Source: Patescibacteria group bacterium (lineage in GTDB: Bacteria; Patescibacteriota; Patescibacteriia; Patescibacteriales; BM507). Taken from it: a stretch of DNA of 64,000 nucleotides. The position numbers and the translations under genes were made by a program. Below the pieces are notes generated by a model, which did not search any database, was not told the origin of the DNA, and saw nothing but the letters and a program-made list of their open reading frames with translations. The stretch is from positions 29,826-93,825 of the forward strand of contig JAQIDC010000055.1 of assembly GCA_027858235.1 (NCBI GenBank), in the 5' to 3' direction. Shown here one piece after another: positions 1-64,000 of the stretch. The stretch's first letter is position 1, and each line of letters begins with the position of its first letter.

Positions 1-1170
1 TTTTTTAAAAGACTCTTTTCTAAACTCATCATAAGTTACAGTATTTCCATCCCGAGAAGACATAGCACCTCCAGGGAGCGTGACAAAATCATAATCCAGA
101 TGAACTAATTTTTGTTTATATCCCATTAGCTCAAGAACTTTGAAAAGTTGTTTGAAGTTTAATTTTTGTCTATTGTCGACAACATATATCGATTCGTCTA
201 ATTTATATTTCTCAATTTTATGACGAGCCAAAGGGATGTCGGCAACGGGATAGAGTGCCGTTCCATCGCTCCGCAAAAATAACATGACTCCTAGTCCATA
301 TTTTTCTAAATCTGCGATAACAGCTCCTTCACTTTCCTTTAAGAGTCCACTAGCTAACATTTCTTTAACTTGTTTTATCCCCTCTTCAATGAATTCACTC
401 TCATAAAAAACGTGTTCAATATTTATGCTCAATTCTTTATATATATTTTCAAGTTGTTCTATACTCCAAAGTCTTGTTTCTTTCCAGAGATCATACTCAG
501 GGCCTTCTCTTGATTCAATTTTTTTCATTATAAAAGAAACTGTTGCCTTCCCCACATCATTGTCTTTCAGCTCTTTTGACGCTCTAGCATAAATACCACC
601 CAAAAAGGCTCCTCTTTCTTTTGGAATTAATACATTTTTGTAAAATTCATTATATGCCCAAATAGTTTTTGCGGTATTGATACCAAAATCATTAATATAG
701 GATACAGGAACAACATCAAAACCATTGGCAGATAAAATCCTAGACACAGAATCTCCGAAGAACATATTTCTAAGGTGCCCAACGTGTGTTTCTTTGTGGG
801 TATTTAGATTTGAAAATTCCACCATAACCCTTTTCTTGTTTCCTGAATTGTTTATTCCAAATGTTTCTTTTTTTTCACTTATATTTTCAAAAATTTCTTT
901 AAACAATTTTGTTTTATCTAGAAAAAAATTGAGATATGGGCCAGTTGAAACAAGTGACAAAACATTATCAAAGTCATTCGCTAATTCTTTAACCAAAGCT
1001 TGGGAAAGTTCAGCTGGATTCTTCCCAAGCTCTTTGGCTAATTTAAAACAAGGCAAGCTTAAGTCACCCATCTCCTCATTGGGTGGATATGAAAAATCGG
1101 AGACAGCTAATATCTCTTTCCCATATTTATCATTTAATACATTGAGTATTTTAAATTTTATGTTCTCCAT
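1..1170 (-). CDS. argS: Arginine--tRNA ligase, first 390 codons (3' end runs off the left edge of the window)
   Basis: Absent from the ORF track because it is open at position 1. Reverse-strand translation from ATG at 1170 reads MENIKFKILNVLNDKYGKEILAVSDFSYPP...VMVEFSNLNTHKETHVGHLRNMFFGDS. The xHVGHLRN block is the class-I HIGH motif in the form typical of ArgRS. The start lies 1 nt after the stop of the upstream gene (1172). Confidence 0.85.
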   Translation of the reverse strand, partial: MENIKFKILNVLNDKYGKEILAVSDFSYPPNEEMGDLSLPCFKLAKELGKNPAELSQALVKELANDFDNVLSLVSTGPYLNFFLDKTKLFKEIFENISEKKETFGINNSGNKKRVMVEFSNLNTHKETHVGHLRNMFFGDSVSRILSANGFDVVPVSYINDFGINTAKTIWAYNEFYKNVLIPKERGAFLGGIYARASKELKDNDVGKATVSFIMKKIESREGPEYDLWKETRLWSIEQLENIYKELSINIEHVFYESEFIEEGIKQVKEMLASGLLKESEGAVIADLEKYGLGVMLFLRSDGTALYPVADIPLARHKIEKYKLDESIYVVDNRQKLNFKQLFKVLELMGYKQKLVHLDYDFVTLPGGAMSSRDGNTVTYDEFRKESFKK

Positions 1171-1171
1171 A

Positions 1172-1876
1172 TTAGTTAAAAATTCCGTCTTTTTTTATTT
1201 CTTTTTCCTCATGGTTCACCTCAGCTATCAATTTATTTCTAGATTTATAAAATTGTAAGGCAGTGAATACAAACATGCTGGCAAGCAAAATTCCTAAAAT
1301 ATTTATACCTGTTACTGCTATAAATTTATAAAAATAATCCAATTGTTTTAAAGTTAATGCTAAACCAGAAGCAGTTAAGGGAGGAATCAATGTTACAGTG
1401 ATAGCAATTCCTGGCAAAATAGAATTTAGGTCTGGTTTTATCCAAGTATAGCTTGCTGCAATCCCGGCTATGAATGAGATTACAAAAGTAATATAGCCGA
1501 TTTCCATATTTCCAAGAATCGTTATAGAGCTTATATCAAACTCGTTAAAATGCCCAACCAAAAATGCTATAAGCATAGACCAAAAGGCAGAATAAGCAAA
1601 TATTTTAAACGATCTCAAAATCACTTTAAAATTAAGAATAACCACTCCAAGAGAAATAGCCAAGATAGGTGAAAGAAGTGGTGTAACAAGCATTCCTCCT
1701 ATAACTAGAACAATATTGTCTAAAATCAATCCAAAAGAGACTATTAAAGAAGAAAGAACAACAAGTAAATAAAAATCAAACTTCGGGGCGCTTGATTCAA
1801 TAATTGTTTCACAAAAGTTATTCCTGTCTGACTGTTCAACTTTTAGAAAAGAGAAAATATCTAATACATTTTTCAT
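1172..1876 (-). CDS. Integral membrane protein, DUF389-like (multi-pass)
   Basis: 234-aa ORF with about 6 hydrophobic helices. The motif VIGGMLVTPLLSPIL resembles the DUF389 signature (GAMLIxPLMxPI). Tightly coupled to argS. Confidence 0.55.
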   Translation of the reverse strand: MKNVLDIFSFLKVEQSDRNNFCETIIESSAPKFDFYLLVVLSSLIVSFGLILDNIVLVIGGMLVTPLLSPILAISLGVVILNFKVILRSFKIFAYSAFWSMLIAFLVGHFNEFDISSITILGNMEIGYITFVISFIAGIAASYTWIKPDLNSILPGIAITVTLIPPLTASGLALTLKQLDYFYKFIAVTGINILGILLASMFVFTALQFYKSRNKLIAEVNHEEKEIKKDGIFN

Positions 1877-2012
1877 AATATACTGTTAACATATAACTAA
1901 ATTGTAGCCTATGTTGGCCATTTTGACAATCAGTAACTTAAAAAAATATTAAGCAACATTTCCATTTTTTTGTCTAATATAAGTAATAATTCTTCTCTTT
2001 TTTAATAAACCC

Positions 2013-2021
2013 TGCTATAAT
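2013..2021 (+). promoter_or_regulatory. Extended -10 promoter box TGCTATAAT for 2044..2550
   Basis: TGCTATAAT fits TGnTATAAT. It sits 23 nt upstream of the ATG at 2044, with AGGAG at 2031..2035 as the ribosome-binding site. Confidence 0.45.
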
Positions 2022-2043
2022 TCACATACAAGGAGAAAACAAT

Positions 2044-2550
2044 ATGAAGAATAATATTATACAAATTTTAATATTTGTTTTACTCATCTCTCCTCTTACA
2101 ACCAGAGCTGAAATAGACGTAAGCAGAATAGCTACTGAAAATGTAATTCATGATGCTCAAATATTTTTGGAATTACAAAATTTCGATGCTAGTTCTAGCC
2201 TTGGGGTTTTTGATATCTGGGTCAATCCTGGATCGCAATCCATAAATGCTAGTGGGCTTGTCCTGGGGTTTGCAACGAGCTCAATAAATATCTTAGGAAC
2301 ATTGAGCGGAAATTCTTTCTGTGATTTTTTTCTTGAGAATAATTTTAACAACAATACGGGCGAGTTAAGATTGAGCGGAATGAAGCCCTACCCTGGCGTA
2401 GCAACAACTAGTTTATTCGCGCAAATTATATTTGAAAAAATTGATAATGCAACAAGCACAATTTCTATTCTAGAAGATGAATCTATGGTTTTGGCTAATA
2501 ATGGATTTGCAACGAATGTGTTGGCTACTACGACTGATTTAAAACTATAG
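2044..2550 (+). CDS. Small secreted protein with cohesin-like domain
   Basis: Signal peptide MKNNIIQILIFVLLISPLTTRA. The body aligns by eye with the N-terminal domains of 3463..5202, 5227..6288 and 48479..50239 (GELRLSGMKPYPGVATTSLFAQIIF versus GGGIPRPGYTGSGGTLFSVTF). Has its own promoter, RBS and terminator. Confidence 0.55.
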   Translation: MKNNIIQILIFVLLISPLTTRAEIDVSRIATENVIHDAQIFLELQNFDASSSLGVFDIWVNPGSQSINASGLVLGFATSSINILGTLSGNSFCDFFLENNFNNNTGELRLSGMKPYPGVATTSLFAQIIFEKIDNATSTISILEDESMVLANNGFATNVLATTTDLKL

Positions 2551-2571
2551 ATGAAACTATTGTTATTTTAG

Positions 2572-2598
2572 GTATAGAGTTAATTCTATACTTTTTTT
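2572..2598 (+). terminator. Rho-independent terminator of 2044..2550
   Basis: Stem GTATAGA (2572..2578) pairs with TCTATAC (2585..2591), followed by TTTTTTT. Confidence 0.55.
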
Positions 2599-2911
2599 AA
2601 TTCAACTATGTGAACATTGGGAGTTTTTTGAGAAAAAAGAAAAACAGCTTTCTAATTCTTTATTATTAATGTGAGTATTGATAAATTTTGATAAGAGACG
2701 TGCGTAGAAAGCTCAATAAAATGTCCGCTGTTTGAGGAATGTAGTGTTAACGAAATGACGAGTTCGGAATTTTATTAGCTTTCATAGCTAAGTATCCAAA
2801 ATTTATCACTAGCGAACGATTTTGGTACTTTTTTAAAAAGTACTTAATAAAAAGGTTCTAACACAAGTTCAAATTGATACACTGTAATTCTCACTTATTA
2901 ACAGTGAGAAT

Positions 2912-3008
2912 AAAAACACACCCCGCCCATACGGGCACCCCTCTCAAGAGGGGATTTTTACAAATATCTTATTTCTGGATTCCGGACCCCTCCAGAGGCG
3001 GGCAGGCA
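2912..3008. repeat. Degenerate copy of the GC-rich palindromic element seen intact at 59100..59195
   Basis: 2912..2960 (AAAAACACACCCCG-n-CACCCCTCTCAAGAGGGGATTTTTA) matches the left arm of the 59.1-kb element. 2985..3008 (ACCCCTCCAGAGGCGGGCAGGCA) resembles a decayed right arm. Confidence 0.5.
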
Positions 3009-3408
3009 AGTCCGGAATGACAATGAAAAATTTCAAAAACTTTGATTTTGCTTGCCTTTGTGGACGTTGGAAAATTTTGGAGAAAAATGAAACGCCCGCC
3101 TGGCTCGAAGTTAACAACTTTATATAATCATAATGTTTAATATTGCTAGGCATGGACATTTTGTTTAATGTGTTAACGCCATTTCGGACAGGTAAAAATC
3201 TCTGTCCCGCCGCGGCGGGACTAGATTTTGTAGTGAAATGATCCAAAATTTTCTCAGGGAACGTTTTTGCTACTTTTCTTGCCCGATTCGCCCGCTGGCG
3301 AAGACAAAATGCCCTTGGGGTGAAAAAAGTCGAAAAAAATATCAAGATAATATTTTGCCTATTTCACTCGCTTTTGCCAAAATATTATTTTTTGAAAACC
3401 TATCACAA

Positions 3409-3448
3409 TAAAAAATAAAGTCGTACGAGTATACGACTTTATTTTTTA
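3409..3448 (-). terminator. Bidirectional rho-independent terminator downstream of 3463..5202
   Basis: Stem AAAGTCGTA (3417..3425) pairs with TACGACTTT (3432..3440). An A-run on the left and a T-run on the right flank it. It begins 23 nt past the stop at 3463. Confidence 0.6.
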
Positions 3449-3462
3449 TGTTTGAATTTTTT

Positions 3463-5202
3463 TTATTCTACTAAATCCTCAATATCTCTTATCTCCTTCA
3501 TGGTCTTCTTTTCCATGGTATCTATCTTTGATTTTAGAGCAGCTTGTGTTTCGTCTAACAGTTTCTTTTGGGCTACTGAAGATTTTCCTTTTTTAATCTC
3601 CGTGAAATCATTTTCAATCTCTTTCCTTAGTTCTTTAATATTTTCTCTCAAAACAACTTCAATCTCTGTAGCTTCTTTTTTGAGTTTTTTCTTTGTTAAC
3701 CTCGCCAGGAGTATAAACAAAATAATTATTAAAAGAATTAAAAACAGTAGACTAACAAAAACTGTAAAATAATTTACAACGAAGTCTCCTATTCTTGTGA
3801 ATATTGGAGGACTTACTAAAAATCCTATTTTTACACTGTTTTCACTGCTTAAGCCATTTGCATTTATTGCCTTGGCCCAGGCAACATAAGATCCATTTGA
3901 TAATTTATCCTCATTTATAATAAACCAATTTCCATCTTGATCTGATCTAGTGCTCTTAGTTAATAAAGTCCCTTCCTTCTGAATTGTTAATTCAATTTCT
4001 ACATTTGGTAGCGCTGTACCACTAACATACAATCTGTCAGAAGAGGTCATCTCAGATGGATAATTTACTATAACAGGAGTATCAATCGCATTAATATAGA
4101 ACTTTTGCTCTGAATAAGTTTCATTTCCAGCTGCATCAATAACTTTTACTAAAGCTGTATGCTCTCCTACTCCAAGCCCACTCACTCTCAATGTAGGGTC
4201 TTCTGGACTGGCTTCAAAAGCATTTTCAGTCAGATTGTCTATTGTTATTTGATAGGAGACTACTCCTGATAATTCATCCTTAGTTTCAAAAGAAAGTAGT
4301 GGCCAATCTTCTCCTTCTTCTTTCTTAACTTCTATTTCGAAAGGGAGAGGAGGAGAATTGTCAACTTGTATCTTGTAATGAGCTATAGTACCCCATCCAT
4401 CACCGTCTTTAAATTTTACATGTAGATAGAAAATTCCATCCTCTAAATCTGTGAATTCTTTTGTTTTAATTAAACCATCTGAAGTGTTTCCAGGGTTAGA
4501 ATCAGGAGAATCATTAAATAAATAACTTACACCACTTACTTCACTCGGGATATCCCATTCGAATTGGGCATCCTTATTTTTATACCATTTCTCCTGGTCA
4601 GGGTGAGTAACTGATATTATCTCTGGTTTTACTCTTTCCACTACTGCTGGTCTTGTTTCAACTGGTTTATTGTCTACTGGAGGATTTGCTGGAGCTATCA
4701 CTTTTGGTGAAATAGTATAACTTCCACTTCCCATACTAGCTAAAATATTTGTTCCTTTACCGTCATTGGCAAGAACCGCTCCTGAAGAAAATCTAACTTG
4801 AGCATTCTCGGCCTTTACTCCTTTAAAAGTAACTGAAAAAAGAGTTCCTCCTGAGCCGGTATAACCTGGTCTTGGAATGCCACCGCCAAAGTTTATTGAA
4901 GTACCCGTATCTGTTGGTTCTGCTGTCCAAAGATTAAATATTGAACCCGCCTTTGAGATACTAACCACATCCAATGAGTCTGTATCATAAACTACAGTCC
5001 CCTCAGCTGCATTTATAGAAACTCCATCAGAATTCACCTTCACCGTAACTGTAAAAGTAGAATTAATAACATGAGTGCCAGAAGAGGGGGTTAAATACAA
5101 TGAAGCACTTGCCGCTTGAACTGGCTTTGAATTAGATAGGCCCAATAATAACAATAATAAAACCGCAAAAAATAATTTTAATTTAAAAAATATTTTACTC
5201 AT
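3463..5202 (-). CDS. Membrane-anchored surface protein: signal peptide, cohesin-like domain, Ig-like domains, C-terminal TM helix plus charged coiled-coil tail
   Basis: 579 aa with a strong SD (GGGAGGT) before the ATG at 5202. N-terminus MSKIFFKLKLFFAVLLLLLLGL...VQAASASLYLTPSSG. Paralog of 48479..50239 along its whole length (GIFYLHVKFKDGDGWGTIAHYKIQVDNSPP versus GEWYIHVKYQNKAGWGMVAHKKFLVDTKSP). C-terminal helix VFVSLLFLILLIIILFILLA followed by a K/E-rich tail. Confidence 0.6.
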   Translation of the reverse strand: MSKIFFKLKLFFAVLLLLLLGLSNSKPVQAASASLYLTPSSGTHVINSTFTVTVKVNSDGVSINAAEGTVVYDTDSLDVVSISKAGSIFNLWTAEPTDTGTSINFGGGIPRPGYTGSGGTLFSVTFKGVKAENAQVRFSSGAVLANDGKGTNILASMGSGSYTISPKVIAPANPPVDNKPVETRPAVVERVKPEIISVTHPDQEKWYKNKDAQFEWDIPSEVSGVSYLFNDSPDSNPGNTSDGLIKTKEFTDLEDGIFYLHVKFKDGDGWGTIAHYKIQVDNSPPLPFEIEVKKEEGEDWPLLSFETKDELSGVVSYQITIDNLTENAFEASPEDPTLRVSGLGVGEHTALVKVIDAAGNETYSEQKFYINAIDTPVIVNYPSEMTSSDRLYVSGTALPNVEIELTIQKEGTLLTKSTRSDQDGNWFIINEDKLSNGSYVAWAKAINANGLSSENSVKIGFLVSPPIFTRIGDFVVNYFTVFVSLLFLILLIIILFILLARLTKKKLKKEATEIEVVLRENIKELRKEIENDFTEIKKGKSSVAQKKLLDETQAALKSKIDTMEKKTMKEIRDIEDLVE

Positions 5203-5226
5203 ACCTCCCTGTATTTAATTATTAAT

Positions 5227-6288
5227 TTAATTTTGTTCTTCTTTTTGTTTCTCCTCTAGAGAAGATTCTTTTTTACTTTTAATTTTTTGAAAAATATATC
5301 TCCCAATTTTATATAAAAAGAATATTGTTATTATTAACAATAACACACCAATGGTTATTATTAAATAGTCAAAATTCAGTGCTTTTTTAATATTGGGTTC
5401 TTCGGGAATGTATTCTACACTTCTTTCATTGCCTGCCTTATCAATGGCTTTTACTTTTATAATACTTCGTAGGCTTTGATCTGTGAGCAGAAAAGGAGTC
5501 TCTGCTATTTTCCACTTTGCCTCCTCTGATTTTACGAAAAGTTCCAATACCTTTTCTGTTAATGTTTTTTTAACTGAGAGACTTTTTGTTTCAATTAACT
5601 CATAGTGATCGATTCCACTCTGCTTGTCTATGCTAGAAAAAATAGCAAAATATTGACCCTGGTACATATTGTCTCTCTGATGCAATTCAATAACGAATGG
5701 TTCTGGTTTTGTTTTATCGCTTTTGATTAGTCTGTCATAGTCACCTACTTCAGCTCCAACTGTTTTATTTAAAACAAGACTTAAATTTTCAATCCTTAAT
5801 TTGTCCTCAGTTCCAAGGCCATCATTAATATATACTTTTGCATCTTCGAGCTTTATATCAAGAGTGTCTGGAATAGTGTCACCAACATAAAAACTAGGGA
5901 TTCTAAAAAGTATTCTTCCCACCAAATTACTATTACCGGGATCACCTGGTATTTTACCGCAATAACCACCAGGAATTCCTCCTGCCACATATAGCTCACC
6001 ACTATCATTTGCATCAAATACATCAGTTTCTGACGGTTGGTCCACCCAAACATTTAAGAGAGATTCTCCTGTTATAAAATCTTCTATATACAAAATACCA
6101 GTTGGAAATGTAATCTTAGCTTCTACCGTATTAATACAAACATCATCAATATCTAGACTAAAATTAACAGTAAAAGCATCACCAAGGTGGTATTCATTTT
6201 TTTGAGCATCAAGACTAAGTGAAGCAGCCTTAGTGTAGGCAGGAATAAGTAGGAATATAATCAATGTAGCGAATAAGTATTTTTTCAT
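5227..6288 (-). CDS. Membrane-anchored surface protein with cohesin-like N-terminal domain and C-terminal TM anchor
   Basis: 353 aa. Signal peptide MKKYLFATLIIFLLIPAYTKA. Contains ELYVAGGIPGGYCGKIPG...LVGRILFRIPS, the family motif. C-terminal helix LIITIGVLLLIITIFFLY followed by a K/E tail. Confidence 0.55.
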   Translation of the reverse strand: MKKYLFATLIIFLLIPAYTKAASLSLDAQKNEYHLGDAFTVNFSLDIDDVCINTVEAKITFPTGILYIEDFITGESLLNVWVDQPSETDVFDANDSGELYVAGGIPGGYCGKIPGDPGNSNLVGRILFRIPSFYVGDTIPDTLDIKLEDAKVYINDGLGTEDKLRIENLSLVLNKTVGAEVGDYDRLIKSDKTKPEPFVIELHQRDNMYQGQYFAIFSSIDKQSGIDHYELIETKSLSVKKTLTEKVLELFVKSEEAKWKIAETPFLLTDQSLRSIIKVKAIDKAGNERSVEYIPEEPNIKKALNFDYLIITIGVLLLIITIFFLYKIGRYIFQKIKSKKESSLEEKQKEEQN

Positions 6289-6300
6289 ATATATAATAAT

Positions 6301-6436
6301 TTTAAATTCTAAGCACTAAACCATAAACACTAAACAAATTATAAATTCTAATATTAAAATACTAAACTGTTTTAAACTTTTATGCTTGTAATTTTGAATT
6401 AGTTTAGAATTTTAATATTAGAATTTAGAGTTTTTT
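6301..6436. repeat. Long AT-rich intergenic palindrome (family copy 1)
   Basis: Perfect 18-bp inverted repeat AAATTCTAATATTAAAAT (6343..6360) / ATTTTAATATTAGAATTT (6409..6426), nested in imperfect TCTAAA/TTTAGA arms. The left arm carries TCTAAGCACTAAA and the centre carries CTGTTTTAAAC. It ends 3 nt from the stop at 6439. Confidence 0.75.
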
Positions 6437-6438
6437 CC

Positions 6439-7707
6439 TTAACCTGTCCAATAATACATCATTACAGAAAAATCAATTAAATCAACTACTCCATTTTGGT
6501 TTTGATCCGCACATTCATTATCTGTTCCCCAATGGTAAAGAAGTATAGAAAAATCTGTAATATTTACTCTCTCGTCACCATTTAAATCTGCTTCGGCACA
6601 AACAGCCTCTCCTCCAACCGTGCCAACAAAGAAACTAATAGACTTTGAAAAACCACTTTGCAGGGTATTGTCAGCTGAGGCAATAGTAAATAATGCTTTT
6701 GCAGTGTGAAACTCTTCTTCCAAGGGTTCTGTATTGAAAATTAATTCCCATTTTCCATCATCTGTACTTTCAATTGAATTGATAAATTCCTCTGGTGAAT
6801 TAATATGAACATTTACTCCTGATTCTGGAACTGTACTTCCAAAAACTGTTACTGTGTCTCCTCTTGTAACTGTTTTTTTATCTATATCTATTGTTGGGGA
6901 AATATACACCCCAGAGATATTGGTGACAGCTCCTAATGTTACTCTAAAAGTTAGAGAAAGCAAAGTCGATTTGAGACCAACGGGGTCTTCTGACCAAAAA
7001 CTAAAACTAGCAACACCAGCGGAAATTTCATCAGTTTCAAAATAGAAATTTGCCAATGTATCAGTTCTTGAAATACCTATAACCTTACCATCAAGAAGTA
7101 TTTGAACATCTGAATTTGGGTATGATTTGCCACGGACAATAACCTTGGTCTCGCCTGGTGGTACATCAGATCCAGGGTTAAAGCCGGTGGTTAATCCTGA
7201 ATTTCCACCAGTTGATCCTCCTCCACCTCCGCCAGAAGGGACATCAAAGCTTTCGCAATTTTCCAAACTAATACGACAATCAGCTGTACATATTAATGAA
7301 CCGGAGGTAAATCCAAAAGTGATACACGTCTGCTCATTATAATCAGCACCATCACATTCTTCAGAATCCTCCTTAATATTGTTTCCACAATTATAGCAAC
7401 CACTTGTGTCATAATCCGTGCAATCTGACAAGCAATCAAGATCGCCTGAATTATAATATTCTCCTGATGCGTATTCAAAGTCTAGACAAGTTAGTCCACT
7501 TACATCAATTGGAAATACAGGAGGGTCTCCTGGGTCACAAACCTCTAGTCCTTGGATAAAACCATCGCCACAAACCAGCAAAAGAGTAACGGAAGTCAAA
7601 AGGTTTTCCTGCGTTGCCGCCCTCAAACTAAATGGAGAAAGAACCAAGGAAAAAATGGCCAGATAAAATATAGAATACCTCAATTTTTCTTTTAACAAAG
7701 TTTGCAT
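6439..7707 (-). CDS. Secreted protein: Cys-rich repeats, Gly-rich linker, Ig-like domains, C-terminal dockerin
   Basis: 422 aa with a signal peptide. CGDGFIQGLEVCDPGD and CGNNIKEDSEECDGADYN resemble Myxococcus-type cysteine-rich repeats. There is a GGGGGGSTGG linker. The C-terminus DLNGDERVNITDFSILLYHW...DQNQNGVVDLIDFSVMMYYWTG is two EF-hand-like dockerin repeats. Confidence 0.7.
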   Translation of the reverse strand: MQTLLKEKLRYSIFYLAIFSLVLSPFSLRAATQENLLTSVTLLLVCGDGFIQGLEVCDPGDPPVFPIDVSGLTCLDFEYASGEYYNSGDLDCLSDCTDYDTSGCYNCGNNIKEDSEECDGADYNEQTCITFGFTSGSLICTADCRISLENCESFDVPSGGGGGGSTGGNSGLTTGFNPGSDVPPGETKVIVRGKSYPNSDVQILLDGKVIGISRTDTLANFYFETDEISAGVASFSFWSEDPVGLKSTLLSLTFRVTLGAVTNISGVYISPTIDIDKKTVTRGDTVTVFGSTVPESGVNVHINSPEEFINSIESTDDGKWELIFNTEPLEEEFHTAKALFTIASADNTLQSGFSKSISFFVGTVGGEAVCAEADLNGDERVNITDFSILLYHWGTDNECADQNQNGVVDLIDFSVMMYYWTG

Positions 7708-7727
7708 CAGGGGATATTGTAATAAAC

Positions 7728-8792
7728 TTATTTATGTCTTTCATTGTCTTGATATTTTGATGCTTTCTTGCCTATCCATTTCCAAAAACGGACTTTTCCT
7801 TCAGCAAAAGACGAACCAAGCAGACCAAAGACAAAACCAAGAGGTTTCCCTATGAGAAAATAGAGGACTAAAAGAAGATATCTCCAAGATTTAATCTTAA
7901 CGAGAAGAGCTAGAATTATTAATAATATAAAAGCATAAAGAGCCATTAGCATCCAAGGCCAAATCCCAAAATCAGGAGCAGCGGCTCCCATTTCTCCAGC
8001 TGGAGATATTGTGAATGTTTTATCATCAGTTTTAATAATTTCGTTATCTTTGTATACTTTTATTAAAGCCCAATATTGACCTGGATCTAGATTAACAGGG
8101 AAAGTCGCCTCAACATCGGCAACCTCAAAAGGACCAACTTTATCAAAGCTTTTATCATCTAATGAAGCTAGAGTTTTTTTCTTTGAGATATCGGTTATGT
8201 CAATATGGACCCTAGATGGTGCGACATCTAAATTCCCAAGATTCTCAAGAGTCATCACAGCCTTTAGCCTATAAAAAAACCATGAAAATATTTTCATATT
8301 CCATGGAAAACTTAACTGTTCAAAATTATCGATTTCAATTTTTCTGATTTTAAAATCAAAAATTGTTAAATTTGACACTGTTAAATCAATATCAACTCGG
8401 GCACCAAGGGCAATTGCAACTCCGCCAGTTTTTTTATCTTTTGGAGAAATTCTTATATTTATAAAACCTTTATAAACATCCAGGGTTGCATCTTGAGGAA
8501 CATCAACAACAACGACCATTAGAACCTGAAGTTTGCCTTTGGGTAGGTCAAAAATTTTTCCTTCTTTGATGGATATCCAAGAAGCAATCTCTGGGGCATT
8601 TATAACTACAGTTGCCTCTAAGTCTTCATCTGCTGCGGATCTCAACAGCGTGATTTGTTGTTCAAAGTGAGTCCCTGGAGTCAACTTATCTGATCTTACA
8701 TAGGGTGGTGAGATACCAAAACCAGCGCTAACAGCTGTAGCCTGAAAAAAAATAGATGAAACTATTAAGATTGATAGTAATTTTTTGAACAT
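7728..8792 (-). CDS. DUF916/DUF3324-like surface protein with C-terminal TM anchors
   Basis: 354 aa. Signal peptide ends ...ATAVSAGFGISPPYV. Shares motifs with 54202..57466 paralogs (ENLGNLDVAPSRVHIDITD versus NTGNVHLQPKGNIVIKD). Has C-terminal hydrophobic helices. Confidence 0.45.
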   Translation of the reverse strand: MFKKLLSILIVSSIFFQATAVSAGFGISPPYVRSDKLTPGTHFEQQITLLRSAADEDLEATVVINAPEIASWISIKEGKIFDLPKGKLQVLMVVVVDVPQDATLDVYKGFINIRISPKDKKTGGVAIALGARVDIDLTVSNLTIFDFKIRKIEIDNFEQLSFPWNMKIFSWFFYRLKAVMTLENLGNLDVAPSRVHIDITDISKKKTLASLDDKSFDKVGPFEVADVEATFPVNLDPGQYWALIKVYKDNEIIKTDDKTFTISPAGEMGAAAPDFGIWPWMLMALYAFILLIILALLVKIKSWRYLLLVLYFLIGKPLGFVFGLLGSSFAEGKVRFWKWIGKKASKYQDNERHK

Positions 8793-8943
8793 TAAATAAC
8801 TAAAATAACTAAAATATTTAGCATTACAATTTAAAAATAAATCATTTTTGAAAGTAAATTTTTTTACTAAAAATTAGCAAAAAACAGCTTATGAACTTTT
8901 CTACTGTTACTAATAATATACTATAAAACAAAAAATAAATCAA

Positions 8944-8976
8944 CAAAAAAGATGGTCTCATGTGACCATCTTTTTC
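8944..8976 (-). terminator. Rho-independent terminator downstream of 8997..10769
   Basis: Stem GATGGTC (8951..8957) pairs with GACCATC (8964..8970), extended by A/T runs on both sides. It lies 21 nt past the stop. Confidence 0.6.
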
Positions 8977-8996
8977 TATATATATTATAGTATTTT

Positions 8997-10769
8997 TTAC
9001 CACTCACCGGCTACATTATCATCAAGAACTGCTGTAAAAGTATTTAAGCCCGTGTAATCACCTGAGAGAATAATTGGAACTGCTATCCCCCAGTAAATAT
9101 CGTCTTCAACGTCTGTTACGCTTGTTGGTCTTGGCACAGCAGTATCAACAAGAATTTGTGAGGATGAGGCGATTGGAGTGCTTCCAACACCATAATCAAA
9201 ATTTGCTAAATCAAACTGCTGGTTTAAGGCAGGAATAGATTCTGGACCAATACCATCTCTAAGCATGTCTTCACCTATCAATTGAGTGTCTAGAGGGGTG
9301 TTCCCAGCATTAACAATAGTCGTAGTAGCATTGTCTGTGCCTGAATCAGTATTTGCGACTAAAGAGCCGTAGGCAATTTCAGCTTCATTTACTTCTATAC
9401 CCAAGGTAGCATTCAAATCTACTCCAGAAGAACTTGAGGCATAAGATGCCGCTTCATCAAAAGCTCTAATTGAAGCCAGCCAATCGGTATCCCAGTTTGG
9501 ATTTGCATCCAAGCCAGTACCACTTGTTGGGAGGGCAAAATATGCTAGATCTGCTGAGCATTGAACATCAACATCAACGTCAACTCCACCTGTACAACCA
9601 GTAACCGTACAAGCAACCGGAATCGGATAACAATCATTGTCATCTTGAGAACAATCAGCTCCACCAGTCGCATCAGACCAATAAATTGTCCCTGTTGCCG
9701 ATGATATATCGCCGCATCCATTATCATCTGTTACAGAAGTTGAGCTAGCATAAACAGCAATATTTGATGCTCCTTTTAGGTTTAAGGTAATTGGATTACC
9801 GTCATTTAGTAAAACTGAAGAGACTGACGGCGTAGCATTAGCGATAGTATAGTTGCTAGTTTGAGAATTTCCAGTTGATGGTAAATCCCCTTCATCTTTT
9901 ACAAAAGCCCAATAATTATAAGAAACATCATCTAGAGGGACCGTACTAGTCCAAGAGCAACTTGCATCTGGTGAGGTTGAAGTCGCTGTACAGAGAGTTG
10001 TTGCATCACATCCCGCCACTGTCCAAGAGTCAGTAGAACAAACATAGATAGATAAAACATCCACACCACCAACAATATCTGAATCAGTAGTTGAGGCTAG
10101 AAAAGTAAAATCATCACCTGGGACTTGATTGTCTACAGTTGTAGTAACCTCAGAGAACAATGGTGCATGATTTATATGAAAAGGTGTCCCAGGGTCTCCT
10201 GTTCCACTATTTGAAGAAACTGAACAAGCAGCTTCATCACTGTGATTATCACAAACATATGCAACCCAAGCCTGAGTCTCTGCTACTATAGAAGCTTCAA
10301 CGGTATACGAACAAGAAGCTTGCACGGTTGAAGAAGCTACTGCAGAAACACAAAATTGTTTTGCTCCTCCTCCAGTACAGCTTGGTGCTGATCCTCCAGC
10401 TCCAGGTGTTGCTCCATCTATATCACAAACTAGTAAATAGTAGTCATTGCTTTCAGCATCATCGCCAGTTCCTATAAAAGTTACATCGCTTCCTACATTC
10501 ACAGGAGAAGTTGAAGCTGAAGCTGGACTCTCTGCTGCGACCCCTGTAAATGTTGGGGGGGCGTTTTGAACAGTAACTGTTGTAGTCGCTGTATCATCGG
10601 TTTGTGCTTCCACTTCTGGAATATCAACGCTTATACCTATCCTATCTCCTGTTTTATTAACACCTATATCAAAATTAAAAACTAAACCAATCACTGACAT
10701 ACTCAACAAAGATAATATCAAGAAAAAAGGTAAAGAATGTTTAAATTTCTTTTTTATAATTTTAGCCAT
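8997..10769 (-). CDS. Secreted/anchored protein homologous to the C-terminal roughly 520 aa of the giant protein (free-standing 'tip' module)
   Basis: 590 aa with N-terminal signal-anchor LPFFLILSLLSMSVIGLVF. From QNAPPTFTG onward it aligns colinearly with the giant protein from NTAPAFTVNP to its end (HINHAPLF/VINHPPVF, SGTDNATTTIVNAGNTP/SGTDNATTTIVNLGNSP, DDIYWGIAVP/DQLFWGIGIP). Confidence 0.7.
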   Translation of the reverse strand: MAKIIKKKFKHSLPFFLILSLLSMSVIGLVFNFDIGVNKTGDRIGISVDIPEVEAQTDDTATTTVTVQNAPPTFTGVAAESPASASTSPVNVGSDVTFIGTGDDAESNDYYLLVCDIDGATPGAGGSAPSCTGGGAKQFCVSAVASSTVQASCSYTVEASIVAETQAWVAYVCDNHSDEAACSVSSNSGTGDPGTPFHINHAPLFSEVTTTVDNQVPGDDFTFLASTTDSDIVGGVDVLSIYVCSTDSWTVAGCDATTLCTATSTSPDASCSWTSTVPLDDVSYNYWAFVKDEGDLPSTGNSQTSNYTIANATPSVSSVLLNDGNPITLNLKGASNIAVYASSTSVTDDNGCGDISSATGTIYWSDATGGADCSQDDNDCYPIPVACTVTGCTGGVDVDVDVQCSADLAYFALPTSGTGLDANPNWDTDWLASIRAFDEAASYASSSSGVDLNATLGIEVNEAEIAYGSLVANTDSGTDNATTTIVNAGNTPLDTQLIGEDMLRDGIGPESIPALNQQFDLANFDYGVGSTPIASSSQILVDTAVPRPTSVTDVEDDIYWGIAVPIILSGDYTGLNTFTAVLDDNVAGEW

Positions 10770-10837
10770 GGGGACTATTTAAATTTTAATTAATAACTTA
10801 TATTTCTGTAGATATACTTATCCACAATATTAATATT

Positions 10838-10846
10838 ATTATAACA
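10838..10846 (-). promoter_or_regulatory. Extended -10 box TGTTATAAT (minus strand) for 8997..10769
   Basis: Plus-strand ATTATAACA is TGTTATAAT on the minus strand. TTGACA occurs a few nt upstream but is too close to act as a -35. Confidence 0.45.
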
Positions 10847-10887
10847 CATTTTGTCAAAAACCTACAATCATTATCTTAATAAAAATA

Positions 10888-11355
10888 TTAGCTAGCTTTA
10901 AAGCTTTTTACAACATCTTCTATGTTATCTATTATCTTATAATAAATATTATCATCTAAATTTTTTGTTTCATGCTCAGAAAATACAAAATCAGAAATAC
11001 TATTTGAGCCTATTATTTCATCTCCTTCTGAAAATTCTGATTTTTCTTTATGGAAAATACTAAATAAACTTATTTCATCACTTACTCCTCTCACAAAATA
11101 AAAAGTGACGGTATCCCCTTGTTCTTTTATCCTATAGTTTCCTTCCCAATAATCAGGGATGGCTAGGCTTGCTTTGTTTAAACCAGCAAGAAAAAAATTT
11201 ACACGAGAATATGTAGTTACGATTTCTGCATTCTCCTTCTCTGGAATACCCCAGGCTTCATTTTTTTGATTATTGTTTTTATTATTATAAGAAAAAAGTA
11301 GTAAAATTATTATTACTGTTAGTCCTAATGTAATTATTGCTTTTTTTATTGTCAT
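10888..11355 (-). CDS. Small N-terminally anchored hypothetical protein
   Basis: The ORF-track start at 11379 is TTG. The ATG at 11355 (MTIKKAIITLGLTVIIILLLF) lies 1 nt after the permease stop and gives a clean signal-anchor. No recognisable motif. Confidence 0.45.
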   Translation of the reverse strand: MTIKKAIITLGLTVIIILLLFSYNNKNNNQKNEAWGIPEKENAEIVTTYSRVNFFLAGLNKASLAIPDYWEGNYRIKEQGDTVTFYFVRGVSDEISLFSIFHKEKSEFSEGDEIIGSNSISDFVFSEHETKNLDDNIYYKIIDNIEDVVKSFKAS

Positions 11356-11356
11356 A

Positions 11357-12553
11357 TTAACTATATCTAATAGCTTCAAGTGGGCTAAGCTTGGCTGCTC
11401 TTTGGGCTGGGAAAAGGCCAGTTAAAAATCCCATTACAGCTGAAAATATTGCTATAAAAGTAAGGAAGGGTATCGGAAATCTAAACAGAGAGATTGCTGT
11501 CCCACCCATTTTGAGTGCAATTGAATTTAGGAGAAAATTAACAGCCAATCCACCACCAACTCCGATTCCCATCCCCACAATCCCTCCCAAAAATCCCATA
11601 ATAACTGACTCTGTTAAAAATAGAGTTTTAATGGCCGATGGTGACCCGCCTATGGTTCTCATAATTCCTATCTCTTTTGTGCGTTCCAAGAGCGTAACTG
11701 TCATGGTGTTAAACATACCAATGGCCGATACGATTAAAGCAATTCCACCAAAGGTAGCAAGAGTAGCCTGGATTCCTTTAAAAATTTTATTAGCCTGATC
11801 AACTGTTTTAGATAGGGCGGTTACCATAAATCCCTTGTCTAGAATTTGAGCTTCTGCCGTATCTAAAAATTCATTACTGACGATCTTCACTCTAGCTTTT
11901 TCATAATAAGGTATTGCAAAATTATCTTCAAACTCAGTTAATGGAATATAGGCAAACAATGAAGCCTGGTCATCAACAACAGCTGATATTATATATTCTC
12001 TAGACATTGGTACTTCAATAACATCTTCTGAGTCTAGTTTTGGAATAAATACTTTAAATCGAACCCCCTGACCGATAGCATCTTCTGGTTCTATTCCAAA
12101 AAGTTTTAAAACTGCGGCCGATATAGCAATTTTATTTTTGTCTCCCTCAACGTACATTGATCCTTCGGCTGCTATTACGCCAGCGTAAGAAAAGTATGCT
12201 GGTCTAGCTCCTTGCAACATAATACTTCCTGTTAAATCTCCCAAGGTAACGAGGGAAGTAAAACTAGCCATGGGTTCAACTGCTTCAACGTTGTCTAGCT
12301 GATAGAATTCTTCTACCATTTCATCATCAATAATAACTACTTTCGATGGAGGGGTTCCTACATTTAAACTGAGAAGTGCTTCGCCAAATACAATCTTTTC
12401 AAGCAATACTCCCTGCAAACCATACCCAAGGCCAACCAAAACAACTACGGCGGCAATACCAACCCCAATACCAACGATTGTCAACCAAGTCCTTGCTGGC
12501 TTGGTCTTAAACATTCTTGTTGACAATTTTAATGAATCTTGAACTCTAATCAT
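11357..12553 (-). CDS. ABC transporter permease, FtsX/MacB type (4 TM with large extracytoplasmic domain)
   Basis: 398 aa. N-terminus LSTRMFKTKPARTWLTIVGIGVGIAAVVVLVGLG, then a loop of about 220 aa, then a C-terminal FtsX-like 3-TM block (RTKEIGIMRTIGGSPSAI...). Confidence 0.8.
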   Translation of the reverse strand: MIRVQDSLKLSTRMFKTKPARTWLTIVGIGVGIAAVVVLVGLGYGLQGVLLEKIVFGEALLSLNVGTPPSKVVIIDDEMVEEFYQLDNVEAVEPMASFTSLVTLGDLTGSIMLQGARPAYFSYAGVIAAEGSMYVEGDKNKIAISAAVLKLFGIEPEDAIGQGVRFKVFIPKLDSEDVIEVPMSREYIISAVVDDQASLFAYIPLTEFEDNFAIPYYEKARVKIVSNEFLDTAEAQILDKGFMVTALSKTVDQANKIFKGIQATLATFGGIALIVSAIGMFNTMTVTLLERTKEIGIMRTIGGSPSAIKTLFLTESVIMGFLGGIVGMGIGVGGGLAVNFLLNSIALKMGGTAISLFRFPIPFLTFIAIFSAVMGFLTGLFPAQRAAKLSPLEAIRYS

Positions 12554-12566
12554 ATTTATATAAATA

Positions 12567-12692
12567 AACTCTAAATTCTAATATCTAAACTCTAAACAAT
12601 ATCTAAACTCAAAATTCTAATATCAAAACAGTTTTGAACATTTGTATTTTAACATTAGGATTTATTTAGGATTTAGGATTTAGTGCTTAGAT
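12567..12692. repeat. Long AT-rich intergenic palindrome (family copy 2)
   Basis: Left arm of TCTAAA-type units (12567..12620), centre AAACAGTTTTGAAC (12626..12639), and right arm TTAGGATTTATTTAGGATTTAGGATTTAGTGCTTAGA (12655..12692). Lies downstream of the stop at 12751. Confidence 0.7.
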
Positions 12693-12750
12693 TTTTTTAA
12701 ACATTAAATATCGTAAAATTTAATTAAAAACTATAAATTTAAAAATAAAC

Positions 12751-14073
12751 TTAATGGGCCGCCTTCACTTCAAGCCCTTGAGTAATTAATTTTTCAAAAT
12801 ATTCTGTCACATTTCTGGCGGACACTTTACTAAAACCGACTCCCCCTTTTTTTGTACTCGCTTTTAATTTCTTATAAAAATCTTCTTTACGGGAAACACC
12901 AGATATTCTCTCCCTAACAGCTTCTCGCATCATCCTTAGTCTGTAGGGGGTCATTTCTCCTTTATATTCTTCTAAAACATATTTAGTTAATTTATTTACT
13001 ACTCTGTCTTCCTTGGAAAAGAAAATATTGTGCTCAAATCTTCGTCTATATCTTCTAACATCTTCTGATTGATTTATAATATGTTCAACTTTTTCAGACA
13101 TTGTTTCAGAAACTGACTCAGATAAACCAACGCCTCCTTCTAAATATTTCCTTGAGAGTTCCTTCATAAATTCATCTTTGCCCATCTTCCTTTCAACCAT
13201 TTTCCCAATTAACTCTTCTAACCTTATTATCTTATCAAAGCTTATATCTTGTGTTAAATAATTTACTAAAGATTTTACCTTTAGTACAACAGGGGTGTCA
13301 TATGGATACATTTTTGAAAGCTGATCCATTTCTGAAACAAATGTTTTTTGTCTATCTACTTTTGCAATTTGTTTTTTGTCAGGATTTGGAACAATTCTTT
13401 TTAATTTACCATCTCCCATATAAAAAACTCGATGCGAATACATAAGCTGGGCAGCATTATGAGTGATTAAAATAATTGTTGTTTTTTCTGTTTCATTAAT
13501 TTCAGCCAACAAATCCATAACTTGCTTTGTCGAAACTGAATCGAGATTCCCCGTCGGTTCATCCGCTAGAAGAATCTTTGGATTATTTACCATTGCCCGA
13601 GCAACAGAAACCCTCTGCATCTGTCCACCAGAGAGATCGGCTGGGAATTTACCCCCTTGGCCAGTTAAACTTACTCTCTCTAGGAGCTCGTTTCCTCTTT
13701 TTTTTCTTTTTTTCTCATTGTATCCAAGAAAAGTTAAGGGCAGGGATATATTATCAATAACTGAAAGAGAATTTATTAAGAAAAATGCTTGATAAATAAT
13801 TCCAATGGTTTTCGCTTGAAAATCCACCATTTGATCTGGAGTATATGTATAGGGATTATCTCCATTCACATAAAGCTCCCCAGCTGAAGGTTCTAGAATT
13901 CCAAGGATAGAATAAAAAATAGTTGATTTACCACAACCAGAAGGACCAAAAAAAGATATAACCTCTCCTTCATATATTTCTGAAGTTACTCCCCTGGTTG
14001 CCTTAAATTCATTTTCCTTACCAAGGTTATAAGTAATTTCTAGGCCTTTAGTTTTAATTATTGGTTGTGGCAT
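12751..14073 (-). CDS. ABC transporter ATP-binding protein (MacB/LolD-like) with a roughly 210-aa C-terminal extension
   Basis: Walker A GPSGCGKST, signature LSGGQMQRVSVARA, Walker B ILLADEPTGNLD. Residues from about 230 to 440 are an extra helical, charged region containing an internal duplication. Confidence 0.85.
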   Translation of the reverse strand: MPQPIIKTKGLEITYNLGKENEFKATRGVTSEIYEGEVISFFGPSGCGKSTIFYSILGILEPSAGELYVNGDNPYTYTPDQMVDFQAKTIGIIYQAFFLINSLSVIDNISLPLTFLGYNEKKRKKRGNELLERVSLTGQGGKFPADLSGGQMQRVSVARAMVNNPKILLADEPTGNLDSVSTKQVMDLLAEINETEKTTIILITHNAAQLMYSHRVFYMGDGKLKRIVPNPDKKQIAKVDRQKTFVSEMDQLSKMYPYDTPVVLKVKSLVNYLTQDISFDKIIRLEELIGKMVERKMGKDEFMKELSRKYLEGGVGLSESVSETMSEKVEHIINQSEDVRRYRRRFEHNIFFSKEDRVVNKLTKYVLEEYKGEMTPYRLRMMREAVRERISGVSRKEDFYKKLKASTKKGGVGFSKVSARNVTEYFEKLITQGLEVKAAH

Positions 14074-14076
14074 ATT

Positions 14077-14155
14077 TTAGTTAAAAGTTAAAAGTGTAAA
14101 GTTAAAAGTTTTTTAAAATACTACTTTCAACTTTCATCTTTTAACTTTCTACTTA
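14077..14155. repeat. AT-rich intergenic palindrome (variant sequence, same placement)
   Basis: GTTAAAAGTTAAAAGTGTAAAGTTAAAAG pairs imperfectly with the reverse complement of TTTCAACTTTCATCTTTTAACTTTC. It fills the gap between the stop at 14159 and the start at 14073. Confidence 0.6.
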
Positions 14156-14158
14156 TTT

Positions 14159-15787
14159 CTACATTTTTATATTCTTAACCCATCCGAATGTTCCTTCGAA
14201 GTTCTTTAGAATTATATCAATAATACTTTCCTCTCTAGACGGAGTTAACATTGTAAAATCTTGAGATTTTGCCATATTTTGTGCATCATCATGGCAAACT
14301 ATCCAAAACTTGTATACATTAGCTGGAAGAAAGTTAGTAACGACCTGTACATGGTCAGACACATAGTCCTTTTCCTCTGGGAGTATTTCGTCTCCATCTA
14401 ATGACACAATGCCTCTGTGATAATTAAGCTGACATTTTGAGGCCTCATCGGTTTCATAGGAAATTATAGTCTGAACTTTATTGTCTGAACCTGGGTACAG
14501 GGTTGATTCTGTATTTACTTTTGTTATTAGTGGTGGTTCAGCATCCCTAGTTGTAATAAAAGTTAGGGGGTCGGAAACAGATTTTTCATTTTGTTCATTT
14601 TCTACTGTAACGACCACGGAGTAATAGGTATCAAAAATAAGATTATTTAATTTAATCATATGACTACTTAAATAAGCTGACTGACCTTCTAACTTGGACT
14701 CTCCTGTATTTAGGTTTGTGTATTCTATGATAGCAGCAGTTGGGATATTCGTTGAAAAAGCTATGGTTGCCGAAGTTTCCTCTACTTTAGAAAGACTTAA
14801 GTTCTGAATAATCGGCAAGACAGACTTGGTCATAAATGTGCCGTCACTGCTTTTGGCTTCTTGATCTAGAATGGTTTTTGAGGATACTTGAAAATGATAA
14901 GTAGTGGCTGGCTCTAATCCAGTTATTTCAATTCTATGCTCCAAAACAGTTTCATCTGGCTCTCCTTCATTCCAGGTGTATGGATCATCAGCTTCATAAT
15001 TAAAGGTTTCATCAAGAGCAAGAGATACTATTGAGTTTGCCTCTTTGTTTGTTTGCCAATAAATAATTGCATAATCTGTTCCCACTTCAATATTAGCATT
15101 GTCTAGTATGATAGATAGTTCGCTCGCAACATCCTCGGCAACAGCCTGAATATGCTCTTCAATAATTTCCAATGTTTTCTCTTCTTGCACTTGTTCTATT
15201 TTTTCTAGAATTTGCATTAAGAGTTCTTTCTCTTCTATCTCTTCTACTTCCTCGAGTTGTTCCATGTCAACGTCAATTTTAACATTTCCCTCTTGATCAA
15301 CTCCTGAAATATCGTCTCCAAACATTTCTGAACAAACCGACAAAATATCATCTTCTAGGTTCCCGTAGGCATAGTCCCTGTCGTATTCAGTTTGGAAAGT
15401 AAAGTCATTGGATAATTTTTGATTACCAGACTCGTCGGTAGAAGTAATCCTAAAAAAATACTGCATATTAGGGATAAGATCCGCCAAAAGTATCTCGTGT
15501 TCTGTTTTATCAAAATGAGGGCTCCTCGAAACTCCGTAATTTTTATCTAAACCATAATTAATTAATGAATCTGTTTCTTCATCTGTTTTCCATTTAATTA
15601 AAGTGGATGTCGCGGTAACATCAGAAACTACTATTTCAGAAATATCTGGAGTGGTCTCGTCATCAGCAGCCTCTGCCAAATTTACTTTTTGCATTTGCAT
15701 AAATACAAAAATACCCAAACCTAAAACTAATAGACTGGCTACTACAAACATTACTAGATTTACGATAAAAAATTGTTTTGCTTTCAT
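14159..15787 (-). CDS. N-terminally anchored protein with about four FN3-like domains and an acidic coiled-coil spacer
   Basis: 542 aa with a strong SD (AAGGAGGAA). TM helix FFIVNLVMFVVASLLVLGLGIFVF. The FN3-like block SDVTATSTLIKWKTDEETDSLINYG...YFFRITSTDESGN recurs (ATIAFSTN..., AIIYWQTN...). The central segment is E-rich (EQLEEVEEIEEKELL). Confidence 0.6.
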   Translation of the reverse strand: MKAKQFFIVNLVMFVVASLLVLGLGIFVFMQMQKVNLAEAADDETTPDISEIVVSDVTATSTLIKWKTDEETDSLINYGLDKNYGVSRSPHFDKTEHEILLADLIPNMQYFFRITSTDESGNQKLSNDFTFQTEYDRDYAYGNLEDDILSVCSEMFGDDISGVDQEGNVKIDVDMEQLEEVEEIEEKELLMQILEKIEQVQEEKTLEIIEEHIQAVAEDVASELSIILDNANIEVGTDYAIIYWQTNKEANSIVSLALDETFNYEADDPYTWNEGEPDETVLEHRIEITGLEPATTYHFQVSSKTILDQEAKSSDGTFMTKSVLPIIQNLSLSKVEETSATIAFSTNIPTAAIIEYTNLNTGESKLEGQSAYLSSHMIKLNNLIFDTYYSVVVTVENEQNEKSVSDPLTFITTRDAEPPLITKVNTESTLYPGSDNKVQTIISYETDEASKCQLNYHRGIVSLDGDEILPEEKDYVSDHVQVVTNFLPANVYKFWIVCHDDAQNMAKSQDFTMLTPSREESIIDIILKNFEGTFGWVKNIKM

Positions 15788-15809
15788 TTCCTCCTTGGGT
15801 TATTTATTC

Positions 15810-15818
15810 ATTATAACA
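15810..15818 (-). promoter_or_regulatory. Extended -10 box TGTTATAAT (minus strand) between the giant gene and 14159..15787
   Basis: Plus-strand ATTATAACA, 23 nt upstream of the ATG at 15787. Confidence 0.4.
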
Positions 15819-15844
15819 GATTTTATGTTTATTTTAAAAATTAT

Positions 15845-18800
15845 TTAATATAATTGCCAATCATCAACGTCAAGCTTAACTGAAAAGTCATTTTGTCCAT
15901 TGTATACTGAGGCATATGCTCCATTAGGAATACCTATTCCCCAGAAAAGCTGATCGCTAATTTCACTAGAGTTAATTGGGTTTGGAGTTACTGTATTTAC
16001 ATCTGTTCCGATTGTTAAAAGATCTACTCCACTAGACCAAGTAAAATTACTCAGATCCCATTCTATATTTTTTGCCGGAATTGTCCCGGATGGGTTCCCA
16101 AACATATCAGTTCCAGACAAGGTAGTATCGATTGGTGAATTCCCTAGATTTACAATTGTGGTTGTAGCATTGTCAGTTCCAGAGTTTTCACCCACAAAAA
16201 GATTTGATCCAAAATCAATAATATCTTCATTCACATTTAGGGCTATTGTTGTATTTAGCTCTACCCCAGACGAGGAAGTGGCCGCATAAGAAGATCCGTC
16301 GTAAATACTAATATATGAAAGCCAATTATAAATTGACCAAGGATTGTTTTCAGAGTCATCCGTTGGAGCTGCAAAATATTCCAGGGTTGTACTACAGGTA
16401 TAGGAAGCGCTCGGGTCATCATCCCCGGTACAACCAGTTTTTGAACAAGATAGTGGATTTATCTGATAGCACACACTATCATTAGGAGTGCAATTAAATC
16501 CGCTGGCAACATCCGACATATATATTGCAGCAGATGCTCCAATTAAGCCAGCATCACATCCGTTTTGGTCTGTCACTGAAGCAAGAACAGTATTTATCGG
16601 AGTTCCTCCAGCTCCTTTCATATTAAGTGTTATAGCGGAACCGCTATTTAGAATCAATGAACCAAGAACTGGGGCAACGTTATTTATTGTATAGGTATTG
16701 GTTCTGAAATTATCTACTGATGCCAATCCATTACTGTCAAAAATAAAAGCATTGTAAGTGTAATCTCCTTGCAGAGTTGGAGCAGTGTCAGTAAATGAGC
16801 AAGAAACATTATCTGTTGTGGTTGCATAAGAACAAATTGTATCAGTAGGACCGCCTCCACAACCAGCTACCCCGGCTGTATTCCCAATACAAACATAAAA
16901 GGAAAGGATATCGTCTCCACCCAAAGTATCTGAATCATTTGATGTGCTTGTTATCGTGAAGCTTGACCCAGGGTCGTTATTGTTATCAGAAGTTATAACA
17001 GCAGAAAATACTGGTGGGTGATTTATTACAAATGGACTGTCATTGGCGCTAGCTGTTCCTGATCCCTGTGAAGAAAGAGAACATTTGGCATTTCCTACAC
17101 CAGCATATTTATCGCAGACAAAAGCAAACCATTCAAGTGATTCTGTGCTGGTGGCTGTGGTATAGGCACAAAAAGCTTCGTCTGTGCTTGAAGCCAAGTC
17201 CGAAACACACCATTCTCCTCCACGACAAATTGGAGGACCATCATTTCCTGATCGGATGCTATCAGTCTGACAAATTGCTAAATAATAATCATCTGTTTCA
17301 ATATCATCGGCAGTTGCTGTAAAAGTGACATCTTCTCCAAAATTTGTTGGAGTGTTGGTTGCTGAATTATTATCACTTGGATTGACCGTAAATGCTGGAG
17401 CAGTATTTGAAATACCGGCTAATGTTAACTCCGGATAAATATTATAGGAATCTAAGTCTGTTCCGGAATTCGTAACTCGAAAACAATAAGTTCCTGCCGT
17501 ATAGGCATCGACAGTTGCTCTAATGCTATATTCTAACTCAGTATATCTATTTTCGATTAAACTAATATTACCAGATGAATTTGAAGGGTCCTCCACCATC
17601 GTTCCAGCCACAAAAGTATATTCCTCAATATTAGATAGTTGTGCTGTTGTCGGATCACTATCAACAAAATTAGAGCTCGCTGCCATTTCCCATTCTTCTG
17701 TTGTTGCGCCAACTGGGATAGTCACCCATCCACCTGGGTCAGAAGAACAACCAGTTGTTGTATAGGCATATTCAATTTGATAATCATAATTTGATGCAGC
17801 GCCACCACCAATATTAGCTACCTCAATTCTCAGTCTAGTTGTGCTTCCAATCTCAAGAGCTATACCGGTTAAAGGGTCCCCATCATCTTCTAACTCTCTC
17901 CAAGTGGCCGTGGTCTCAGAACCATCATCATTTCTAAATCTATAATGAATTTGTTTAACATTTGGATCGGCTGGGGAAAAGCTAGTATTAAAATAATCTG
18001 AAGAAAATGTAGTTGATGATGCAACATCTTGATACACTCTCCAAAAAGTTTGATTGGAAACATTATAATGCTCTGTTAAAGCTGAATTAATACTTCCTGT
18101 TATGTCAAAATCCGTATTAACTGTACTGGTGGCGTTAGTAGAAACAGTTACCCAGGAATTTGTAGAACCAAAACGATAAACCTGCAAAATAACATCAGCA
18201 TCTGTTCCCGCTATACCAGACTGACCATTCCAAGTGACACTAATAGCGTCTGTATCGTTAGTATGCTTGGTGACAAAATTATAAATTGGATATTCTGAAC
18301 TAGTAGTAATGCTATCACGAACACCATTGTCAGAGGCGATGTCAGAATAACCGTTTGGATCTAGGTAATAAGTTAAATCACTTGAAGCAATTGGTAAACT
18401 GGCTATGCTTATTTTTGAATATTTAATAATTTCGGTAGCGATTGTTGAGAAAGTTAAATAAGAAGAATAATTATCCAATGCCTTATCCCCAGTTAAATTA
18501 TAAAGACGTAGACGATAAGTCTTTCCAGCGAGAGCATTGCTGGTTTCAAGGGCAAAAACAAACTCTGTATAGAAACCATTACCCAAAGTAAAGACTCCTG
18601 TCTGATCAGAGCCCTCATGCCAACTTCCATTTATCCAAGTATTGGCATTAAGGGCAGCTTTAGCAGAACTTATAAAATTTCCGTTGGAACCAGATAATCC
18701 TTGTGAATATGAAACTTGAGTTTCTGCCCCAACATTAACCCAAGTTCCAGGGCTGTCGGTTTGATTTTCGTATTGAATCTGATAAGTGGTATTTAGAGCA

Positions 18801-21800
18801 ACATCCCCCCCTGTATTCTCTAGTTGAAGTCGACCATTAAATCTTTCTCCTAAATTAATATTAGCCAAACTAGTATCAATTGCAGACGCTCCTGTATTTG
18901 CATTTACTGTTGCCCCATCATCATTTTCAATAATATATGAAGACTGCTCAAGATAAGGAGCTTGATTGGTGGTAATAGTGACTTGTGTTGAGCTTGCTCT
19001 ACTTCCGGCTAAATCATAAGCCCAGATATTTATATAATAAGTTGTATTAGCCTCGAGACTGTAAATCGTTGTATCACTGGCCCCGCTATAATTTATAGCA
19101 GACAAATTAGCGTCGGTATGTTCGGCATTGAGTTCACTAACTGGTGAAGTAGTTGAATAAAATATTTTATATTCGGAAAAATTAAGTTCAGTGGTTTGTG
19201 CACCAAAATTTAGAATAACACTACTGCTAGTTTTTGTCTGTTCTGTTAGAGCTCCTGGCGCTGTTGGTGGAGTAGCATCAACTTTAAAATTTGGAGTAGC
19301 TAGGTTATATTTAACCCAGTTGGAACACTTCGCTTGGTCATCACAAGCAATGACCTGCCATTTATATCCAGTCGCTGAATCTGGGACAGAAGGAATACTA
19401 ACTTTATCAGAAAATTTTGTGACAGAATAATCTCCAGCCGAGCTTGATGCTACAAACCAAATTCTTGAAGCACAACTTCCAAAAGCTGTCCCCCAGACGC
19501 AAGCGCTCCCAGGCTCCTGAGTGCTTAGTTCAAACGAAGAAGCGTTTGCTATCAATTGAATATAGAGACTAATCACTTCACTGGTATCTGGGTCATTGGC
19601 AGCTGCCTCAAGATAAACCTCATTTGTACTTGACCAATCTCCATTTGGAATAGTGGTGGTCGCGTCAGATTCATACTGAACTAAAAGAGTCGGAGTGGAT
19701 GGAGCAGAATTTCTTTTGGCGAATGAAAAACTTGTTGCATCATCGTCATAATCGCTCGGGGTAATTCCGGTCGCAATTGAAGTCCAAATTTGATTGGAAC
19801 TTGGATTGTCGGTACTATTGTAAAAACGACCATTAAAACCATCCCAAAATACGGCCGAATAATCACTAGTGCTATTTTGATAAATTGCAACAAACTCATC
19901 CTCGTTGGGATCAATGCCTGTTCTTACCCTTGACCAAGTTGCGGCAGATGATCCTGGGACAGCGGTGTCAGTAGCATCTAGAGAATTAGCGCTAGCATCT
20001 AGATTTCTATATTTTGGTGTAGCACTAGTGTTTTCATTCCAAAGAGCAACTGCGGAGTCTGCCGCATAGAAAACTAAATCATAGGGTTTTTGAGAATTGT
20101 TTGTATAAGAATAGGCGTTGCTGCCTGAAATGTTATCTCCATTTGTTGGAGTTGACCAAACAGGAGCCCCAGTTGAAATGTCGACTTCGTAAACATTTGC
20201 TTCTCCATTTTGGTCATCACCAATATAATAAGCCACGCCATCCGACTCGGGGTTGGAAGCAAATTCACCGTGAACAAAAGCCCCTGCCCAAGTTACAGGA
20301 CTTGTAGCCTCCGTTCCATAATTAATAGTTGTGTTTGTTACAACAAAATATTTTGCTTTTGTAGAAGCAGCCGTATCTGAATTTGAATAATTAAGAGCGC
20401 CCTTTGTGTTGTCGCTTGGATTAAAATAAGCCTCACCAACATAGTTTGCCAATTCTCCTTCTTCGCCTGAATGTTCTGTCCAGGTTGTCCAAGAATTTGC
20501 ATAAGTCGAACCACCGTAATAATACGCACTTCCCACATTTCCATAATAATTATGGCCAGCTGCTCTATGGTAATGATTATCAAAAGTCATGAGAACATAG
20601 TTGTCTGTCCCTGGTCTTCTTTCAAGTCTGCATCCATTCATGATTTCTCCTGGGTCTGGTCCGTTCGATTCTGTTGTCCAACCACTTGAGTTCCAGGAAT
20701 AAACCTGCGTTCCGTTTGTAGAATTATTATTTCTAAGCACAAAGAATTCGCTTTCAGAAAGAGAACCAAGACAAGCTGATAATTTATCAGCGTCTGTCGC
20801 AACTGCCGAAGCCGAACCAAGCTGAGACGTGTTAACAAAATCATCTGCAGCGTAACGATAAACTGTTCCCCACCATTCTTGGTTTGTTCCATCCCAAGTT
20901 TTCACTACTACTAAAATTTTGGCTCCATCATCTGAACGGATTGAGTCTATATGTCGGATGTTATCTCCAGATGCTGACCCAAGTGTTGGCCCAGTTTGCT
21001 CCGTGCTCCAAGCTGAACCATCCCAATATCTATAGAAAAGACTTTGCGTATTTTTGGTATAGAAAAATACCCCCGGGGTGGAAGATATCGGGTCGGTCGT
21101 AATAGCCACCTCTGTTGAGCTTGCCTTATTCCCCGCCTCATCATAAGCCCAAATATTTATATAGTATTGAGTATTTGAAAGAAGGTCAGAAATTGATGTG
21201 ATAGAGACGCTATTATAATCAATGAAAGATAGACTTGTGTCCGCGTGTTCAGCATCAGTCTCTGCTACCGGGGTTGTGGTTGAATAAAATATTTTATATT
21301 CAGTAAAATTGATTTCATCGGTTGATGTTCCAAAGGTCATCGTAATATTGGAACTATTTTTACTTGATTCGACTAATGCTCCTGGAGGTGAAGGTGCTGT
21401 ATCATCAACTTTAAAGTTTGGAATAACTGTATTGTAGGTGCTCCAATCACTAACACACCCTCCATCATCATCACACGCAAAAACTTGCCACTTATACCCT
21501 CCACTTGAATCTGGGATATCTGTTATGCTGGTCGTAGCATAAAAAGATGTAACGCTATAATTCCCTGGAGTGGAAGTTGAAGTAAACCAAATATTAGAAG
21601 CACAGGTCGTGTAATCAGTTCCCCAAACACATGCACCAGTCGGCTCAGTAGTCGCTGTTGTAAAAGTACCGCTTGAATCAATTAATTCAAAATAAATAGT
21701 TAAAATTTCTGAACTATCTTGATCATTGGCCCAAGCTGACAAATAAATATCATCGTTATTTATCCAAGCTCCATTTGTAATTAAAGTAGTTTCGTCATTC

Positions 21801-24800
21801 CAATATTGATCTCCAACCACTAAAGTGTTAGGAAGATAATTTGTTGTCACCACTAACTCAGTCGAACTAGCATTGTTCCCGTTATTATCGTAAGCCCAAA
21901 TATTAAAATAATAAGTAACTCCAGGAGTTAGCCCACTAATTGTTGTTGTAGCTGCAAAATTAAAATCAATATCTAGCAAATTAGAATCAATTTGTTCATC
22001 TCCATCTTCTGAAACAGGGCTTGTGGTAGCATAAAATATTTTATAATTTGCAAAATTATTTTCTTCTGTTTTTGCTCCAAAATTTAGAACAATACTTTCA
22101 CTATTTTTCTGATTTAGGGTAAGTGCTCCTGGGGCCGTTGGGTCCACAGTGTCAAGCAAGACTAGCTTTGTACTCGGAGTAGACTGGTCAGCGATACCAT
22201 CATTAATCGTTGACCTAATACAATAAGTTCCTTCCACATCTGGAACATCTGTTTTAGCAAGCCAATCAAAGGCAACATAGTTTTCTCCTGGTGCAGTCCA
22301 AATCCAACCAGTTGACGAACCTACTTGATAGACCAAGTTATTGTCAACTTTAGGGTCTCCATAGTCAGCAGAAGTATAGGCATCACGAGAATCAATTGTA
22401 GCTATATTAGGAGTAGTAAAATAACAAACCGCTCCTGCCACATACTCTATTTTGGCTCGCAAGGTATTGTCATTATCAGCATCATCAGCTTGTAGCAAAA
22501 TATCTACTGCTCCCGTACCATCTAATTTCTGGATTGTAGAAACCATAGAACCGGTTGGAATTGTAAATGAACTCGTGGTTGTTGTTGCTAGCTCAATAGT
22601 CGAGCTAGCGCTGTTGCCGGCCTTGTCGTATGCCCAAAGATTTATTACATAAGCAGTCCCAGCAGACAAACTCCCAATATCAACAGAAGGAGTTCCATTA
22701 TAATTTTGATAATCTAGAACGCTTGGGTTTAAATATTCCAAATCTAATTCAGTAACCCCCGACGAACCTTCTTTATAAAATACTTTATATTCTAGAAAAT
22801 TAATTTCAGTAGTTGATGCTCCAAGTCCAACCGTAATACTAGTTGGAGTAACACTTATGTCGGTCAAAGAACCAGGTGCTGTTGGCGGAATAGTATCAAT
22901 TTGAAAATTTGGATTCGCTCCTGGCACAACCCAAGTAGAACATTCTCCATCAGCATCGCATGAAAGAACTTGCCATTTATATGAACCGTCTGGAATGGCA
23001 GTAACACTGGTAGTTCCAATATAGGGATCATATCTGAAAAAATCTGGAGAGCTAGTTGCAACATACCAAATATATGAAGGGCAAGACTCATAGGCAGTTC
23101 CATAAACACAAGCTCCAACGGGAGTTGAAGTAGATGTTGTAAAGAAATTAGTATTGTCAATTACTTCATAATAAAGTGTAATTGTTTCAGCCACATCAGG
23201 GTCAGTTGCTTGCGCTACCAATTTAACATTATTTTCACTTATCCAGTTTTGATTGTTTATCACAGTAACTTCATCGTCTAAAAATTGTCCTAAATCCGTA
23301 GGAGTAGTTGGAGCAGTATTGGCTGGGGAAGTTGTCAATTTTGGATAGCCATCTGTATTGTAGTTTGTAAATATTGTATCGTCTGATTCTACCATTCGAA
23401 AACAATAATTTGCACTCGAGCTAGCATTGTTATCGTAAAGAACCCAGTCCCATTCAGCCAGCTCTCCTTTGGCGACATGATTAATCACAACAGCACTTGG
23501 ATTTTCTTCTTCGTATGTTTCTATTACAGTAGAAGATGCGAGTAGAGTCGACGAAGCAGAAACTCCATCAGAAACGCTCGGGTTGTTATAAGCCTCCCAG
23601 GCTTCACCGCTTCCAATATCTCCAACATCAGTCCAAGTTCCAACAGCTGTGCAATCAGCATCTTTTCCAAATTGTAATTTAAAACTCTTTGATGAAGTAG
23701 CCAAATCTTCTTTGCTTACCGCAACATTCATTCTCAATCTAAGAGTATCAGCTAAATAAACTTGAGAAATAGATGTATTTTCTAAGGCTTTGCTTGTAAG
23801 CGGAATTTCTGAATCAATATTCTCATACCAACGCCAATCATTTTGAGTAAACTCTGGAGGAGGAGGTGCGTACTGATATGTATAAGATAATATTCCATTC
23901 ATCTTGGCTCCTCCTGTTCCGCTCCCTACTCCATTATTTGAATAACAAGCTGTATACTGAGTACTATTAACCGCCAAAAGAGCAGAGGAAACATCCTTGT
24001 AAAAACGAGAAAATGCATTTGCGCTATCAACTCCTGTTAGATAAGTATTTGTACAAGTTGGTGTCGTAGTAGAAATATTTGCGTCCAGAGAAGCATTTGC
24101 ACCAGTTACAGTGCCCCCACTATCTGAAATCAAATAACTTGGTTCGAGATGTCCCCCTAGCATAGTCTTTGTTCCAACTATTTCTGGAGCCACTATTCTT
24201 GCTACAGTACTGGTTGATGATTGAGAATTTCCGTTTTCACTACTTTGACCAGCATATAAATTAATGTTACTTAAATATCCATTAGATTCATCTGTATAAA
24301 TATAGGTAATCATAAGCTCAGCAGAAACGCCCGCCTGACTGGCTGAACTATTGGTTGTGTTTACTGTAACAGTCTTTGGAGTAACACCGTTGGCGAGAGC
24401 AAGCTCAGCATAATCAGATGATGGGATAATATGATAAATGTCGAATGTTGGATTAACTGCCACTGGTGCAGGGTCGTAATTATAAACATAGTTTCCTGAC
24501 TGAAGATTTGTTCCAACCTGTGATGAAACTGTTACTGAACTTCCTCCGGCAACATAATTACTACTGACTATTCTAACCCAGGCATCTTTAATTGTAACTA
24601 CTCCACTTGATGCTCCGTTTTCAGGGAAATATACATCAGCTGAAGAATTTGAAAGAGCTGTGCTCGCCCCGTTATTTGTTACTCCTAGAGGAAATGAAAC
24701 CGTTCTTGTTTTTGTCGCCTCCGTACTTGAGGAAATATATGTCATTGCCACTTCCCCTCCCATTAAAAAATAATTGTAAGCAAGGGAAGAATTAGGATGC

Positions 24801-27800
24801 ATCTCTAGACTTTGGGCAACATTTGGAGTGAGCCCTGGAACAGACCCGAAGTAGTATGACAATGGCTTTGACTGAGAGCCGGCGTTTGCAACCTCATGAA
24901 TTACCGTAGCGGAATTAATATTATAAGTCTCAATATTTACATCGAAATCTATGTCATCAGACTTTGTAGAATTATTATGATCATTTACAATCTGTCCTAC
25001 GAACCAATCAGAAATACTTGAACCATATTCAGGAATATCCATTTGATAGGAAAAAGTTGGGCAGTCTGTATTTAGAGTACACCCGTTAGCTTGAGAGCTT
25101 AGTCTCGTTCCGCTGTGCCCCGCAACATCTGAATCAAGTGGGTAGTAAACTGTATTAGTAACATTACTTGTAACAGAATCATCGTAGACATAAGTTACTA
25201 CTAATTTAGCTGAAGCATAGGAGATGGAATTGGAGGCTCCTCCTCTTTCAATTCGATACCCAATTTGTCCTTCCATGTTTGCGCTCGCCCCAGCATATGC
25301 TGCCAACTGAGTTTCACTGGTGACGTCATAGAGTAATCTAATCTGATTTGATTCAGTTTCATCGTAAACCAAAACTGTATTCTCATCTTTTAAAATCCTA
25401 TTTGTTCCCGAGAATGCATCTGCTGTACAAGGCTCAACGCAAGTATCAAAAGCTAAATTATAACCACTATAATTTCCTGCATTATTTGTATAAGCCTCAA
25501 ACTGAGCCTCAAAAATTATATAGGCGTTTTTAATCTCTACATCAGACTCCCCTAGTAAAAAATTAAAGGTCGAAAAAGTATTATCTGTATCAGAATTATC
25601 ACCAGTAGATCCATTACCATAATTTATGCCTGCAAAGTATGTAACTGTTTTGGCTTTTCTTGGCTTTGCTTCTTGAGTAGCATAGCTCACTTCTGTGGAA
25701 CTCGCTTTATTCCCATAATCATCATAAGCCCAAATATTAAAAATATAGCTTGTTTCTGGCTCGAGGTCATTTACTCTTGTGGTGAGTGTTCCATTAAAAT
25801 TTAAGTCTAATAAATCTTCATCGCTGTGTTCAGAATCAGATTCAGTAACACCGCTAGTTCCTTCTTTGTAAAATATTTTATAATGACTAAAATTACTATC
25901 AGTTGTTGTTGCTCCAAAAGTTAAAGTAACACTTGTGTCAGTAGAAGTTGACAGAGAAAGTGCTCCTGGTGCATCCGGGGAAACATTGTCAATTAAAAGA
26001 GTTGATGTTGCTGAAATAGTTTGATTAGCATTGTCATCATTGGCAGTTACTTGAATACAATAAATTCCATCCGCAGCAGTAAGATCATCTTTCGTATCCC
26101 AGTCAAATAGAACTGAGTTTGATCCAGAGGCAGTTGTAACCCAACCAGTACTTGTTCCAACTTGATAAGTGCTAGAATTATCAATTATTACCGAATCGAA
26201 ATCAGCTGAAATATTTCCTGATGTTTCGTCCAAGGTCGGGTCTAGCGGCGTCCCAAAAGTACAGGCCGAGCCTGATTCATAGTCAATCCTAACTCGAACA
26301 TCATCATCATTCCCGTCATCAACTTCAATAGATATATCAACGATACCAGTAGCATCTGTTTTTTGAGCAACAGAATTAACTGAAGAAATTGGAGGAACTA
26401 ATTGAGCATTCGTTGTAGCCGTAACCTCCGTGGCCGCCGCTACTAAATTTCCATAATCATCATAAGCCCAAATATTAAAAACATACTGCGTGCTCGGAAA
26501 AAGGTCTGGAATATTTACAGTACTGGCCCCGTTATAATTAGCTAAATCCATGTCGGTATTTGTAAAAGATTCATCTGTAACTACAACTCCTGAAGATCCT
26601 TCTTTATAATAAATAATATACTTATCAAAATTTGTATCACTAGAGACGGCTCCAAAATTGAGAGTTACCGAAGTCCCATCAACTGAGTTGTTTGTCAGGG
26701 CCCCAGGTGTAGTTGGATTAACATTATCAACCGTAACAGTTTGAACAGCCGATGTTGTTTGGTCTACTGTTCCATCATTTGCTGTTAAGCGCAAACAATA
26801 ATCTCCATTCCCTGTTGAAACATCTGTTTGAGAGTCCCAATCAAACAAAACAGAATTAGTTCCGGAGGCTGTTTCGATCCAAGCTGTCGCATTACCGATT
26901 TGATAAATATTTGAGTTAAGAACATTAGGATCGCCAAAATCAGCACTAGTATCTCCATCAACCTCACTTAAGGTAGGATCAGCCGTAGTTCCGAAAGGAC
27001 AAGCCCCAGCAGAATATTCAATTTGAGCACTAACATTATCATCATCGGGGTCATCAATTTCTATCGAAACATCGACGACTCCACTGGCATCAGTTTTTTG
27101 AGCGGCACTATTAAAACTCCCTGTTGGGGGGTCATTTGGAACAGAATAATCAACTTGTATCCTCACCTGATCAACATATAATTCCCTAGGTTGACCATTG
27201 TTGGTGTTGCTGCCATAGATTCTTACATCTAGGTTTTGAATGTCAGACCAAGTCCAAGTTCCTGGAGCTTGAGCATCATTTGTTATATCAAAATAAAAAG
27301 TAGTTCCTGAATCAGTAGTCCCCATAGTAGCCCCTGTTAATGTTTGGGTAGATCCACTGGTGCTTCCACTAAACCTAGGAACAAGGTAGGCGCTAACGTC
27401 AGCAGATTCAGCATAAGCCTCAATTCCAATTTCGACACTATTTATAGTATATGTTTCAGAAGGAACTGAATTGGCATTTGCTTCTAAATAATTCGCAGAA
27501 TCATCAACATTTCTTCTCGGAATATCTCTCTTGGCATATGTACCATCAACCGAATCCCAAGCATTGGCAGAATTTATCCAACCAATACTTGTACCTCCAT
27601 CATATTCATAAACAGCATCAGAAGCTATTTGCCATTTCCTAGCCTCGAAAAATATTGTACTTCCTTTTTCATTGGCTACTTGAGCTGGTCCCAATAAAAA
27701 GAACTCTGGAGAAACATCAGGGGCATCAAAAACATATTTTAAATCATATGTTCCCCCAGACTGCCAATCAACTTCCCAAACAATTACTTTTTCATTCTCA

Positions 27801-29872
27801 TGTTGCACCACCTGCGAATCTCCTTCTAGAGATTTTATTTTAAAACTACTTGGAATGAATTCTCTGAATTGTCCCTTAAAATCACTCTCGGGGGAGACTC
27901 TTATATTCATTTCGTAATCAGCAATAGGATATATTCTAGTAGGTCCAATTCTCTCTATTGCAAATTCAACATTACTTCTAACTTCTACGCTATCAGTAAT
28001 CTCATAAATTCCATTTTCTGTCTCTGCTGTAAGTCTTAACTCATACTCCCCTATTGCAGATAAACCATAATACGCAAAATAATCTGGGCTATCAATTACA
28101 TTGTCTGGTCCACAAAGTGGATTTCTTTTTAAAAGACCATTGTCAGTTCCAAGTCTTACAATTTCTCCACCAGGAGAAACTACCTCTAATAACAAATCGG
28201 CATCACAAATTGTATGCCCCTCATTGTCTAGAACTGCCATTTGAAAATAAGCCACTTCTTCAGACTCAAAGATTGATTTATTAATATTTAGAGCAAGTAC
28301 ACCCCAAGTAAAATCTTGGATATAACTTAAAATAAAATTCCCATCATTTACAAGTACTTCGATTGAATATTCCCCTGGCTCAAATTGACGAATATTATCA
28401 TCAATACTTATTTCAAACTGACCATTTTGCAGATATGTTACAATGGGTTTTAATTTATTTTTATTCTTTTGAGCATCTAGGAGATTGGCTTCAATCTTTA
28501 TGTCCTTATACTCATCAACAAAAATACCAGCTAAACCAGCTCCGAGTTTCTTAAATAATCCTTTTCTCGTTTTCTTATATTCAAATACATATTCTGGACT
28601 ATTGTCTTTTGTAAAATACTTAATATCATCTAGAGCATTTATTTCTCTGTCAATATTTTCATCTTCACTGGCTGGAATTAAGCTCTGATCTTCCTCTATC
28701 GAAGAGTCTTCATTTGCTTCTTCATAGTCAAGTTCAATCCAAAGAGCGTCAATAAATAGATTGGTTCTTCTACTTCCCCTATCCTCAAGTATTTTACCTT
28801 CATACCTTACTTTAATTTGCAGGTCCGAAAGATTATTTATCTCGTCAAGGATATATACTGGGAAAGTAAAATAATCTTCTTTATCTGAATTGGCGATTTT
28901 TTTATCTATATTCAAACTAGCAATAGTTTTCCAATCTAGTCCATCAAAAGAATATTCAAAAATGATTTTATCATCTTTAATATTACTGAAGGCCGCCAAA
29001 GATGTTTTTAGAGATACTTGATTTATAGAATCCCTAGAGTAATCCACCGGAAGAGAAAATCCTGAGACCAAAAGAGAATTATTTATAAAATTCTCATCTA
29101 TTGAAGTGGGAGCTTCGTCTTGTGCACGAGCAAAATTAAGCTCAAACGTTTTGAAGATAGATTTGAATCCTTTAAAAATAGAGCTGACCTCATCTATCTC
29201 ATCTTTAGTCTCTTCTTTCTCCTCCTTAACTTCGACTGGCTCTTTTTTGATAATGTCTTCACTACCAATCTCTATCACTTCCTCAACTGGCTCATCAGAA
29301 GATTCTTCTTTGGTACTTTCTTTGAGCAATTCTTCTTTATCAGATTCTTCAATTATTTCCTCAATATTCTCCTCCTCATCTTTCTCGGTCTCATCTTTGA
29401 AACTTGTCTCTTTTTCAACAACAAAATCATCCTCGCTCAATTCATCCTCCTTGTCTTGATTAGTTTCATCTAGATAATTTTCATCGTCAAAAATATTGTC
29501 TTCAAAATCAACATCTTCCTGGAACTCTTCTTCTGCTCCTAGAACTTCTCCTGTGTTAGTGTCATCTTCTTTGGTCGATGAAAAAGAAATAAAAGCAGAA
29601 TTTGTAGAGCTAAATTTATCAAAAGAATCCTCGAATGAAAGATCTTGAAACAAAATATTACTTGGTTTTTGCCAAGATAGTTCATGTTCATTAAACTCAG
29701 TATTAAATGTATCGGGAAAAATATTTATCTGTGTATTAAAAGCACTAGCCGTAAACAAATATTTATGTGAGTAATTTCCAAAAAACAACAAAAATAGAGC
29801 AAGGAAAACTAGCTTAAATACCAAAGATTTTGATTTTGATTTTCGAAGAATTCGCATGGGGACAAATATCAA
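15845..29872 (-). CDS. Giant surface protein (about 4670 aa): signal-anchor, acidic spacer, six FN3 domains interleaved with three other repeated module types, beta-propeller-like segment, C-terminal tip module
   Basis: A single uninterrupted 14-kb ORF. The track start at 29872 is TTG, and the ATG at 29857 (MRILRKSKSKSLVFKLVFLALFLLFF) is the more likely start. FN3 signature ...NFxxYKIFYKEGSSGV...YxFNIWAYDxxGNxASST occurs six times. See findings for the module map. Confidence 0.9.
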   Translation of the reverse strand: MIFVPMRILRKSKSKSLVFKLVFLALFLLFFGNYSHKYLFTASAFNTQINIFPDTFNTEFNEHELSWQKPSNILFQDLSFEDSFDKFSSTNSAFISFSSTKEDDTNTGEVLGAEEEFQEDVDFEDNIFDDENYLDETNQDKEDELSEDDFVVEKETSFKDETEKDEEENIEEIIEESDKEELLKESTKEESSDEPVEEVIEIGSEDIIKKEPVEVKEEKEETKDEIDEVSSIFKGFKSIFKTFELNFARAQDEAPTSIDENFINNSLLVSGFSLPVDYSRDSINQVSLKTSLAAFSNIKDDKIIFEYSFDGLDWKTIASLNIDKKIANSDKEDYFTFPVYILDEINNLSDLQIKVRYEGKILEDRGSRRTNLFIDALWIELDYEEANEDSSIEEDQSLIPASEDENIDREINALDDIKYFTKDNSPEYVFEYKKTRKGLFKKLGAGLAGIFVDEYKDIKIEANLLDAQKNKNKLKPIVTYLQNGQFEISIDDNIRQFEPGEYSIEVLVNDGNFILSYIQDFTWGVLALNINKSIFESEEVAYFQMAVLDNEGHTICDADLLLEVVSPGGEIVRLGTDNGLLKRNPLCGPDNVIDSPDYFAYYGLSAIGEYELRLTAETENGIYEITDSVEVRSNVEFAIERIGPTRIYPIADYEMNIRVSPESDFKGQFREFIPSSFKIKSLEGDSQVVQHENEKVIVWEVDWQSGGTYDLKYVFDAPDVSPEFFLLGPAQVANEKGSTIFFEARKWQIASDAVYEYDGGTSIGWINSANAWDSVDGTYAKRDIPRRNVDDSANYLEANANSVPSETYTINSVEIGIEAYAESADVSAYLVPRFSGSTSGSTQTLTGATMGTTDSGTTFYFDITNDAQAPGTWTWSDIQNLDVRIYGSNTNNGQPRELYVDQVRIQVDYSVPNDPPTGSFNSAAQKTDASGVVDVSIEIDDPDDDNVSAQIEYSAGACPFGTTADPTLSEVDGDTSADFGDPNVLNSNIYQIGNATAWIETASGTNSVLFDWDSQTDVSTGNGDYCLRLTANDGTVDQTTSAVQTVTVDNVNPTTPGALTNNSVDGTSVTLNFGAVSSDTNFDKYIIYYKEGSSGVVVTDESFTNTDMDLANYNGASTVNIPDLFPSTQYVFNIWAYDDYGNLVAAATEVTATTNAQLVPPISSVNSVAQKTDATGIVDISIEVDDGNDDDVRVRIDYESGSACTFGTPLDPTLDETSGNISADFDSVIIDNSSTYQVGTSTGWVTTASGSNSVLFDWDTKDDLTAADGIYCIQVTANDDNANQTISATSTLLIDNVSPDAPGALSLSTSTDTSVTLTFGATTTDSNFSHYKIFYKEGTSGVTESDSEHSDEDLLDLNFNGTLTTRVNDLEPETSYIFNIWAYDDYGNKASSTEVSYATQEAKPRKAKTVTYFAGINYGNGSTGDNSDTDNTFSTFNFLLGESDVEIKNAYIIFEAQFEAYTNNAGNYSGYNLAFDTCVEPCTADAFSGTNRILKDENTVLVYDETESNQIRLLYDVTSETQLAAYAGASANMEGQIGYRIERGGASNSISYASAKLVVTYVYDDSVTSNVTNTVYYPLDSDVAGHSGTRLSSQANGCTLNTDCPTFSYQMDIPEYGSSISDWFVGQIVNDHNNSTKSDDIDFDVNIETYNINSATVIHEVANAGSQSKPLSYYFGSVPGLTPNVAQSLEMHPNSSLAYNYFLMGGEVAMTYISSSTEATKTRTVSFPLGVTNNGASTALSNSSADVYFPENGASSGVVTIKDAWVRIVSSNYVAGGSSVTVSSQVGTNLQSGNYVYNYDPAPVAVNPTFDIYHIIPSSDYAELALANGVTPKTVTVNTTNSSASQAGVSAELMITYIYTDESNGYLSNINLYAGQSSENGNSQSSTSTVARIVAPEIVGTKTMLGGHLEPSYLISDSGGTVTGANASLDANISTTTPTCTNTYLTGVDSANAFSRFYKDVSSALLAVNSTQYTACYSNNGVGSGTGGAKMNGILSYTYQYAPPPPEFTQNDWRWYENIDSEIPLTSKALENTSISQVYLADTLRLRMNVAVSKEDLATSSKSFKLQFGKDADCTAVGTWTDVGDIGSGEAWEAYNNPSVSDGVSASSTLLASSTVIETYEEENPSAVVINHVAKGELAEWDWVLYDNNASSSANYCFRMVESDDTIFTNYNTDGYPKLTTSPANTAPTTPTDLGQFLDDEVTVINNQNWISENNVKLVAQATDPDVAETITLYYEVIDNTNFFTTSTSTPVGACVYGTAYESCPSYIWYVATSSPDFFRYDPYIGTTSVTAIPDGSYKWQVLSCDADGECSTWVVPGANPNFQIDTIPPTAPGSLTDISVTPTSITVGLGASTTEINFLEYKVFYKEGSSGVTELDLEYLNPSVLDYQNYNGTPSVDIGSLSAGTAYVINLWAYDKAGNSASSTIELATTTTSSFTIPTGSMVSTIQKLDGTGAVDILLQADDADNDNTLRAKIEYVAGAVCYFTTPNIATIDSRDAYTSADYGDPKVDNNLVYQVGSSTGWIWTAPGENYVAFDWLAKTDVPDVEGTYCIRSTINDGIADQSTPSTKLVLLDTVDPTAPGALTLNQKNSESIVLNFGAKTEENNFANYKIFYATTSPVSEDGDEQIDSNLLDIDFNFAATTTISGLTPGVTYYFNIWAYDNNGNNASSTELVVTTNYLPNTLVVGDQYWNDETTLITNGAWINNDDIYLSAWANDQDSSEILTIYFELIDSSGTFTTATTEPTGACVWGTDYTTCASNIWFTSTSTPGNYSVTSFYATTSITDIPDSSGGYKWQVFACDDDGGCVSDWSTYNTVIPNFKVDDTAPSPPGALVESSKNSSNITMTFGTSTDEINFTEYKIFYSTTTPVAETDAEHADTSLSFIDYNSVSITSISDLLSNTQYYINIWAYDEAGNKASSTEVAITTDPISSTPGVFFYTKNTQSLFYRYWDGSAWSTEQTGPTLGSASGDNIRHIDSIRSDDGAKILVVVKTWDGTNQEWWGTVYRYAADDFVNTSQLGSASAVATDADKLSACLGSLSESEFFVLRNNNSTNGTQVYSWNSSGWTTESNGPDPGEIMNGCRLERRPGTDNYVLMTFDNHYHRAAGHNYYGNVGSAYYYGGSTYANSWTTWTEHSGEEGELANYVGEAYFNPSDNTKGALNYSNSDTAASTKAKYFVVTNTTINYGTEATSPVTWAGAFVHGEFASNPESDGVAYYIGDDQNGEANVYEVDISTGAPVWSTPTNGDNISGSNAYSYTNNSQKPYDLVFYAADSAVALWNENTSATPKYRNLDASANSLDATDTAVPGSSAATWSRVRTGIDPNEDEFVAIYQNSTSDYSAVFWDGFNGRFYNSTDNPSSNQIWTSIATGITPSDYDDDATSFSFAKRNSAPSTPTLLVQYESDATTTIPNGDWSSTNEVYLEAAANDPDTSEVISLYIQLIANASSFELSTQEPGSACVWGTAFGSCASRIWFVASSSAGDYSVTKFSDKVSIPSVPDSATGYKWQVIACDDQAKCSNWVKYNLATPNFKVDATPPTAPGALTEQTKTSSSVILNFGAQTTELNFSEYKIFYSTTSPVSELNAEHTDANLSAINYSGASDTTIYSLEANTTYYINIWAYDLAGSRASSTQVTITTNQAPYLEQSSYIIENDDGATVNANTGASAIDTSLANINLGERFNGRLQLENTGGDVALNTTYQIQYENQTDSPGTWVNVGAETQVSYSQGLSGSNGNFISSAKAALNANTWINGSWHEGSDQTGVFTLGNGFYTEFVFALETSNALAGKTYRLRLYNLTGDKALDNYSSYLTFSTIATEIIKYSKISIASLPIASSDLTYYLDPNGYSDIASDNGVRDSITTSSEYPIYNFVTKHTNDTDAISVTWNGQSGIAGTDADVILQVYRFGSTNSWVTVSTNATSTVNTDFDITGSINSALTEHYNVSNQTFWRVYQDVASSTTFSSDYFNTSFSPADPNVKQIHYRFRNDDGSETTATWRELEDDGDPLTGIALEIGSTTRLRIEVANIGGGAASNYDYQIEYAYTTTGCSSDPGGWVTIPVGATTEEWEMAASSNFVDSDPTTAQLSNIEEYTFVAGTMVEDPSNSSGNISLIENRYTELEYSIRATVDAYTAGTYCFRVTNSGTDLDSYNIYPELTLAGISNTAPAFTVNPSDNNSATNTPTNFGEDVTFTATADDIETDDYYLAICQTDSIRSGNDGPPICRGGEWCVSDLASSTDEAFCAYTTATSTESLEWFAFVCDKYAGVGNAKCSLSSQGSGTASANDSPFVINHPPVFSAVITSDNNNDPGSSFTITSTSNDSDTLGGDDILSFYVCIGNTAGVAGCGGGPTDTICSYATTTDNVSCSFTDTAPTLQGDYTYNAFIFDSNGLASVDNFRTNTYTINNVAPVLGSLILNSGSAITLNMKGAGGTPINTVLASVTDQNGCDAGLIGASAAIYMSDVASGFNCTPNDSVCYQINPLSCSKTGCTGDDDPSASYTCSTTLEYFAAPTDDSENNPWSIYNWLSYISIYDGSSYAATSSSGVELNTTIALNVNEDIIDFGSNLFVGENSGTDNATTTIVNLGNSPIDTTLSGTDMFGNPSGTIPAKNIEWDLSNFTWSSGVDLLTIGTDVNTVTPNPINSSEISDQLFWGIGIPNGAYASVYNGQNDFSVKLDVDDWQLY

Positions 29873-29963
29873 GAAAAGATTAAATTTTTACGCTAAAATT
29901 AGCAGTTAAACTACTAAAAGATTCTAACTGTTTTTCGCAGTATTTTTATATATATTTAGAAAT

Positions 29964-29972
29964 ATTATACCA
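29964..29972 (-). promoter_or_regulatory. Extended -10 box TGGTATAAT (minus strand) for the giant gene
   Basis: Plus-strand ATTATACCA, about 90-110 nt upstream of the candidate starts. Confidence 0.4.
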
Positions 29973-30077
29973 CATTTACCTACTTATTTACAATAATTTT
30001 TTCTATTTTAGCGTATATAATTTATTAATTCATAAACTTTTTTATTTAGGAAATTAGATATATTATTATTTAAGAAA

Positions 30078-30114
30078 ACAAAAAATCTCCAATCATGAGG
30101 TTTGGAGATTTTTA
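30078..30114 (-). terminator. Bidirectional rho-independent terminator downstream of the pilin gene
   Basis: Stem ATCTCCAA (30085..30092) pairs with TTGGAGAT (30102..30109), flanked by an A-run and a T-run. It lies 25 nt past the stop at 30134. Confidence 0.65.
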
Positions 30115-30133
30115 TAATTTTTACTATCAATAT

Positions 30134-30655
30134 CTATCTACTTGCTTCAATCATTTGAACTTCAGAATTAGAACCGAGTTCCTCATAACATGATCCGACT
30201 GAAATTTGACCTGAATTAAATTTATATAAATAGTAACCAGTCATCGCAAAGGAAGCATCAGCTGAACCAGGATCAACAGGAACATCTGCTATATAACCCT
30301 CATCTATTAAGTCATATAATTCGACACAAGCATCCTGGAGAGTGACTGAAGGATTAGCACAGGCTGTATTACACCCCGTTGTCGCATCTCCTACTTGATA
30401 ATAAGTATTATCAGTCATTGCCATTATATTGGCGTGATAATCACCTTTATTGTCAACCTGATCCAACTTAATAGCAGAGAGTAAAGAACTTACATCGGAA
30501 GAGCGAACAGCGTTCCTTGAATCCTGAAACCGTGCCATTGGATTTAGGGCGACCATTACGATCCCTGCCAGAATTGCTAAAACAGCGATTACAATTAATA
30601 GCTCTACTAAAGTAAAACCATTTTTAATTTTTAATTTAAACTTCTCTTTTCCCAT
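30134..30655 (-). CDS. Type IV pilin-like protein (likely major pilin)
   Basis: Prepilin class-III leader MGKEKFKLKIKNG/FTLVELLIVIAVLAILAGIV with Glu at +5. 173 aa, Cys pairs in the C-terminal half, last gene of the pilus operon with its own terminator. Confidence 0.8.
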   Translation of the reverse strand: MGKEKFKLKIKNGFTLVELLIVIAVLAILAGIVMVALNPMARFQDSRNAVRSSDVSSLLSAIKLDQVDNKGDYHANIMAMTDNTYYQVGDATTGCNTACANPSVTLQDACVELYDLIDEGYIADVPVDPGSADASFAMTGYYLYKFNSGQISVGSCYEELGSNSEVQMIEASR

Positions 30656-30713
30656 ATTTTTATTATTTATAATAAACTACTCTAATTTTAACACAATTAT
30701 CACTTTTTTAAAA

Positions 30714-32549
30714 TTAATCAATAATATTTACAAAATAATCTGATATCCAAACCAAACTACCATCTTCTAAAATTAAATTTGCCCACGAGTCAAGCTCTCT
30801 TATAAAATCATATGTTTCTCCCTCAACAGCTTTTGCTACAACTGAAAAGTTTGTTCCAGGTCCTTTTCTAATATTAATTAGCTTGCCATTAGTATTTATA
30901 ATCAAGGCTCTTTTTTTTGTAACATCTTCAAGCTCATATATTTCAATATCATCATTGTGGCTTATTTCTACCTTAATTTTTGATTTATAGAGTGTTGGAA
31001 AAGCAGTGCTTTCGATTAAATCTTCTTTTATTATATTCATTTCATAGTCGACCGAACCTTTCAATTTGTCTGAAATTTTCTTTTTGATAATTTCATTCAA
31101 ATCGTTTTTATCTCCAATAAACCAATCTGTTTCTAGGGGGAAAATCAAAGATTCATTATTTAGAACATCGCCAAGGGGTTCTTCCCAATAAAATTCATTC
31201 TCTTTGCTTTCTATAGAAAGATTCTCTTTCGCTTTTTTTAGAATATCCTCCTTTGTGCTTGGTATATCAAAAGTCATTTTATATAATCTCCCTCCAATTT
31301 CATTTTCTCTTAAGATATCATCTGCAGCGAGATGAACATCATAATAATACGTAGTTTTATATAAATATTTTTGGGGCTCAATTTGAACAATATTGTCTGA
31401 TTCTTTGTTTGAAAAATAAAAATAATACGATGAAGACAGAATGAAAAAAGACAACAAAATTATAAGCAGGTATACAAAAATATATTTTTTAATACCCAAA
31501 TTTTTATAAAAAGAAAAATTAATTATATTAAGAGTCATCCTTCTCTTCTTAAAACAAAGGTCTTGACCATTAAATTCACCTCTTGCAAGAGCTAGGCTAG
31601 AACAATACAGGGGTTTTATTTTATATTCTTTTAACTGTTTAGTGGGAAGAATAAAATTAAACTCTAAATCGTCTATTTCTTTTTTTAAATACTTATCAAT
31701 CCCCTTTACGCCAGTCAATTCTCCAAACAAATATATTTCTTTTATTTCCCTCCCTGTTAATTCCTTAATATACAAAATACTTGACTCTAGTTCACTAAGT
31801 ATTGGGTATAAAAAATTTCTAAGTAAAGAACTTTTTTCATTTTTTTCAAAGATATCAATGTCATTAAAAGTATCCAAATCTAGTTCATTAAACAATTCGT
31901 AATCCAAATTAATTTTATAACTGTAAATAATCTGATTTTCTAAAAAAACAGATATACCAGTTTCGCTAAAATCGATACTGAGTATTAATATGTTGTTATT
32001 ATTTCTTTCTATAGTTTGATTTAGAGCGATATCTTTTGGTACAAAACAACTAATATTATATCCCATCTTTTTAAAAAATATATCCCAATCATTGACATAA
32101 GTTTTCTCGAGGGCAAGAGTATAAATTAAAACTTCACCTTTATTACTACCTTTAATATTTTCAATATCATGTATGTGCTTATATAATATTTGATATTTTT
32201 CAATTTTTTTTGGTAACTTTTTACTTAGCTTTTCAGCAATTGTCTTGTCAGAATTTTTATTCTCTAAATCTAGGGTTAACAAATGTGAATACAAATTGTC
32301 TTCTTGAACTCCAAAAATTATATTTCCTTTTTTCAACTTTCCATGTATACCAGCACCTAATAGCCCTTCAATTATTTTTTTCAACTTTACCTTATCTACA
32401 ATGTTTCCATTTTGAACAATCCCGCTTTCGATTCTACTTTTAGCAAAATTACTAACAACACCATGGCTAGCAGCAAAAGACATCTCAAGTATTTCAATCG
32501 AGTTGTCACTTATATTAATTCCTAATTTTCTTTTTTCAAATAGTTGCAT
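30714..32549 (-). CDS. PilM-like actin-fold protein fused to a TM segment, an extracytoplasmic region and a C-terminal SH3b-like domain
   Basis: 611 aa. The N-terminus KLGINISDNSIEILEM... is a PilM-like start. TM YIFVYLLIILLSFFILSSSYYFYF sits mid-protein. The C-terminus LINIRKGPGTNFSVVAKAVEGETYDFIRELDSWANLILEDGSLVWISDYF is typical of bacterial SH3. Confidence 0.6.
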   Translation of the reverse strand: MQLFEKRKLGINISDNSIEILEMSFAASHGVVSNFAKSRIESGIVQNGNIVDKVKLKKIIEGLLGAGIHGKLKKGNIIFGVQEDNLYSHLLTLDLENKNSDKTIAEKLSKKLPKKIEKYQILYKHIHDIENIKGSNKGEVLIYTLALEKTYVNDWDIFFKKMGYNISCFVPKDIALNQTIERNNNNILILSIDFSETGISVFLENQIIYSYKINLDYELFNELDLDTFNDIDIFEKNEKSSLLRNFLYPILSELESSILYIKELTGREIKEIYLFGELTGVKGIDKYLKKEIDDLEFNFILPTKQLKEYKIKPLYCSSLALARGEFNGQDLCFKKRRMTLNIINFSFYKNLGIKKYIFVYLLIILLSFFILSSSYYFYFSNKESDNIVQIEPQKYLYKTTYYYDVHLAADDILRENEIGGRLYKMTFDIPSTKEDILKKAKENLSIESKENEFYWEEPLGDVLNNESLIFPLETDWFIGDKNDLNEIIKKKISDKLKGSVDYEMNIIKEDLIESTAFPTLYKSKIKVEISHNDDIEIYELEDVTKKRALIINTNGKLINIRKGPGTNFSVVAKAVEGETYDFIRELDSWANLILEDGSLVWISDYFVNIID

Positions 32550-32927
32550 TTACTTAAGATTATATGAGATTATTTTTATCTCATCTGTATATGATATAAG
32601 GACTTCAATTTCTCTATAATAATTATTTATATTAGCTTTAATGTTTAATATTTTTAACCCAGAAACATTGTCTATATTTATTATACACAATCCTTCATTA
32701 AGGGACAAAGAAAAGTCTTCAAGTTCGAGAGAGTTATCACCCTGGATCCTTCCTAAAACATCTTCTAAACAAGAATCTGCTAGATACAAAGATTCTTTGC
32801 TCCCAATGTAATCACTTGACATTTCGAGGTCCCCAAGAGCCAGAAAACTGGCAGTTGTTGCCATTAGTAAAGAAGTAACCGAGATTATTACTACTAAAAA
32901 TATTGTGCTTAATCCCCTCTTATTCAT
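32550..32927 (-). CDS. Minor pilin-like protein (PilX-like, no Glu5)
   Basis: 125 aa. MNKRGLSTIFLVVIISVTSLLMATTASFLAL is an N-terminal hydrophobic helix. Abuts the neighbouring genes. Confidence 0.45.
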   Translation of the reverse strand: MNKRGLSTIFLVVIISVTSLLMATTASFLALGDLEMSSDYIGSKESLYLADSCLEDVLGRIQGDNSLELEDFSLSLNEGLCIINIDNVSGLKILNIKANINNYYREIEVLISYTDEIKIISYNLK

Positions 32928-32929
32928 AA

Positions 32930-33430
32930 TTATCGAGTGGTAAATGAATTATAATATTTCTTTGTATATTCAAACTCTTTTGAGGTTCCATTTCTGGCCT
33001 CGAGAGTAAATGATATCTTTATGTTTGTTTTATCAGAAACGCTCGCAAAAAATTCTAATTGATTTATGTCTATTCTATCCGATGTTAAAGCATATGAACT
33101 AGCTCCAATTTCTTCAACATAAAATTTCCTGTTATCAATATAGAACTTTAAATTAGGGTTAGCTTCTGGCATATCAAGAATCAAAGTAGAGCTTGCAATA
33201 TTTTCAGTAGGATAGATTATATTTTCTGAATTTATTATATTCTTTTCCAGAACACTAAAAATAAACCTAGATTCATTCTCAAGGTTAGAGATAACATTAT
33301 TTTTTATATTAACTACATTAATCATCAAAATATATGACACTAGGGCTGTGATTGAAACAGAAAAAACAGCAATGTATACTATCACTTCCACCAATGTAAT
33401 CCCTTTGTTGTTTTTAGGAGCCCTATTCAT
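32930..33430 (-). CDS. Minor pilin / pseudopilin
   Basis: 166 aa. MNRAPKNNKG/ITLVEVIVYIAVFSV is a prepilin-type N-terminus with Glu5. Confidence 0.6.
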   Translation of the reverse strand: MNRAPKNNKGITLVEVIVYIAVFSVSITALVSYILMINVVNIKNNVISNLENESRFIFSVLEKNIINSENIIYPTENIASSTLILDMPEANPNLKFYIDNRKFYVEEIGASSYALTSDRIDINQLEFFASVSDKTNIKISFTLEARNGTSKEFEYTKKYYNSFTTR

Positions 33431-34390
33431 TTATTTATAATATATTTTTATTTTTTCAAAAGAAGGTGTTTGAGATATCTCTCCTTCCATAATTACTTTA
33501 TATTTTATCCATTTATCTTCATTATGATTTATATTAATTAGCTCACCTTCTGAATTCTCAAAATAATCACTTTCATCTCCGTCTTCTCCCTCTGGCCCAG
33601 ACCAAGTATTTGACCAATTAACTGGTGTTCCTCCTGAATCACTAGCAGTTTTTATTTGCACTCTTATCTTGCAATCATTACAAGTTTCAGGAATATTTTC
33701 CTCCCACAAAAGACTAGAAAAAATTCCTAAGTCGACTGCTCCAAAGGCTGATGATTCAAGGCTTCCGTCTAGTGCAAAAGTGCTAGTGCTTATTTCTTCC
33801 AAACTCAAAGAGTTATCTGCTAGAATATTCAGCGACTGAAAATATTCATCACCATTAAGAAGTATTTCTTGTCCTGAATTTCCCAACCATGAATCTTGCT
33901 CCCATATTTTTGATTGCCAGTTAGTAAAAATAACACTATTGTTAACTGACAATGTCTTGAGATTGTCTTGCCAGGAGACTATTGAATCAAGGGCAAGAGA
34001 ATTAATATCTAGGATTGCGTTAGCATCCAGAGAATCTACAATATTCCCCAACTGATCTCTATATATAGGGCTAAAATCAATATATCTAATAAATTTTTCT
34101 AATCCCTCCCCTGTTCCTTCTCCAGCCAAAGACCATCCATTCTCAAAAACAAGAGCGCTTTTCATAAACCTAAGTTCATTCCAAGCATTACCCCTTATGC
34201 CTCTTGTCGCTTCTAACCCTTCTTGACTCAAATTGCTAGCAAATGAATAATCTGCCCCTTTTTGTAAAACTGAGATACTTCCCAGAATCATAGAGACAAG
34301 AGCAGAAGCAAAAATAACAAAAATTGCGACTGAAATAAGAACTTCAATCAAAATAAAACCACTAAATTTACTAATTTTTTTATTCATCAT
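33431..34390 (-). CDS. Minor pilin / pseudopilin (large, PilV/PilW-like)
   Basis: 319 aa. MMNKKISKFSG/FILIEVLISVAIFVIFASAL. The stop codon directly abuts the next gene's start codon. Confidence 0.6.
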   Translation of the reverse strand: MMNKKISKFSGFILIEVLISVAIFVIFASALVSMILGSISVLQKGADYSFASNLSQEGLEATRGIRGNAWNELRFMKSALVFENGWSLAGEGTGEGLEKFIRYIDFSPIYRDQLGNIVDSLDANAILDINSLALDSIVSWQDNLKTLSVNNSVIFTNWQSKIWEQDSWLGNSGQEILLNGDEYFQSLNILADNSLSLEEISTSTFALDGSLESSAFGAVDLGIFSSLLWEENIPETCNDCKIRVQIKTASDSGGTPVNWSNTWSGPEGEDGDESDYFENSEGELININHNEDKWIKYKVIMEGEISQTPSFEKIKIYYK

Positions 34391-34860
34391 TCAATAAATA
34401 TCGCTCCAAATTTATTTATTCTTATACTTTTTTCATTCGCCCCTTCCGGTGAAAACAAGAACACCACTTCATTGTCGGGAGTACCCGAGCCAAGCAAAAA
34501 ATTTATATCAGTGTTTTCTGCAGGAGAAACAAGTTCCAGGGAACTATTGAAGCTAATTTCAAAATCTTCATTCAAAACCCTGGTCTGGAAAGAATTACCT
34601 TTATAAAAAACAAATTTGTTAGCAACTACATCCAGATATGCCCCAAAAGAAGAATCATTAAGAGAAGAAAAACTTTTCTGTCTGGTTCTTTTAAGTAAAT
34701 TTTCAATTTCAAGCATGCTACTGCGTGAATAGGTCTTGTTTGAAAAATGAGAATAAACAGGAAAGGAAACTAGGCCCAAACTACCAATAATTGCAATAAC
34801 AATCAAAAGTTCAATTAAAGTAAACCCGCCTTTTCTAATTTTTCTAGAAGAAATAAACAT
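34387..34860 (-). CDS. Minor pilin / pseudopilin (GspH/FimT-like)
   Basis: 157 aa. MFISSRKIRKGG/FTLIELLIVIAIIGSLG. ATGA overlap with the downstream gene. Confidence 0.65.
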   Translation of the reverse strand: MFISSRKIRKGGFTLIELLIVIAIIGSLGLVSFPVYSHFSNKTYSRSSMLEIENLLKRTRQKSFSSLNDSSFGAYLDVVANKFVFYKGNSFQTRVLNEDFEISFNSSLELVSPAENTDINFLLGSGTPDNEVVFLFSPEGANEKSIRINKFGAIFIE

Positions 34861-34864
34861 ATGA

Positions 34865-35944
34865 CTATTTGTAAACTGATCCGGTTATTTGATATATAGG
34901 GCTTATTATTGATATAGCCAACCAGCCGACGATAAGTCCTACAAAGATAAGCAAAAAAGGTTCTATTAAAACAGAGATTCTTTTAGTTGCTTGGTCTAGT
35001 TTTGCTTCATTTATCTGGGCGAGTTTTTCAAGAGTTTCTTCAAGACTACCAGCCTTCTCTGCTACCCTAATCATAGAAAGACTCAATTTTGAAAAATATT
35101 TTTCATACTCAGCCATAGCCTCTGATAGTTTATTTCCGCCAGATACTTTTAAAGAAATTTCTTTTAAATAATTTTTATAATAAATATTATTTAGAGTCTC
35201 ACTTGTTACAAGAAGTGCCTCGTCAATAGATATACCGCTCTTCAATAGAGAACTTAGAGTTCTTGAAAATCTGGCAATATTAGAATAATGAGAAATATTT
35301 TTTACTAGAGGGGTATATAAAACAAGTAAATGACTAATTGGTTTAATAAACTTTTGTCTGAGTAGCCATGTCAAAAAAACAAGAGAGCCAAAAGTTTGAA
35401 TTAGAAATAATATAATATTATTTTCAACATAATTTGAAAAACTTATCAAAAACCTAGTTGATGCAGGCAAATCAACTCTTAATCCTTCAAAAATTGGTGT
35501 TATTTTCGGTAAAACAAAAATGGATAAACCGATTCCCAAAATAAAGCTCATGGCCAGGACAACTCCAGGATAGACCATGGCATTTTTAATCTTGTCACTT
35601 AGCTCTTTTTCTTTTTCTAGCTGAATACCCAAATTAGAAAGATTTTCCTCCAGACTCCCAGATAATTCTCCTGCCCTAACTATAGAAATAAATAAATTGG
35701 AAAATATTTTTGGGTGTCTAGTAAAAGATTCAGCCAGACTGTTCCCAGCGGAAACAGAATCTGAGATATCTTGATTAATAATTTTTAAAAGTCCCCTAGA
35801 TTGATCGCCAATTACGTCTAAACTTTCTACAATAGAGAGGCCTGAGCGCAACATCATAGAAAGATTACTCACAAAAAAAGACTTATCAGACAAGTTAAGT
35901 CTTCCAAAATATTTTATTTTTTTGTTTCCTCCTCTTGTGTTCAT
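34865..35944 (-). CDS. pilC: Type IV pilus / T2SS platform protein (GspF/PilC family)
   Basis: 359 aa with two T2SS-F-like repeats (MLRSGLSIVESLDVI and LLKSGISIDEALLVT) and 3 TM segments. Confidence 0.8.
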   Translation of the reverse strand: MNTRGGNKKIKYFGRLNLSDKSFFVSNLSMMLRSGLSIVESLDVIGDQSRGLLKIINQDISDSVSAGNSLAESFTRHPKIFSNLFISIVRAGELSGSLEENLSNLGIQLEKEKELSDKIKNAMVYPGVVLAMSFILGIGLSIFVLPKITPIFEGLRVDLPASTRFLISFSNYVENNIILFLIQTFGSLVFLTWLLRQKFIKPISHLLVLYTPLVKNISHYSNIARFSRTLSSLLKSGISIDEALLVTSETLNNIYYKNYLKEISLKVSGGNKLSEAMAEYEKYFSKLSLSMIRVAEKAGSLEETLEKLAQINEAKLDQATKRISVLIEPFLLIFVGLIVGWLAISIISPIYQITGSVYK

Positions 35945-35947
35945 AAT

Positions 35948-37630
35948 TTAATCTTTAGCAACTCTCAAAATTTCACCTAAGCTTGTTTCCCCATTTAATA
36001 CTTTTTCTATTCCGTCTTCCATCATAGTCTTCATTCCTTGTTTTCGAGCTAATTCTTTTATTTCATCGCTAGATGCTTTATTTATTATCAACTCCCTAAT
36101 TTCATCTGTTATTTCAAGTATTTCAAAAATACCTATCCTGCCTTTATAACCTGTGTTAGTGCAAAGTTTACAGCCGCTCCCTTTGTAAAAAATAAGAGAA
36201 GAAAGTTTTTTCCCTTTTAAGTCCATTGCCTTGAGTAATGATTTATCTGATTTAAATATTTTTTCTTCTTCTTTACCCAGAGAATATGAAACTCGACACT
36301 TCTCACATAATTTCCTAACAAGTCTTTGCCCAATAATGATGTTAACAGTAGAAGCTATTAAAAATGTCTCAACTTTCATATCATCAAGACGAGGCAAGGT
36401 CGTTGCAGCATCATTGGCATGCATGGTAGACAGAACCAAATGACCAGTCATGGCAGAATTAATAGCAATTTCTGCTGTTTCTGCGTCTCTAATTTCACCA
36501 ACCATTATAATATCGGGGTCTTGTCTAACTATTGCTCTTAGACCGGAAGCAAAACCAAGATTAGTTTTTTTGTTGACCTGAATTTGATTTACTCTCTCAA
36601 TATCATATTCCACTGGGTCTTCAATTGTTGAGATATTTACTTCTTCGGTGTTCAGAACTTTAAGCAATTCATAGATAGTTGTTGTTTTACCTGATCCTGT
36701 AGGGCCTGTAACCATTATTAAGCCATGTGGACTTTTTAAATTATTGTCTATTATTGCTAAATCTCTTTTTGAGAATCCAAGACTTGATAATTTTTTTTGC
36801 CTATTTCCAGAAGCAAGAAGTCTCATAACCACTTTTTCACCGGAAGTAATCGGAATAATAGAAACCCTCAAATCAACTGTCTCTCTGTTAATGTTAAATT
36901 GAAAACTTCCATCTTGGGCTGCAAAATGCTCATCTGTCCTTAACTTTGATAATATTTTTATACGACTTATTATTGAATCAAGATATTTTTTTGGTAGCTC
37001 AACTATTTCATGCATCACACCATCTATCCTAAAACGAATAGCAACCTTCTCTTTATAGGGTTCTATATGTAAATCTGAGGCCTTAGAAAAATATGCGTAC
37101 TCCAAAAGTGTTTCGATTATTATTGTATTGGTTTGTGATATTTCTCCACTCTTTTTATCTTTATCTAAATTATTAAAAAGCTCATCAAATGAAGTCTTTA
37201 TATCCTTTTTATATAAAACTAAACTGCCTTCAAAATCTCTCCTACTTATATAAAAAGGAACTATCTTCTTATCTAAAAATCTTTCTAAATTATGAATAGT
37301 TTCAATGTCACTAGGCTCCAGAAGGCCTGCCGATATTTTATTTCCACTTTTAGAAAATAAAATTACTCCCATTTTTCTGGCCACTGGCTCCTCAAGTAGC
37401 CCCAGAGTGTCAATATCAATCTTTTCCTTCCTTAAATTAACAAAAGAATAGCCCATTTTCTGCGCTATCAATAATCCAATTTCTTCATCTTTAATTAAAT
37501 CCTTATCGATTAAATAATGACAAATTTTTTCACTATCTTCTCCTAATTTTTTTTTTGCTCTCGAATAATCATCTTCACTAATATAGCCTGGTTCAACAAG
37601 AATTTCTCTTAATTTTATTTCACTTATCAT
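35948..37630 (-). CDS. pilB: Type IV pilus assembly ATPase (GspE/PilB family)
   Basis: 560 aa. Walker A GPTGSGKTTT, VGEIRD Asp box, HLVLSTMHAN His box, tetracysteine CEKC...CKLC. Confidence 0.9.
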   Translation of the reverse strand: MISEIKLREILVEPGYISEDDYSRAKKKLGEDSEKICHYLIDKDLIKDEEIGLLIAQKMGYSFVNLRKEKIDIDTLGLLEEPVARKMGVILFSKSGNKISAGLLEPSDIETIHNLERFLDKKIVPFYISRRDFEGSLVLYKKDIKTSFDELFNNLDKDKKSGEISQTNTIIIETLLEYAYFSKASDLHIEPYKEKVAIRFRIDGVMHEIVELPKKYLDSIISRIKILSKLRTDEHFAAQDGSFQFNINRETVDLRVSIIPITSGEKVVMRLLASGNRQKKLSSLGFSKRDLAIIDNNLKSPHGLIMVTGPTGSGKTTTIYELLKVLNTEEVNISTIEDPVEYDIERVNQIQVNKKTNLGFASGLRAIVRQDPDIIMVGEIRDAETAEIAINSAMTGHLVLSTMHANDAATTLPRLDDMKVETFLIASTVNIIIGQRLVRKLCEKCRVSYSLGKEEEKIFKSDKSLLKAMDLKGKKLSSLIFYKGSGCKLCTNTGYKGRIGIFEILEITDEIRELIINKASSDEIKELARKQGMKTMMEDGIEKVLNGETSLGEILRVAKD

Positions 37631-37640
37631 ATAAAGAAAA

Positions 37641-38039
37641 TTATTTAACAGTCTTCCTAATTTTTTTCACGATATCAGCTATTGTAAAGTTCGCTTTTAT
37701 TAAATAATCATCGGCTCCTAGGGACATACATTCTTCAATATTTTCTTCTGCTGAAAAATTGGTAAGCATAATTATTTTTATTTTATTTTTATTTTTAAAG
37801 TCTTTGGTTTTTTTCAAGACCTCTACTCCGTTTATCTTTGGCATCATTATATCAAGGAGAACTATATCTGGAATGTTCTTTTTCATTAATTTTATTCCTT
37901 CATCGCCGTCAAGGGCCATAAGAACCTCAAAACCAGCTTTCTTCAATCCGAACTTCAGGGCTTGCGACAATAATAAAGAATCTTCTACAACAAGAACAAG
38001 TGTAGGAGAGTTTTTTTCGATTTTTTTTAAATTTTTCAT
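37641..38039 (-). CDS. Single-domain response regulator (CheY/PilG-PilH-like)
   Basis: 132 aa. VLVVEDS...DIVLLDIMMPKINGVEVL...IIMLTN is a REC domain with no output domain. Confidence 0.85.
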   Translation of the reverse strand: MKNLKKIEKNSPTLVLVVEDSLLLSQALKFGLKKAGFEVLMALDGDEGIKLMKKNIPDIVLLDIMMPKINGVEVLKKTKDFKNKNKIKIIMLTNFSAEENIEECMSLGADDYLIKANFTIADIVKKIRKTVK

Positions 38040-38054
38040 AATTGTAATGAATTG

Positions 38055-38435
38055 TTAGTCAAGAATTTTCTTGATTTTATCCACTACCTCTCCTAATGAA
38101 TAATTTGATTTAATCATATAATCAGTTGCTCCAAGCTCTTGTCCCTTCAAAATATCTGATTCTTGTCCAAGGTTGGACAATATTACAACTGGTATTTTTT
38201 TTAATAACTTTTCCTTTTTTAAGGCTGTTAAAACCTCAAAACCATTCATCTCGGGCATTATAACATCAAGCAATATTATATTTGGTTTATTTTTTTTAGC
38301 TAAATCTAGTGCCTTTTTCCCATTTTCAGCATGAATAACTTCATAACCAGCCCTTGCTAATCCATCCTTATAGGCAAGAGAAATAAATTTATCATCTTCA
38401 GCTAAGAGTACTATCTGTTTTTTAATTTCCTTCAT
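38055..38435 (-). CDS. Single-domain response regulator (CheY/PilG-PilH-like)
   Basis: 126 aa. VLLAEDD...NIILLDVIMPEMNGFEVL...VVILSN is a REC domain only. Confidence 0.85.
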   Translation of the reverse strand: MKEIKKQIVLLAEDDKFISLAYKDGLARAGYEVIHAENGKKALDLAKKNKPNIILLDVIMPEMNGFEVLTALKKEKLLKKIPVVILSNLGQESDILKGQELGATDYMIKSNYSLGEVVDKIKKILD

Positions 38436-38470
38436 ATTTATTTATTATACAATTTTATTAGTTTTATTTT

Positions 38471-38479
38471 ATTATAGCA
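38471..38479 (-). promoter_or_regulatory. Extended -10 box TGCTATAAT (minus strand) ahead of the REC-REC-pilus operon
   Basis: Plus-strand ATTATAGCA, in the 72-bp gap between the kinase stop (38508) and the REC start (38435). Confidence 0.45.
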
Positions 38480-38507
38480 TTATTCTATGTATTTATTAAT
38501 TTGCAAT

Positions 38508-41500
38508 TTATGAAATAGACAAGCCACGCTCTCCTTCTTTTTTCTTCATTCCTTTCTTTGGCAATGAAACAAAAAAAGTTGTTCCTTTACCCTTTATTGA
38601 TTTAAACCAAATTTTCCCCCCAGATGACTCTATTATCATTTTGGATACATAAAGACCAAGCCCTGTCCCTTCTGTTGCAACCTTAACAGCATTGTCTGCC
38701 CTAAAAAATTTTTCAAAAATTCTATTTTGCACCTTTTTAGGAATTCCTATCCCAGAATCACTAACCGTGACAATAAAATTATCTTTATTTTCTTTTACTA
38801 GAACCGTAACTTTCCCGCCATTTTTTGTATATCTTATCGCGTTTGTTAGTAAATTATGATAAACTTGCCTAACAAGACCCTTGTCTAGGGGGATAAGTGC
38901 TAAGTTCTTTTTTGCTCTATAATTTATTTTTACCTTTTTAATCGCTGCCAAAGGTTTCGCTTCTGCCAACAAAGAAATTAAAAATTTATCCAAATCAACA
39001 GGCTCTGGATTTATCATTAACCTGCCAGACTCTATCCTTGTAACATTCAAGAGGTCGTTAACCAGTCCCACCATTCGCTCTGTTGAATCATATACATTTG
39101 AAAGATATTCTTTTTGTTCTTTAGACATTTTCCCCACCTGTTCATTTATTAACATTTCTGTAAATAACTTAATCGCTGTTAAAGGAGTCCTTAATTGATG
39201 TGAAGCCACAGAAACAAACTCTGTTTTCATTTTATCTATATATTTAAGATGGGTTACATCTTGCATAATAATTGCTGAACCGATGATTTTATTTTTATAA
39301 TCGTGAATAGGTGTAATCAAGACTTGATAAATATATTCTGTCTTATTTTTTTCTAAAATCAATTCTTCTATTTTGGTTAACTTGCCTTTTCCGAGTGCTT
39401 TTTTTACATATTCTTTTATTTCATAAGACTCAGTTTTAGTGAAAAAATCTTCCAATCCCTTTCCATCAGAAGATATTCCACAAAAGTTTTCACCTGCGGG
39501 GTTTATTAAACTCAAATTAAAATTTAAATCAAACATTAAAATACCATTACTAAGACTTCTTACCAAAGATTCTGTTTTTGACTGTTGAGTTTTATTTAGT
39601 AGCTGGGCATTAGCAAGAGCAATGGAAAAATTAGAAGTAAGTGTATCTAGATAAGATCTTATATCATCGGGAAAAGCATTTTTCTCCTTGGAGCACAGAT
39701 GAATAAAACCTAGTTTCTTTTTACCAACTTTCAAATCTAAAAACAATTCAGATTCAATTTTAAAAGAATATTTTTCATGTGCGTTTTTCGAAGTTTTATA
39801 TTTTTGAACTTTGGCATTATTTTTTTCTAGAGATAAAAAATCAATATTATTAATATTTTTTGATATTTTTTTAATAATTTCATTATCTAAATTAAATGAA
39901 AACTTATTTTTTTGATATGAACGATAAAATACATCTTCTCTGAAATCGTTAAGCTTTAGAAAAAAAGTAATAGCCTCAGTTTTGGTGTTTTCCATTAAAT
40001 AGCTTTTCACTTTAAGAACAAGAGTTTCAGTCTCAAACACACTCGCAAATTCGCTACTAAGTATGGCTAAGGATCCTAGCTCCTTACCTCTTTTTTTAAG
40101 ATCTTCATTATATTTTTCTAATTGTTCCTGTGTCTCTGATACATCTTCAAGAATATTTAGGGTAGCAAGTCTTTGAATCTCTTGATTCTTTTTATCATCT
40201 TCTGCTTTGTCAAGCAAAGATTTTAGTTCACTATTTTTCCCACTTAACTCATTTTTTAATATTCTTTCTTCGCTCACATCTCTAAAAATTCCATGCAAAA
40301 AGAATTGATTGGTATTTCTATTTTCTATACTAAATTCTCCTTGTAAATAGACCTTTTTTTTGCTTAAATCAAATAATTCTAACTCAATTTTAATATTGAA
40401 AACATTTTTACCTATCCCTGCAATATTTCCCTGATACTGAATATAACTTTTATCATTCATTATGTCTTTTATGTAAAACCCATCATTCTTTCCAAATCTT
40501 TTTTTAAATGCTTCATTTGAGAATTCAATTCTTCCTTTTTCGTCTAAAGTAAAAATATAATCGTTCGTATTTTTAAAAATATCTTTATATTTTTTTTCTG
40601 CAAGACGGACCAATAAATTATCAATAAAATAATTTGATATCAGGTAAAAAAGAAGCATGAAAAAAAGAGTTATGATATAGGAAGTGATGGCTATATCAAA
40701 AATAATTTTCTCTACGGATGAATATTCTTCTATAACACCAACATTCCATCCAGGGACGTTTATGCTTTTAAATTTCAAGAAATAATATCCGTCCACACCA
40801 CTATAGAGATTATTGTTTTTCAATTCAAAAGCGAGGGAAGGAATTTCGTCCTCCTTATAAATACAATCATCTTCATTAACAGACTCCCTGCATGTGTCGT
40901 CAAATAATGATTTATCTTCTATCTCTTTTTGGGTAGAGGCAAAAATTACTCCTTCTGGAGACAATAAAAATAAGTCACTTTTTGATGCAAAAAAATCATC
41001 AAAAATAGCTGGTGACGTTTTTGCAACCACCACTGCGATTATTTTATTGTTCAATAAAATTGGCGAAGCAAAATAAGCCCCCTTTGCCCCAGAAGTAATT
41101 CCTTTTGCAAAATAAACTGAATCAGCTCCTTTTATTGCTTCTTGAAAATAAGGTCTAAAAGAATAATTTTTTCCTAAAAAGCTAACGTCACTGTTCCTAT
41201 TAGAGCTAACAATTGCATTGCCATCAAAGTCCATAATATAAAGGATATCAATCCCAGAAGCCTTTATGTAGTCATCAACGTCTTTATATAGTGGACTATT
41301 AATATTATTTGCCTCATTCTCAACAAGAAGAGAAGAACTAGTAGCAGAATAATAAGAAGACAAAAAATCTTTTAATAGTCTATTTTGAGCAAATATCCGA
41401 GAAAAACTACTATATGCATTACTATGGTTATTAAAATTAGCCACTCCAGCATCAACCTCAGCCTCTCTATATACAAGAAGTTTGTTGCGATACTTATTTT

Positions 41501-42260
41501 TTGAGTCAATAATATATGAGTTCAAAAAAATAATACCTCCAATAAAAATTATAAAAAAAATAAAAAAAGTTTTTCTGGTTGACGACCAAAAAGGACCCCC
41601 ATCTTTAAAGGAAACATCCTTTATAAAATTATTTATTAACAAAAAGGAAGTTAAATAAAACAGAATAGAGCTAAAACCGAAATATACATACTGATAATAT
41701 TGATTTTCAAACAAGGCCGTATTTCTTCCAAAAAACAAAAACGATAAAGTTATTATAAAAATAACTGCTAAAAGATTATTTAAACTTAGCCCGTGATTTT
41801 TATCATCATTTTCTTTGCAATCTAGGTAGAAATAATATGCCCCTAGCAATCCGACGCTGAAAACGAAAAGTGGAACTAACTCTTTATGATAAAAAAGTGA
41901 AACAAAAAACAACAAGAGAAGAAGAAATTTGATAAATATTACTTTTCTTTTTTCAAGATTATAAAAATTTGAAATTTTTTTTAAATTTTCAAAAAATAAA
42001 TAAAAAATAAGGAAACAAGAAGCGACTGCTAATATTTGTTTTATATATGAAAAAATTAATTCGTTTGTCTGTAAAAAGACAAAAGAAAATTCTTTAATTC
42101 CATACATAAACAACCAAAATGATAAAATAGCGAAAATCTTATTTTTATTCTGCTTTCTTTTAAGAAAAACAAAACCAAAAATTGTTGAAGAAACAAAAAA
42201 AGACAAAACATAAATTATCTTCAAAAAATCAATATCAATTTGGAAATATAAATCAAACAT
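38508..42260 (-). CDS. Large hybrid-architecture sensor histidine kinase (multi-TM N-terminus, Cache-like extracytoplasmic domain, PAS/GAF region, HisKA, HATPase_c)
   Basis: 1250 aa with about 7 N-terminal TM helices. Cache-like block FLGKNYSFRPYFQEAIKG...AYFASPI. H-box SVASHQLRTPLTAI. ATPase motifs NLLTNAIRYT, DSGIGI, GTGLGLYV. Confidence 0.85.
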   Translation of the reverse strand: MFDLYFQIDIDFLKIIYVLSFFVSSTIFGFVFLKRKQNKNKIFAILSFWLFMYGIKEFSFVFLQTNELIFSYIKQILAVASCFLIFYLFFENLKKISNFYNLEKRKVIFIKFLLLLLFFVSLFYHKELVPLFVFSVGLLGAYYFYLDCKENDDKNHGLSLNNLLAVIFIITLSFLFFGRNTALFENQYYQYVYFGFSSILFYLTSFLLINNFIKDVSFKDGGPFWSSTRKTFFIFFIIFIGGIIFLNSYIIDSKNKYRNKLLVYREAEVDAGVANFNNHSNAYSSFSRIFAQNRLLKDFLSSYYSATSSSLLVENEANNINSPLYKDVDDYIKASGIDILYIMDFDGNAIVSSNRNSDVSFLGKNYSFRPYFQEAIKGADSVYFAKGITSGAKGAYFASPILLNNKIIAVVVAKTSPAIFDDFFASKSDLFLLSPEGVIFASTQKEIEDKSLFDDTCRESVNEDDCIYKEDEIPSLAFELKNNNLYSGVDGYYFLKFKSINVPGWNVGVIEEYSSVEKIIFDIAITSYIITLFFMLLFYLISNYFIDNLLVRLAEKKYKDIFKNTNDYIFTLDEKGRIEFSNEAFKKRFGKNDGFYIKDIMNDKSYIQYQGNIAGIGKNVFNIKIELELFDLSKKKVYLQGEFSIENRNTNQFFLHGIFRDVSEERILKNELSGKNSELKSLLDKAEDDKKNQEIQRLATLNILEDVSETQEQLEKYNEDLKKRGKELGSLAILSSEFASVFETETLVLKVKSYLMENTKTEAITFFLKLNDFREDVFYRSYQKNKFSFNLDNEIIKKISKNINNIDFLSLEKNNAKVQKYKTSKNAHEKYSFKIESELFLDLKVGKKKLGFIHLCSKEKNAFPDDIRSYLDTLTSNFSIALANAQLLNKTQQSKTESLVRSLSNGILMFDLNFNLSLINPAGENFCGISSDGKGLEDFFTKTESYEIKEYVKKALGKGKLTKIEELILEKNKTEYIYQVLITPIHDYKNKIIGSAIIMQDVTHLKYIDKMKTEFVSVASHQLRTPLTAIKLFTEMLINEQVGKMSKEQKEYLSNVYDSTERMVGLVNDLLNVTRIESGRLMINPEPVDLDKFLISLLAEAKPLAAIKKVKINYRAKKNLALIPLDKGLVRQVYHNLLTNAIRYTKNGGKVTVLVKENKDNFIVTVSDSGIGIPKKVQNRIFEKFFRADNAVKVATEGTGLGLYVSKMIIESSGGKIWFKSIKGKGTTFFVSLPKKGMKKKEGERGLSIS

Positions 42261-42266
42261 ATTTTC

Positions 42267-43538
42267 TTATTCAGTTTTTTTTAATTTTTTAATTTCATTC
42301 TTCAAGTCTATCATTCTTAATTCTCTGTTGACTGCAATGTTATTAAATACTTCTAGCTCATTATTTCTTTTTTCTAAATCTTCTTTCTTTCTTTCCATTT
42401 CAGTGATATCTTCAACGATTATTAAAACACTCGGAGAATCTACCTCTCCCACTGGCAGCCCAATAAAATTTCTCATTGTCTCTTTTTTCCCAATAACAGA
42501 AGTATATTTTATTGCCTCCATTCTAAACTTATTCCCATCAAAACAGCTCTTTATTTTATCTAAAAGCCCAATATTTTCATATGGTGCGTGTTTTAAAAAA
42601 TTTATACTAACAAAATTATCAAATGTTCTCCCGGACATCTCAATCATTTTTTGATTAACATAGATAGCTCTCCCCTCTTTATTAATAACAAACATTCCTA
42701 CGGGAGAATTTTCTAAAATATCTTTATTCAATCTATTAATATTAACCAATTCTGTCTCTCTTTTTCTGGAGTCTGTTATATCGTGAGCTATTCCACATAT
42801 TCCAATTATCTCACCCTTTTTATCAATAAGTGGAGTTTTTGTTTTTTGAAAAATTCTTTCTTCTTCATTAATTTTTTTTACAACATCTTCTTTTATTGTC
42901 TCTCCTAATAATACTCTATTGTCAAGATCTTTAATTTTACTTATTTCACTCTTTGAATAAATACTAGAATCATCTTTCCCAATTAACTTTGAATTTTCTT
43001 TTTTAAAATACTTTTCCGCAACCGTATTTATGCGTGTGTATTTTAAATTTTTATCTTTTGTAAAAATAACATCTTGCACCGAATTAACCATAGAAGATAA
43101 GATTGTCTCACTCTCACTTAATAACATTTTATCATTTTTTTCTTCTGTTATATCAATATGATATTCGACAATTTTAGTTAGCTTTTTCGCTTTATTAAAA
43201 ATAGGGTAAGCCATCAATCTAACATTAATATCTTTCCCGTTTTTGTCCTTATGTAAGTGTTCAAGAACAACTAGTTTTTTCGTTTTTTTTACTTCTCTTA
43301 CGGGGCATACATGATCAAGCTCTGAGCAAGGTTTTTTTGAACCATGAGATAACTCATGACAAAACAGACTATTTTTATTGATGTTTTTCTTAATTTTAAC
43401 ATTAGTAAAAGAAATACTATAATCATCGACGTTTATTATATAAAATGGATATGGGAAAAATTCAAAAAGTTTTTTAAACTCTGGAAGATTATCTTTTCTT
43501 AGCTCATTCCTGTTATTTTTGCTATTTTTTTTAATCAT
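42267..43538 (-). CDS. PAS-domain protein without transmitter domain; Cys/His-rich N-terminal PAS-like segment; C-terminal coiled coil
   Basis: 423 aa with repeated PAS-like blocks (VQDVIFTKDKNLKYTRINT..., SPVGMFVINKEGRAIYVNQ...). No H-box or ATPase motifs. Contains CHELSHGSKKPCSELDHVCP. Confidence 0.6.
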   Translation of the reverse strand: MIKKNSKNNRNELRKDNLPEFKKLFEFFPYPFYIINVDDYSISFTNVKIKKNINKNSLFCHELSHGSKKPCSELDHVCPVREVKKTKKLVVLEHLHKDKNGKDINVRLMAYPIFNKAKKLTKIVEYHIDITEEKNDKMLLSESETILSSMVNSVQDVIFTKDKNLKYTRINTVAEKYFKKENSKLIGKDDSSIYSKSEISKIKDLDNRVLLGETIKEDVVKKINEEERIFQKTKTPLIDKKGEIIGICGIAHDITDSRKRETELVNINRLNKDILENSPVGMFVINKEGRAIYVNQKMIEMSGRTFDNFVSINFLKHAPYENIGLLDKIKSCFDGNKFRMEAIKYTSVIGKKETMRNFIGLPVGEVDSPSVLIIVEDITEMERKKEDLEKRNNELEVFNNIAVNRELRMIDLKNEIKKLKKTE

Positions 43539-43636
43539 AATTACTTATAAAATAAATAAAAAAGCCCAAAAAATAACTTTCTTGTTTTTGGTGTATTTTT
43601 AATTCCTCCTTCATACTTTGTTTATCTTATATAACT

Positions 43637-43645
43637 ATTATAACA
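43637..43645 (-). promoter_or_regulatory. Extended -10 box TGTTATAAT (minus strand) ahead of 42267..43538
   Basis: Plus-strand ATTATAACA, about 100 nt upstream of the ATG at 43538. Confidence 0.4.
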
Positions 43646-43671
43646 TAGATGGGTATTAATTAACAAAAATA

Positions 43672-45804
43672 TCAAAGTATTCTAAATTCTAAAAAAACAC
43701 TAGTTCCTACTCCAATTTTACTTTCTAATTTTATTTTTATTCCATACACATCTGCTATTTTTTTTGCAATAACCAATCCAAGTCCAGTCCCTTCAATGTC
43801 TGTATTGTTTGAATTTCTAGGTCTATAAAATCTTGTAAATACTTTGGATTGATCTTCACTTTCTATTCCAACCCCATTGTCAGATACTTCTAAAACAGCT
43901 TTTTTAGAATTTATTCTTTTTAATTTTATTTCAATTTTTTTCTTTTTCTTTATTCCAATATATTTTGCTGAATTACTTACCAAATTCGTAATTAATTCTT
44001 CAATTTTATCGCTATTGGCGCTTATATTTATTCTAGGATCTACTGAAACATTAAACTTAATTTCCTTTTCATTCATAACAACATTAAAATATTCTCCCAA
44101 TTCCTCAACCATCTTAGTCAAATTTAATTTTTGCATCTTCAGGGTTTCACTGTTATTATCCAATCTAGCTAACTTCAAAATATCATAAATAAACTTTGAT
44201 AATTTGTTGATGGAATTTTCAAACTTTTTCAAGCTTTTTTCATCTCCTGTCTCTTTTCTCACTATATCGAGGTCACCCTTCAAGACCGTTAGAGGGGTTT
44301 GCAGACGATGAGCAATTTCTAACATCATTTGTTTTTGCTCTTTTTGAAGTCCTTCGATTTTTGCAGTTCTTAAACTAACTTTTTCTTCTAAGTTTTTTGA
44401 ATAATCTTGAACTTGTTTATATAGTTTAGCCTTTTCCATAGCAACAGCAGCTTGCAATGAGATAGCTTTTAGAAGAGTCTTATCTTCACTATTATAAGAA
44501 TCACCTGATTTTTTATTTCCAAGTAAAAAATAACCTAATATTTTTTTATTTATTTTTATTTTTAAAAAGAATTCAATTTTATTTTTTTCAGCAATTTTTA
44601 ATAAAATATTACAAGAACCTCTCATTTCAAAATCCAAACCCTTGGTCTCTTTAATCTCTTTTATTTCCCAAATACTCACCAGTAAAGAATCCACGCTATT
44701 GAGACATTTAAAATTTTCCTTGTTTCTCATATCAATAACTTCAGCTAAGTCAATATTATTATCAGTTGATAATAATATTACATTTTCAACCTTTAATATG
44801 CCTTTTAGTTTTTCTAAAAATTCCTCTATTAAAGTATCGAGCTTAATATTTTTATTTAAAACTTCACTTAATTCATTCATGGCAGTTGGAAGATCGTAAG
44901 AATCTTTATAAAAGAATTTATCTGTGGCCCTTTTAAAAAACTTCTCGAGATAAGGAACGCCATAAATCCCTAAAACAATTGTAAAGATTGTAGCGATAAT
45001 AGATTTTGTATTAGGGTTTGATTCTAAAAATATATTTAATACGAAAATTAATGATAAATAAAAAGAAATTATGACACTCAATATAATTGAGTAGTTTAAA
45101 CTTTTTTGAATTACTAATTTAACATCTAATAAATTATGCTTAATAATTGAGTATGCAATCAAAAATACCATAACGAATGAAAATATTGGTCCTAAATTAT
45201 TAAAATTAAATATTCCAAAAAATACTGGTAAAAATAAATTTGTTGTTAAAAATGTTACAATAAATATCCACTGCCCCAACATTATATAAAAAATCTGTTT
45301 TCTTAAAACCCCCTCGGATTTAATAAATTTGAAGCTTATAGCTCCTAGAGTAAGGGAAAACATAAGAATTACATAGACTGTAAACAACCCAATAACCGGT
45401 CCGAGTTCTCCGCCAATAAAACCATTCCCAACTTCTACTGTCTTTACCATTTTACTTGTTAGGGTAAGTAAAAATAAAGTGGTGGAGAAAAAAACAAGCG
45501 GATATTCCCAAAACTTTTTTATCCTTTTTCCTGCTGGGAATGAAATAGAAAAATAAAAAAGCGCCGTAGCCATAACGACGCCAAAAGAAAATGCCAATCT
45601 ACTCCAGATTATTTGAGGCCAGACACCTAGAATAGTTAAAAACAATGAAAGATTCCAAAAGGCCAAAGACAAAGAAAAAGATGAATATAAAAATTTCAAA
45701 AACGGTTTTGAGCTTCTAAACCATACGATTAAGGCCATTAATGAATTTACTACAAAAACCGTTAATTGCAAAAGTAAAATAATATTTAAATAAAGGCTAT
45801 TCAT
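43672..45804 (-). CDS. Sensor histidine kinase (multi-TM N-terminal sensor, GAF-like region, HisKA, HATPase_c)
   Basis: 710 aa with about 8 TM helices. H-box EIAHRLQTPLTVL. ATPase motifs NLVSNSAKY, DNGVGI, GTGLGLVIAKK. ATGA overlap with the upstream gene. Confidence 0.85.
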   Translation of the reverse strand: MNSLYLNIILLLQLTVFVVNSLMALIVWFRSSKPFLKFLYSSFSLSLAFWNLSLFLTILGVWPQIIWSRLAFSFGVVMATALFYFSISFPAGKRIKKFWEYPLVFFSTTLFLLTLTSKMVKTVEVGNGFIGGELGPVIGLFTVYVILMFSLTLGAISFKFIKSEGVLRKQIFYIMLGQWIFIVTFLTTNLFLPVFFGIFNFNNLGPIFSFVMVFLIAYSIIKHNLLDVKLVIQKSLNYSIILSVIISFYLSLIFVLNIFLESNPNTKSIIATIFTIVLGIYGVPYLEKFFKRATDKFFYKDSYDLPTAMNELSEVLNKNIKLDTLIEEFLEKLKGILKVENVILLSTDNNIDLAEVIDMRNKENFKCLNSVDSLLVSIWEIKEIKETKGLDFEMRGSCNILLKIAEKNKIEFFLKIKINKKILGYFLLGNKKSGDSYNSEDKTLLKAISLQAAVAMEKAKLYKQVQDYSKNLEEKVSLRTAKIEGLQKEQKQMMLEIAHRLQTPLTVLKGDLDIVRKETGDEKSLKKFENSINKLSKFIYDILKLARLDNNSETLKMQKLNLTKMVEELGEYFNVVMNEKEIKFNVSVDPRINISANSDKIEELITNLVSNSAKYIGIKKKKKIEIKLKRINSKKAVLEVSDNGVGIESEDQSKVFTRFYRPRNSNNTDIEGTGLGLVIAKKIADVYGIKIKLESKIGVGTSVFLEFRIL

Positions 45805-47051
45805 ATTTTTCTAAGTAGAGGAATTGATAATGTATTGTGATAATTTTTAACCGAACCTAAAATTGATATTTTCCAATTATCAATTAAGAGTAAATTGACA
45901 AGTTCTTCTTGACAGGCCAAACACCAATAAGTATATCCATTTTCCTTGCTCCAAATTTTTGCAGCCGAGCAAAGTAATAGAAAAAATTTTGAACCTCGAT
46001 ATTTACCTTTTATAGCGACCCTTGAGGCCTCTAGAATTTTACTTCTATCTATATTCCCCAATAAGTCAAATTCTTCTTCCATTAAGAATCCTCTAGGTGT
46101 ATCTTTTATTAATCTTACAGTTCCAATTATACCATCTGAGCTTAGCATTATAAAGGTTGTTGAAAAATCATCATAATAATCAATTTCTTGCCTATTGGGA
46201 TAATCGCAAGAATTAAGAGAATTTATGTCATTACAATATACATCAAAACGCAAAGAATACGACGCCACCAAGTCCTCTTCTGTAACTGCCTTACTGACAT
46301 AAAAAAACTCATTGTCACACTCTACAACCAACACTTTTATCGCTCTTATCAAGATATCGCTATCACCATAAACTTCTTCGCTCATAATTACTCTAAAACC
46401 AAATTTTTCAAGCATTTCAGTTAATTCTTCTTTATTAAAAAAATGATATATCTGATTTCTACCTAAATATTTAATAACAAAAAAATTAAAAAATAACACA
46501 AACAAAAAAGGTGGCAAGAACCAAAGAAAAGAAAAATAAAAATTAATCTTATCCTTCATATTCTTTTTTTTTAACATTGAAAAATTTTCTTTTAAAACAT
46601 CAATAATGCTCGGGTTCTTTTTTGGATTTACCAAAATCAAATCCCCACCTAGGCGTAATTTTTTGTAAATATTCTTTAAAAAGATTTCAGAGTCATTTAA
46701 AGTATATAACACATTTATACAATACACTAGATCAAGAGAAGAATCTTTTACAAAAATATTGTGATTTAAATCATCCAAAGCAAACCTGGAGAATGGATTA
46801 AACGAATTTTTTATTTTTGCAAACAGAAGCATGACCCTTGAATTGTCAATTCCTAAAAAATCATATGGTTTTTTATGATTCTTTTTAATCACTCTCGCCA
46901 AATTGCCAGTTCCACAACCAAAATCAACAATTCTTTTTTGATTGCAATCAACCATACTTGATATTTTTTCAAGCATTGATTGGTAAGGTAACAAAAACAA
47001 AATAGAGTCGTAAAATAACGCATAAACTTCCCATAGTATTTTTCTCATCAT
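45801..47051 (-). CDS. Fusion protein: class-I SAM methyltransferase, TM segment, GNAT-type N-acyl amino acid synthase/autoinducer-synthase-like domain
   Basis: 416 aa with SD AAGGAGAG. Motif I is IVDFGCGTGNLA. TM FYFSFLWFLPPFLFVLFFNFFVI. The C-terminal half (YSLRFDVYCNDINSL...QEIDYYDDFSTTFIMLS.DGIIGTVRLI...) follows the FeeM/NasY-type pattern. Confidence 0.55.
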   Translation of the reverse strand: MMRKILWEVYALFYDSILFLLPYQSMLEKISSMVDCNQKRIVDFGCGTGNLARVIKKNHKKPYDFLGIDNSRVMLLFAKIKNSFNPFSRFALDDLNHNIFVKDSSLDLVYCINVLYTLNDSEIFLKNIYKKLRLGGDLILVNPKKNPSIIDVLKENFSMLKKKNMKDKINFYFSFLWFLPPFLFVLFFNFFVIKYLGRNQIYHFFNKEELTEMLEKFGFRVIMSEEVYGDSDILIRAIKVLVVECDNEFFYVSKAVTEEDLVASYSLRFDVYCNDINSLNSCDYPNRQEIDYYDDFSTTFIMLSSDGIIGTVRLIKDTPRGFLMEEEFDLLGNIDRSKILEASRVAIKGKYRGSKFFLLLCSAAKIWSKENGYTYWCLACQEELVNLLLIDNWKISILGSVKNYHNTLSIPLLRKI

Positions 47052-47183
47052 ATTTCTCTCCTTGTGAAGTGGGTTTATAATGCTATTGTTTTTTCTCCTT
47101 TATGAAACAATAGCTTTTAAAAAGAACCATGTTGCTTTTAATTATACAACATGAAGATAAAATAAATCTAAATTTTTTTAAAA

Positions 47184-47214
47184 TAAAAAAAGAAGGTGTT
47201 TTACCTTCTTTTTT
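47184..47214 (-). terminator. Bidirectional rho-independent terminator downstream of the OmpR-type regulator gene
   Basis: Stem AGAAGGT (47191..47197) pairs with ACCTTCT (47203..47209), flanked by an A-run and a T-run. It lies 16 nt past the stop at 47230. Confidence 0.6.
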
Positions 47215-47229
47215 AGAACAATTATACTT

Positions 47230-47901
47230 TTATTTCAAATCAATCTTATACCCAATACCTGCCACTGTATATATTAATTTCTTTTTACCTTTTACATCAA
47301 TTTTTTTTCTCAAACTAGCAATGTGTGATTCAATTGTGTTTGAAAAATAATCAACACTCATATCCCAAACATTTTCAAGAAGCATATTGCGAGACAAGAC
47401 TATTCCTGCATTCTTTACTAGGTATTTTAAAAGCATATATTCTTTTTTGGTTAAGGTTATTTTTTTATCTCCACGAGAAACTTCATGTCTTGCGATATCA
47501 ATAGTTAAGTCATCGATATTAATAATTTCATTTTCAACTTTTTCTGGCCTTCGTAGTAGTGCATTAATTCTGGCTAAAAGTTCGCTAACTTCAAATGGTT
47601 TTGTGAGATAATCATCTGCACCCGAGTTTAGTAAATCTACTTTTGTGGTCGTTTCAGAATTTACAGAGACCATTAGTATAGGAACACTCCTACCATCATT
47701 TCTAATTTCACGACAAACTTGTTGACCAGGTTTTTTTGGCATAACATTGTCAAGTAGAATAATATCATAATTATTCGTACGTGCCTTGAAAGAACCATCC
47801 TCTCCATTCATCGCTACATCAACTATAAAATGTTCTTTCTCCAAACTTTTTTTGATAAAATTAGAAATTTGTTTTTCATCTTCAACAACTAATACTTTCA
47901 T
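47230..47901 (-). CDS. OmpR-family response regulator (REC plus winged-helix DNA-binding domain)
   Basis: MKVLVVEDEKQ...DIILLDNVMPKKPG...LTKKEYMLLKYLVKNAGIVLSR...TVAGIGYKI. The track start at 47943 is GTG and adds 14 implausible residues, so the ATG at 47901 is preferred. Confidence 0.85.
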   Translation of the reverse strand: MKVLVVEDEKQISNFIKKSLEKEHFIVDVAMNGEDGSFKARTNNYDIILLDNVMPKKPGQQVCREIRNDGRSVPILMVSVNSETTTKVDLLNSGADDYLTKPFEVSELLARINALLRRPEKVENEIINIDDLTIDIARHEVSRGDKKITLTKKEYMLLKYLVKNAGIVLSRNMLLENVWDMSVDYFSNTIESHIASLRKKIDVKGKKKLIYTVAGIGYKIDLK

Positions 47902-47995
47902 AAAATTAAAATTATTATTAATGTTATAAATTAATTGTAGCACAAATAAAAAATAATAAAAATGCTAAAAATTCATTGTGTAATATTTTTTTATT

Positions 47996-48004
47996 TGTTA
48001 TAAT
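47996..48004 (+). promoter_or_regulatory. Extended -10 box TGTTATAAT (plus strand) for 48055..48327
   Basis: Exact TGTTATAAT, 51 nt upstream of the ATG, with GAGGAGGTG as RBS at 48040..48048. Confidence 0.5.
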
Positions 48005-48054
48005 TAAAATATAATTTTATTTTAAAATATTTTAAGAAGAGAGGAGGTGATAAT

Positions 48055-48327
48055 ATGGCAACAAAGAAAAAAGCAGTAAAAAAGAAAGTAGCTAAAAAAC
48101 CAGCGAACAAAAAGGTGGTTAAAAAAGTAGTTAAAAAAGCTGCTCCAAAAAAGAAGGTGGTTAAGAAAGTAGTTAAAAAAGCTGCTCCAAAAAAGAAAGT
48201 GGTAAAAAAAGCTGCTCCAAAGAAAAAAGCTGCTCCAAAAAAGAAAGTAGCTAAAAAACCAGCAAAGAAGAAAACTGTTAAAAAAGCTGCTCCAAAGAAA
48301 AGAGTAGTTAAGAAAAAAAAGAAATAG
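48055..48327 (+). CDS. Lys/Ala/Val-rich histone-H1-like basic protein
   Basis: 90 aa made almost entirely of KKAAPKKKVVKK-type repeats. Has a strong RBS, its own promoter box and a terminator. The underlying DNA is an imperfect tandem repeat of about 42 nt. Confidence 0.65.
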   Translation: MATKKKAVKKKVAKKPANKKVVKKVVKKAAPKKKVVKKVVKKAAPKKKVVKKAAPKKKAAPKKKVAKKPAKKKTVKKAAPKKRVVKKKKK

Positions 48328-48373
48328 TCTTCATATAATTTAGTTTTAATACTAAAAATCTAGGGAGAAAAAA

Positions 48374-48407
48374 GAAAACGTTTCAATTAGAAACGTTTTC
48401 TTTTTTT
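48374..48407 (+). terminator. Rho-independent terminator of 48055..48327
   Basis: Stem GAAAACGTTT (48374..48383) pairs with AAACGTTTTC (48391..48400), followed by TTTTTTT. Confidence 0.7.
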
Positions 48408-48478
48408 GCAAGAATTTTCTATGTTGTTTTCTCGAATTTAAAAAGTAACGTTGCTTTTTAAATAATGTGGTGAGTTCT

Positions 48479-50239
48479 TTATTTTGTTTTCCTTTTTAAA
48501 TAAATCTCTTTATTTACATCCTCAATTTCTTTTCCAATAAACTCTTCTGAAATATCTAGAGCATCTTGTAGCTTATCCTTTACTCTTTTCTCTGACTCAG
48601 AAAGACCTGTTTTTTTATCAGCTAATTCCATTAGTTCTTCAACTTCCTCACGTAGGGCAGTAAATATTTCTCCTAATTTTAATTTTGCTTCATCTGTTTC
48701 TCGGGCTATTCTTATTCTTTCTTCTCCAAACTTGTGTTTAATAAACCAAATATATGTTATTAATCCTAGTATTATTAAAAGTAAGATTAAAATAATCACT
48801 AAACCATAAGATTCTATTATGCTTGGAGCTATTACTACCAAAATGTGTTTGGATGTTTTGAAACTTTGGGCCCCTCTATCATCAACAATCCAAGCCTGAA
48901 TTTCGTAATTTCCTTTTTCTAATTTTTCTTTATGAAAATATGACCAATTACCCTCTTCATCTGTTCTGGTTGTAAATACTTTAATGTCTTTATCAGATGT
49001 CCCTATACTTATATTTATATTTACAGATGGATAAAATGATTTTCCTCGTATAACCAACTCTTCATTTGTTTTTATTATATTTGGGATGTCTGAAATTATA
49101 GGTGATTTCAATGGTTCAACAAAAAAGTCAATAGAAGAAGAAGCAATATTCTGAGCATTGTCATAAATTATCAATTGGATATTGTGTTCACCTGGATCGA
49201 CCCTGTCCATCTTATACCTTCCATTTGAAATCATTCCCGTTTCAAGAGTCTTAACTTCGTCTCCTTTAACAAGTTCGTAATAAGCTATTCCTGAAGTTTC
49301 ATCGCTAGCATTAAAAACAAGTTCTGGTGAGGGATTGTTGTCATCTCCATCATTATCAACTCTAACACCATTTAAAATAGGTGATTTTGTATCAACTAAG
49401 AACTTTTTGTGAGCAACCATTCCCCATCCTGCTTTATTCTGATATTTAACGTGTATATACCATTCTCCATCCTCAACATCATCAAACTTTTTAGTTTCGA
49501 TAATTCCATCAGGAATTGGTCCTGGGTCAGATTCGGCTTCGTCTGTTATGGATATACTTACCCCGGTCAGCTCAGCTAGCATTTTCCATGAAAATTCAGG
49601 ATCATTATTTGAATACCACACATCATCTTCTTTGTGCGTCTTTGAGTTAATTTCTGGTTTTGGAGGCAATATTCCACGAACAACTTCTTTTTCTTCTGGT
49701 TCAGGTTTAGTTGGTTCAGGTTTTGGCTCTTCTTCTTTTGGCTCTATCAAAACATAGGTAGCATTACCATAACCCTCGACAACGTCCGTGCCTTTTCCAT
49801 CTTGGGCTAAAACAGATCCAGAAGAAAAAGTAACCGAAGTATTGCCTGCTTTTTTAACATTGAAAACAATAGAAAAAATTAAACCAGCATTGCCTGTATA
49901 GGCACCTGGCAAACCTCCCCCGTATGAAATAGTACCAGCTGAATTTGAATAAGTTGGGTCAGTTACCCATAATTTAAAAATAGTTCCAGAATCAGAAAGT
50001 CTAGAAACACTTAAATATTCTGGATCAAATTTTAAACTTCCCTCTGAGGCATTAATACCAGGACTTCCTCCGCTATTAACCATTACTTTTGCAGTTATTG
50101 TCCCACCCTGAGTGTATTCACCACTAGATGGAGACAAAAACAAAGTTGCCCCCGCAGCATTAACAGTGGCACTAAAAAGTGGTAATAAATTAATAACAAA
50201 AAATGCTATTAATATAAATAAAAATTTTATCCTCCTCAT
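48479..50239 (-). CDS. Membrane-anchored surface protein with cohesin-like domain (paralog of 3463..5202)
   Basis: 586 aa. Signal peptide, then AAGATLFLSPSSGEYTQGGTITAKVMVNSGGSPGINASEGSLKFDPEYL...GGGLPGAYTGNAGLIFSIVF. C-terminal TM LVIILILLLIILGLITYIWFI plus a coiled-coil tail. Confidence 0.6.
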   Translation of the reverse strand: MRRIKFLFILIAFFVINLLPLFSATVNAAGATLFLSPSSGEYTQGGTITAKVMVNSGGSPGINASEGSLKFDPEYLSVSRLSDSGTIFKLWVTDPTYSNSAGTISYGGGLPGAYTGNAGLIFSIVFNVKKAGNTSVTFSSGSVLAQDGKGTDVVEGYGNATYVLIEPKEEEPKPEPTKPEPEEKEVVRGILPPKPEINSKTHKEDDVWYSNNDPEFSWKMLAELTGVSISITDEAESDPGPIPDGIIETKKFDDVEDGEWYIHVKYQNKAGWGMVAHKKFLVDTKSPILNGVRVDNDGDDNNPSPELVFNASDETSGIAYYELVKGDEVKTLETGMISNGRYKMDRVDPGEHNIQLIIYDNAQNIASSSIDFFVEPLKSPIISDIPNIIKTNEELVIRGKSFYPSVNINISIGTSDKDIKVFTTRTDEEGNWSYFHKEKLEKGNYEIQAWIVDDRGAQSFKTSKHILVVIAPSIIESYGLVIILILLLIILGLITYIWFIKHKFGEERIRIARETDEAKLKLGEIFTALREEVEELMELADKKTGLSESEKRVKDKLQDALDISEEFIGKEIEDVNKEIYLKRKTK

Positions 50240-50251
50240 ATTTTAAAACTT

Positions 50252-50689
50252 TTAAACTTTTTGAATTTCTATTTTCATTTTACCTTTTTGTAATCTTAGA
50301 AAAGGCAATTTCAAAACCAAAATTCCATTTTTAACCTTAGCATCAATTTTAGAAACATCAACTTCTTGTGGTAGAATGATTTGTCTGTAAAACGAACCCC
50401 AAGAACATTCTTGTCTTAAGTAATTCTTAGCGTCTTCTTCTACATCAATCAAGGGCAACATCCTTTTTCCCTTTAGCGTTAAGACATCATTCTCATTCTC
50501 GATGGAAATATCAAGAGTTTGAACATTAATCCCTGCTACCAAAGCAATAATGTAAATTTCTTCCTTTGTTTGAAAAATATCTACATCAAGCTGCATAAAC
50601 CCTTGAGGTTTTTTTTCTTTTTTTGGTTCTTCTTTCTTCGTGTGCTCGTCTGATTCTATTTTGTCTTTAATTTTATCTAGAAAGCCCAT
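50252..50689 (-). CDS. Small heat-shock protein (Hsp20/alpha-crystallin family)
   Basis: 145 aa with SD AAAGGAG. Contains DVDIFQTKEEIYIIALVAGI...LTLKGKR...GSFYRQIILPQEVDVSKIDAKVKNGILVLKLP, an alpha-crystallin domain pattern. Confidence 0.85.
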   Translation of the reverse strand: MGFLDKIKDKIESDEHTKKEEPKKEKKPQGFMQLDVDIFQTKEEIYIIALVAGINVQTLDISIENENDVLTLKGKRMLPLIDVEEDAKNYLRQECSWGSFYRQIILPQEVDVSKIDAKVKNGILVLKLPFLRLQKGKMKIEIQKV

Positions 50690-50876
50690 ATTCTCCTTTA
50701 ATGTGAGTTACAAAATAGATTGCTTAACGAAATTTTTATTTTTTGAGAAAATTTTTTCAATAATTTTTGAGATTTAGCATCGCTAAGTCGAAAATATTTT
50801 TGTAGAAATTTACCGAAAAATAAAGATTGCAGTAGTAAGCTATTTTGTAATTCGCATTATAATAATTATTTTCTAT

Positions 50877-50885
50877 ATTATAACA
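50877..50885 (-). promoter_or_regulatory. Extended -10 box TGTTATAAT (minus strand) for hsp20, implying a leader of about 180 nt
   Basis: Plus-strand ATTATAACA at 50877..50885. The hsp20 ATG is at 50689. Confidence 0.45.
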
Positions 50886-50911
50886 CAATCTAAAAAATTT
50901 ATCCAAATTTT

Positions 50912-50975
50912 TAAAACTGTTTTGAATTTATTATTTTGAAAATTTTAGTTTGTTTAGAATTTAAAATTTAGTGCT
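50912..50975. repeat. AT-rich intergenic palindrome family, half copy (centre plus right arm)
   Basis: Centre AAAACTGTTTTGAAT (50912..50926). Right arm TTAGTTTGTTTAGAATTTAAAATTTAGTGCTTAGGATTTG ends 14 nt from the stop at 50989. Confidence 0.6.
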
Positions 50976-50988
50976 TAGGATTTGTTCC

Positions 50989-52761
50989 CTATCCTGTCCA
51001 ATAAAACATCATAATAGAAAAATCGGTCAAATCAACATTCCCTGAATCATTTTGATCTGCGCATGCATTGTCTGTATTCCACCAATAAAGCATAATAGAA
51101 AAATCGGTAATGTTTACCTTCCCATCGCCATTAAGATCTCCGTTGGCACACTCAGTTGTTTGTTCTTCTACCTGTTCACCTACTCCAATATTTATTATGC
51201 CCGAGAATTCCGAATAGCCTAAACCCTCCTTGTATGATCTGGCTTTTAATCTATATTGCCCGCCAAATGCTTCGTCCGTATTTAAGATAATATTCCAAAG
51301 ACCCAGAGAATCAACATCTGCTTGTTGTTTTATAATTTCCTCTTCTCTGAGAGCTCTTTCGAGATAGGGATAAAACCATACTTCTGTAAAAGTGCTGGCC
51401 GCCCCATAGCCGTGCAATGCCATTGAATTCCCTGGGTCAACTTCCATAATACTTGTATTGAGGGTTGGTGATATGAAAATATCTGAAACAGCTGATTTGG
51501 TCCCCTCTTCAACATAAAAGGTTGTGTTATAAGTTAATGAATTTTTTCCTTCACGATCAGCTGCCCAAATGCCAAAAGTATAAACTCCACGAGGAAGCTC
51601 ATCTATCCCAAGACTAAAAACCCCAACACTATTTGCTAAAACATTTTGACTGGCTACTCCATCGACTAGCAGATAAACTCTGCTGCCTGGGTATGCAAAG
51701 CCTGAAAACTCAACTGCCGGGTCAGCTAGAGGGACATCATATGGATCAAGTGTACCAGAAGTGACGCCTGTTCCTCCTCCGCCGCCACCATCAGTTCCGC
51801 CATCATCAACAAGTTCATCTCCAATGCCATCCTCTGTAGATGTAGAATCACTATCCCCTGTTCCAACTTCCCCCTCAACTGATTCAACATAAAAAAGAAT
51901 TACATAGTCATCAATATCATCAACAGCATATTGATCTCGACATCGTATATAATATGCATGAAAACCACCAGTAAGGGCTGTTAGAGTTTCTGAATGAAAA
52001 TAGTTCCCAGTATATCCAAAATCATCTGTCATTGAAGTAAAGGGAGTATTTGAAGCTGTCGAATAACGACAATCAGCACTATAATTGCTTACTAAAGACA
52101 TAATGGTTGAAACAGTTCCAAAAGCAAGTGTTCCCGAAGGAGAACCACGTGATCTTATTTTTGGCATATACGATGAAACTGTTACAGCCTCTACTATTGC
52201 TACCATTGGTTCTGCTCTATCTAGAAGATTATTAGAGCTATCAAAAGTTTCAACCTCAAGTCCATAGGAGCCTGCATCTCCTGGATTGATAATATATGTA
52301 TCTCCAAATTCTTCATGGACAGCAATGTCACCAATTTTTATTTGAACATAAGCTCCGGCTGGAATACCTAAATTATTTCGAAGGGTTATTTCAATCGCGG
52401 AGGTAGTTGCTGACCCTGTTATTGAAACTCCATCAGCGGTAAAAATAGGAAAAGAAAACAAATTTCTTTCAACATACCCAGTATCTCTATCTGTTGAAGT
52501 TGCTAAATCAATATCAGTATAATCAAGAGCAACTGGGATTAAAAAAAAGTTATCTTCTGGAGAAATTTTTATTTTCCCACTTGGCGGAATAGCTTCTGTT
52601 GTCCTAAATTTTATTGTATGATTTGCTTGATATCCTGGACGAGAAGTAGTAATATAGTCACTAATTTGTGTTAAATTTTTTGCTTCAATTTTAGGAGCAA
52701 CAGAAAAAACCATCACTGATAGCAATAAAATAATTTTAATTTTCCTATACAATTTATTCAC
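50989..52761 (-). CDS. Secreted chimeric protein: N-terminal domain of the 57742/59343 subunit family, Gly-rich linker, Ig-like domains, C-terminal dockerin
   Basis: The track start at 52848 is TTG and overlaps the upstream gene. GTG at 52761 gives VNKLYRKIKIILLLSVMVFSVAPKIEA, a clean signal peptide. ISDYITTSRPGYQANHTIKFRTT aligns with VSDTISTSAPTTLANHTVGFTT. C-terminus DLNGDGKVNITDFSIMLYWW...DQNDSGNVDLTDFSIMMFYWTG. Confidence 0.7.
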   Translation of the reverse strand: MNKLYRKIKIILLLSVMVFSVAPKIEAKNLTQISDYITTSRPGYQANHTIKFRTTEAIPPSGKIKISPEDNFFLIPVALDYTDIDLATSTDRDTGYVERNLFSFPIFTADGVSITGSATTSAIEITLRNNLGIPAGAYVQIKIGDIAVHEEFGDTYIINPGDAGSYGLEVETFDSSNNLLDRAEPMVAIVEAVTVSSYMPKIRSRGSPSGTLAFGTVSTIMSLVSNYSADCRYSTASNTPFTSMTDDFGYTGNYFHSETLTALTGGFHAYYIRCRDQYAVDDIDDYVILFYVESVEGEVGTGDSDSTSTEDGIGDELVDDGGTDGGGGGGTGVTSGTLDPYDVPLADPAVEFSGFAYPGSRVYLLVDGVASQNVLANSVGVFSLGIDELPRGVYTFGIWAADREGKNSLTYNTTFYVEEGTKSAVSDIFISPTLNTSIMEVDPGNSMALHGYGAASTFTEVWFYPYLERALREEEIIKQQADVDSLGLWNIILNTDEAFGGQYRLKARSYKEGLGYSEFSGIINIGVGEQVEEQTTECANGDLNGDGKVNITDFSIMLYWWNTDNACADQNDSGNVDLTDFSIMMFYWTG

Positions 52762-52783
52762 TCTGTAAAAAATATTTAATTTC

Positions 52784-53200
52784 CTAATTACTGACGTGTT
52801 GTCTCGGCATTGTATTGGACTTCTTTTTTCTCCGCCAATCCATAACAAAGTTAATCAAAATAAGTAAAAATAAAACAACTATTCCTATTATCATCCCCCA
52901 GATTACTTTATTTTGTAGGACTGAGCTTGCAGATTTCAAATCTGTTTCTCTTTTGTCTAATTGAGACTCTCTGGTGTTTAGCCAATCTTCCTTGTCCTTC
53001 AATTGAAGGGCCAGTGTATTCATCGGGTTTGGAGGGACAGAAGCTGAAGAGCCTATCCCAACCGCTCGGGAGAAATTTGCTCCCAAATATTTTGTATAAT
53101 CAATTGGACTAACACCGACAGTATGCAAAAACGAAAATAATATAAAAGAAAATAATAATATTCTAAATTTATGAATATGTTTTACAGTTTTTTTTAACAC
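52784..53200 (-). CDS. Small bitopic membrane protein with coiled-coil ectodomain (hypothetical)
   Basis: 138 aa with a GTG start. N-terminal helix FRILLFSFILFSFL, central coiled coil (QLKDKEDWLNTRESQLDKRETDLK), and C-terminal helix MIIGIVVLFLLILINFV. Confidence 0.4.
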   Translation of the reverse strand: MLKKTVKHIHKFRILLFSFILFSFLHTVGVSPIDYTKYLGANFSRAVGIGSSASVPPNPMNTLALQLKDKEDWLNTRESQLDKRETDLKSASSVLQNKVIWGMIIGIVVLFLLILINFVMDWRRKKKSNTMPRQHVSN

Positions 53201-53211
53201 AAATTTTAATT

Positions 53212-53336
53212 TAAATTCTAACCACTAAATTCTAAACAAATTCTAATTTTTAAAACCCAAATTTCTAAAGCTGTTTTGAATTTTAAATTTAATTTTTTGT
53301 ATTTATTTAGGATTTAGTTATTAGAGTTTAGAGTTT
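53212..53336. repeat. Long AT-rich intergenic palindrome (family copy)
   Basis: Left arm TAAATTCTAACCACTAAATTCTAAACAAATTCTAA..., centre AAAGCTGTTTTGAAT (53268..53282), and right arm ...TTTAGGATTTAGTTATTAGAGTTTAGAG. It ends 10 nt from the stop at 53346. Confidence 0.7.
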
Positions 53337-53345
53337 TTTATCTAT

Positions 53346-54185
53346 TTACTTCACGCATCTAAATCCAACACCAATACCAATATAGGAAGGCTGGGAAACC
53401 AAATATGCAGAATATACTCCTGCCTCTTCTTCATTTGAATAAAAACCACCACGAGCAACTCCTCTCACTCCAGTGTTTTTAATCCAGAAATAATCATTTT
53501 TATAATTATCACTAGGGCTATCACTAATTTCAATTGCTATTCCATCAGCATTAGCTTCATATACAAAACCTTGACTAGGGAGTATTTCACCATTCAATTT
53601 TCCGTCACTTATCGTTTCGTCTGTCCACTCCCAAACATTCCCGATCATATCAAAAGCACCAAAAGAAGAAACACAAGTCTCACCACTACCAGTAAGCCCT
53701 GGTTGGTTCTTCCAGTTTTCCGCTACCTGGCAATCGCTAGTTAGCCACAATGAATTCTTATCTGGTGTCCCCAGTGAAGCGCTTAGCCATTCTTTATTAG
53801 AAGGAAGTCTTTTCCCGGCACGTGCGCAAGCCTCTCTGGCTTGGGTTTGAGAAATATAAACCCAAGGGATAGCTCCTTCAGCTGAGGCTGGTTTACAATC
53901 AGCATTTGTCATATTAAGTCTAGAATCTCTTTGACTACCAGTATCTTTGTTTGGACAACCATTTCCAGCTGATGCTTCATATTTATCAATACAAAAACCA
54001 CCACCAGAGGAAGGGATATAGGCCATATCAGAAGGACAAAGAGAAGATTCTTTCTCACCACCCAAAAGTGAATCGCTTGCTTTAATCCCAGCGGTCGCTA
54101 AAACAACCGCTAAAACAGAAATAATAATTTCTCTTTTCCCAATAAAGCTCTTTTTCTTTTTTGTTAAATCTATTGTTTGCGACAT
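53346..54185 (-). CDS. N-terminally anchored FGE/SUMF1-domain (C-type-lectin-fold) protein
   Basis: 279 aa. TM IIISVLAVVLATAGI. Motifs FCIDKYEAS, RLPSNKEWLSAS, GNVWEWTDE, ARGGFYS and GFRCVK are the hallmark blocks of the formylglycine-generating-enzyme fold. Confidence 0.75.
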   Translation of the reverse strand: MSQTIDLTKKKKSFIGKREIIISVLAVVLATAGIKASDSLLGGEKESSLCPSDMAYIPSSGGGFCIDKYEASAGNGCPNKDTGSQRDSRLNMTNADCKPASAEGAIPWVYISQTQAREACARAGKRLPSNKEWLSASLGTPDKNSLWLTSDCQVAENWKNQPGLTGSGETCVSSFGAFDMIGNVWEWTDETISDGKLNGEILPSQGFVYEANADGIAIEISDSPSDNYKNDYFWIKNTGVRGVARGGFYSNEEEAGVYSAYLVSQPSYIGIGVGFRCVK

Positions 54186-54201
54186 CTCTTTTGTCTATTT
54201 T

Positions 54202-55320
54202 TTATTTATTTTTTTCCTGTTCTGAATTTGTCGAAGAATTATTAATTATCTCTTTTAAATCAACTACGTCACTCCTATTATTCTTTTTTTTCATTGGGGT
54301 TTGTGTTATTTTTTCCTCTCCTGCTTGCCCTGAGCTTATTGAAGGGTGCTGAGCTTTTATTCTCTCTATTTCTTTTTGATTTTGTCTAATTGTTTTTCTG
54401 ATATAAAACTTAATCATTAAAAAAATTAACAATAAAAATCCTAATATACTTCCCAAAACTATAGAAACAATTTTAAAATCTATATACCAGAAATAAAATG
54501 TCCTAGTATCAACTTCGGTTGTTTGCTCTCCATAATGGACAGTGATAACGGCATTGTATTTCCCCATTTTAAAAATTCCTGATTCACCTTCCCACGAAAA
54601 ATCCCAAGATTTTGTGCTCTTCGGCAAGACATTTCCGTAGGCTGTGTCTTTGTTTATATCAATAACATCTTTTTCGTTACCAAACATATCCTTGATTACA
54701 ATATTGCCTTTCGGTTGCAAATGAACATTACCTGTATTTTCAAATCGGAGCTTAAAATTGACCTTCGGCTCTTTATAATAAGTTTTATTGGTGCTAAATT
54801 CTCTTATCTTTCCTTCCTCAATAACATCCCCAGAGATATTTACTAAAATAAGTGAAGATATCATTGAAGAAATACTTAATCCTGAACCATAAATATCCTC
54901 ATTTGGTTTAGTCCCTACCAATACAGCCGCATAATGCCCTCCTGGTTCTGCCGTTTCTGGAACTTCAATTTCAAAAGGTATTTCAACGCTACCATAAGGT
55001 GCTATTTCAAAAGGACCATCTTGAATATCCATCCATTGTCTCAAAAACCCAGATTTACTCCCCTCTCCTTCTGACTCTTCATTTGAGATTAATTCAACTC
55101 CTCCCTCTGTGCTACTTCTAAAATCTTTTATATCAGTATATACAACCAGCTTTTCTTTATTATTGTTAACGAGCTTTACTGTGCTAAGCCATCTCTCCCC
55201 AGGATTCATATTATTTTTTATGAGAGGTGGAGTTAAGGTCATTTTCAAACTATCCTCTTGAGCAAGGACAGCAGAAGAAAAAAACAAAGACAGAATTATT
55301 ATAAATAGATATTTTTTCAT
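54202..55320 (-). CDS. DUF916/DUF3324-like surface protein with C-terminal TM anchor (paralog 1 of 3)
   Basis: 372 aa with a signal peptide. Contains PGGHYAAVLVGTKP and ENTGNVHLQPKGNIVIKDMFGNE. C-terminal helix IVSIVLGSILGFLLLIFLMI plus a cytoplasmic tail. Confidence 0.5.
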   Translation of the reverse strand: MKKYLFIIILSLFFSSAVLAQEDSLKMTLTPPLIKNNMNPGERWLSTVKLVNNNKEKLVVYTDIKDFRSSTEGGVELISNEESEGEGSKSGFLRQWMDIQDGPFEIAPYGSVEIPFEIEVPETAEPGGHYAAVLVGTKPNEDIYGSGLSISSMISSLILVNISGDVIEEGKIREFSTNKTYYKEPKVNFKLRFENTGNVHLQPKGNIVIKDMFGNEKDVIDINKDTAYGNVLPKSTKSWDFSWEGESGIFKMGKYNAVITVHYGEQTTEVDTRTFYFWYIDFKIVSIVLGSILGFLLLIFLMIKFYIRKTIRQNQKEIERIKAQHPSISSGQAGEEKITQTPMKKKNNRSDVVDLKEIINNSSTNSEQEKNK

Positions 55321-56349
55321 TTATTTTGATTTTAAATTTATTATTTTTTCCTCCTTGCTTCCTTCTTTTATAACCTTTATTCTTTCGGGCATTGCCTTGC
55401 TTTCGGAGTGTTTGTAATGATATGTTCTTTTAAAAATAAGCGCACTTAAAAGAATTATAAAAAGTGAAATTCCTATTCCAAAAAAAAGCAAGAAAGGAAG
55501 AGTCGCTACAATAACATAAACAGTATCTTGAATCTCTTTTGAAATTTTTTCTCCATATTCAATTTCCATTCTAGCTTTATATTTTCCGGTTTTTAGATTA
55601 TTATTCCCCCTAAGTTCAAGAGTAAAAATTTTGCCAGCTGCAGCAGTTTTAAATTCTGGATTTATACTGATAATATCTACCTCTTCACCTCTCTTATTAT
55701 ACAAATAAACATTCCCTTTCGGGGCCAAGTCAACATTGCCTGAATTATTTAGTTCCAAAAATAAAACTGGCCTAGGGTCAATAAATATTTTTTTACTTGG
55801 ATAATATTTTAATATACTAGCCTTTTCAATCGTCTGATCTTCAACTTTTAAATTAATAAAAAGTTTTGGCGGACTTGTTTTGACTGCATTTTCTTCAGCT
55901 TCCACCCGATGGGCTCCATGGGCAAAGGTGATACTTACAAAATATTCATCAGGGATAGCATCATGGCTTACATCAATTTTAATTGGCAGGGTATATTCTT
56001 CTCCAGGGGATATGTCAATGGCATTTCTCTTAATACTTATCCATTTAGTCATTAAATATTCTCTATCGAGCAATCCTTCTGAGATTTTTTTTTCACCTTC
56101 GTCCAAGTCTTCGAGTAAGGGATAAATATTTAACTTATGCGTGGTGTTATTTTTTAAAACTACACTATATTCAAGCATTGCTCTTGGGGCAACTGAATCA
56201 TCAATAACCTTTGGTTCTAATGATAGATCTCCCTCTTTTTGGGCATGGGCAATGTTACAAAGTAAAGAAGGTGAATCACAATATGAGAGAAGCCGACCTG
56301 GGGCAAAAGAAAATACAAATATAATTATAATAATAAATATTTTTTTCAT
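55321..56349 (-). CDS. DUF916/DUF3324-like surface protein with C-terminal TM anchor (paralog 2 of 3)
   Basis: The ATG at 56349 (MKKIFIIIIIFVFSF) is preferred over the TTG at 56361. Contains NNSGNVDLAPKGNVYLYNKRGEE and C-terminal helix LPFLLFFGIGISLFIILLSALIF. The stop abuts the next start. Confidence 0.5.
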   Translation of the reverse strand: MKKIFIIIIIFVFSFAPGRLLSYCDSPSLLCNIAHAQKEGDLSLEPKVIDDSVAPRAMLEYSVVLKNNTTHKLNIYPLLEDLDEGEKKISEGLLDREYLMTKWISIKRNAIDISPGEEYTLPIKIDVSHDAIPDEYFVSITFAHGAHRVEAEENAVKTSPPKLFINLKVEDQTIEKASILKYYPSKKIFIDPRPVLFLELNNSGNVDLAPKGNVYLYNKRGEEVDIISINPEFKTAAAGKIFTLELRGNNNLKTGKYKARMEIEYGEKISKEIQDTVYVIVATLPFLLFFGIGISLFIILLSALIFKRTYHYKHSESKAMPERIKVIKEGSKEEKIINLKSK

Positions 56350-56353
56350 GTTC

Positions 56354-57466
56354 TTAAGCAAAGACTATTAAATAAACTATTCCTATCAAAAGAATTACCG
56401 AAATTACAACCACTGAAACAATTAATACAAGATGAGTGGTTGGAGATGGCCCTTCATATGTTTTTACATATTTAACTTCAGCCAAACCAGCCACCTCCAT
56501 CGCTTTTTTAATAGCTTTGTTTTTATACATTCTTAAAAGAAGCCAAATGATAATAGCGAGGAATATTATTGCAGTCACAATGGCAGAAATAATTTTCCAG
56601 GGTAAAATCCAAAAAGATCGTTCAGCATAAAGAGTCTGCATCCCTTGTCCACCCATCCCCGTTGGAGTCCCGTAAGTTAGGCCCAGAGTTGCGGTATATC
56701 TACCAACGGCCATATCACCTATCCAATTATGTTCAAATCTTCTAAAAGTTTTTGGCAAAATATTGGAAACCTTTTCGTTAAATATTATTTCTTCTACTGT
56801 TTTTCCTATTTGATTTTTAATCGTGATTGTGCCAACTGGGGCTCCGTGAACATTCCCTTTGTTTTCAAGTCTACTAGTAAACTTAATATCAAAAGGAGTA
56901 TTATAATACTCCTTGTCAGTGCTAAATTCTCTAACAGTTATCTCTTCATTGGCATCGCCTTTTACTTGAAATAATATCAGGGTTGCAGCCTGTTGTCCTA
57001 TAGACATTCCCGCTCCTCTATTTTCAGAGTCTTGTTTAAACTCAGGCGGTTTTGTTCCGAAAACTACAGCACCATAATACCCCCCAGGTCCAACTTCCAT
57101 TGGGACTCTGACAAAAAATGGGATATCCTTTGATTCATTTGGCAAAAATGAAATTCCGCTGGTAGCTACCTCAATCCAAGAAGCCAGAAAAGAACCGCTC
57201 TCACTACCTGGTTCAATAAGTTTAGCTTGACCTAATTCTCCCTCAGCCTTAAAATCTCTTAAAAAAACAAATATTTCTCTTGGAGCCTCTGATTCATTTG
57301 TGACTGTAACAAACTTTGAAATAACTTGCCCAGGATCAACCAAGTCTTCAATTCTTACTGGCGATATTTTTATTCCATCTTCACTTTGAGCAAAAACTTT
57401 TTGGCCTAAAAAAAATGAAAAGAGAAAAGATAAAACAAAAAATGCTACAAAATACTTTTTAGTCAT
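56354..57466 (-). CDS. DUF916/DUF3324-like surface protein with C-terminal TM anchors (paralog 3 of 3)
   Basis: 370 aa. Signal peptide ...VFAQSEDGIKISPVRIEDLVDPGQ. Contains PGGYYGAVVFGTKP and ENKGNVHGAPVGTITIKNQIGKT. Two C-terminal helices. Confidence 0.5.
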   Translation of the reverse strand: MTKKYFVAFFVLSFLFSFFLGQKVFAQSEDGIKISPVRIEDLVDPGQVISKFVTVTNESEAPREIFVFLRDFKAEGELGQAKLIEPGSESGSFLASWIEVATSGISFLPNESKDIPFFVRVPMEVGPGGYYGAVVFGTKPPEFKQDSENRGAGMSIGQQAATLILFQVKGDANEEITVREFSTDKEYYNTPFDIKFTSRLENKGNVHGAPVGTITIKNQIGKTVEEIIFNEKVSNILPKTFRRFEHNWIGDMAVGRYTATLGLTYGTPTGMGGQGMQTLYAERSFWILPWKIISAIVTAIIFLAIIIWLLLRMYKNKAIKKAMEVAGLAEVKYVKTYEGPSPTTHLVLIVSVVVISVILLIGIVYLIVFA

Positions 57467-57654
57467 TTCAAAAAAATAGTTACACTCAAAAATAAGCTAA
57501 TAACAAGTGAAAAAATATATATTTCCTTCGAGTTAGCCCCTTAAAATAAATGTAAATATATTAATAATTTATTATATAATTTATCTATATTTTACCAATT
57601 TTTAGCCATTTTTACAAACGACTAAACATGCAACAAAATTCCGAATTCCGCATT

Positions 57655-57689
57655 ATAAAAAAATCGGACTATTATAGTCCGATTTTTTT
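57655..57689 (-). terminator. Bidirectional rho-independent terminator downstream of 57742..58782
   Basis: Stem ATCGGACTA pairs with TAGTCCGAT (57663..57683), flanked by an A-run and a T-run. Confidence 0.65.
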
Positions 57690-57690
57690 A

Positions 57691-57736
57691 TGTTACACGT
57701 TATGTGTTACTTGTTCTGTGTTACATGTTATGTGAT
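57691..57736. repeat. Tandem GTTACAYGTTATG-type units (3 copies) immediately 3' of the stop at 57742
   Basis: TGTTACACGTTATG TGTTACTTGTTCTG TGTTACATGTTATG. The same unit recurs at 59294..59320 after the paralog's stop. Confidence 0.7.
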
Positions 57737-57741
57737 ATCAA

Positions 57742-58782
57742 CTAATAAGTTGGAGTCGCAATATAAGTTAATGTAGTACTATAATCACCTGCTTCTTGCA
57801 AAGCATCGATTTCAACTGAATATGCTATATTGGATAAACCTTTATCGGCTGTTCCACTTGAAGATGGACCATCGTGAGCCATAATAACAGACGATGTACC
57901 AACTGATAATCCGGTATAAAATCCATTAGTATAATTGACCACGCCATTGAGTCCATCACTATCATCAGTTGCAACACCAATGTGCCCCCAAGTAGTTATG
58001 TCAGCTAAGTCTCCAGTCGGAGATGCCCAATCTGTTGGGGTGGTGGTTGCCGAACCTTCAACAAAACTATCAATGATAGCCCCCGCTGCAGTTCTGAAGT
58101 CATCATTTTGGGTTACAGTTACCTGGAAACCAGCAGATGCATTTGTTGTTACTCCTAGTTGTTGACCAACAACATACTGTGTCCCTGGCAAAATATCACC
58201 AAAAGGAGTTGTTGTTGCAGTTGAGGTTGCTGTAATCGTGTCTCCGTTTACCGTTTGACCAGCATCTACACCTGCAACTGCAAATGTTAGAGTTGAGTCA
58301 ACGTGAGCAGTAACAGTTACGGTATCAATAATAGCAATTTTTACTATTGATGATTCTTGTAAGACATCAGTGCTAAGGTATGTTCTAACCTCAATGTCGT
58401 AAATTCCTGCTGTAGGATTTGTGACAGCATCCACTAGAAAGGTGTATGGAGTAGAACTAGCAAGAACACCAGTAAAGGTACATCTTGCAATTTCTGTTGA
58501 TTGCACACTTTTTGTAGTGGTTGCTGTTGCTGGACAAGTGATATTGTCAACAAGAACATTTCCAAAAGTAGCGGGTACTTCAACTTCAACATAGCCACCA
58601 GCATCAAGATCAACGCCTGTTGTGAAACCAACAGTATGATTAGCTAGAGTAGTTGGAGCTGAAGTTGAGATTGTATCACTAACGGCCGATAGTGATGCAG
58701 CCTGAACCATCGGGATGTAAGCGTATGACGACATCATTGAAAATACAACAATAAGCGTCAGTACTTTTCTTAATTTTTTCAT
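57742..58782 (-). CDS. Secreted subunit-like protein (T/A/V/G-rich) sharing the C-terminal domain of giant protein 2; ends ...QEAGDYSTTLTYIATPTY
   Basis: The ATG at 58782 (MKKLRKVLTLIVVFSMM...VQAAS) matches the paralog's start, whereas the track start at 58839 is TTG. The N-terminal domain is shared with 50989..52761. The C-terminal roughly 190 aa are shared with 59343..60437 and 61083..64000. Confidence 0.6.
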   Translation of the reverse strand: MKKLRKVLTLIVVFSMMSSYAYIPMVQAASLSAVSDTISTSAPTTLANHTVGFTTGVDLDAGGYVEVEVPATFGNVLVDNITCPATATTTKSVQSTEIARCTFTGVLASSTPYTFLVDAVTNPTAGIYDIEVRTYLSTDVLQESSIVKIAIIDTVTVTAHVDSTLTFAVAGVDAGQTVNGDTITATSTATTTPFGDILPGTQYVVGQQLGVTTNASAGFQVTVTQNDDFRTAAGAIIDSFVEGSATTTPTDWASPTGDLADITTWGHIGVATDDSDGLNGVVNYTNGFYTGLSVGTSSVIMAHDGPSSSGTADKGLSNIAYSVEIDALQEAGDYSTTLTYIATPTY

Positions 58783-58913
58783 GGGAATTGAAAATATTAA
58801 TTTTTTAATTTTTTTGTTTAAAAACAAGCTTGTTTTCAATTGTCTATTTTACCGAGTCGACCTTTTGCCGCATGGGGATCACGAAGCAGGCTCAGTCCAA
58901 AACAATTATTGTT

Positions 58914-58922
58914 ATTATAACA
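58914..58922 (-). promoter_or_regulatory. Extended -10 box TGTTATAAT (minus strand) for 57742..58782
   Basis: Plus-strand ATTATAACA. It implies a leader of about 125 nt to the ATG at 58782. Confidence 0.45.
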
Positions 58923-59049
58923 TGTTTTTAACATTTTATTAACCGCTTGCGCACAAAGATAAATTTTTTATAAAATTTTATAAAAATACTTCATATTAGC
59001 TCATTTTTATTGGTTATAAAATTTATATATTGCTAATATAAACCAAAAT

Positions 59050-59088
59050 AAAATATCCTGTGGAAAAAGTTTATCCACAGGATATTTT
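59050..59088. other. Perfect 15-bp stem hairpin in the intergenic region
   Basis: AAAATATCCTGTGGA (59050..59064) pairs with TCCACAGGATATTTT (59074..59088) around a 9-nt loop. Confidence 0.7.
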
Positions 59089-59099
59089 ATTGTTATTTT

Positions 59100-59195
59100 A
59101 AAAACACACCCCGTCAGCAAAGCTGCCACCCCTCTCAAGAGGGGATTTTTATTCCCCTCTTGAGAGGGGTGGCACGAAGTGACGGGGTGTGTTTT
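59100..59195. repeat. 95-bp GC-rich near-perfect palindrome (REP/MITE-like or strong bidirectional terminator)
   Basis: AAAACACACCCCGTCA pairs with TGACGGGGTGTGTTTT (16 bp). TGCCACCCCTCTCAAGAGGGGA pairs with TCCCCTCTTGAGAGGGGTGGCA (22 bp) around the loop TTTTTAT. Each arm also contains its own CCCCTC/GAGGGG mini-hairpin. Confidence 0.8.
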
Positions 59196-59253
59196 ATAGA
59201 AAAATAAATAATTAAAAGACTCTAAATCAAATTCAGAATGACTTAGATAAAAT

Positions 59254-59287
59254 ACAAAAAAACTAGACCCCCAGTAGAGGTCTAGTT
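59254..59287 (-). terminator. Rho-independent terminator downstream of 59343..60437
   Basis: Stem ACTAGACC (59262..59269) pairs with GGTCTAGT (59279..59286), followed on the minus strand by TTTTTTGTATTTT. Confidence 0.6.
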
Positions 59288-59293
59288 TATATT

Positions 59294-59320
59294 TGTTACA
59301 TGTTATGCGTTACATGCTAT
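59294..59320. repeat. Tandem GTTACAYGYTATG-type units (2 copies) 3' of the stop at 59343
   Basis: TGTTACATGTTATG CGTTACATGCTAT. Same motif and same placement as 57691..57736. Confidence 0.7.
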
Positions 59321-59342
59321 ATAATTTTGCTTGTCTGGCTAT

Positions 59343-60437
59343 TTAGTAAGTAGGTGTTGCGATATATGTAAGGACTGTTTCATAGTCACCCGCTTCCTGT
59401 AATGCAGATATTTCAGTTGTATATGCTACATAGGTCATCCCTTTGTCGATAGTTGACCCATCAGCAGAAGCATCATGGTACATTACCTCAACTGCATTAG
59501 CTGAACCGTATCCATCAAAACCGACATATAGTCCACTATCAAATGTTGCCCCGAAAGTATCTCCTGCTGCCAGGGATAAATCATCTGATGTTAATCCCAT
59601 GTGACCATATGTATTAAATTCATCAATAGTCCCCGCTGGCGAAACCCATGCTTGAGGAGTGGTTGTACCAGTACCGTCTAGAGCATCCCTAAAACTATTG
59701 ATTGTTGAATCACCATCTGATCTTAACTCATCATCTTGATAAACAACTACCGAGTAACCATCATCAGCATTTGTAACAACTTTTAACTCTTGGCAAAGAG
59801 TACTTGACGCAGTCGTACTTAAGGTTCCGAAATCTAGTAGAGTAGATGAAGCAGAAGTATCAATCCCGCAAGTAACACCATTTACTACAGCTGCTGTAGA
59901 CGTTCCTGAAATTGTGAAATTAAGAGTAGATGTAACTCTAGCTGTCATCAAGACATTATCTACAATCGCTGTCATGACATCAATTTGGTCATATACAGTA
60001 CCAGCTCCATCGGATGATTTAATCGTTGTTGTATACATATCAGCGACTGGGTTTGTAACATCAGCAATCGTTAACACATTTACTGTTCCTGTGGCGATAG
60101 TCGTGGTAGCGGCCACAATACATGTAGTTACATTCGATGCAACTTCTGCAAGAGCATCAAAACCAGTAGGACATGTAACATCTCCTGGTACATAACCATC
60201 AAACAAAGCATCCATTGTAATCTCCACTTCGTCACCAGTTACTAATTCAGTGGCTATATTTGTAAATGTGAATTCATGATCTGAAAGTGCTCCTGGGTCA
60301 GAATCTGTCAATGTTTCCTTTGCATCAACCAAGGCATTGACCGCATTAGCGTATGGTATCGCCGGATAGGCTCCATACATTGTCATCATCGATAGCATCA
60401 CTATCCCGATGACTATTTTTTTTCTAAGTTTTTTCAT
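59343..60437 (-). CDS. Secreted subunit-like protein, paralog of 57742..58782; ends ...QEAGDYETVLTYIATPTY
   Basis: 364 aa. MKKLRKKIVIGIVMLSMMTMYGAYPAIPYANA is the signal peptide. Both domains align with 57742..58782. Confidence 0.6.
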   Translation of the reverse strand: MKKLRKKIVIGIVMLSMMTMYGAYPAIPYANAVNALVDAKETLTDSDPGALSDHEFTFTNIATELVTGDEVEITMDALFDGYVPGDVTCPTGFDALAEVASNVTTCIVAATTTIATGTVNVLTIADVTNPVADMYTTTIKSSDGAGTVYDQIDVMTAIVDNVLMTARVTSTLNFTISGTSTAAVVNGVTCGIDTSASSTLLDFGTLSTTASSTLCQELKVVTNADDGYSVVVYQDDELRSDGDSTINSFRDALDGTGTTTPQAWVSPAGTIDEFNTYGHMGLTSDDLSLAAGDTFGATFDSGLYVGFDGYGSANAVEVMYHDASADGSTIDKGMTYVAYTTEISALQEAGDYETVLTYIATPTY

Positions 60438-60955
60438 ATTTTTGTTTTAGTTTTTATTTTTTATATATAAGGATTTAAATCTAATGTTAAGGTGCTATGT
60501 TATTAGCACTTCATGTTTGAATTCGACCTTTTTATTTGAAAGCAAATATAAAAAAATGCTTTCTGTGTTAAACAAAAAGCATTTTTTTATATAAAATATC
60601 AATATTTTATACGATTTGTGTGTTTCTAGAGGAATTCTAGATTTTTTTGCTTTTTGTTTTTATTTTGAGTCTTGCTACTTCTAGCAATATTTTTTTGATT
60701 GATTTGATTGTCAACGATCTGTGTCTTTTTTTAACTTATATTACCATTATACACTATATACTAGTTTTAGTCAATATCAGGAAGTTTATGACTTTGATAA
60801 ACTGCTAATATTAAATGATATTATTATAAATCATGATTTTAACTTTTTTTTAACAAATAGTTATCAACAAGTTATTTTAGCTCTATTTTAATATATATTT
60901 TATTTCTAAAATTATGTTTTATAACATGTTTTATTATTTTTGTATATAAAATGAA

Positions 60956-61076
60956 AACCATAAGCACTAAATTCTAAACAAATACAAAAATCAAAACCAT
61001 AAACAATTTACACCATATTTTTTTTGAATTTAATCTTTTGATATTGTTTAGGGCTTAGACATTAGAGTTTAGAATT
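60956..61076. repeat. Long AT-rich intergenic palindrome (family copy)
   Basis: Left arm AACCATAAGCACTAAATTCTAAACAAA..., right arm ...TGTTTAGGGCTTAGACATTAGAGTTTAGAATTTTT. It ends 7 nt from the stop at 61083. Confidence 0.7.
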
Positions 61077-61082
61077 TTTCAC

Positions 61083-64000
61083 TTAGTAAAATGCTGGCAC
61101 AAGTATATAGACTATACTAGTTTCATAGTCTCCTGCTGCCTGATTTTCTGTAATATTAGTTCTATAAACCATGTCTACTTCTTCATTTGTAACTGGAATA
61201 TGACTGTACGAGACTTCTTCCATGCTTATACTTAATTGAGCGTAGGTATTATTTGGTGAAAATCTAGATGGAGATACCCCTGAAAGAGTGTCATCTCCAG
61301 TGTGGTAACCAAAAGCGCTAGGATCAGGCAAAAGGGGCCAAGATGCTGGAGCTGAATTTATAGCAGAAACAGGCTCAATTAAATCTCCACTGTTGCTTAT
61401 TAAATCTTGAGTATAATAAACAAATAGCTGGTATCCAGTGCCTGCATTTGTGCTAATATTAAACCTTTGTACACCAATTGAGTCAGCCCCAGGTGCCAGG
61501 GTTCCGAAAGGGATACTAGACGGGGTTGTACTAATATTGGCTGTAATTCCCTCTGTGGAGCCACCAGACGAAAAGCCGGTCACTGAATAGTCTATACTTC
61601 CTACTGTTGTTATTAAACTAGGGTATGTGTTAAGACTTCCTTTTGCAATTGCCTCTAGAGCATTATTATCATAGGCACGAAAATAATAGGTAACAAAGTT
61701 TGTAGCACCATTATTTCTAATTGTAAATTCCCATTCACCTATATCACCAGCTGGCAAATCATAAGTCGTAGTTGAAATACCTGATTCATTATGCGTTCCG
61801 CCTATTATAACCCCAGGAATTGTGGTTGTGCTAATTACGTCATTGTCTTCATCTACACCATCCCCATAAGTCCAAGCACTAATAGAGCCGATTTCACCAA
61901 CAAAATTAACATCTGACGAAAAATCAGAAAAAGTTGAATATTCCAGACGCACTTTTACATTATCACCAGTAATCCCTTCAATTTCTCTTATGGCTAATCT
62001 TAGCTTAATAGTTCCACCATCAGTAATGTCATTCGGACTAGTATTAAGACTAGCGGCACTAGTAGTTGGTGTTTCATTTTGTTCATCATGGTACCATTGC
62101 CAATCTTCAGTTTGAGCTTGATATTTTATTATCACTGTTACTTCAGTGTTTGACACTGCTTTGTTCCCAAAAGAATCATAGGCCCAAATTCTAAAAACAT
62201 ATTGATGATTAGTTAGGAGTCCGGTAATTGTTGTAGTTGTGGCTCCATTGTAATTTATAAATGCTAAATTTGAATCTGAAGTGCTTGCCCAAAGATTATC
62301 TGATTCTGTGACCCCAGAACTACCCTCTTTATAATAAATACGATAATCACTAAAATTAGTATCAAAAGTGGTAGTAGAAAGGCCCAAAGTGATACTATTG
62401 CTTGTTTTAGCAACTTCAAATAGATTTCCTGGAATGGTTGGATCAATATTATCTATAGTTAGAGTCGTTGTCGCTGGCAACACTTGCTCTTCAAAACTAT
62501 CAAAGGTTGTTAGTTGCAAGCAATAGTCTCCATCAGCCAGTGGAATATCCAGGTTTGTTGTCCAGTCAAAATTTACTGTATTAGCTCCTGCAGCAGTAAC
62601 AATCATTCCCGAAGATGTTCCTACTTGATAGGGGTAATTGTTATCTATTGCTGGTTGCCCAAAGTCAGCTATAATATTTATTAAATTTTCATCAAGCGTT
62701 GGGTCAAGTGGACTTGCAAAATTACAATCAAGACCGGAAACATATTCTATTTTCGCTTGATTTAAATCCCCACCAGCATCTTCAACATCAATAGATATGT
62801 CTACTATCCCAGTCCCATCTGTTTTTTGGACGGCCGAATTAAACCAAGCATTCGTTGGTGGAGCTAGGGTTAATTCAGGATATCTGTTGTAAATTTCAAC
62901 TGGTGTTCCTTCATTGGTTAGTCTGAAACAATAAACATTCCCAGCGCTAGAATAGATAGACGGTTGAAAAGCGTACTCCATTTCAGTATAATCTCCTGCA
63001 GCTAAATCTATGAGGCTTGAAGTACTGCCAGGATTTTCAACCATACTACCAGAAACAAAGCTATAAGCCTCTTCGTTTAGAAGTTGTTCAGTTGTTGGAG
63101 ATTGATCAATAAAATAAACACTATCAACCATTTCAAGATGTTCAAAACTGGCCGTATCTGGAATATCTATCCAAGTAGAAATGTTAGAACAAGTTGTTTC
63201 TTTTATCCCATACTCTAGTTCAAAACTATAAGCACTCATATCCACATCTCCTGTGTTGGCCATGGAAAGTCTTAATCTAATCGGCTCCTCTCGCCCAATA
63301 GGGACTGCAACCGTAGGGTCATTTACATCTTCATTTTCCCTCCAAGTAGCTGAGAGAATAATCGTTGTTGTTGTTGAAACTTCTGTGATTGCTTGTGATT
63401 TGTTGCCATAAGAATCATAGACCCAAATATTAAAAACATAATCACTATTTTGAGACAAGTTTACTATTGAGGTTGATGCAGTTCCATTATAATCAATAAA
63501 ACCTAGGTCAAGATCATTATATTGATTAAACTCTAAATCATTTTCAGTTACACCACTAACTGCTTTTTTATAAAATATTTTATACTCTGAAAAATTTGAA
63601 TCTGCACTAGCCGATCCAAAGTTCAAAACAACACTAAAGCCTGTTACACTCTCAACCCCTAAATTTCCTGGGGCTGTAGGGTTTGCATTATCAATATATA
63701 CTGTACTTGTTGCCGAAACCGCCTGATCATCAATACCATCATTAACCGTTAATTGCATACAGTAAACTCCGTCGGCACCTGGTAGTTGCGCCTGGGTTGG
63801 CCAATCGAAGTTGATAGTATTTGAACCACTTGATGTAATAATCCCCGTGCTTGTTCCAATTTGATAAATATTGTCATTTTCTATTCCAACAGTTCCATAA
63901 TCAGAGCTGATGTTTGTTTGCGTTTCATCTAGAGTTGGATCAAGAGGAACACCGAAATCACAAGTTGCTCCTAAAACATAGTCAAGCCTAGCAGTTGCTA
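61083..64000 (-). CDS. Second giant surface protein, C-terminal 970+ aa (5' end beyond the right edge of the window)
   Basis: The track ORF starts at an internal Met (63758), but the frame stays open to 64000. Upstream codons read ...NTINFDWPTQAQLPGADGVYC-MQLTVNDG, the middle of a module also found in the first giant protein. Contains 2 FN3 domains (NIWVYDSYGNKS, RIWAYDSFGNKA), 2 jelly-roll-like modules, and the C-terminal subunit domain ending AAGDYETSIVYILVPAFY. Confidence 0.85.
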   Translation of the reverse strand, partial: ATARLDYVLGATCDFGVPLDPTLDETQTNISSDYGTVGIENDNIYQIGTSTGIITSSGSNTINFDWPTQAQLPGADGVYCMQLTVNDGIDDQAVSATSTVYIDNANPTAPGNLGVESVTGFSVVLNFGSASADSNFSEYKIFYKKAVSGVTENDLEFNQYNDLDLGFIDYNGTASTSIVNLSQNSDYVFNIWVYDSYGNKSQAITEVSTTTTIILSATWRENEDVNDPTVAVPIGREEPIRLRLSMANTGDVDMSAYSFELEYGIKETTCSNISTWIDIPDTASFEHLEMVDSVYFIDQSPTTEQLLNEEAYSFVSGSMVENPGSTSSLIDLAAGDYTEMEYAFQPSIYSSAGNVYCFRLTNEGTPVEIYNRYPELTLAPPTNAWFNSAVQKTDGTGIVDISIDVEDAGGDLNQAKIEYVSGLDCNFASPLDPTLDENLINIIADFGQPAIDNNYPYQVGTSSGMIVTAAGANTVNFDWTTNLDIPLADGDYCLQLTTFDSFEEQVLPATTTLTIDNIDPTIPGNLFEVAKTSNSITLGLSTTTFDTNFSDYRIYYKEGSSGVTESDNLWASTSDSNLAFINYNGATTTTITGLLTNHQYVFRIWAYDSFGNKAVSNTEVTVIIKYQAQTEDWQWYHDEQNETPTTSAASLNTSPNDITDGGTIKLRLAIREIEGITGDNVKVRLEYSTFSDFSSDVNFVGEIGSISAWTYGDGVDEDNDVISTTTIPGVIIGGTHNESGISTTTYDLPAGDIGEWEFTIRNNGATNFVTYYFRAYDNNALEAIAKGSLNTYPSLITTVGSIDYSVTGFSSGGSTEGITANISTTPSSIPFGTLAPGADSIGVQRFNISTNAGTGYQLFVYYTQDLISNSGDLIEPVSAINSAPASWPLLPDPSAFGYHTGDDTLSGVSPSRFSPNNTYAQLSISMEEVSYSHIPVTNEEVDMVYRTNITENQAAGDYETSIVYILVPAFY

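Follow-up and report, generated by a model that had tools for sequence, protein, structure and literature searches.

What do cohesin and dockerin modules, the hallmark modules of the cellulosome, do in an ultra-small bacterium of the Patescibacteria (CPR)? The 64-kb stretch of DNA analysed here (the window) comes from a Parcubacteria/Falkowbacteria-like genome and contains two gene clusters, each encoding one or more cohesin-tipped membrane proteins beside a secreted protein that ends in a dockerin. A sequence-only reading had proposed a non-cellulosomal cohesin-dockerin pair as a membrane-anchoring device, and all six ORFs that it named are present at the coordinates it gave. The individual domains are already annotated at NCBI, and a literature search found no paper describing this cohesin-dockerin operon. 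Domain identities, topology, conserved gene linkage and the absence of cellulosomal parts are established here. The best reading is that TM-anchored cohesins would hold the secreted dockerin protein in a dedicated envelope complex. Since the arrangement is conserved in many related species, its probable function is the attachment of a surface protein to the cell, not the degradation of cellulose.

A shared cohesin-like domain on four proteins

The cohesin proteins are as follows.

2044..2550, plus strand: coh_free, a predicted secreted protein of 168 aa with a signal peptide and a divergent cohesin-like domain (family HMM E 7e-9)
3463..5202, minus strand: COH_L(A), a 579-aa type I membrane protein (Pfam Cohesin 23.9 bits, family HMM E 2e-52)
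5227..6288, minus strand: coh_S, a 353-aa membrane protein (family HMM E 2e-12, AF2 and Foldseek)
48479..50239, minus strand: COH_L(B), a 586-aa paralogue of COH_L(A) (Pfam Cohesin 28.5 bits, family HMM E 2e-69)

The claim that these proteins share an N-terminal domain is borne out by a family HMM trained on database homologues of COH_L(B) (residues 26-175). Among all 287 stop-to-stop ORFs of the window, the HMM matches exactly these four, and the best score elsewhere is E 0.55. The alignment of the four domains contains the motifs quoted earlier, and BLASTP also relates COH_L(A) to coh_S (E 9e-10). COH_L(A) and COH_L(B) are 33% identical across their full length.

The description of the domain as cohesin-like fares differently from protein to protein. 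COH_L(B) passes Pfam Cohesin (PF00963, gathering score 24.1 bits), for which most database homologues of the long cohesin family have a precomputed match, and COH_L(A) lies 0.2 bits under the cut-off, but coh_S and coh_free have no Pfam Cohesin match at E <= 1. For coh_S, the structure speaks instead. Its AF2 model (mean pLDDT 86.5) has nine strands in residues 22-177, and the top ~35 matches in a Foldseek search of the PDB are all cohesins, with E values down to 6e-11 and TM-scores on the target of 0.7-0.77. The best match is 2w1n, a cohesin+FN3 double module. In this model, coh_S has the nine-stranded beta-sandwich (jelly-roll) fold of a cohesin that the sequence-only reading had expected. 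coh_free is tied to the cohesin family solely via the family HMM.

All four proteins have an N-terminal hydrophobic signal, and each carries a single cohesin. Three of them, as had been claimed, end in one TM helix and a charged tail, with charged residues making up about 48% of the tail. The tails were also said to be coiled coils, but that of coh_S, at 27 aa, is too short for the term. In COH_L(A), the cohesin (about 4684-5109) follows the signal peptide at the N-terminus; a PKD/Big_13 Ig-like stalk (Pfam Big_13 37.5 bits) leads to the TM helix (3706-3762), and the charged cytoplasmic tail comprises 80 aa. COH_L(B) has its cohesin at about 49715-50158, a Big_13/DUF7743 stalk, a TM helix at residues 479-497, and an 89-aa cytoplasmic helical tail. 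It is 100% identical to the NCBI entry 'cohesin domain-containing protein [Patescibacteria group bacterium]', and conservation in its family spans the whole length, tail included. In coh_S, the signal peptide and the cohesin-fold domain (about 5758-6225) are followed by a second beta-sandwich, the TM helix and the short charged tail. It has at least 1479 database homologues, and its Cys51 and Cys110 are invariant. Topology analysis found no TM helix in coh_free, which would be a free secreted domain lacking a TM anchor. Three related loci (L047, L072 and L074) have a small homologous ORF that converges on the long cohesin gene, and small ORFs positive with the cohesin HMM occupy a coh_free-like position in four others (L051, L055, L060 and L067).

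Compact dockerins and their carriers

Two further proteins carry the dockerin modules.

6439..7707, minus strand: DOC(A), a secreted protein of 422 aa with a predicted compact dockerin at the C-terminus, 6442-6606 (Dockerin_1 26.5 bits)
50989..52848, minus strand: DOC(B), a secreted protein of about 590-619 aa with a predicted compact dockerin at the C-terminus, 50992-51156 (Dockerin_1 27.1 bits)

Both scores exceed the Dockerin_1 cut-off (PF00404, gathering score 22.9 bits). When the six-frame translation of the window was searched with the loop pattern D-x-[ND]-x-[DNS]-[GE]-x-[VI]-x-x-x-D, exactly four matches were found in 64 kb, all at the C-termini of the two DOC proteins (6472-6588 and 51022-51138). 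In one DOC protein, the loops and the stretches that follow them are DLNGDERVNITD with FSILLYHW and DQNQNGVVDLID with FSVMMYYW; in the other, they are DLNGDGKVNITD with FSIMLYWW and DQNDSGNVDLTD with FSIMMFYW. In sequence pattern, both modules thus show two repeats of ~22 residues, each a 12-residue Ca-binding loop and then a putative helix, with an inter-repeat linker of 5-7 residues and two conserved Cys. Dockerins are the best matches of the module in a PDB sequence search, and the solved dockerin 2y3n_B aligns over both repeats, the linker being 6 residues shorter in the DOC protein. By its sequence, the module is a compact variant. In a wide search, 67 of the 85 proteins bearing it also matched Dockerin_1 at E <= 1e-4. 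The two-repeat architecture and its four loops stand, but the earlier word 'textbook' is too strong, because AF2 gives the dockerin of DOC(A) (residues 365-422) a pLDDT of 30-38 and a helix of only 4 residues.

In DOC(A), the signal peptide is followed by a pair of Cys-rich DUF4215-like repeats, then a Gly-rich linker and two Ig-like domains, and finally the dockerin. Conservation along its alignment is highest in the dockerin, which is near-invariant; the head contains 12 invariant Cys, and the Ig-like stalk resembles adhesins and S-layer proteins. DOC(B) has an N-terminal head common to p365, p364 and p891 and similar to 57742-58839, followed by two Ig-like domains and the dockerin; over its last 250 aa, it shares 38% identity with DOC(A). 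Since its signal core is found at residues 37-55, translation of DOC(B) probably starts 25-30 codons downstream of the listed TTG. The invariant Cys pairs of coh_S and the dockerin are consistent with an extracytoplasmic location.

The C-terminal module could be read otherwise, as an EF-hand-like Ca-binding stabiliser, with the cohesin-fold tips acting as adhesins or glycan-binding modules toward a host and the fold serving as a mere beta-sandwich scaffold. CPR bacteria are thought to be host-attached (PMC10633639), which suits such a role. Furthermore, two of the four domains fail Pfam Cohesin and a third is just under its cut-off, Pfam EF-hand matches overlap the dockerin region, and the fibrillar-adhesin CLIPPER domain 9ifr is found at rank 34 of the Foldseek matches. 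However, the EF-hand models stay below their thresholds while Dockerin_1 is above its own, and the structural search is led by cohesins, many of them taken from solved complexes with a dockerin. The constant adjacency of a dockerin gene (see below) would also be left unexplained. We regard this alternative as distinctly improbable.

Carriers of the compact dockerin mostly contain Big_6, Big_13 or DUF4215 domains, and the module is confined almost wholly to two conserved non-enzymatic protein families. This conserved non-enzymatic cargo speaks for a dedicated complex, and 'general anchoring device' is too broad a description. Peptidase domains (C11, M23 and S8, one each) occur in a few carriers of the wide search. 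Together with the hallmark modules themselves, they are what a minimal cellulosome-like enzyme complex for degrading polysaccharide could draw on, an idea that is contradicted here and hardly credible. A scan of about 40 window proteins and of the operons revealed no GH, CE, PL or CBM, the cargo is non-enzymatic, and one cohesin per protein means that there is no multi-cohesin scaffoldin. The same proteins contain no sortase, SLH domain or significant LPXTG signal; the sole Gram_pos_anchor match (E 0.15) is in 8997-10769. The earlier statement that such parts are missing is therefore upheld, and so is the non-cellulosomal reading that follows from it.

Two candidates were rejected accordingly. 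A cellulosome would need carbohydrate-active enzymes with dockerins and a scaffoldin with several cohesins and a CBM, neither of which was found among the proteins scanned. Anchoring of the cellulosomal kind, by SLH repeats or sortase/LPXTG, is replaced by a predicted TM helix.

Conserved operons and the proposed tether

The clusters also contain the following neighbouring genes.

7728..8792, minus strand: p354, a conserved gene upstream of DOC(A) encoding a signal peptide, a beta-rich ectodomain and C-terminal TM helices
50252..50689, minus strand: an Hsp20/alpha-crystallin gene between DOC(B) and COH_L(B) (Pfam HSP20 E 3e-15)
54202..57466, minus strand: p372, p346 and p370, three paralogous membrane proteins of the p354 superfamily (BLASTP and hhalign)

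Relatives are encoded in 230 species genomes. In the related loci, gene order is conserved in two operon types, both of which occur inside the window. Type A runs DOC, short TM cohesin, long TM cohesin; type B runs DOC, Hsp20, long TM cohesin. Among the 63 loci with at least 3 kb of upstream DNA, a same-strand dockerin ORF lies upstream of the long cohesin gene in 60 (median gap 944 nt). The module is at the extreme C-terminus in 67 of 69 dockerin ORFs. In locus L064, a single 251-aa protein (12389-13141) combines cohesin-like and dockerin modules in an adaptor-like fusion. An ORF at 12398-13162 of L075 resembles this fusion, as judged by eye.

The neighbours are conserved as well. p354 is immediately upstream of DOC(A) in 25 loci and is a remote homologue of p372, p370 and p346 (hhalign probability 98-99%). 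These three, each with a signal peptide, an ectodomain and a TM region, lie upstream in the type B operon, and their order is kept in L001-L007 and L012. The Hsp20 gene, whose product has no signal peptide, is at the equivalent position in 18 related loci. Type B thus has a gene for a cytoplasmic Hsp20 where type A has coh_S, which the model described next leaves unexplained.

We consider it rather probable that these genes form a conserved Parcubacterial cell-envelope cassette in which the dockerin of a secreted stalk protein is held by one or more TM-anchored cohesins. The anchors would be single-pass type I membrane proteins, long (~585 aa) or short (~350 aa), each bearing one cohesin at the N-terminal, membrane-distal tip of an Ig/PKD-like stalk. 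The C-terminal TM helix would fix the anchor in the cytoplasmic membrane and leave the charged tail in the cytoplasm. The gene just upstream would supply a Sec-secreted, non-enzymatic stalk protein: its head is Cys-rich or variable, two Ig-like domains come next, and the compact two-loop Ca-binding dockerin forms its end. This module would most likely insert into the cohesin(s) and thereby keep the stalk protein on the cell non-covalently. Its head would project past the wall or S-layer and could bind a host or substrate. The sequence-only interpretation is partly supported, and what supports the predicted pairing itself is genomic context, which is strong, the genes being adjacent in 60/63 loci. 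We infer the cohesin-dockerin contact, its Ca dependence, the choice of partner between four cohesins and two dockerins, and the role of the head.

Several observations count against this model. The dockerin is near-invariant whereas the cohesins have diverged to 20-46% identity, an unusual contrast for partners that co-evolve. In coh_free, the GGxP and DGxGT motifs common to the other three cohesins are degenerate. Cohesin-family profiles gave no significant match to PDB sequences (E 0.06 and 0.24), and the low-confidence AF2 model of the dockerin has almost no helix.

A single envelope complex might also be built on another contact. The dockerin could bind, for example, peptidoglycan, an S-layer or the p354/p372-type proteins, and the cohesins another ligand, synteny then reflecting co-function only. 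The contrast between invariant dockerin and variable cohesins fits this, as does the failure of AF2 to fold the dockerin. Genes of the p354/p372 type are linked to the DOC gene as tightly as the cohesins are, and the DOC modules resemble, below threshold, the NCBIfam 'GC-type dockerin domain-anchored protein'. To our knowledge, however, every characterised dockerin partner is a cohesin. The two modules also co-occur in 60 of the 63 loci and within one protein in L064, and the window's only four cohesin-like domains and two dockerins all fall in these two clusters. We judge such a complex unlikely. Equally doubtful is a wider form of the preferred cohesin-dockerin tether, a lineage-wide and possibly essential envelope-spanning organelle of Parcubacteria. 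In it, the tails would couple to intracellular partners (e.g. Hsp20) and the stalk would be the main host-attachment or S-layer anchor. If true, cohesin-dockerin would have been recruited as core cell architecture, not as an accessory enzyme scaffold.

Comparison with known systems

The anchoring scaffoldins of cellulosomes, such as C. thermocellum SdbA, OlpA and OlpC and R. flavefaciens ScaE and ScaC, are cell-bound cohesins. There, a secreted protein is captured by its C-terminal dockerin on a cell-attached cohesin, the contact that is predicted here, and the cellulosomal cohesins 2bm3, 3ul4, 4dh2 and 5lxv are among the Foldseek matches of coh_S. These scaffoldins are attached by SLH repeats or sortase/LPXTG, whereas the present anchors have a C-terminal TM helix and a conserved cytoplasmic tail. 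They also differ in the single cohesin at the N-terminal tip, the non-enzymatic cargo, the lack of a CBM/cellulose system, and the CPR host.

WxL / DUF916 (WxLIP) operons of Firmicutes likewise code for sets of surface proteins, some secreted and some TM-anchored, whose assembly is non-covalent. Only p372 (54202-55320) matched the WxL-interacting protein / DUF916 models (PF06030, gathering score 27.3 bits), weakly and to WxLIP_PGBD (E 1e-3, 19.3 of the 27.3 bits needed). However, there are no WxL domains here, and WxL loci have neither cohesin nor dockerin.

A C-terminal dockerin-type anchoring tag on non-cellulosomal surface proteins is seen in NCBIfam NF041540, 'GC-type dockerin domain-anchored protein'. 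No other NCBIfam model gives E < 0.01 with either DOC protein, but its scores of 21.8 and 18.4 bits against a cut-off of 29 mean that the DOC proteins are not members. The present proteins come from a low-GC CPR lineage and have a shorter linker.

The non-cellulosomal cohesin 2xdh of Archaeoglobus fulgidus, a non-cellulolytic organism, is structural rank 4 for coh_S (TM-score 0.77 on the target). The cohesin-dockerin pair of this archaeon has been used in surface display (PMC9705933). The archaeal protein has another architecture, and no conserved TM-cohesin operon is known for the pair.

Cohesin-dockerin modules also work outside cellulosomes in the glycoside-hydrolase toxins of C. perfringens, namely the GH84C cohesin+FN3 (2w1n), the GH33 cohesin (2vo8) and the FIVAR-dockerin (2jnk/2ozn). 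The first-ranked structural match of coh_S is 2w1n, in which an FN3-like sandwich follows the cohesin, and 2jnk is among the sequence matches of the DOC dockerin. There, the modules link secreted or wall-bound enzymes together, whereas in the link proposed here one partner would be a membrane anchor and the other a stalk protein that is not an enzyme.

Cohesin-like domains of four window proteins

The sequence-only reading named four proteins with a shared cohesin-like domain and two with dockerins, and all six open reading frames (ORFs) were found where it had placed them:

2044-2550, plus strand: free cohesin-like protein, coh_free
3463-5202, minus strand: long cohesin protein, COH_L(A)
5227-6288, minus strand: short cohesin protein, coh_S
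6439-7707, minus strand: dockerin protein, DOC(A), with its module at 6442-6606
48479-50239, minus strand: long cohesin protein, COH_L(B)
50989-52848, minus strand: dockerin protein, DOC(B), with its module at 50992-51156

The shared motifs, an IN(A/T) strand, a GGxP loop and a DGxGT loop, lie in register in an alignment of the four N-termini. To ask whether the similarity goes beyond chance, a family HMM built from residues 26-175 of database homologues of COH_L(B) was run against all 287 stop-to-stop window ORFs of at least 50 aa. It matched these four alone (E 2e-69 for COH_L(B), 2e-52 for COH_L(A), 2e-12 for coh_S and 7e-9 for coh_free), and the best ORF outside the four had an E of 0.55. 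COH_L(A) and COH_L(B) are full-length paralogues with 33% identity across 585 residues, and COH_L(A) is linked to coh_S by BLASTP (E 9e-10). The GGxP and DGxGT motifs are degenerate in coh_free, and it is only through the HMM link that this protein would count as a cohesin.

A hydropathy scan found an N-terminal signal in all four proteins. It also bore out the C-terminal TM helix and charged tail claimed for three of them. COH_L(A), coh_S and COH_L(B) have one TM helix each, followed by tails of 80, 27 and 89 aa, respectively, that are about 48% charged. The scan found no TM helix in coh_free, which would therefore be a free secreted domain.

COH_L(B) scores 28.5 bits with Pfam Cohesin, above the cut-off of 24.1, and COH_L(A) scores 23.9; coh_S and coh_free have no Pfam Cohesin match. 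COH_L(B) is 100% identical to the NCBI entry 'cohesin domain-containing protein [Patescibacteria group bacterium]', and its relatives are proteins of about 585 aa from Parcubacteria, Falkowbacteria, Jorgensenbacteria and Nealsonbacteria. Searches of PDB sequences with the cohesin-family profiles returned cohesin matches only, which were non-significant (E 0.06 and 0.24). The AF2 model of coh_S, made from an alignment of 47 homologues (mean pLDDT 86.5), has the anticipated nine strands in residues 22-177, followed by a second beta-sandwich and a long TM/tail helix. Its top ~35 PDB matches in Foldseek are cohesins. Matches include the C. perfringens GH84C cohesin+FN3 double module (2w1n, E 6e-11), the non-cellulosomal cohesin of Archaeoglobus fulgidus (2xdh, TM-score on target 0.77), R. 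flavefaciens type III cohesins and C. thermocellum OlpA/OlpC. These matches to the predicted structure support a cohesin fold even for this divergent member.

Compact dockerin modules

A regular expression for the dockerin Ca loop, run over six frames of the 64 kb, gave four matches, all within the last 55 residues of DOC(A) and DOC(B). In line with the C-terminal dockerins proposed for these proteins, Pfam Dockerin_1 scores 26.5 bits for DOC(A) and 27.1 bits for DOC(B) against a cut-off of 22.9. EF-hand Pfam models stay below their own cut-offs for both, and no NCBIfam family reaches its cut-off with any of the proteins. The two dockerin proteins have their C-terminal 250 residues in common (38% identity). 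Searched against PDB sequences, the 55-residue module finds mainly dockerins and a few calmodulin-type EF-hand proteins, the latter sub-threshold (E > 0.5). The B. cellulosolvens dockerin 2y3n_B aligns over both repeats, the linker of the window module being 6 residues shorter. Of the "textbook" two-repeat dockerin, the two 22-residue repeats and the Dockerin_1 match above cut-off stand, and the linker departs from it. Judged by its sequence, the module may be called a compact dockerin variant with two 22-residue repeats, a 5-7-residue linker and two conserved Cys. Its repeats are close to symmetric, and in one protein the putative helix residues behind the loops read FSILLYHW and FSVMMYYW.

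In the full-length AF2 model of DOC(A), an Ig-like stalk is modelled, and residues 365-422 have a pLDDT of 30-38 and almost no helix. Since the dockerin is not modelled, Foldseek gave only adhesin and S-layer Ig domains. The DOC(A) and coh_S genes are adjacent and in frame (5227-7707, minus strand), and the intergenic stretch contains four stop codons. With its listed TTG start, DOC(B) reaches 65 nt into the upstream gene 52784-53200. As residues 37-55 form the hydrophobic signal core, translation probably begins 25-30 codons further downstream.

Conserved operons and the surrounding window

In a scan of GTDB with one genome per species, 230 genomes encode a relative of the long cohesin protein. 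We fetched 79 loci, nearly all labelled as Patescibacteria lineages, and screened their ORFs with two HMMs, the cohesin one and one made for dockerins from the two window modules. Sixty-three loci have 3 kb or more of sequence ahead of the long cohesin gene, and in 60 of them a same-strand dockerin ORF lies upstream of that gene (median gap 944 nt). The module is at the extreme C-terminus in 67 of 69 dockerin ORFs. Over 1.18 Mb of loci, all but about one dockerin ORF lie upstream of cohesin genes, the clearest exception being a fusion ORF in locus L064. The finding is real, and it extends past the four cohesin and two dockerin proteins, since many species have kept the operon. Several operon loci (L014, L030, L041, L045, L050 and others) are titled Gammaproteobacteria, Promethearchaeota (Loki), Aminicenantia, Deferribacteres or Humimicrobiaceae; mis-binning or coarse labelling is the probable cause, and not true occurrence.

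Gene order across the loci gives two operon types.

Gene order of the two operon types
Type A, window ~1172-15787: fn3 protein, ABC, FtsX, (p163), p590, p354, DOC(A), coh_S, COH_L(A)
Type B, window ~48479-60437: p365, p370, p346, p372, FGE-sulfatase-like, p138, DOC(B), Hsp20, COH_L(B)

The window holds one operon of each type, and both types also occur together in several genomes. In close relatives, type A is followed by a small, convergent free cohesin gene and then DUF389. The type A protein p354 is remotely homologous to p372, p370 and p346 of type B (hhalign probability 98-99%), so the recurring core consists of a p354-type membrane protein, the dockerin protein, (coh_S or Hsp20) and the long cohesin. 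p354 (7728-8792) and the tandem paralogues p372/p346/p370 (54202-57466) form a membrane-protein superfamily with a signal peptide, ectodomain and TM segment, always upstream of the dockerin gene; p372 has a weak, sub-threshold match to WxL-interacting protein (DUF916). A cytoplasmic Hsp20/alpha-crystallin gene (50252-50689) lies between the dockerin and long cohesin genes of type B in 18 loci, where type A has the short cohesin gene.

Downstream of the type A operon, Kaiserbacteria/Paceibacterota genomes encode proteins of about 250 aa. The 251-aa ORF in L064 (12389-13141) matches both HMMs. Its L075 counterpart (12398-13162) matches the cohesin HMM, and dockerin-type loops can be made out in it by eye. 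In both, a cohesin-like domain and a dockerin appear to share a single chain, as in adaptor scaffoldins.

For the short cohesin family there are at least 1479 homologues; nearly all are 'hypothetical' and lack a Pfam match. Conservation of the long cohesin family spans the full length and takes in the cytoplasmic tail (ALREEV...DKKPGLSESEK...LDISEEFI), which hints at an intracellular partner. Sampled DOC(A) homologues are 53-88% identical, with 12 invariant Cys in the head and a nearly invariant dockerin (C.EADLN.DGRVNLTDFSILLYYWGTDN.CADQNQNG.VDLIDFSIMMYYWTG). In close relatives, the dockerins of the two operon types are almost identical, which makes cross-binding between the two clusters plausible.

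The window has a GC content of 26-40% and nearly all of its genes on one strand. It also encodes two-component systems and a MacB-type ABC/FtsX pair, and Rfam and tRNA scans of the window found nothing. A type IV pilus cluster (30134-38435) comprises a PilB-like ATPase, a PilC-like platform protein, a PilM-like protein with an SH3 domain and several N-methyl pilins, with response regulators and large PAS histidine kinases on its flanks. A giant fn3-rich ORF of 4675 aa (15845-29872) is 42% identical over its C-terminal ~520 residues to p590 of the type A operon (8997-10769, 590 aa), and its fn3 blocks also occur in 61083-63758. The 90-aa ORF at 48055-48327 (plus strand) consists almost entirely of Lys/Ala/Pro/Val repeats (AKKPAKKK-like) of histone-H1-like composition. 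It is the sole plus-strand gene of its neighbourhood and is kept beside the cohesin gene in L001.

Between the convergent genes coh_free and COH_L(A) is a gap of about 910 nt (2551-3462), which has no convincing ORF and no Rfam match. It contains GC-rich patches (49-51% against ~33% for the genome) and a ~50-nt element (aaaaacacaccccg...cacccctctcaagaggggattttt) that forms a hairpin with a T-run. It is found again at 59099-59195, there as an inverted pair, and in a further Patescibacteria genome (L011 6153-6191); a REP-like or terminator repeat is its probable identity. The close relative L074 has only ~280 nt in the equivalent gap.

Proposed surface tethering and known cohesin-dockerin systems

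Alongside the observed modules, topology, linkage and absence of cellulosome parts, the best-supported reading is that TM-anchored cohesins tether the co-encoded secreted dockerin protein. The cohesins would be displayed on TM-anchored Ig/PKD-like stalks and capture the C-terminal dockerin of the secreted stalk protein, whose head would then be kept at the cell surface. We infer physical cohesin-dockerin binding, its Ca dependence, a function of the head and, in type A, two or three cohesins per dockerin. Three points count against tethering: the low-confidence AF2 model of the dockerin, the invariance of the dockerin vs the divergence of the cohesins, and the Hsp20 gene, which tethering leaves unexplained. 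One rival keeps the same complex and has it held by a contact other than cohesin-dockerin; another takes the cohesin-fold tips to be adhesins.

A mini-cellulosome is contradicted. The window proteins searched include no SLH and, in accordance with the sequence-only reading, no GH, CBM or sortase, and with no enzymes, CBM or multi-cohesin scaffoldin we rejected the cellulosome, as that reading had done. Among 1.84 billion representatives, the 55-aa module has 241 matches with E <= 1e-10, and nearly all of them are C-terminal. Of these 241 proteins, 85 were scanned with Pfam, which gave mainly Big_6, Big_13 and DUF4215, one peptidase each of C11, M23 and S8, and no carbohydrate-active enzymes. 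This cargo points to a dedicated structural complex and not to a general enzyme-display system.

Little is known about envelope construction and host attachment in CPR/Patescibacteria, whose surface proteins are mostly 'hypothetical'. A concrete interaction that is cheap to test is predicted between the cohesin (~150 aa) and the dockerin (55 aa), and hundreds of Parcubacterial species share it. Confirmation would give cohesin-dockerin biology a new way of anchoring, by a TM helix and a conserved tail in the cytoplasm, and a new function as a dedicated structural tether in a lineage that is non-cellulolytic and host-dependent. Protein-engineering toolkits would gain a very small, highly conserved dockerin.

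NCBI already names such proteins 'cohesin domain-containing' and 'dockerin type I repeat-containing'. Full-text literature searches for cohesin/dockerin found no paper on this operon in CPR, Patescibacteria or Parcubacteria. The nearest match is a dockerin-domain envelope protein reported as essential in a cultivated Saccharibacterium, SEML1_0315 of Southlakia, whose gene neighbours are a hydrolase and a tRNA (PMC10633639). With these neighbours, and with 'cohesin' absent from the supplementary files of that study, genome annotation table included, it was rejected as the same cassette. It suggests that such modules can be central to CPR biology, though its gene context is not comparable.

The NCBIfam dockerin-anchored protein embodies the same concept, and the window modules match it below threshold only. 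In its way of working, the system would resemble a cellulosomal anchoring scaffoldin or the non-cellulosomal pairs known from C. perfringens and A. fulgidus. What sets it apart from them is that its anchor is a TM helix with a conserved tail instead of SLH or sortase, its cargo is non-enzymatic, its dockerin is compact, and it forms a conserved operon of a CPR lineage.

Follow-up and report, generated by a model that had tools for sequence, protein, structure and literature searches.

Palindromic elements built of inverted heptad arrays at gene junctions of a Patescibacteria contig and in other bacterial and phage sequences

Palindromic elements in the 64-kb window

The window analyzed here is a stretch of 64,000 nucleotides from contig JAQIDC010000055.1 of a Patescibacteria group bacterium, in which nearly all genes lie on the minus strand. 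It derives from contig Ga0534205_000014 of the JGI metagenome 3300051640. A family of long AT-rich palindromes, placed directly past the stop codons of such genes, had been described from this stretch (hereafter, the original prediction). We recovered the repeat elements at the places listed there, as four full copies and one half copy and far above chance. The minus-strand ORF stops given for them (6439, 12751, 50989, 53346, and 61083) agreed with our ORF calls, and the placement directly past stop codons was confirmed. In three of the window copies, the end of the element lies approximately 10–20 nt ahead of the next start codon, a feature that had been missed. No strand was assigned to any of the elements.

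The full palindrome E1 (6301–6436; profile match 6304–6434, E 9e-18) lies between the stop of a dockerin-domain gene (6439–7707, minus), at a distance of 2 nt, and the start of the gene 5227–6288 (minus), the ATG of which follows after approximately 12 nt. The perfect 18-bp inverted repeat claimed for this copy is genuine (AAATTCTAATATTAAAAT / ATTTTAATATTAGAATTT), and the predicted fold contains a 19-pair run, with energies of −24.9 kcal/mol for the sense RNA and −31.0 kcal/mol for the antisense RNA. E2 (12563–12698; profile match 12565–12696, E 1e-23) is located in a 197-nt gap between an ABC ATPase gene (12751–14073, minus) and a MacB/FtsX permease gene (11357–12553, minus), and interrupts this ABC ATPase and MacB-like permease gene pair (11357–14073, minus; Pfam ABC_tran, MacB_PCD, and FtsX). 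E3 (53203–53339; profile match 53212–53337, E 2e-19) lies 6 nt past the stop of an FGE-sulfatase-like gene (53346–54185, minus). E4 (60949–61079; profile E 5e-18) is full but more degenerate, lies 2–3 nt past the stop of a gene for a 2309-aa fn3-repeat protein that extends beyond the window edge, and is followed downstream by approximately 510 nt of promoter and terminator DNA before the next gene.

The half copy (50902–50984; profile match 50890–50984) consists, on the sense strand, of the 5' (CTAAA-type) arm and the centre and lies 4 nt past the stop of a dockerin-domain gene (50989–52848); its second arm is replaced by promoter-like DNA (TGTTATAAT) of an HSP20 gene. E1 and the half copy both lie within a longer stretch of duplicated sequence that reaches the dockerin C-terminal coding sequence of both upstream genes and is approximately 75% identical (6364–6486 versus 50914–51036, 76%; 6500–6605 versus 51050–51155, 74%). 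This extension into the dockerin coding sequence indicates that at least one copy was propagated with the 3' end of a paralogous gene.

Clusters of at least four TTAG per 60 nt were found at the five element sites only in the 64 kb. A 31-nt degenerate right-arm pattern matched all five copies exactly and was fitted exactly by both arms of E2; with up to two mismatches, it gave eight matches in the window versus none in 100 shuffles. The family profile, built from 24 copies, detected exactly five places in the window (E 1e-23 to 9e-7). No further copies occurred in 15 kb of additional flanking sequence of the contig, so that the density is 5 copies per 79 kb; if our reading holds, one recognizable sequence family constitutes approximately 1% of the contig DNA analyzed. 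Comparison of the window copies between two assemblies from different samples showed identical palindromes without variation in heptad number. Elsewhere, the same two assemblies (L204 versus L205; second sample, JGI 3300051638) differed by a 32-nt shift in or beside ORF 10888–11379 (window positions approximately 10966–10997) and, beyond the window, by a 10-nt indel that leaves the ArgRS gene split.

Heptad architecture and folding of the elements

The arms follow a strict 7-nt period of five conserved and two variable bases, which the original prediction had not recognized: the 5' arm is composed of NNCTAAA heptads and the 3' arm of TTTAGNN heptads. Based on an alignment of the window copies with 20 copies from elsewhere, the element is AT-rich, approximately 100–150 nt in length (typically approximately 130 nt), and without an ORF. 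Each half-element comprises approximately eight heptads, the outer four being NNCTAAA / TTTAGNN and the inner ones NNCAAAA / TTTTGNN. Read 5' to 3' on either strand, the order is AAA, four NNCTAAA units, the junction AAACAAAT, two or three NNCAAAA units, a centre formed by the small palindrome CAAAAC-N3-GTTTTG, and the mirror image, which finishes with four TTTAGNN units and TTT. TAA or TAG is present in all three frames of each arm. Half-elements were also found singly, in either orientation; those of the CTAAA form tend to adjoin stops and those of the TTTAG form starts.

The 5-nt cores are nearly invariant and the 2-nt spacer positions look saturated, a combination that resembles purifying selection on each heptad (for example, as a binding site) rather than neutral decay. 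Units inside one array differ at both spacer positions, indicating that the heptads have not been copied in tandem recently. Different organisms share position-specific variants such as CTAAGCACTAAA, which favors common descent of the whole module over convergence; the CTAAGCACTAAA sub-variant is shared mainly with copies from Patescibacteria-labelled records. Three Patescibacteria loci (L007, L064, and L073) carry the same small hairpin, TTTCTTTTGCGAAGCAAAAG, directly beside the element, which suggests a larger composite unit in that subfamily.

The window copies folded at −22 to −31 kcal/mol, with z-scores of −1.5 (E4) to −6.5. Folding in the minus-strand sense had been proposed as a check, and for 29 copies with known gene direction the sense and antisense folds were equal (mean −34.7 and −34.6 kcal/mol, respectively). 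The sense strand was the more stable in 14 of these 29, and folds ranged from −17 to −53 kcal/mol across both strands. G-U and A-C mismatches were balanced within copies; neither these counts nor the fold energies revealed a strand bias or an intrinsic orientation of the element.

The compensatory substitutions that the original prediction had proposed as a test did not appear. Across 24 copies and 49 mirrored pairs, 78.0% of the cells could pair versus 79.5% in column shuffles, and 499 of 500 shuffles paired at least as well as the observed alignment. The covariation score of these 24 copies was 0.117, compared with a shuffled mean of 0.137, and RNAalifold retained just 12 pairs, all invariant. 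At the free positions of mirrored heptads, the match rate was no higher than chance and at some positions lower. A structured RNA family kept by base pairing was accordingly not supported, covarying substitutions being absent from the 24 copies. The absent covariation and the independent variation of the arms point to a palindrome that represents two inverted copies of one conserved module. No window sequence matched Rfam at the gathering score, and a search with one copy at a permissive E-value threshold returned a chance miRNA match alone (E 3.4); a tRNA scan of the window found none.

The family is not the only heptad-built sequence in this genome. The differently worded palindrome that had been noted at 14077–14155 proved to be genuine and an instance of the same phenomenon, built from another heptad word (AAAGTTR / YAACTTT, no strand assigned). 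It folds at −25.5 kcal/mol (z = −6.0) and fills an 85-nt gap that separates the gene 14159–15787 from that of the ABC ATPase; within the contig, 7-nt periodicity was limited to this palindrome and the family elements. A third heptad word was observed in direct, non-palindromic arrays of NNTAACA type (CATAACA TGTAACA CAGAACA ...) at 57689–57734 and 59287–59316, straight after the stops of two paralogous minus-strand genes (57742–58839 and 59343–60437), each array being followed by a canonical terminator with a GC stem and a T-run.

Placement, junction turnover, and distribution

Placement was surveyed for 47 full-length copies using mechanical ORF calls. None of the 47 lay inside an ORF. Thirty-three copies were located between co-directional genes, one between convergent genes, and none between divergent genes, although the co-directional fraction (33 of 34 versus a background of 88%) was not a significant enrichment. 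The distance to the upstream stop had a median of approximately 3 nt and was 22 nt or less in 36 of 43 copies, and the distance to the downstream start had a median of approximately 10 nt and was 29 nt or less in 28 of 38. In several copies, the upstream ORF terminated on the first TAA of the element itself. The register of the stop codon relative to the heptad lattice fell in phase 0 in 9 of 32 copies and in phase 1 in 8 of 32 (chi-square p approximately 0.05), a signal that is partly trivial because some ORFs end on that TAA. The genes between neighbouring copies were housekeeping genes, such as rpsF and ssb, and several window genes downstream of copies lacked a Shine-Dalgarno sequence. One copy (L068:7-134) ended approximately 10 nt ahead of a tRNA gene, and another (L025:6253-6461) lay approximately 100 nt upstream of a tmRNA gene.

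We compared syntenic junctions among 80 related loci; synteny around the ABC ATPase and permease genes was conserved in L124–L131. At the ATPase–permease junction that carries E2 in the window, L124 showed a 2-nt gap (TAAATATG) without an element, its ATPase being 83% identical at the protein level, and L127 showed a 41-nt gap without an element. L125 had a degenerate AT-rich insert, and L126, L129, L130, and L131 carried palindromes of the same design with the words AAAGTAG, TTTCTAA, AAAATNN, and AATTACG. The junction of the 14.1-kb palindrome held an AGTARTT-type palindrome in L125, a TTTCTAA-type palindrome in L129, and nothing in L127; this junction and that of E1 exhibited the same variability in relatives as the E2 junction. 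More distant relatives had direct CTACTNN arrays immediately before start codons. These comparisons indicate that the elements come and go fast at operon-internal junctions and that each genome uses its own word or words. Such quick turnover and genome-specific words are hard to square with a terminator or with a site for a conserved host factor. Between the filled E2 site and the empty L124 site, a duplication of TAA is possible, albeit indistinguishable from chance in AT-rich DNA, and no consistent flank repeat or clear target-site duplication was found across 27 copies.

The original prediction had counted both confinement of the copies to the window and a lack of compensatory changes against itself. 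The latter was observed, as described above, but the family proved to be widespread. A scan of species-representative genomes yielded at least 120 loci and at least 108 profile matches, in a sample biased to copies fitting the search pattern; many of the 8-kb loci contained two to three copies. Palindrome-bearing records included Patescibacteria (several classes), Omnitrophota, Planctomycetota, Deltaproteobacteria, Nitrospirae, Elusimicrobia, and Aminicenantia, and the architecture was found in records labelled as at least eight phyla, the taxon labels being those of the MAG records, as well as in viral contigs. Host G+C of these records ranged from 0.33 to 0.53. No grouping of the copies by genome was apparent, mean identity being 0.705 for copies of one locus and 0.689 for copies of different loci, and every window copy had its nearest relative in another organism, a pattern that is not expected from a recent burst of miniature inverted-repeat transposable elements (MITEs). 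Pure tandem (TTTAGAA)n and (TTTAGAG)n arrays were found, among the matches listed, mainly in records labelled cyanobacteria and Bacteroidota.

On viral contigs, palindromes occurred, among other places, between the tail genes of a phage. One viral contig (L230) showed composite intercistronic spacers in a tail-gene module (approximately 2446–2495, 5700–5800, 6950–7045, and 7080–7165), in which a stop is followed by a CTAAA-type half-element and then by an ACGAGNN heptad array up to the next ATG. The CTAAA half and the ACGAGNN array of these composites are non-complementary, indicating that a hairpin is not always present. A BLAST search of E2 against GenBank phages and PLSDB plasmids gave no match, possibly owing to low-complexity filtering. 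Searching the literature for the sequence string returned bisulfite primers only, and combining CPR terms with MITE or REP terms retrieved no description of such elements. Apparently, the family is uncatalogued in Rfam, the searchable literature, and annotated phage and plasmid records.

Two family members were located within the 23S rRNA gene of locus L022, labelled Paceibacterota (L022:5851-5983 and L022:6686-6808). They sit in the apical loops of helix 25 (approximately 577–583 of the LSU model) and helix 45 (approximately 1206–1226), a position shared by none of the window copies; the link to rRNA comes from this one locus. Helices 25 and 45 are the classical sites of 23S intervening sequences (IVSs), which RNase III excises without re-ligation and which are carried by Salmonella, Yersinia, Campylobacter, Coxiella, and others. 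In a study of rRNA genes from CPR bacteria, short insertions lacking ORFs were reported to be numerous at both helices and were suggested to be such IVSs (PMC11270868). The insertion sites in L022 show toleration of the module at positions that would accept nothing other than a protruding RNA hairpin, and point to RNase III. Moreover, 23S IVSs share with the family a length of approximately 100–150 nt, AT-rich extended stem-loops, sporadic occurrence, and a presumed horizontal transfer; however, they have been described only in rRNA genes, whereas the family copies lie mostly between protein-coding genes. To our knowledge, a heptad construction has not been described for IVSs. If our reading holds, the L022 copies provide a concrete sequence link between intergenic palindromes and 23S IVSs, the origin of which has been debated since their discovery.

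Relationship to known elements and proposed origin

REP/REPIN, ERIC, and Correia elements can be regarded as functional counterparts of the family among intergenic palindromes, and IVSs as its counterpart in rRNA. The REP/BIME/REPIN and ERIC (IRU) sequences of Proteobacteria are likewise multi-copy extragenic palindromes, transcribed together with the genes whose ends or intercistronic gaps they occupy. Similar to the family, two inverted modules make up one long hairpin in a REPIN, and ERIC, at approximately 127 bp, is close to the family in size. In contrast, REP units are palindromes of 20–40 nt that have a 5' end of GTAG type and a RAYT transposase of their own, and the modules of the family are arrays of non-palindromic heptads, whose copies cross phyla without clustering by genome. 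Neither a RAYT nor a Y1 transposase was present among the window proteins, and together with the non-palindromic units, this argues against an assignment to REP/REPIN. MITEs such as the Correia elements of Neisseria, the hairpins of which are RNase III substrates, are also small and non-coding, with inverted ends and many co-transcribed copies near genes. They differ in being palindromic only at their ends, whereas the whole family element is palindromic; in addition, neither a clear target-site duplication nor a parent insertion sequence was detected for the family, and its copies within one genome diverge as much as copies from different phyla. No transposase or integrase was detected in the window proteins or adjoining the copies, and no insertion sequence with a transposase lay between paired copies, where the genes were housekeeping.

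Repeats with a 7-nt unit are known as cyanobacterial STRR sequences, long simple-sequence repeats (LSSRs), and the TAACTGA repeats of Beggiatoaceae, which share with the family an intergenic location and a patchy distribution across phyla. These are direct, near-perfect tandem arrays, whereas the family consists of inverted pairs of imperfect arrays in a fixed architecture of approximately 130 nt: period 7 is clear in each arm, but five of seven positions are fixed and the two arrays are inverted. Eukaryotic foldback transposons have long inverted arms made of short tandem subrepeats; they are of kilobase scale and linked to transposases, so that their likeness to the family is only formal. 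The family fails the defining tests for REP sequences, integron attC sites, terminators, and covarying RNAs, and has only the generic properties of MITEs, being small, non-coding, and multi-copy with inverted termini.

The explanation that we favor, to which we give about an even chance of being correct, is that the element is a horizontally spread, ORF-less foldback insertion that is transcribed with its neighbours and folds as a long hairpin of A-U pairs; it would be tolerated, RNase III would probably cleave it, and it would not be an intrinsic terminator. Two inverted half-elements joined at the small palindromic centre would form the foldback insertion of approximately 100–150 bp, which would spread horizontally among bacteria with phages as carriers, presumably moved by some enzyme. 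It would settle in transcribed spacers where an additional hairpin is harmless, namely the gaps between stops and starts and the loops of 23S helices 25 and 45. Transcribed together with its neighbours, either orientation would produce a long, bulged, A-U-rich hairpin. This hairpin would bring the stop and start codons back near each other, and its TAA and TAG triplets would close all three frames, which may be why the element is tolerated. RNase III probably recognizes the hairpin as a substrate, as it does classical rRNA IVSs, and cutting would split or trim the operon transcript, with a possible benefit to the host.

Alternatively, the heptad rows might be cis-regulatory sites of the host, at which a protein reads the 5-nt core every 7 nt in RNA or DNA and controls translation of the downstream cistron or the coupling of cistrons. 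Candidate readers include a cold-shock-domain or S1-type single-strand binder, a HutP-like protein, reading UAG at 7-nt intervals, and a ribbon-helix-helix protein similar to omega of pSM19035, which binds 7-bp heptads. Such a reader would fit the nearly invariant cores beside two spacer positions that vary freely without covarying, the equal distance of the copies from one consensus without genome clustering, and the half-elements that behave as separate modules, with CTAAA near stops and TTTAG near starts. The non-complementary phage composites and the downstream window genes without a Shine-Dalgarno sequence agree with it as well, and the same idea was proposed for the TAACTGA heptamers of Beggiatoaceae, which often lie just upstream of start codons without a Shine-Dalgarno sequence and the function of which is unexplained (PMC4679880). 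Nevertheless, related genomes carry entirely different words at corresponding junctions, with no word at all in one of them, which a conserved host factor would not explain, and the same word recurs in very distant phyla. The copies also occur in either orientation without strand bias, those in 23S rRNA helices cannot be translational signals, and no candidate protein was identified; we therefore regard host regulation as unlikely, though tenable. Growth of the arrays in place, by replication slippage that expands heptads and a subsequent inverted duplication without transposition, is improbable in our view. It would account for each relative having its own word and for the pure (TTTAGAA)n and (TTTAGAG)n arrays common in cyanobacteria- and Bacteroidota-labelled records, and heptanucleotide repeats are reportedly the most abundant long simple repeats in most of the prokaryotic genomes examined by Mrazek (2007), as cited in PMC4679880. 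However, independent slippage events would not yield an architecture of approximately 130 nt common to several phyla, with the same AAACAAAT junction, inner CAAAA units, centre, and CTAAGCACTAAA variants. The array units are not recent tandem copies, given their different spacers, and strain-level assemblies showed no variation in heptad number.

The position directly after stop codons and the capacity to form a hairpin would also suit a terminator or attenuator of the upstream gene, or a bidirectional or antisense terminator. The original prediction implied such a role, and also stated that the elements lack a clear U-tract; this held for the sense strand, where a run of A5–A7 precedes the hairpin, but not for the + (antisense) strand, on which all four full window copies have a T5–T7 run past the hairpin. 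That T-run was not kept in other genomes. On the gene strand, the missing U-tract, the A-U-rich stems with a bulge roughly every 5 bp, and the location of E2 inside an operon, where it separates ATPase and permease genes that in a relative are translationally adjacent, make termination unlikely. Furthermore, most copies elsewhere end approximately 10 nt ahead of a start codon inside operons (for example, rpsF–ssb), and two lie within a 23S rRNA gene. A terminator scan of the window detected none at the copies and canonical ones with a GC stem and a T-run elsewhere, consistent with the earlier statement that the elements are longer than and unlike ordinary terminators. Taken together, we consider a terminator of either kind very improbable. 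The elements resemble integron attC sites, which separate gene cassettes, in their size range, their imperfectly palindromic form, and their location directly after stops in a long run of co-oriented genes. The element ends, however, read AAA-NNCTAAA ... TTTAGNN-TTT rather than the RYYYAAC / GTTRRRY core, and the closest motif, GTTTAGR, lies inside the element and contains one additional T. With arms that are symmetric and devoid of strand-specific features, flanking genes that are operon partners and housekeeping genes, and no integrase in the window, the attC assignment was effectively refuted and retains hardly any probability. A promoter of the form TTTAGA-N17-TAGAAT within the arrays was considered but not retained; the number of sigma-70-like sites in a promoter scan equalled that in shuffles, so that the scan is uninformative in this AT-rich DNA.

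A bolder reading, which we think unlikely, would make the elements a new pan-bacterial, phage-borne class of mobile hairpin cassettes, in which a dedicated machinery reads one 5-nt core per heptad; it would unify the origin of 23S IVSs with the unexplained heptamer arrays at starts and stops. If true, this machinery would install the same module between cistrons, as a signal for operon processing and translation coupling, and at the tips of rRNA helices. If our reading holds, the family, present in many bacterial phyla that are among the least studied and in their phages, marks operon-internal junctions and gives experimental access to RNA processing in largely uncultivable groups such as CPR bacteria and Omnitrophota. 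For annotation, the elements should be masked or labelled rather than called terminators, promoters, or small ORFs, and the pattern of their presence and absence could be used to tell strains apart.

Two further features were observed in the window. Long G+C-rich inverted repeats stand out in this contig of 33% G+C at 59070–59160 and approximately 2900–2943 (minus), as in the example ACACACCCCGTCA...CCCCTCTCAAGAGGGG...CCCCTCTTGAGAGGGG...TGACGGGGTGTGT; a related GAGGGGTGCCCGTATGGGCGGGGTGTG follows the stop at 2944, and these sequences may represent another repeat family. At 48040–48330, the + strand, opposite to nearly all genes, contains a short lysine/alanine-rich repeat coding region (KKAVKKKVAKKPA...-like) that resembles histone-H1-like or HU-tail proteins.

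Follow-up and report, generated by a model that had tools for sequence, protein, structure and literature searches.

The 64,000-nucleotide window of Patescibacteria DNA analyzed here carries two groups of surface-protein genes, locus A and locus B (Table 1). Four open reading frames, all on the minus strand, lie at the coordinates given to them in an earlier note, which described them as one family with three of its members at locus B, and an independent gene call returned proteins of 370, 342, and 372 residues for locus B. The head-to-tail packing of these three genes was confirmed in the sequence: the TAA stop codon of paralogue 2 directly abuts the ATG of paralogue 3, and only four nucleotides (gaac) separate the TAA stop codon of paralogue 1 from the ATG at 56349.

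Table 1. Genes and features of locus A and locus B in the window.
Feature	Position	Strand	Remarks
Chaperone-like paralogue 1	56354..57466	-	370 aa; heads conserved triplet; from ORF, AlphaFold2, Foldseek, and TM scan
Chaperone-like paralogue 2	55321..56349	-	342 aa, ATG start; alternative TTG at 56361
Chaperone-like paralogue 3	54202..55320	-	372 aa; best Pfam DUF916 match within the window
Divergent fourth paralogue (paralogue 4)	7728..8792	-	354 aa; lies apart from the triplet, in a conserved surface operon of its own (locus A)
Two-domain Pam-type pilin	57742..58782	-	346 aa from MKKLRK start; AlphaFold2 pLDDT 93.4; NF058581 E 1e-5; beta-sandwich at N terminus, joined by conserved linker 'IAIIDTVTVTAHV' to pilin domain at C terminus
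Second two-domain Pam-type pilin	59343..60437	-	364 aa; NF058581 at 35 bits (E 1.3e-8), spanning full model (3-148)
Giant fn3-rich secreted protein, C-terminal part	61083..64000	-	>=2309 aa on source contig; candidate tip adhesin
FGE-sulfatase/SUMF1-like protein	53346..54185	-	PF03781 E 1e-16; in 38/79 loci, directly after triplet
Small TM and coiled-coil protein	52784..53200	-	138 aa; conserved operon member
Pilin-NTD-dockerin protein	50989..52848	-	Dockerin_1 E 5e-6 at C terminus; pilin N-domain HMM E 2.6e-20
Hsp20 family protein inside operon	50252..50689	-	PF00011 E 3e-15; conserved position
Membrane-anchored cohesin and Big_13 protein	48479..50239	-	Cohesin E 2e-6, Big_13 E 2e-10; conserved position
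Secreted 590-aa protein	8997..10769	-	Locus A, directly upstream of 7728-8792; conserved position
Dockerin protein	6439-7707	-	Locus A, downstream; within 3463..7707
353-aa TM protein	5227-6288	-	Locus A, downstream; within 3463..7707
Cohesin/Big_13 TM protein	3463-5202	-	Locus A, downstream; within 3463..7707

Pairwise and profile comparisons place the paralogy of the four proteins well above chance. Relative to paralogue 1, paralogue 3 is 33% identical (E of 3e-49) and paralogue 2 is 22% identical (E of 4e-15). Paralogue 4 reached a pairwise E of only 0.002, and the profile of its family aligned to that of the locus B family with an hhalign probability of 98.9% (E of 1e-17), or 97.9% (E of 3e-13) once signal peptide and transmembrane (TM) segments were trimmed. 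Of the sequence blocks said to unite the family, every one of the four members contains N.GN(V/L)(H/D)..P, while PGG(H/Y)Y..V..GTKP is strict only in paralogues 1 and 3 and degenerate in paralogues 2 and 4.

The architecture attributed to the family (an N terminus resembling a signal peptide, a pair of beta-sandwich domains, and, at the C terminus, one TM helix or two) was borne out by AlphaFold2 modeling and hydropathy. The putative signal peptide is a hydrophobic N-terminal helix ahead of an A-x-A/AQ site, and the model of paralogue 1 (pLDDT 84.9) contains all-beta domains at residues 32 to 168 and 176 to 287. Hydropathy scans assign two C-terminal TM helices and no tail to paralogue 1, a single helix to paralogue 2 (37-residue tail) and paralogue 3 (hydrophilic 70-residue tail), and one helix, a second hydrophobic segment, and a basic 30-residue tail to paralogue 4. 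A conserved loop, modeled with low confidence, leads into the final strand of domain 1, which reads GAGMSIGQQAATLILFQV in paralogue 1. Residues 151 to 154 fall below a pLDDT of 50, yet G151, A152, and Q159 are near-invariant across the family, which makes this stretch a candidate donor segment.

When the paralogue 1 model was compared with the PDB using Foldseek, the Enterococcus faecium WxLIP structures 9i1y and 9i25 were the best folds (E of 1e-9), followed by the fimbrial chaperones CfaA (E of 1.8e-9, TM score of 0.53) and CsuC. CfaA and CsuC together span TM scores of 0.49 to 0.54, and chaperone-usher chaperones overall have E values from 2e-9 to 1e-6. The fold matches have modest TM scores (0.43 to 0.53) and high rmsd, and because tandem Ig-like domains are common, numerous unrelated two-Ig proteins likewise reach an E of 1e-8. 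One could picture the four proteins as free-standing, tethered Ig-like adhesins or envelope spacers whose clustering reflects co-regulation and not physical assembly. Weak generic Ig-like or E-set matches are consistent with such a role (GH123_N_2 in 41 of 65 relatives of paralogue 4, along with CARDB and NPCBM_assoc), as is the make-up of the window, an island of surface-protein genes in general that also includes type IV pilus genes and genes for giant fn3 proteins. We regard this as very improbable, as the similarity is specific, not generic, to strand-donating chaperone-type proteins, and synteny with pilin genes is tight, ordered, and translationally coupled across 79 genomes.

Secreted subunit-like proteins do adjoin the locus B paralogues, as the earlier note had proposed, and these neighbors carry the C-terminal domain of Pam pilins (NCBIfam NF058581, CPR_Pam_pilin_C). 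The matches in the window, at 26 to 35 bits, all lie below the 55-bit cut-off of this model, and the profile of the window C-domain links to pilins scoring 165 to 172 bits that are encoded beside family members at four other loci (L078, L063, L087, and L089). The giant protein ends in the same domain, recognized at its extreme C terminus by the C-domain HMM (E of 1e-55) and by NF058581 (E of 9.6e-6), and its position is conserved among related loci.

The Pam pilus is an usher-less, donor-strand-exchange fiber recognized in 2026 in one cultivated Saccharimonadia species, Ca. Mycosynbacter amalyticus, where cryo-EM showed that the pilin C-domain polymerizes by donor-strand exchange (Troman et al., bioRxiv 10.64898/2026.03.03.709456). 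Encoded with its pilins are PamC and PamD, in which a signal peptide is followed by two domains of FimC/PapD-like fold and a TM helix at the C terminus, and AlphaFold3 predicts that strands of both insert into the pilin C-terminal domain (bioRxiv 10.64898/2026.03.03.709456). Considering architecture, fold class, and gene context together, we think it likely that the four proteins are chaperones like PapD and FimC, anchored in the membrane in the manner of PamC and PamD and serving a CPR Pam pilus. A Pam pilus fits better than a WxL/Csc system because the neighbors carry the Pam pilin C-domain and the proteins share the published PamC/PamD architecture, seen here in the AlphaFold2 fold, the CfaA and CsuC matches, and the TM scan, with the signal peptide inferred. 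An operon shared with Pam pilins was found at locus B, through NF058581 matches below the cut-off, and not at locus A. No NCBIfam model matches any of the four proteins or any of ten relatives taken from loci of Saccharibacteria type. Neither PapD_N nor PapD_C in Pfam matches the four at E<=1; the likeness to PapD is at the level of fold only.

Locus A is organized in parallel. Its downstream genes (3463..7707) mirror those of locus B, and its synteny is conserved. No Pam-type pilin was detected near paralogue 4, and the secreted protein encoded directly upstream, considered as a pilin or WxL protein, matched neither the pilin C-domain nor WxL. No usher-like gene was found at either locus.

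The earlier note had classed the family as DUF916-like, with an architecture matching that of CscA-type proteins, which combine DUF916 with DUF3324. The DUF916 portion stands as a remote homology of domain 1, along with architecture and fold, with no window member reaching the Pfam cut-off; the DUF3324 portion did not reach significance. For PF06030 (DUF916/WxLIP_PGBD), with a curated gathering cut-off of 27.3 bits, the best match in the window is paralogue 3 at 19.3 bits (E of 0.0012, model positions 22 to 117 of 121), and the other three paralogues have none. PF06030 is also the sole recurrent Pfam match among 69 family members, 22 of which match at E<0.01 (best 4e-5, all below the cut-off). 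A PDB sequence search with the family returned EfmWxLIP1 only, and one homologue carries the NCBI name 'DUF916 domain-containing protein'. Against seven bona fide Lactobacillales WxLIPs annotated 'DUF916 and DUF3324', the full-length locus B family aligned with an hhalign probability of 97.1% (E of 7e-11), a value inflated because the signal peptide and TM helix contributed to the match; with these removed, the ectodomain scored 86.6% (E of 4.5e-6), and domain 1 alone scored 91.8% (E of 7.4e-7 over 122 columns). The paralogue 4 family is linked to WxLIPs only transitively, via the locus B family (E of 3e-13), its direct comparison being nonsignificant (E of 0.04). Domain 2 alone gave an hhalign E of 0.036 and a probability of 1.4%, and PF11797 (DUF3324/WxLIP_HBD) produced weak matches in 5 of 65 relatives of paralogue 4 (best 0.0025); the AlphaFold2 model predicts a second Ig-like domain in the DUF3324-equivalent position, ahead of the TM helix. 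NQIDKxxxYFDLK, the conserved N-terminal motif of WxLIPs (Hassan et al. 2023), is not present, and an 11-residue gap occupies its position in the hhalign alignment of the family. Sequence comparison thus supports the four proteins as distant relatives of the Firmicute DUF916/WxLIP family, with the homology being remote. This link is absent from the Pam preprint (Troman et al., bioRxiv 10.64898/2026.03.03.709456), and in the literature searched we found no publication connecting DUF916 or WxL with Patescibacteria and none on PDB entries 9i25 or 9i1y.

Such kinship raises the question of whether these proteins work as WxLIPs do. WxL clusters are defined by at least one WxLIP and at least two WxL proteins (Hassan et al. 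2023). More than 91% of WxL proteins occur in Firmicutes, and the WxL domain is predicted to be completed by a strand that WxLIP donates. WxLIP, also called CscA or DufA, shares with our family the order of signal peptide, two Ig-like domains, and TM helix, and its partners likewise comprise one small and one large secreted protein with a common C-terminal domain that is predicted to be completed by a donated strand. Were the four proteins static anchors of this type, each would hold one secreted partner noncovalently on the cell wall, with no polymerization and no chaperone cycle. In keeping with this, domain 1 is remotely homologous to DUF916, the top folds include a complex of WxLIP with a long WxL protein (9i25), the cluster parallels a WxL cluster in its make-up (a small partner, a large one that ends in the partner domain, and the interacting protein), and the partner C terminus carries motifs colinear with WxL (FG..L; GF.VTV versus GW.LTV; AGDY..TLTY versus aG.Y..TLTW). 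However, the expectation of WxL-type partners was not upheld: the partner C-domain aligned to nine WxL domains with hhalign E values of 0.014 to 0.016 and probabilities of about 3%, PF13731 (WxL) matched none of 78 relatives and none of 10 distant homologues, and F-x-V and Y-I-x stand where the W-x-L motif would lie. The partner domain instead matches the C-domain of a pilin that polymerizes, and the WxLIP hallmark is deleted. Static anchoring is unlikely in our judgment. The cluster also differs from WxL clusters in belonging to Patescibacteria and not to Lactobacillales or other Firmicutes, and in having no LPXTG protein.

A different objection to a set of three chaperones is that an anchor or terminator could be hidden among the homologous locus B paralogues. 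PamR, an RbmA-like protein that has tandem FnIII domains and a C-terminal TM helix and donates its N-terminal strand (bioRxiv 10.64898/2026.03.03.709456), offers a precedent, and at least one paralogue might similarly end elongation and tether the fiber. Tandem beta-sandwich domains and the C-terminal TM helix are shared features, RbmA chains of Vibrio cholerae appear among the fold matches (E of 2e-8 to 4e-7), and the window neighbors tested yielded no NCBIfam PamR match. However, RbmA chains rank lower than CfaA and CsuC, with TM scores of 0.31 to 0.34, the PamR model NF058578 has no match to the four proteins at E<=1, and locus L078 encodes a separate PamR-like protein (109 bits) beside two family members. 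A better terminator candidate is the pilin-NTD-dockerin protein, and we consider a PamR-like role for any paralogue improbable. The dockerin protein, whose start codon is uncertain (574 residues in the gene call), has a linker-like segment (VAIVEAVTVSS) and no pilin C-domain, holds a conserved position, and may, with no acceptor domain, be the pilus terminator or anchor; the membrane cohesin protein at 48479..50239 is its probable receptor.

A chaperone function at locus B suggests the following sequence of events, of which export, division of labor, and anchoring draw on sequence and genomic evidence, and strand insertion and client identity are inferred. Each paralogue would be exported by Sec and remain tethered by its C-terminal TM segment, with both Ig-like domains outside the membrane. 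The final strand of domain 1, with the loop ahead of it, may then enter the unfilled C-terminal domain of a newly exported subunit and keep that subunit folded, until the next subunit supplies its linker strand and drives out that of the chaperone. The giant fn3 protein, a probable tip adhesin, and the two 350-residue pilins are likely to be the clients. The three paralogues are ancient and keep a fixed order, which suggests a division of labor between clients. The pilin-NTD-dockerin protein might end the fiber and fasten it to the cohesin protein of the membrane.

The resemblance to PamC and PamD extends beyond the proteins themselves, as both systems belong to CPR hosts and combine two-domain Pam pilins with a protein in which the C-domain is the sole pilin part, with no usher and no sortase. 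In contrast to the two chaperones of M. amalyticus, there are three paralogues in fixed order here, the first of which ends in an additional TM helix, and the operon is extended by genes for a giant fn3/pilin-C protein (>2300 residues), Hsp20, an enzyme resembling FGE, and a pair of dockerin and cohesin proteins; a search of the window detected neither PamR nor PamT. Compared with chaperone-usher systems, the two-domain Ig-like fold of PapD, FimC, CfaA, and CsuC (Foldseek TM scores up to 0.54), the presumed donor-strand complementation of truncated Ig-like subunits, and a tip adhesin built from a large N-terminal part and a C-terminal pilin domain are held in common. Unlike their soluble counterparts, the proteins described here are membrane tethered in a monoderm envelope with no usher, and the strand that the two-domain subunits would donate is an internal linker, not an extension of the N terminus.

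The locus B operon is conserved in 79 species-representative genomes, mostly labeled Patescibacteria/CPR. Twenty of the 79 loci are labeled 'uncultured Gammaproteobacteria' or 'Pseudomonadales', labels we regard as unreliable; they bear the same operon, some on contigs or chromosomes of 0.77 to 0.89 Mb. Gene order runs from a giant protein with a pilin C-domain through one or two pilins, the three chaperone paralogues, and the FGE-like enzyme to the pilin-NTD-dockerin protein, Hsp20, and the membrane cohesin protein. Paralogues 1, 2, and 3 keep this succession in 45 of 47 triplet loci, and a pilin-C-domain gene lies within 1.5 kb of a family member in 64 of the 69 loci with upstream sequence. 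At E<=1e-3 the family numbers 13,799 cluster representatives, a count that possibly takes in bona fide DUF916 proteins.

Both lines of kinship can be joined in a broader proposal, which we advance tentatively and with more doubt than conviction: Firmicute WxL/WxLIP (Csc) clusters and CPR Pam pili may both descend from a single ancient system of monoderm cells, with the operon described here as a distinct Pam variant. If so, that system would have relied on a membrane-tethered PapD-like strand donor, serving secreted proteins whose last Ig-like domain is incomplete. Donor-strand complementation would then also be the way in which WxL proteins are handled and perhaps polymerized, and the origin of Pam chaperones could be traced outside the CPR. 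The variant itself would combine three specialized chaperones with a tip adhesin of giant size and with a terminator that has the pilin N-domain and linker and no acceptor domain and is anchored by a cohesin-dockerin pair instead of PamR.

Patescibacteria live attached to other microbes, and surface fibers are thought to make the first contact with host cells. The family is large, and its conserved, more elaborate operon in Falkowbacteria/Parcubacteria-type genomes supplies concrete candidates for the chaperones, tip adhesin, and membrane anchor. The homology of domain 1 to DUF916 also ties the machinery of Pam pili to the WxL/Csc surface clusters that lactobacilli, enterococci, and Listeria carry and that are still poorly understood, and thereby suggests a shared strand-donation mechanism that could be tested in genetically tractable Firmicutes.

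The four genes that the earlier note grouped into one anchored family (called here by their start coordinates) all lie on the minus strand at the positions it gave. In independent gene calls on the source contig, a 140-kb JGI contig, the trio in the locus B operon (48479-64000) measures 370, 342 and 372 amino acids, and the 56354 product is identical to NCBI PF572_05000 from a Patescibacteria group bacterium, the window itself being part of a Patescibacteria MAG. The tight head-to-tail packing described for this trio is also confirmed: the 54202-55320 ATG begins immediately after the 55321-56349 TAA, and only 4 nt ('gaac') separate the 56354-57466 stop from the ATG at 56349. Compared with 56354, 54202 is 33% identical (E 3e-49) and 55321 is 22% identical (E 4e-15), while 7728 of locus A (3463-10769) is a far more distant member (pairwise E 0.002). 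Profiles of the 7728 family (65 homologues) and the locus B family (69 sequences) aligned with an hhalign probability of 98.9% (E 1e-17), or 97.9% (E 3e-13) with signal peptide and transmembrane (TM) helix removed, and by these sequence comparisons the paralogy is real. An AlphaFold2 model of 56354 (pLDDT 84.9) places two all-beta domains before the membrane helix, and a hydropathy scan of the four proteins found in each either one or two TM segments near the C-terminus, followed by a tail of 6 to 70 residues. Among the motifs claimed, N.GN(V/L)(H/D)..P occurs in all four proteins, but just two keep the PGG(H/Y)Y block strictly.

Coordinates of features in loci A and B, the region between them, and the 56354 product
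Feature	Position	Remark
Anchored paralogue 7728	7728-8792	minus strand, locus A
Anchored paralogue 54202	54202-55320	minus strand, locus B
Anchored paralogue 55321	55321-56349	minus strand, locus B
Anchored paralogue 56354	56354-57466	minus strand, locus B
N-terminal helix	residues 3-19	56354 product, AlphaFold2 model
Two all-beta domains	residues 32-168, 176-287	56354 product, AlphaFold2 model
TM helix	starts at residue 290	56354 product, AlphaFold2 model
Second C-terminal helix	residues 342-369	56354 product, AlphaFold2 model
Dockerin protein	6439-7707	locus A pair
Partners of locus A dockerin protein	3463-5202, 5227-6288	locus A pair
542-aa fn3/purple-acid-phosphatase-N protein, MacB-type ATPase and FtsX permease	11357-15787	
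Giant ORF, 4675 aa	15845-29872	TTG start
Type IV pilus gene set	30714-37630	between loci A and B
Two prepilin-type N-methylation-motif proteins	32930-34390	type IV pilus set
PilC-like platform protein	34865-35944	type IV pilus set
PilB-like ATPase	35948-37630	type IV pilus set
Signalling-gene block	37641-47943	directly downstream of locus B
OmpR-type response regulator	47230-47943	signalling block
Cohesin/Big_13 protein	48479-50239	locus B pair
Hsp20 small heat-shock protein	50252-50689	
Dockerin protein	50989-52848	locus B pair
FGE-sulfatase/SUMF1-like protein	53346-54185	
Giant fn3-rich protein	61083-64000	runs off window

The earlier note likened these proteins to CscA-type DUF916 plus DUF3324 proteins, the WxL-interacting proteins (WxLIPs). 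For the four proteins, Pfam returned a single match in the window, a sub-threshold hit of 54202-55320 to PF06030 (E 0.0012; 19.3 bits, where the cut-off is 27.3; covering 22-117 of the 121 model positions), and PF06030 was the only Pfam match to recur across the family (22 of 69 members). By profile search, EfmWxLIP1 alone was retrieved from the PDB (E 0.05). We also compared the families with seven bona fide WxLIPs, annotated 'DUF916 and DUF3324 domain-containing' proteins from Lactobacillales plasmids that all adjoin WxL genes. The locus B family aligned over 298 columns (hhalign E 7e-11), a score supplied in part by the signal peptide and TM helix; the trimmed ectodomain still gave a probability of 86.6% (E 4.5e-6) and domain 1 alone 91.8% (E 7.4e-7), but neither domain 2 (E 0.036) nor the 7728 family alone (E 0.04) reached significance. 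Where WxLIPs carry their hallmark NQIDKxxxYFDLK, the alignment shows an 11-residue deletion in the family. Foldseek against the PDB ranked the WxLIP structures 9i1y_A and 9i25_C first (E 1e-9), with the fimbrial chaperones CfaA and CsuC close behind and RbmA and many tandem-Ig proteins lower. Domain 1 is, on sequence profiles, a remote DUF916 homologue, and the overall architecture is WxLIP-like; by curated criteria the four proteins are not members. The homology guess was a good one, and the four-member finding is real.

For the secreted partners, searches with the locus B C-domain gave no demonstrable WxL similarity. This domain is common to both ~350-aa proteins (57742 and 59343) and the giant protein's C-terminus, and it matches NF058581 'CPR_Pam_pilin_C' in 59343-60437 (E 1.3e-8, whole model), 57742-58839 (E 1e-5) and the giant protein (E 9.6e-6). 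All three fall below the 55-bit cut-off; our own C-domain profile ties them to relatives scoring 129-172 bits, well above it. Judged by these profiles, the partners carry a Pam pilin C-domain. At their N-termini, the two ~350-aa proteins have a domain in common with the dockerin protein 50989-52848. In the P0121 model of 57742-58782 (residues ~30-155) its best superposition is on BslA, the biofilm hydrophobin of Bacillus subtilis (Foldseek TM 0.59-0.66, rmsd 3.8-4.8 A, ~126 columns), and there it bears a conserved motif, SDT(I)S.S......HT(I).F, which is present in the dockerin protein too.

Pam filaments of Ca. Mycosynbacter amalyticus were solved by cryo-EM (Troman et al., bioRxiv 2026, doi 10.64898/2026.03.03.709456): the pilin C-domain takes up the neighbouring subunit's linker, and a PamA serine has extra density. 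The operon encodes PamT, a C-domain-only protein placed at the tip; PamR, an RbmA-like, TM-anchored terminator; and PamC and PamD, two-domain FimC/PapD-like chaperones with, unlike classical chaperones, a C-terminal TM helix. Strands of PamC and PamD are predicted by AlphaFold3 to insert into the pilin C-domain, and different clients are proposed for the two (Troman et al., 10.64898/2026.03.03.709456). Our four proteins match the published description of PamC and PamD in architecture and gene context, by which the chaperone class of the CPR Pam pilus appears the better classification.

From the fold class, membrane tether, remote DUF916 homology and ordered, translationally coupled synteny, together with the partner C-domain, we infer that the four proteins act as PamC/PamD-type chaperones, each donating to a pilin C-domain an edge strand that the linker of the next pilin then displaces. 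The candidate donor would be the last strand of domain 1 with its preceding loop. In the 56354-57466 model, residues 151-154 have pLDDT <50, and G151, A152 and Q159 are nearly invariant across the family; in WxLIPs, a disordered hairpin is predicted to become the strand completing the WxL sandwich. The three paralogues probably differ in their clients, an idea already put forward for PamC and PamD. More speculatively, the dockerin protein, which retains the pilin N-domain and a linker-like 'IAIVxPVxV' segment but lacks an acceptor domain, could cap the base of the fibre and dock it to the membrane cohesin protein.

A locus B profile matched 13,799 representatives of 50% identity clusters at E<=1e-3, of which 2,013 reached E<=1e-30, and scanning species-representative genomes gave 79 related loci, titled Falkowbacteria, Parcubacteria, Nealsonbacteria, Uhrbacteria, Kerfeldbacteria, Buchananbacteria, Paceibacteria, Saccharibacteria, or simply MAGs. 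Twenty of the 79 are binchicken MAGs under the doubtful titles 'uncultured Gammaproteobacteria' or 'Pseudomonadales'. These loci (L012, L013, L018, L019, L027, L028 and L083 among them) hold the same operon at 30-54% identity, some on 0.77-0.89 Mb contigs or chromosomes, and the titles look like misassigned placeholder taxonomy. With all ORFs annotated by profile, the canonical operon lies on one strand and keeps a single order: a giant protein (1,400-2,800 aa) with a pilin C-domain at its end, one or two two-domain pilins, three anchored paralogues, one or two FGE-sulfatase-like proteins, a 130-aa TM protein, the pilin-N-domain-dockerin protein, Hsp20 and a cohesin TM protein. The triplet runs 56354-type, 55321-type, 54202-type in 45 of 47 triplet loci, its first member usually with two C-terminal hydrophobic helices, and a pilin-C-domain gene lies within 1.5 kb of a family member in 64 of the 69 loci with upstream sequence. 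Distant loci are simpler, combining pilins and small PamT-like proteins with one or two members of the family; in L078, a Saccharibacteria-type locus, a pilin (170 bits) is flanked by two family members, after which comes a PamR-like gene (109 bits). On its opposite strand (8283-8867, minus), between a family member and the Pam pilin, is a 194-aa secreted protein ending in AAGKYTTAIVYTAAPQTN, which looks like a single-domain pilin and matches no NCBIfam Pam model.

The giant protein is secreted, reaches at least 2309 aa on contig Ga0534205_000014 and has its C-domain at the extreme C-terminus; in most related operons a counterpart likewise comes first. With a huge N-terminal part before a terminal acceptor domain, it resembles FimH/PapG-type adhesins and is a candidate tip adhesin. 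The FGE-sulfatase-like and Hsp20 genes, which 38 and 23 of the 79 loci respectively retain within the surface operon, could have a role in pilin modification or folding.

Loci A and B have a common layout, in which secreted protein(s) are followed by anchored protein(s), a dockerin protein and a membrane cohesin protein. In each, a secreted protein with a type I dockerin at its end is matched by a membrane-anchored cohesin/Big_13 protein; 5227-6288 (353 aa) co-matches with the cohesin proteins, which suggests that it is their paralogue. The locus B dockerin protein begins with the Pam-pilin N-domain and a linker-like strand, and the pair suggests a cohesin-dockerin-tethered fibre terminator. 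The conserved locus A order is a giant fn3 protein, an fn3 protein, a MacB-type ABC ATPase and permease, a 160-aa protein, 580-aa secreted protein(s), a 7728-type protein, a dockerin protein, a 356-aa protein and a cohesin protein. Here a 542-aa fn3/purple-acid-phosphatase-N protein and the transporter pair come after the 4675-aa ORF; the order of giant fn3 protein, ABC transporter, 580-aa secreted protein and 7728-type protein is kept in three other genomes, and the transporter may be a functional part of the locus. By pilin-domain profile comparison, the 590-aa locus A protein was not detectable as a Pam pilin. The signalling block encodes a CheY-like receiver, a 1250-aa PAS histidine kinase, a PAS protein, a 7TM-type histidine kinase and a fused methyltransferase-GNAT/FeeM-like protein besides the response regulator. 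With the type IV pilus set between loci A and B, two unrelated fibre systems are encoded within 64 kb.

Locus B is an operon variant absent from the Pam preprint, which makes no mention of DUF916 or WxL (10.64898/2026.03.03.709456). The evolutionary link of these putative Pam chaperones to the WxLIPs of Firmicutes is previously unreported.
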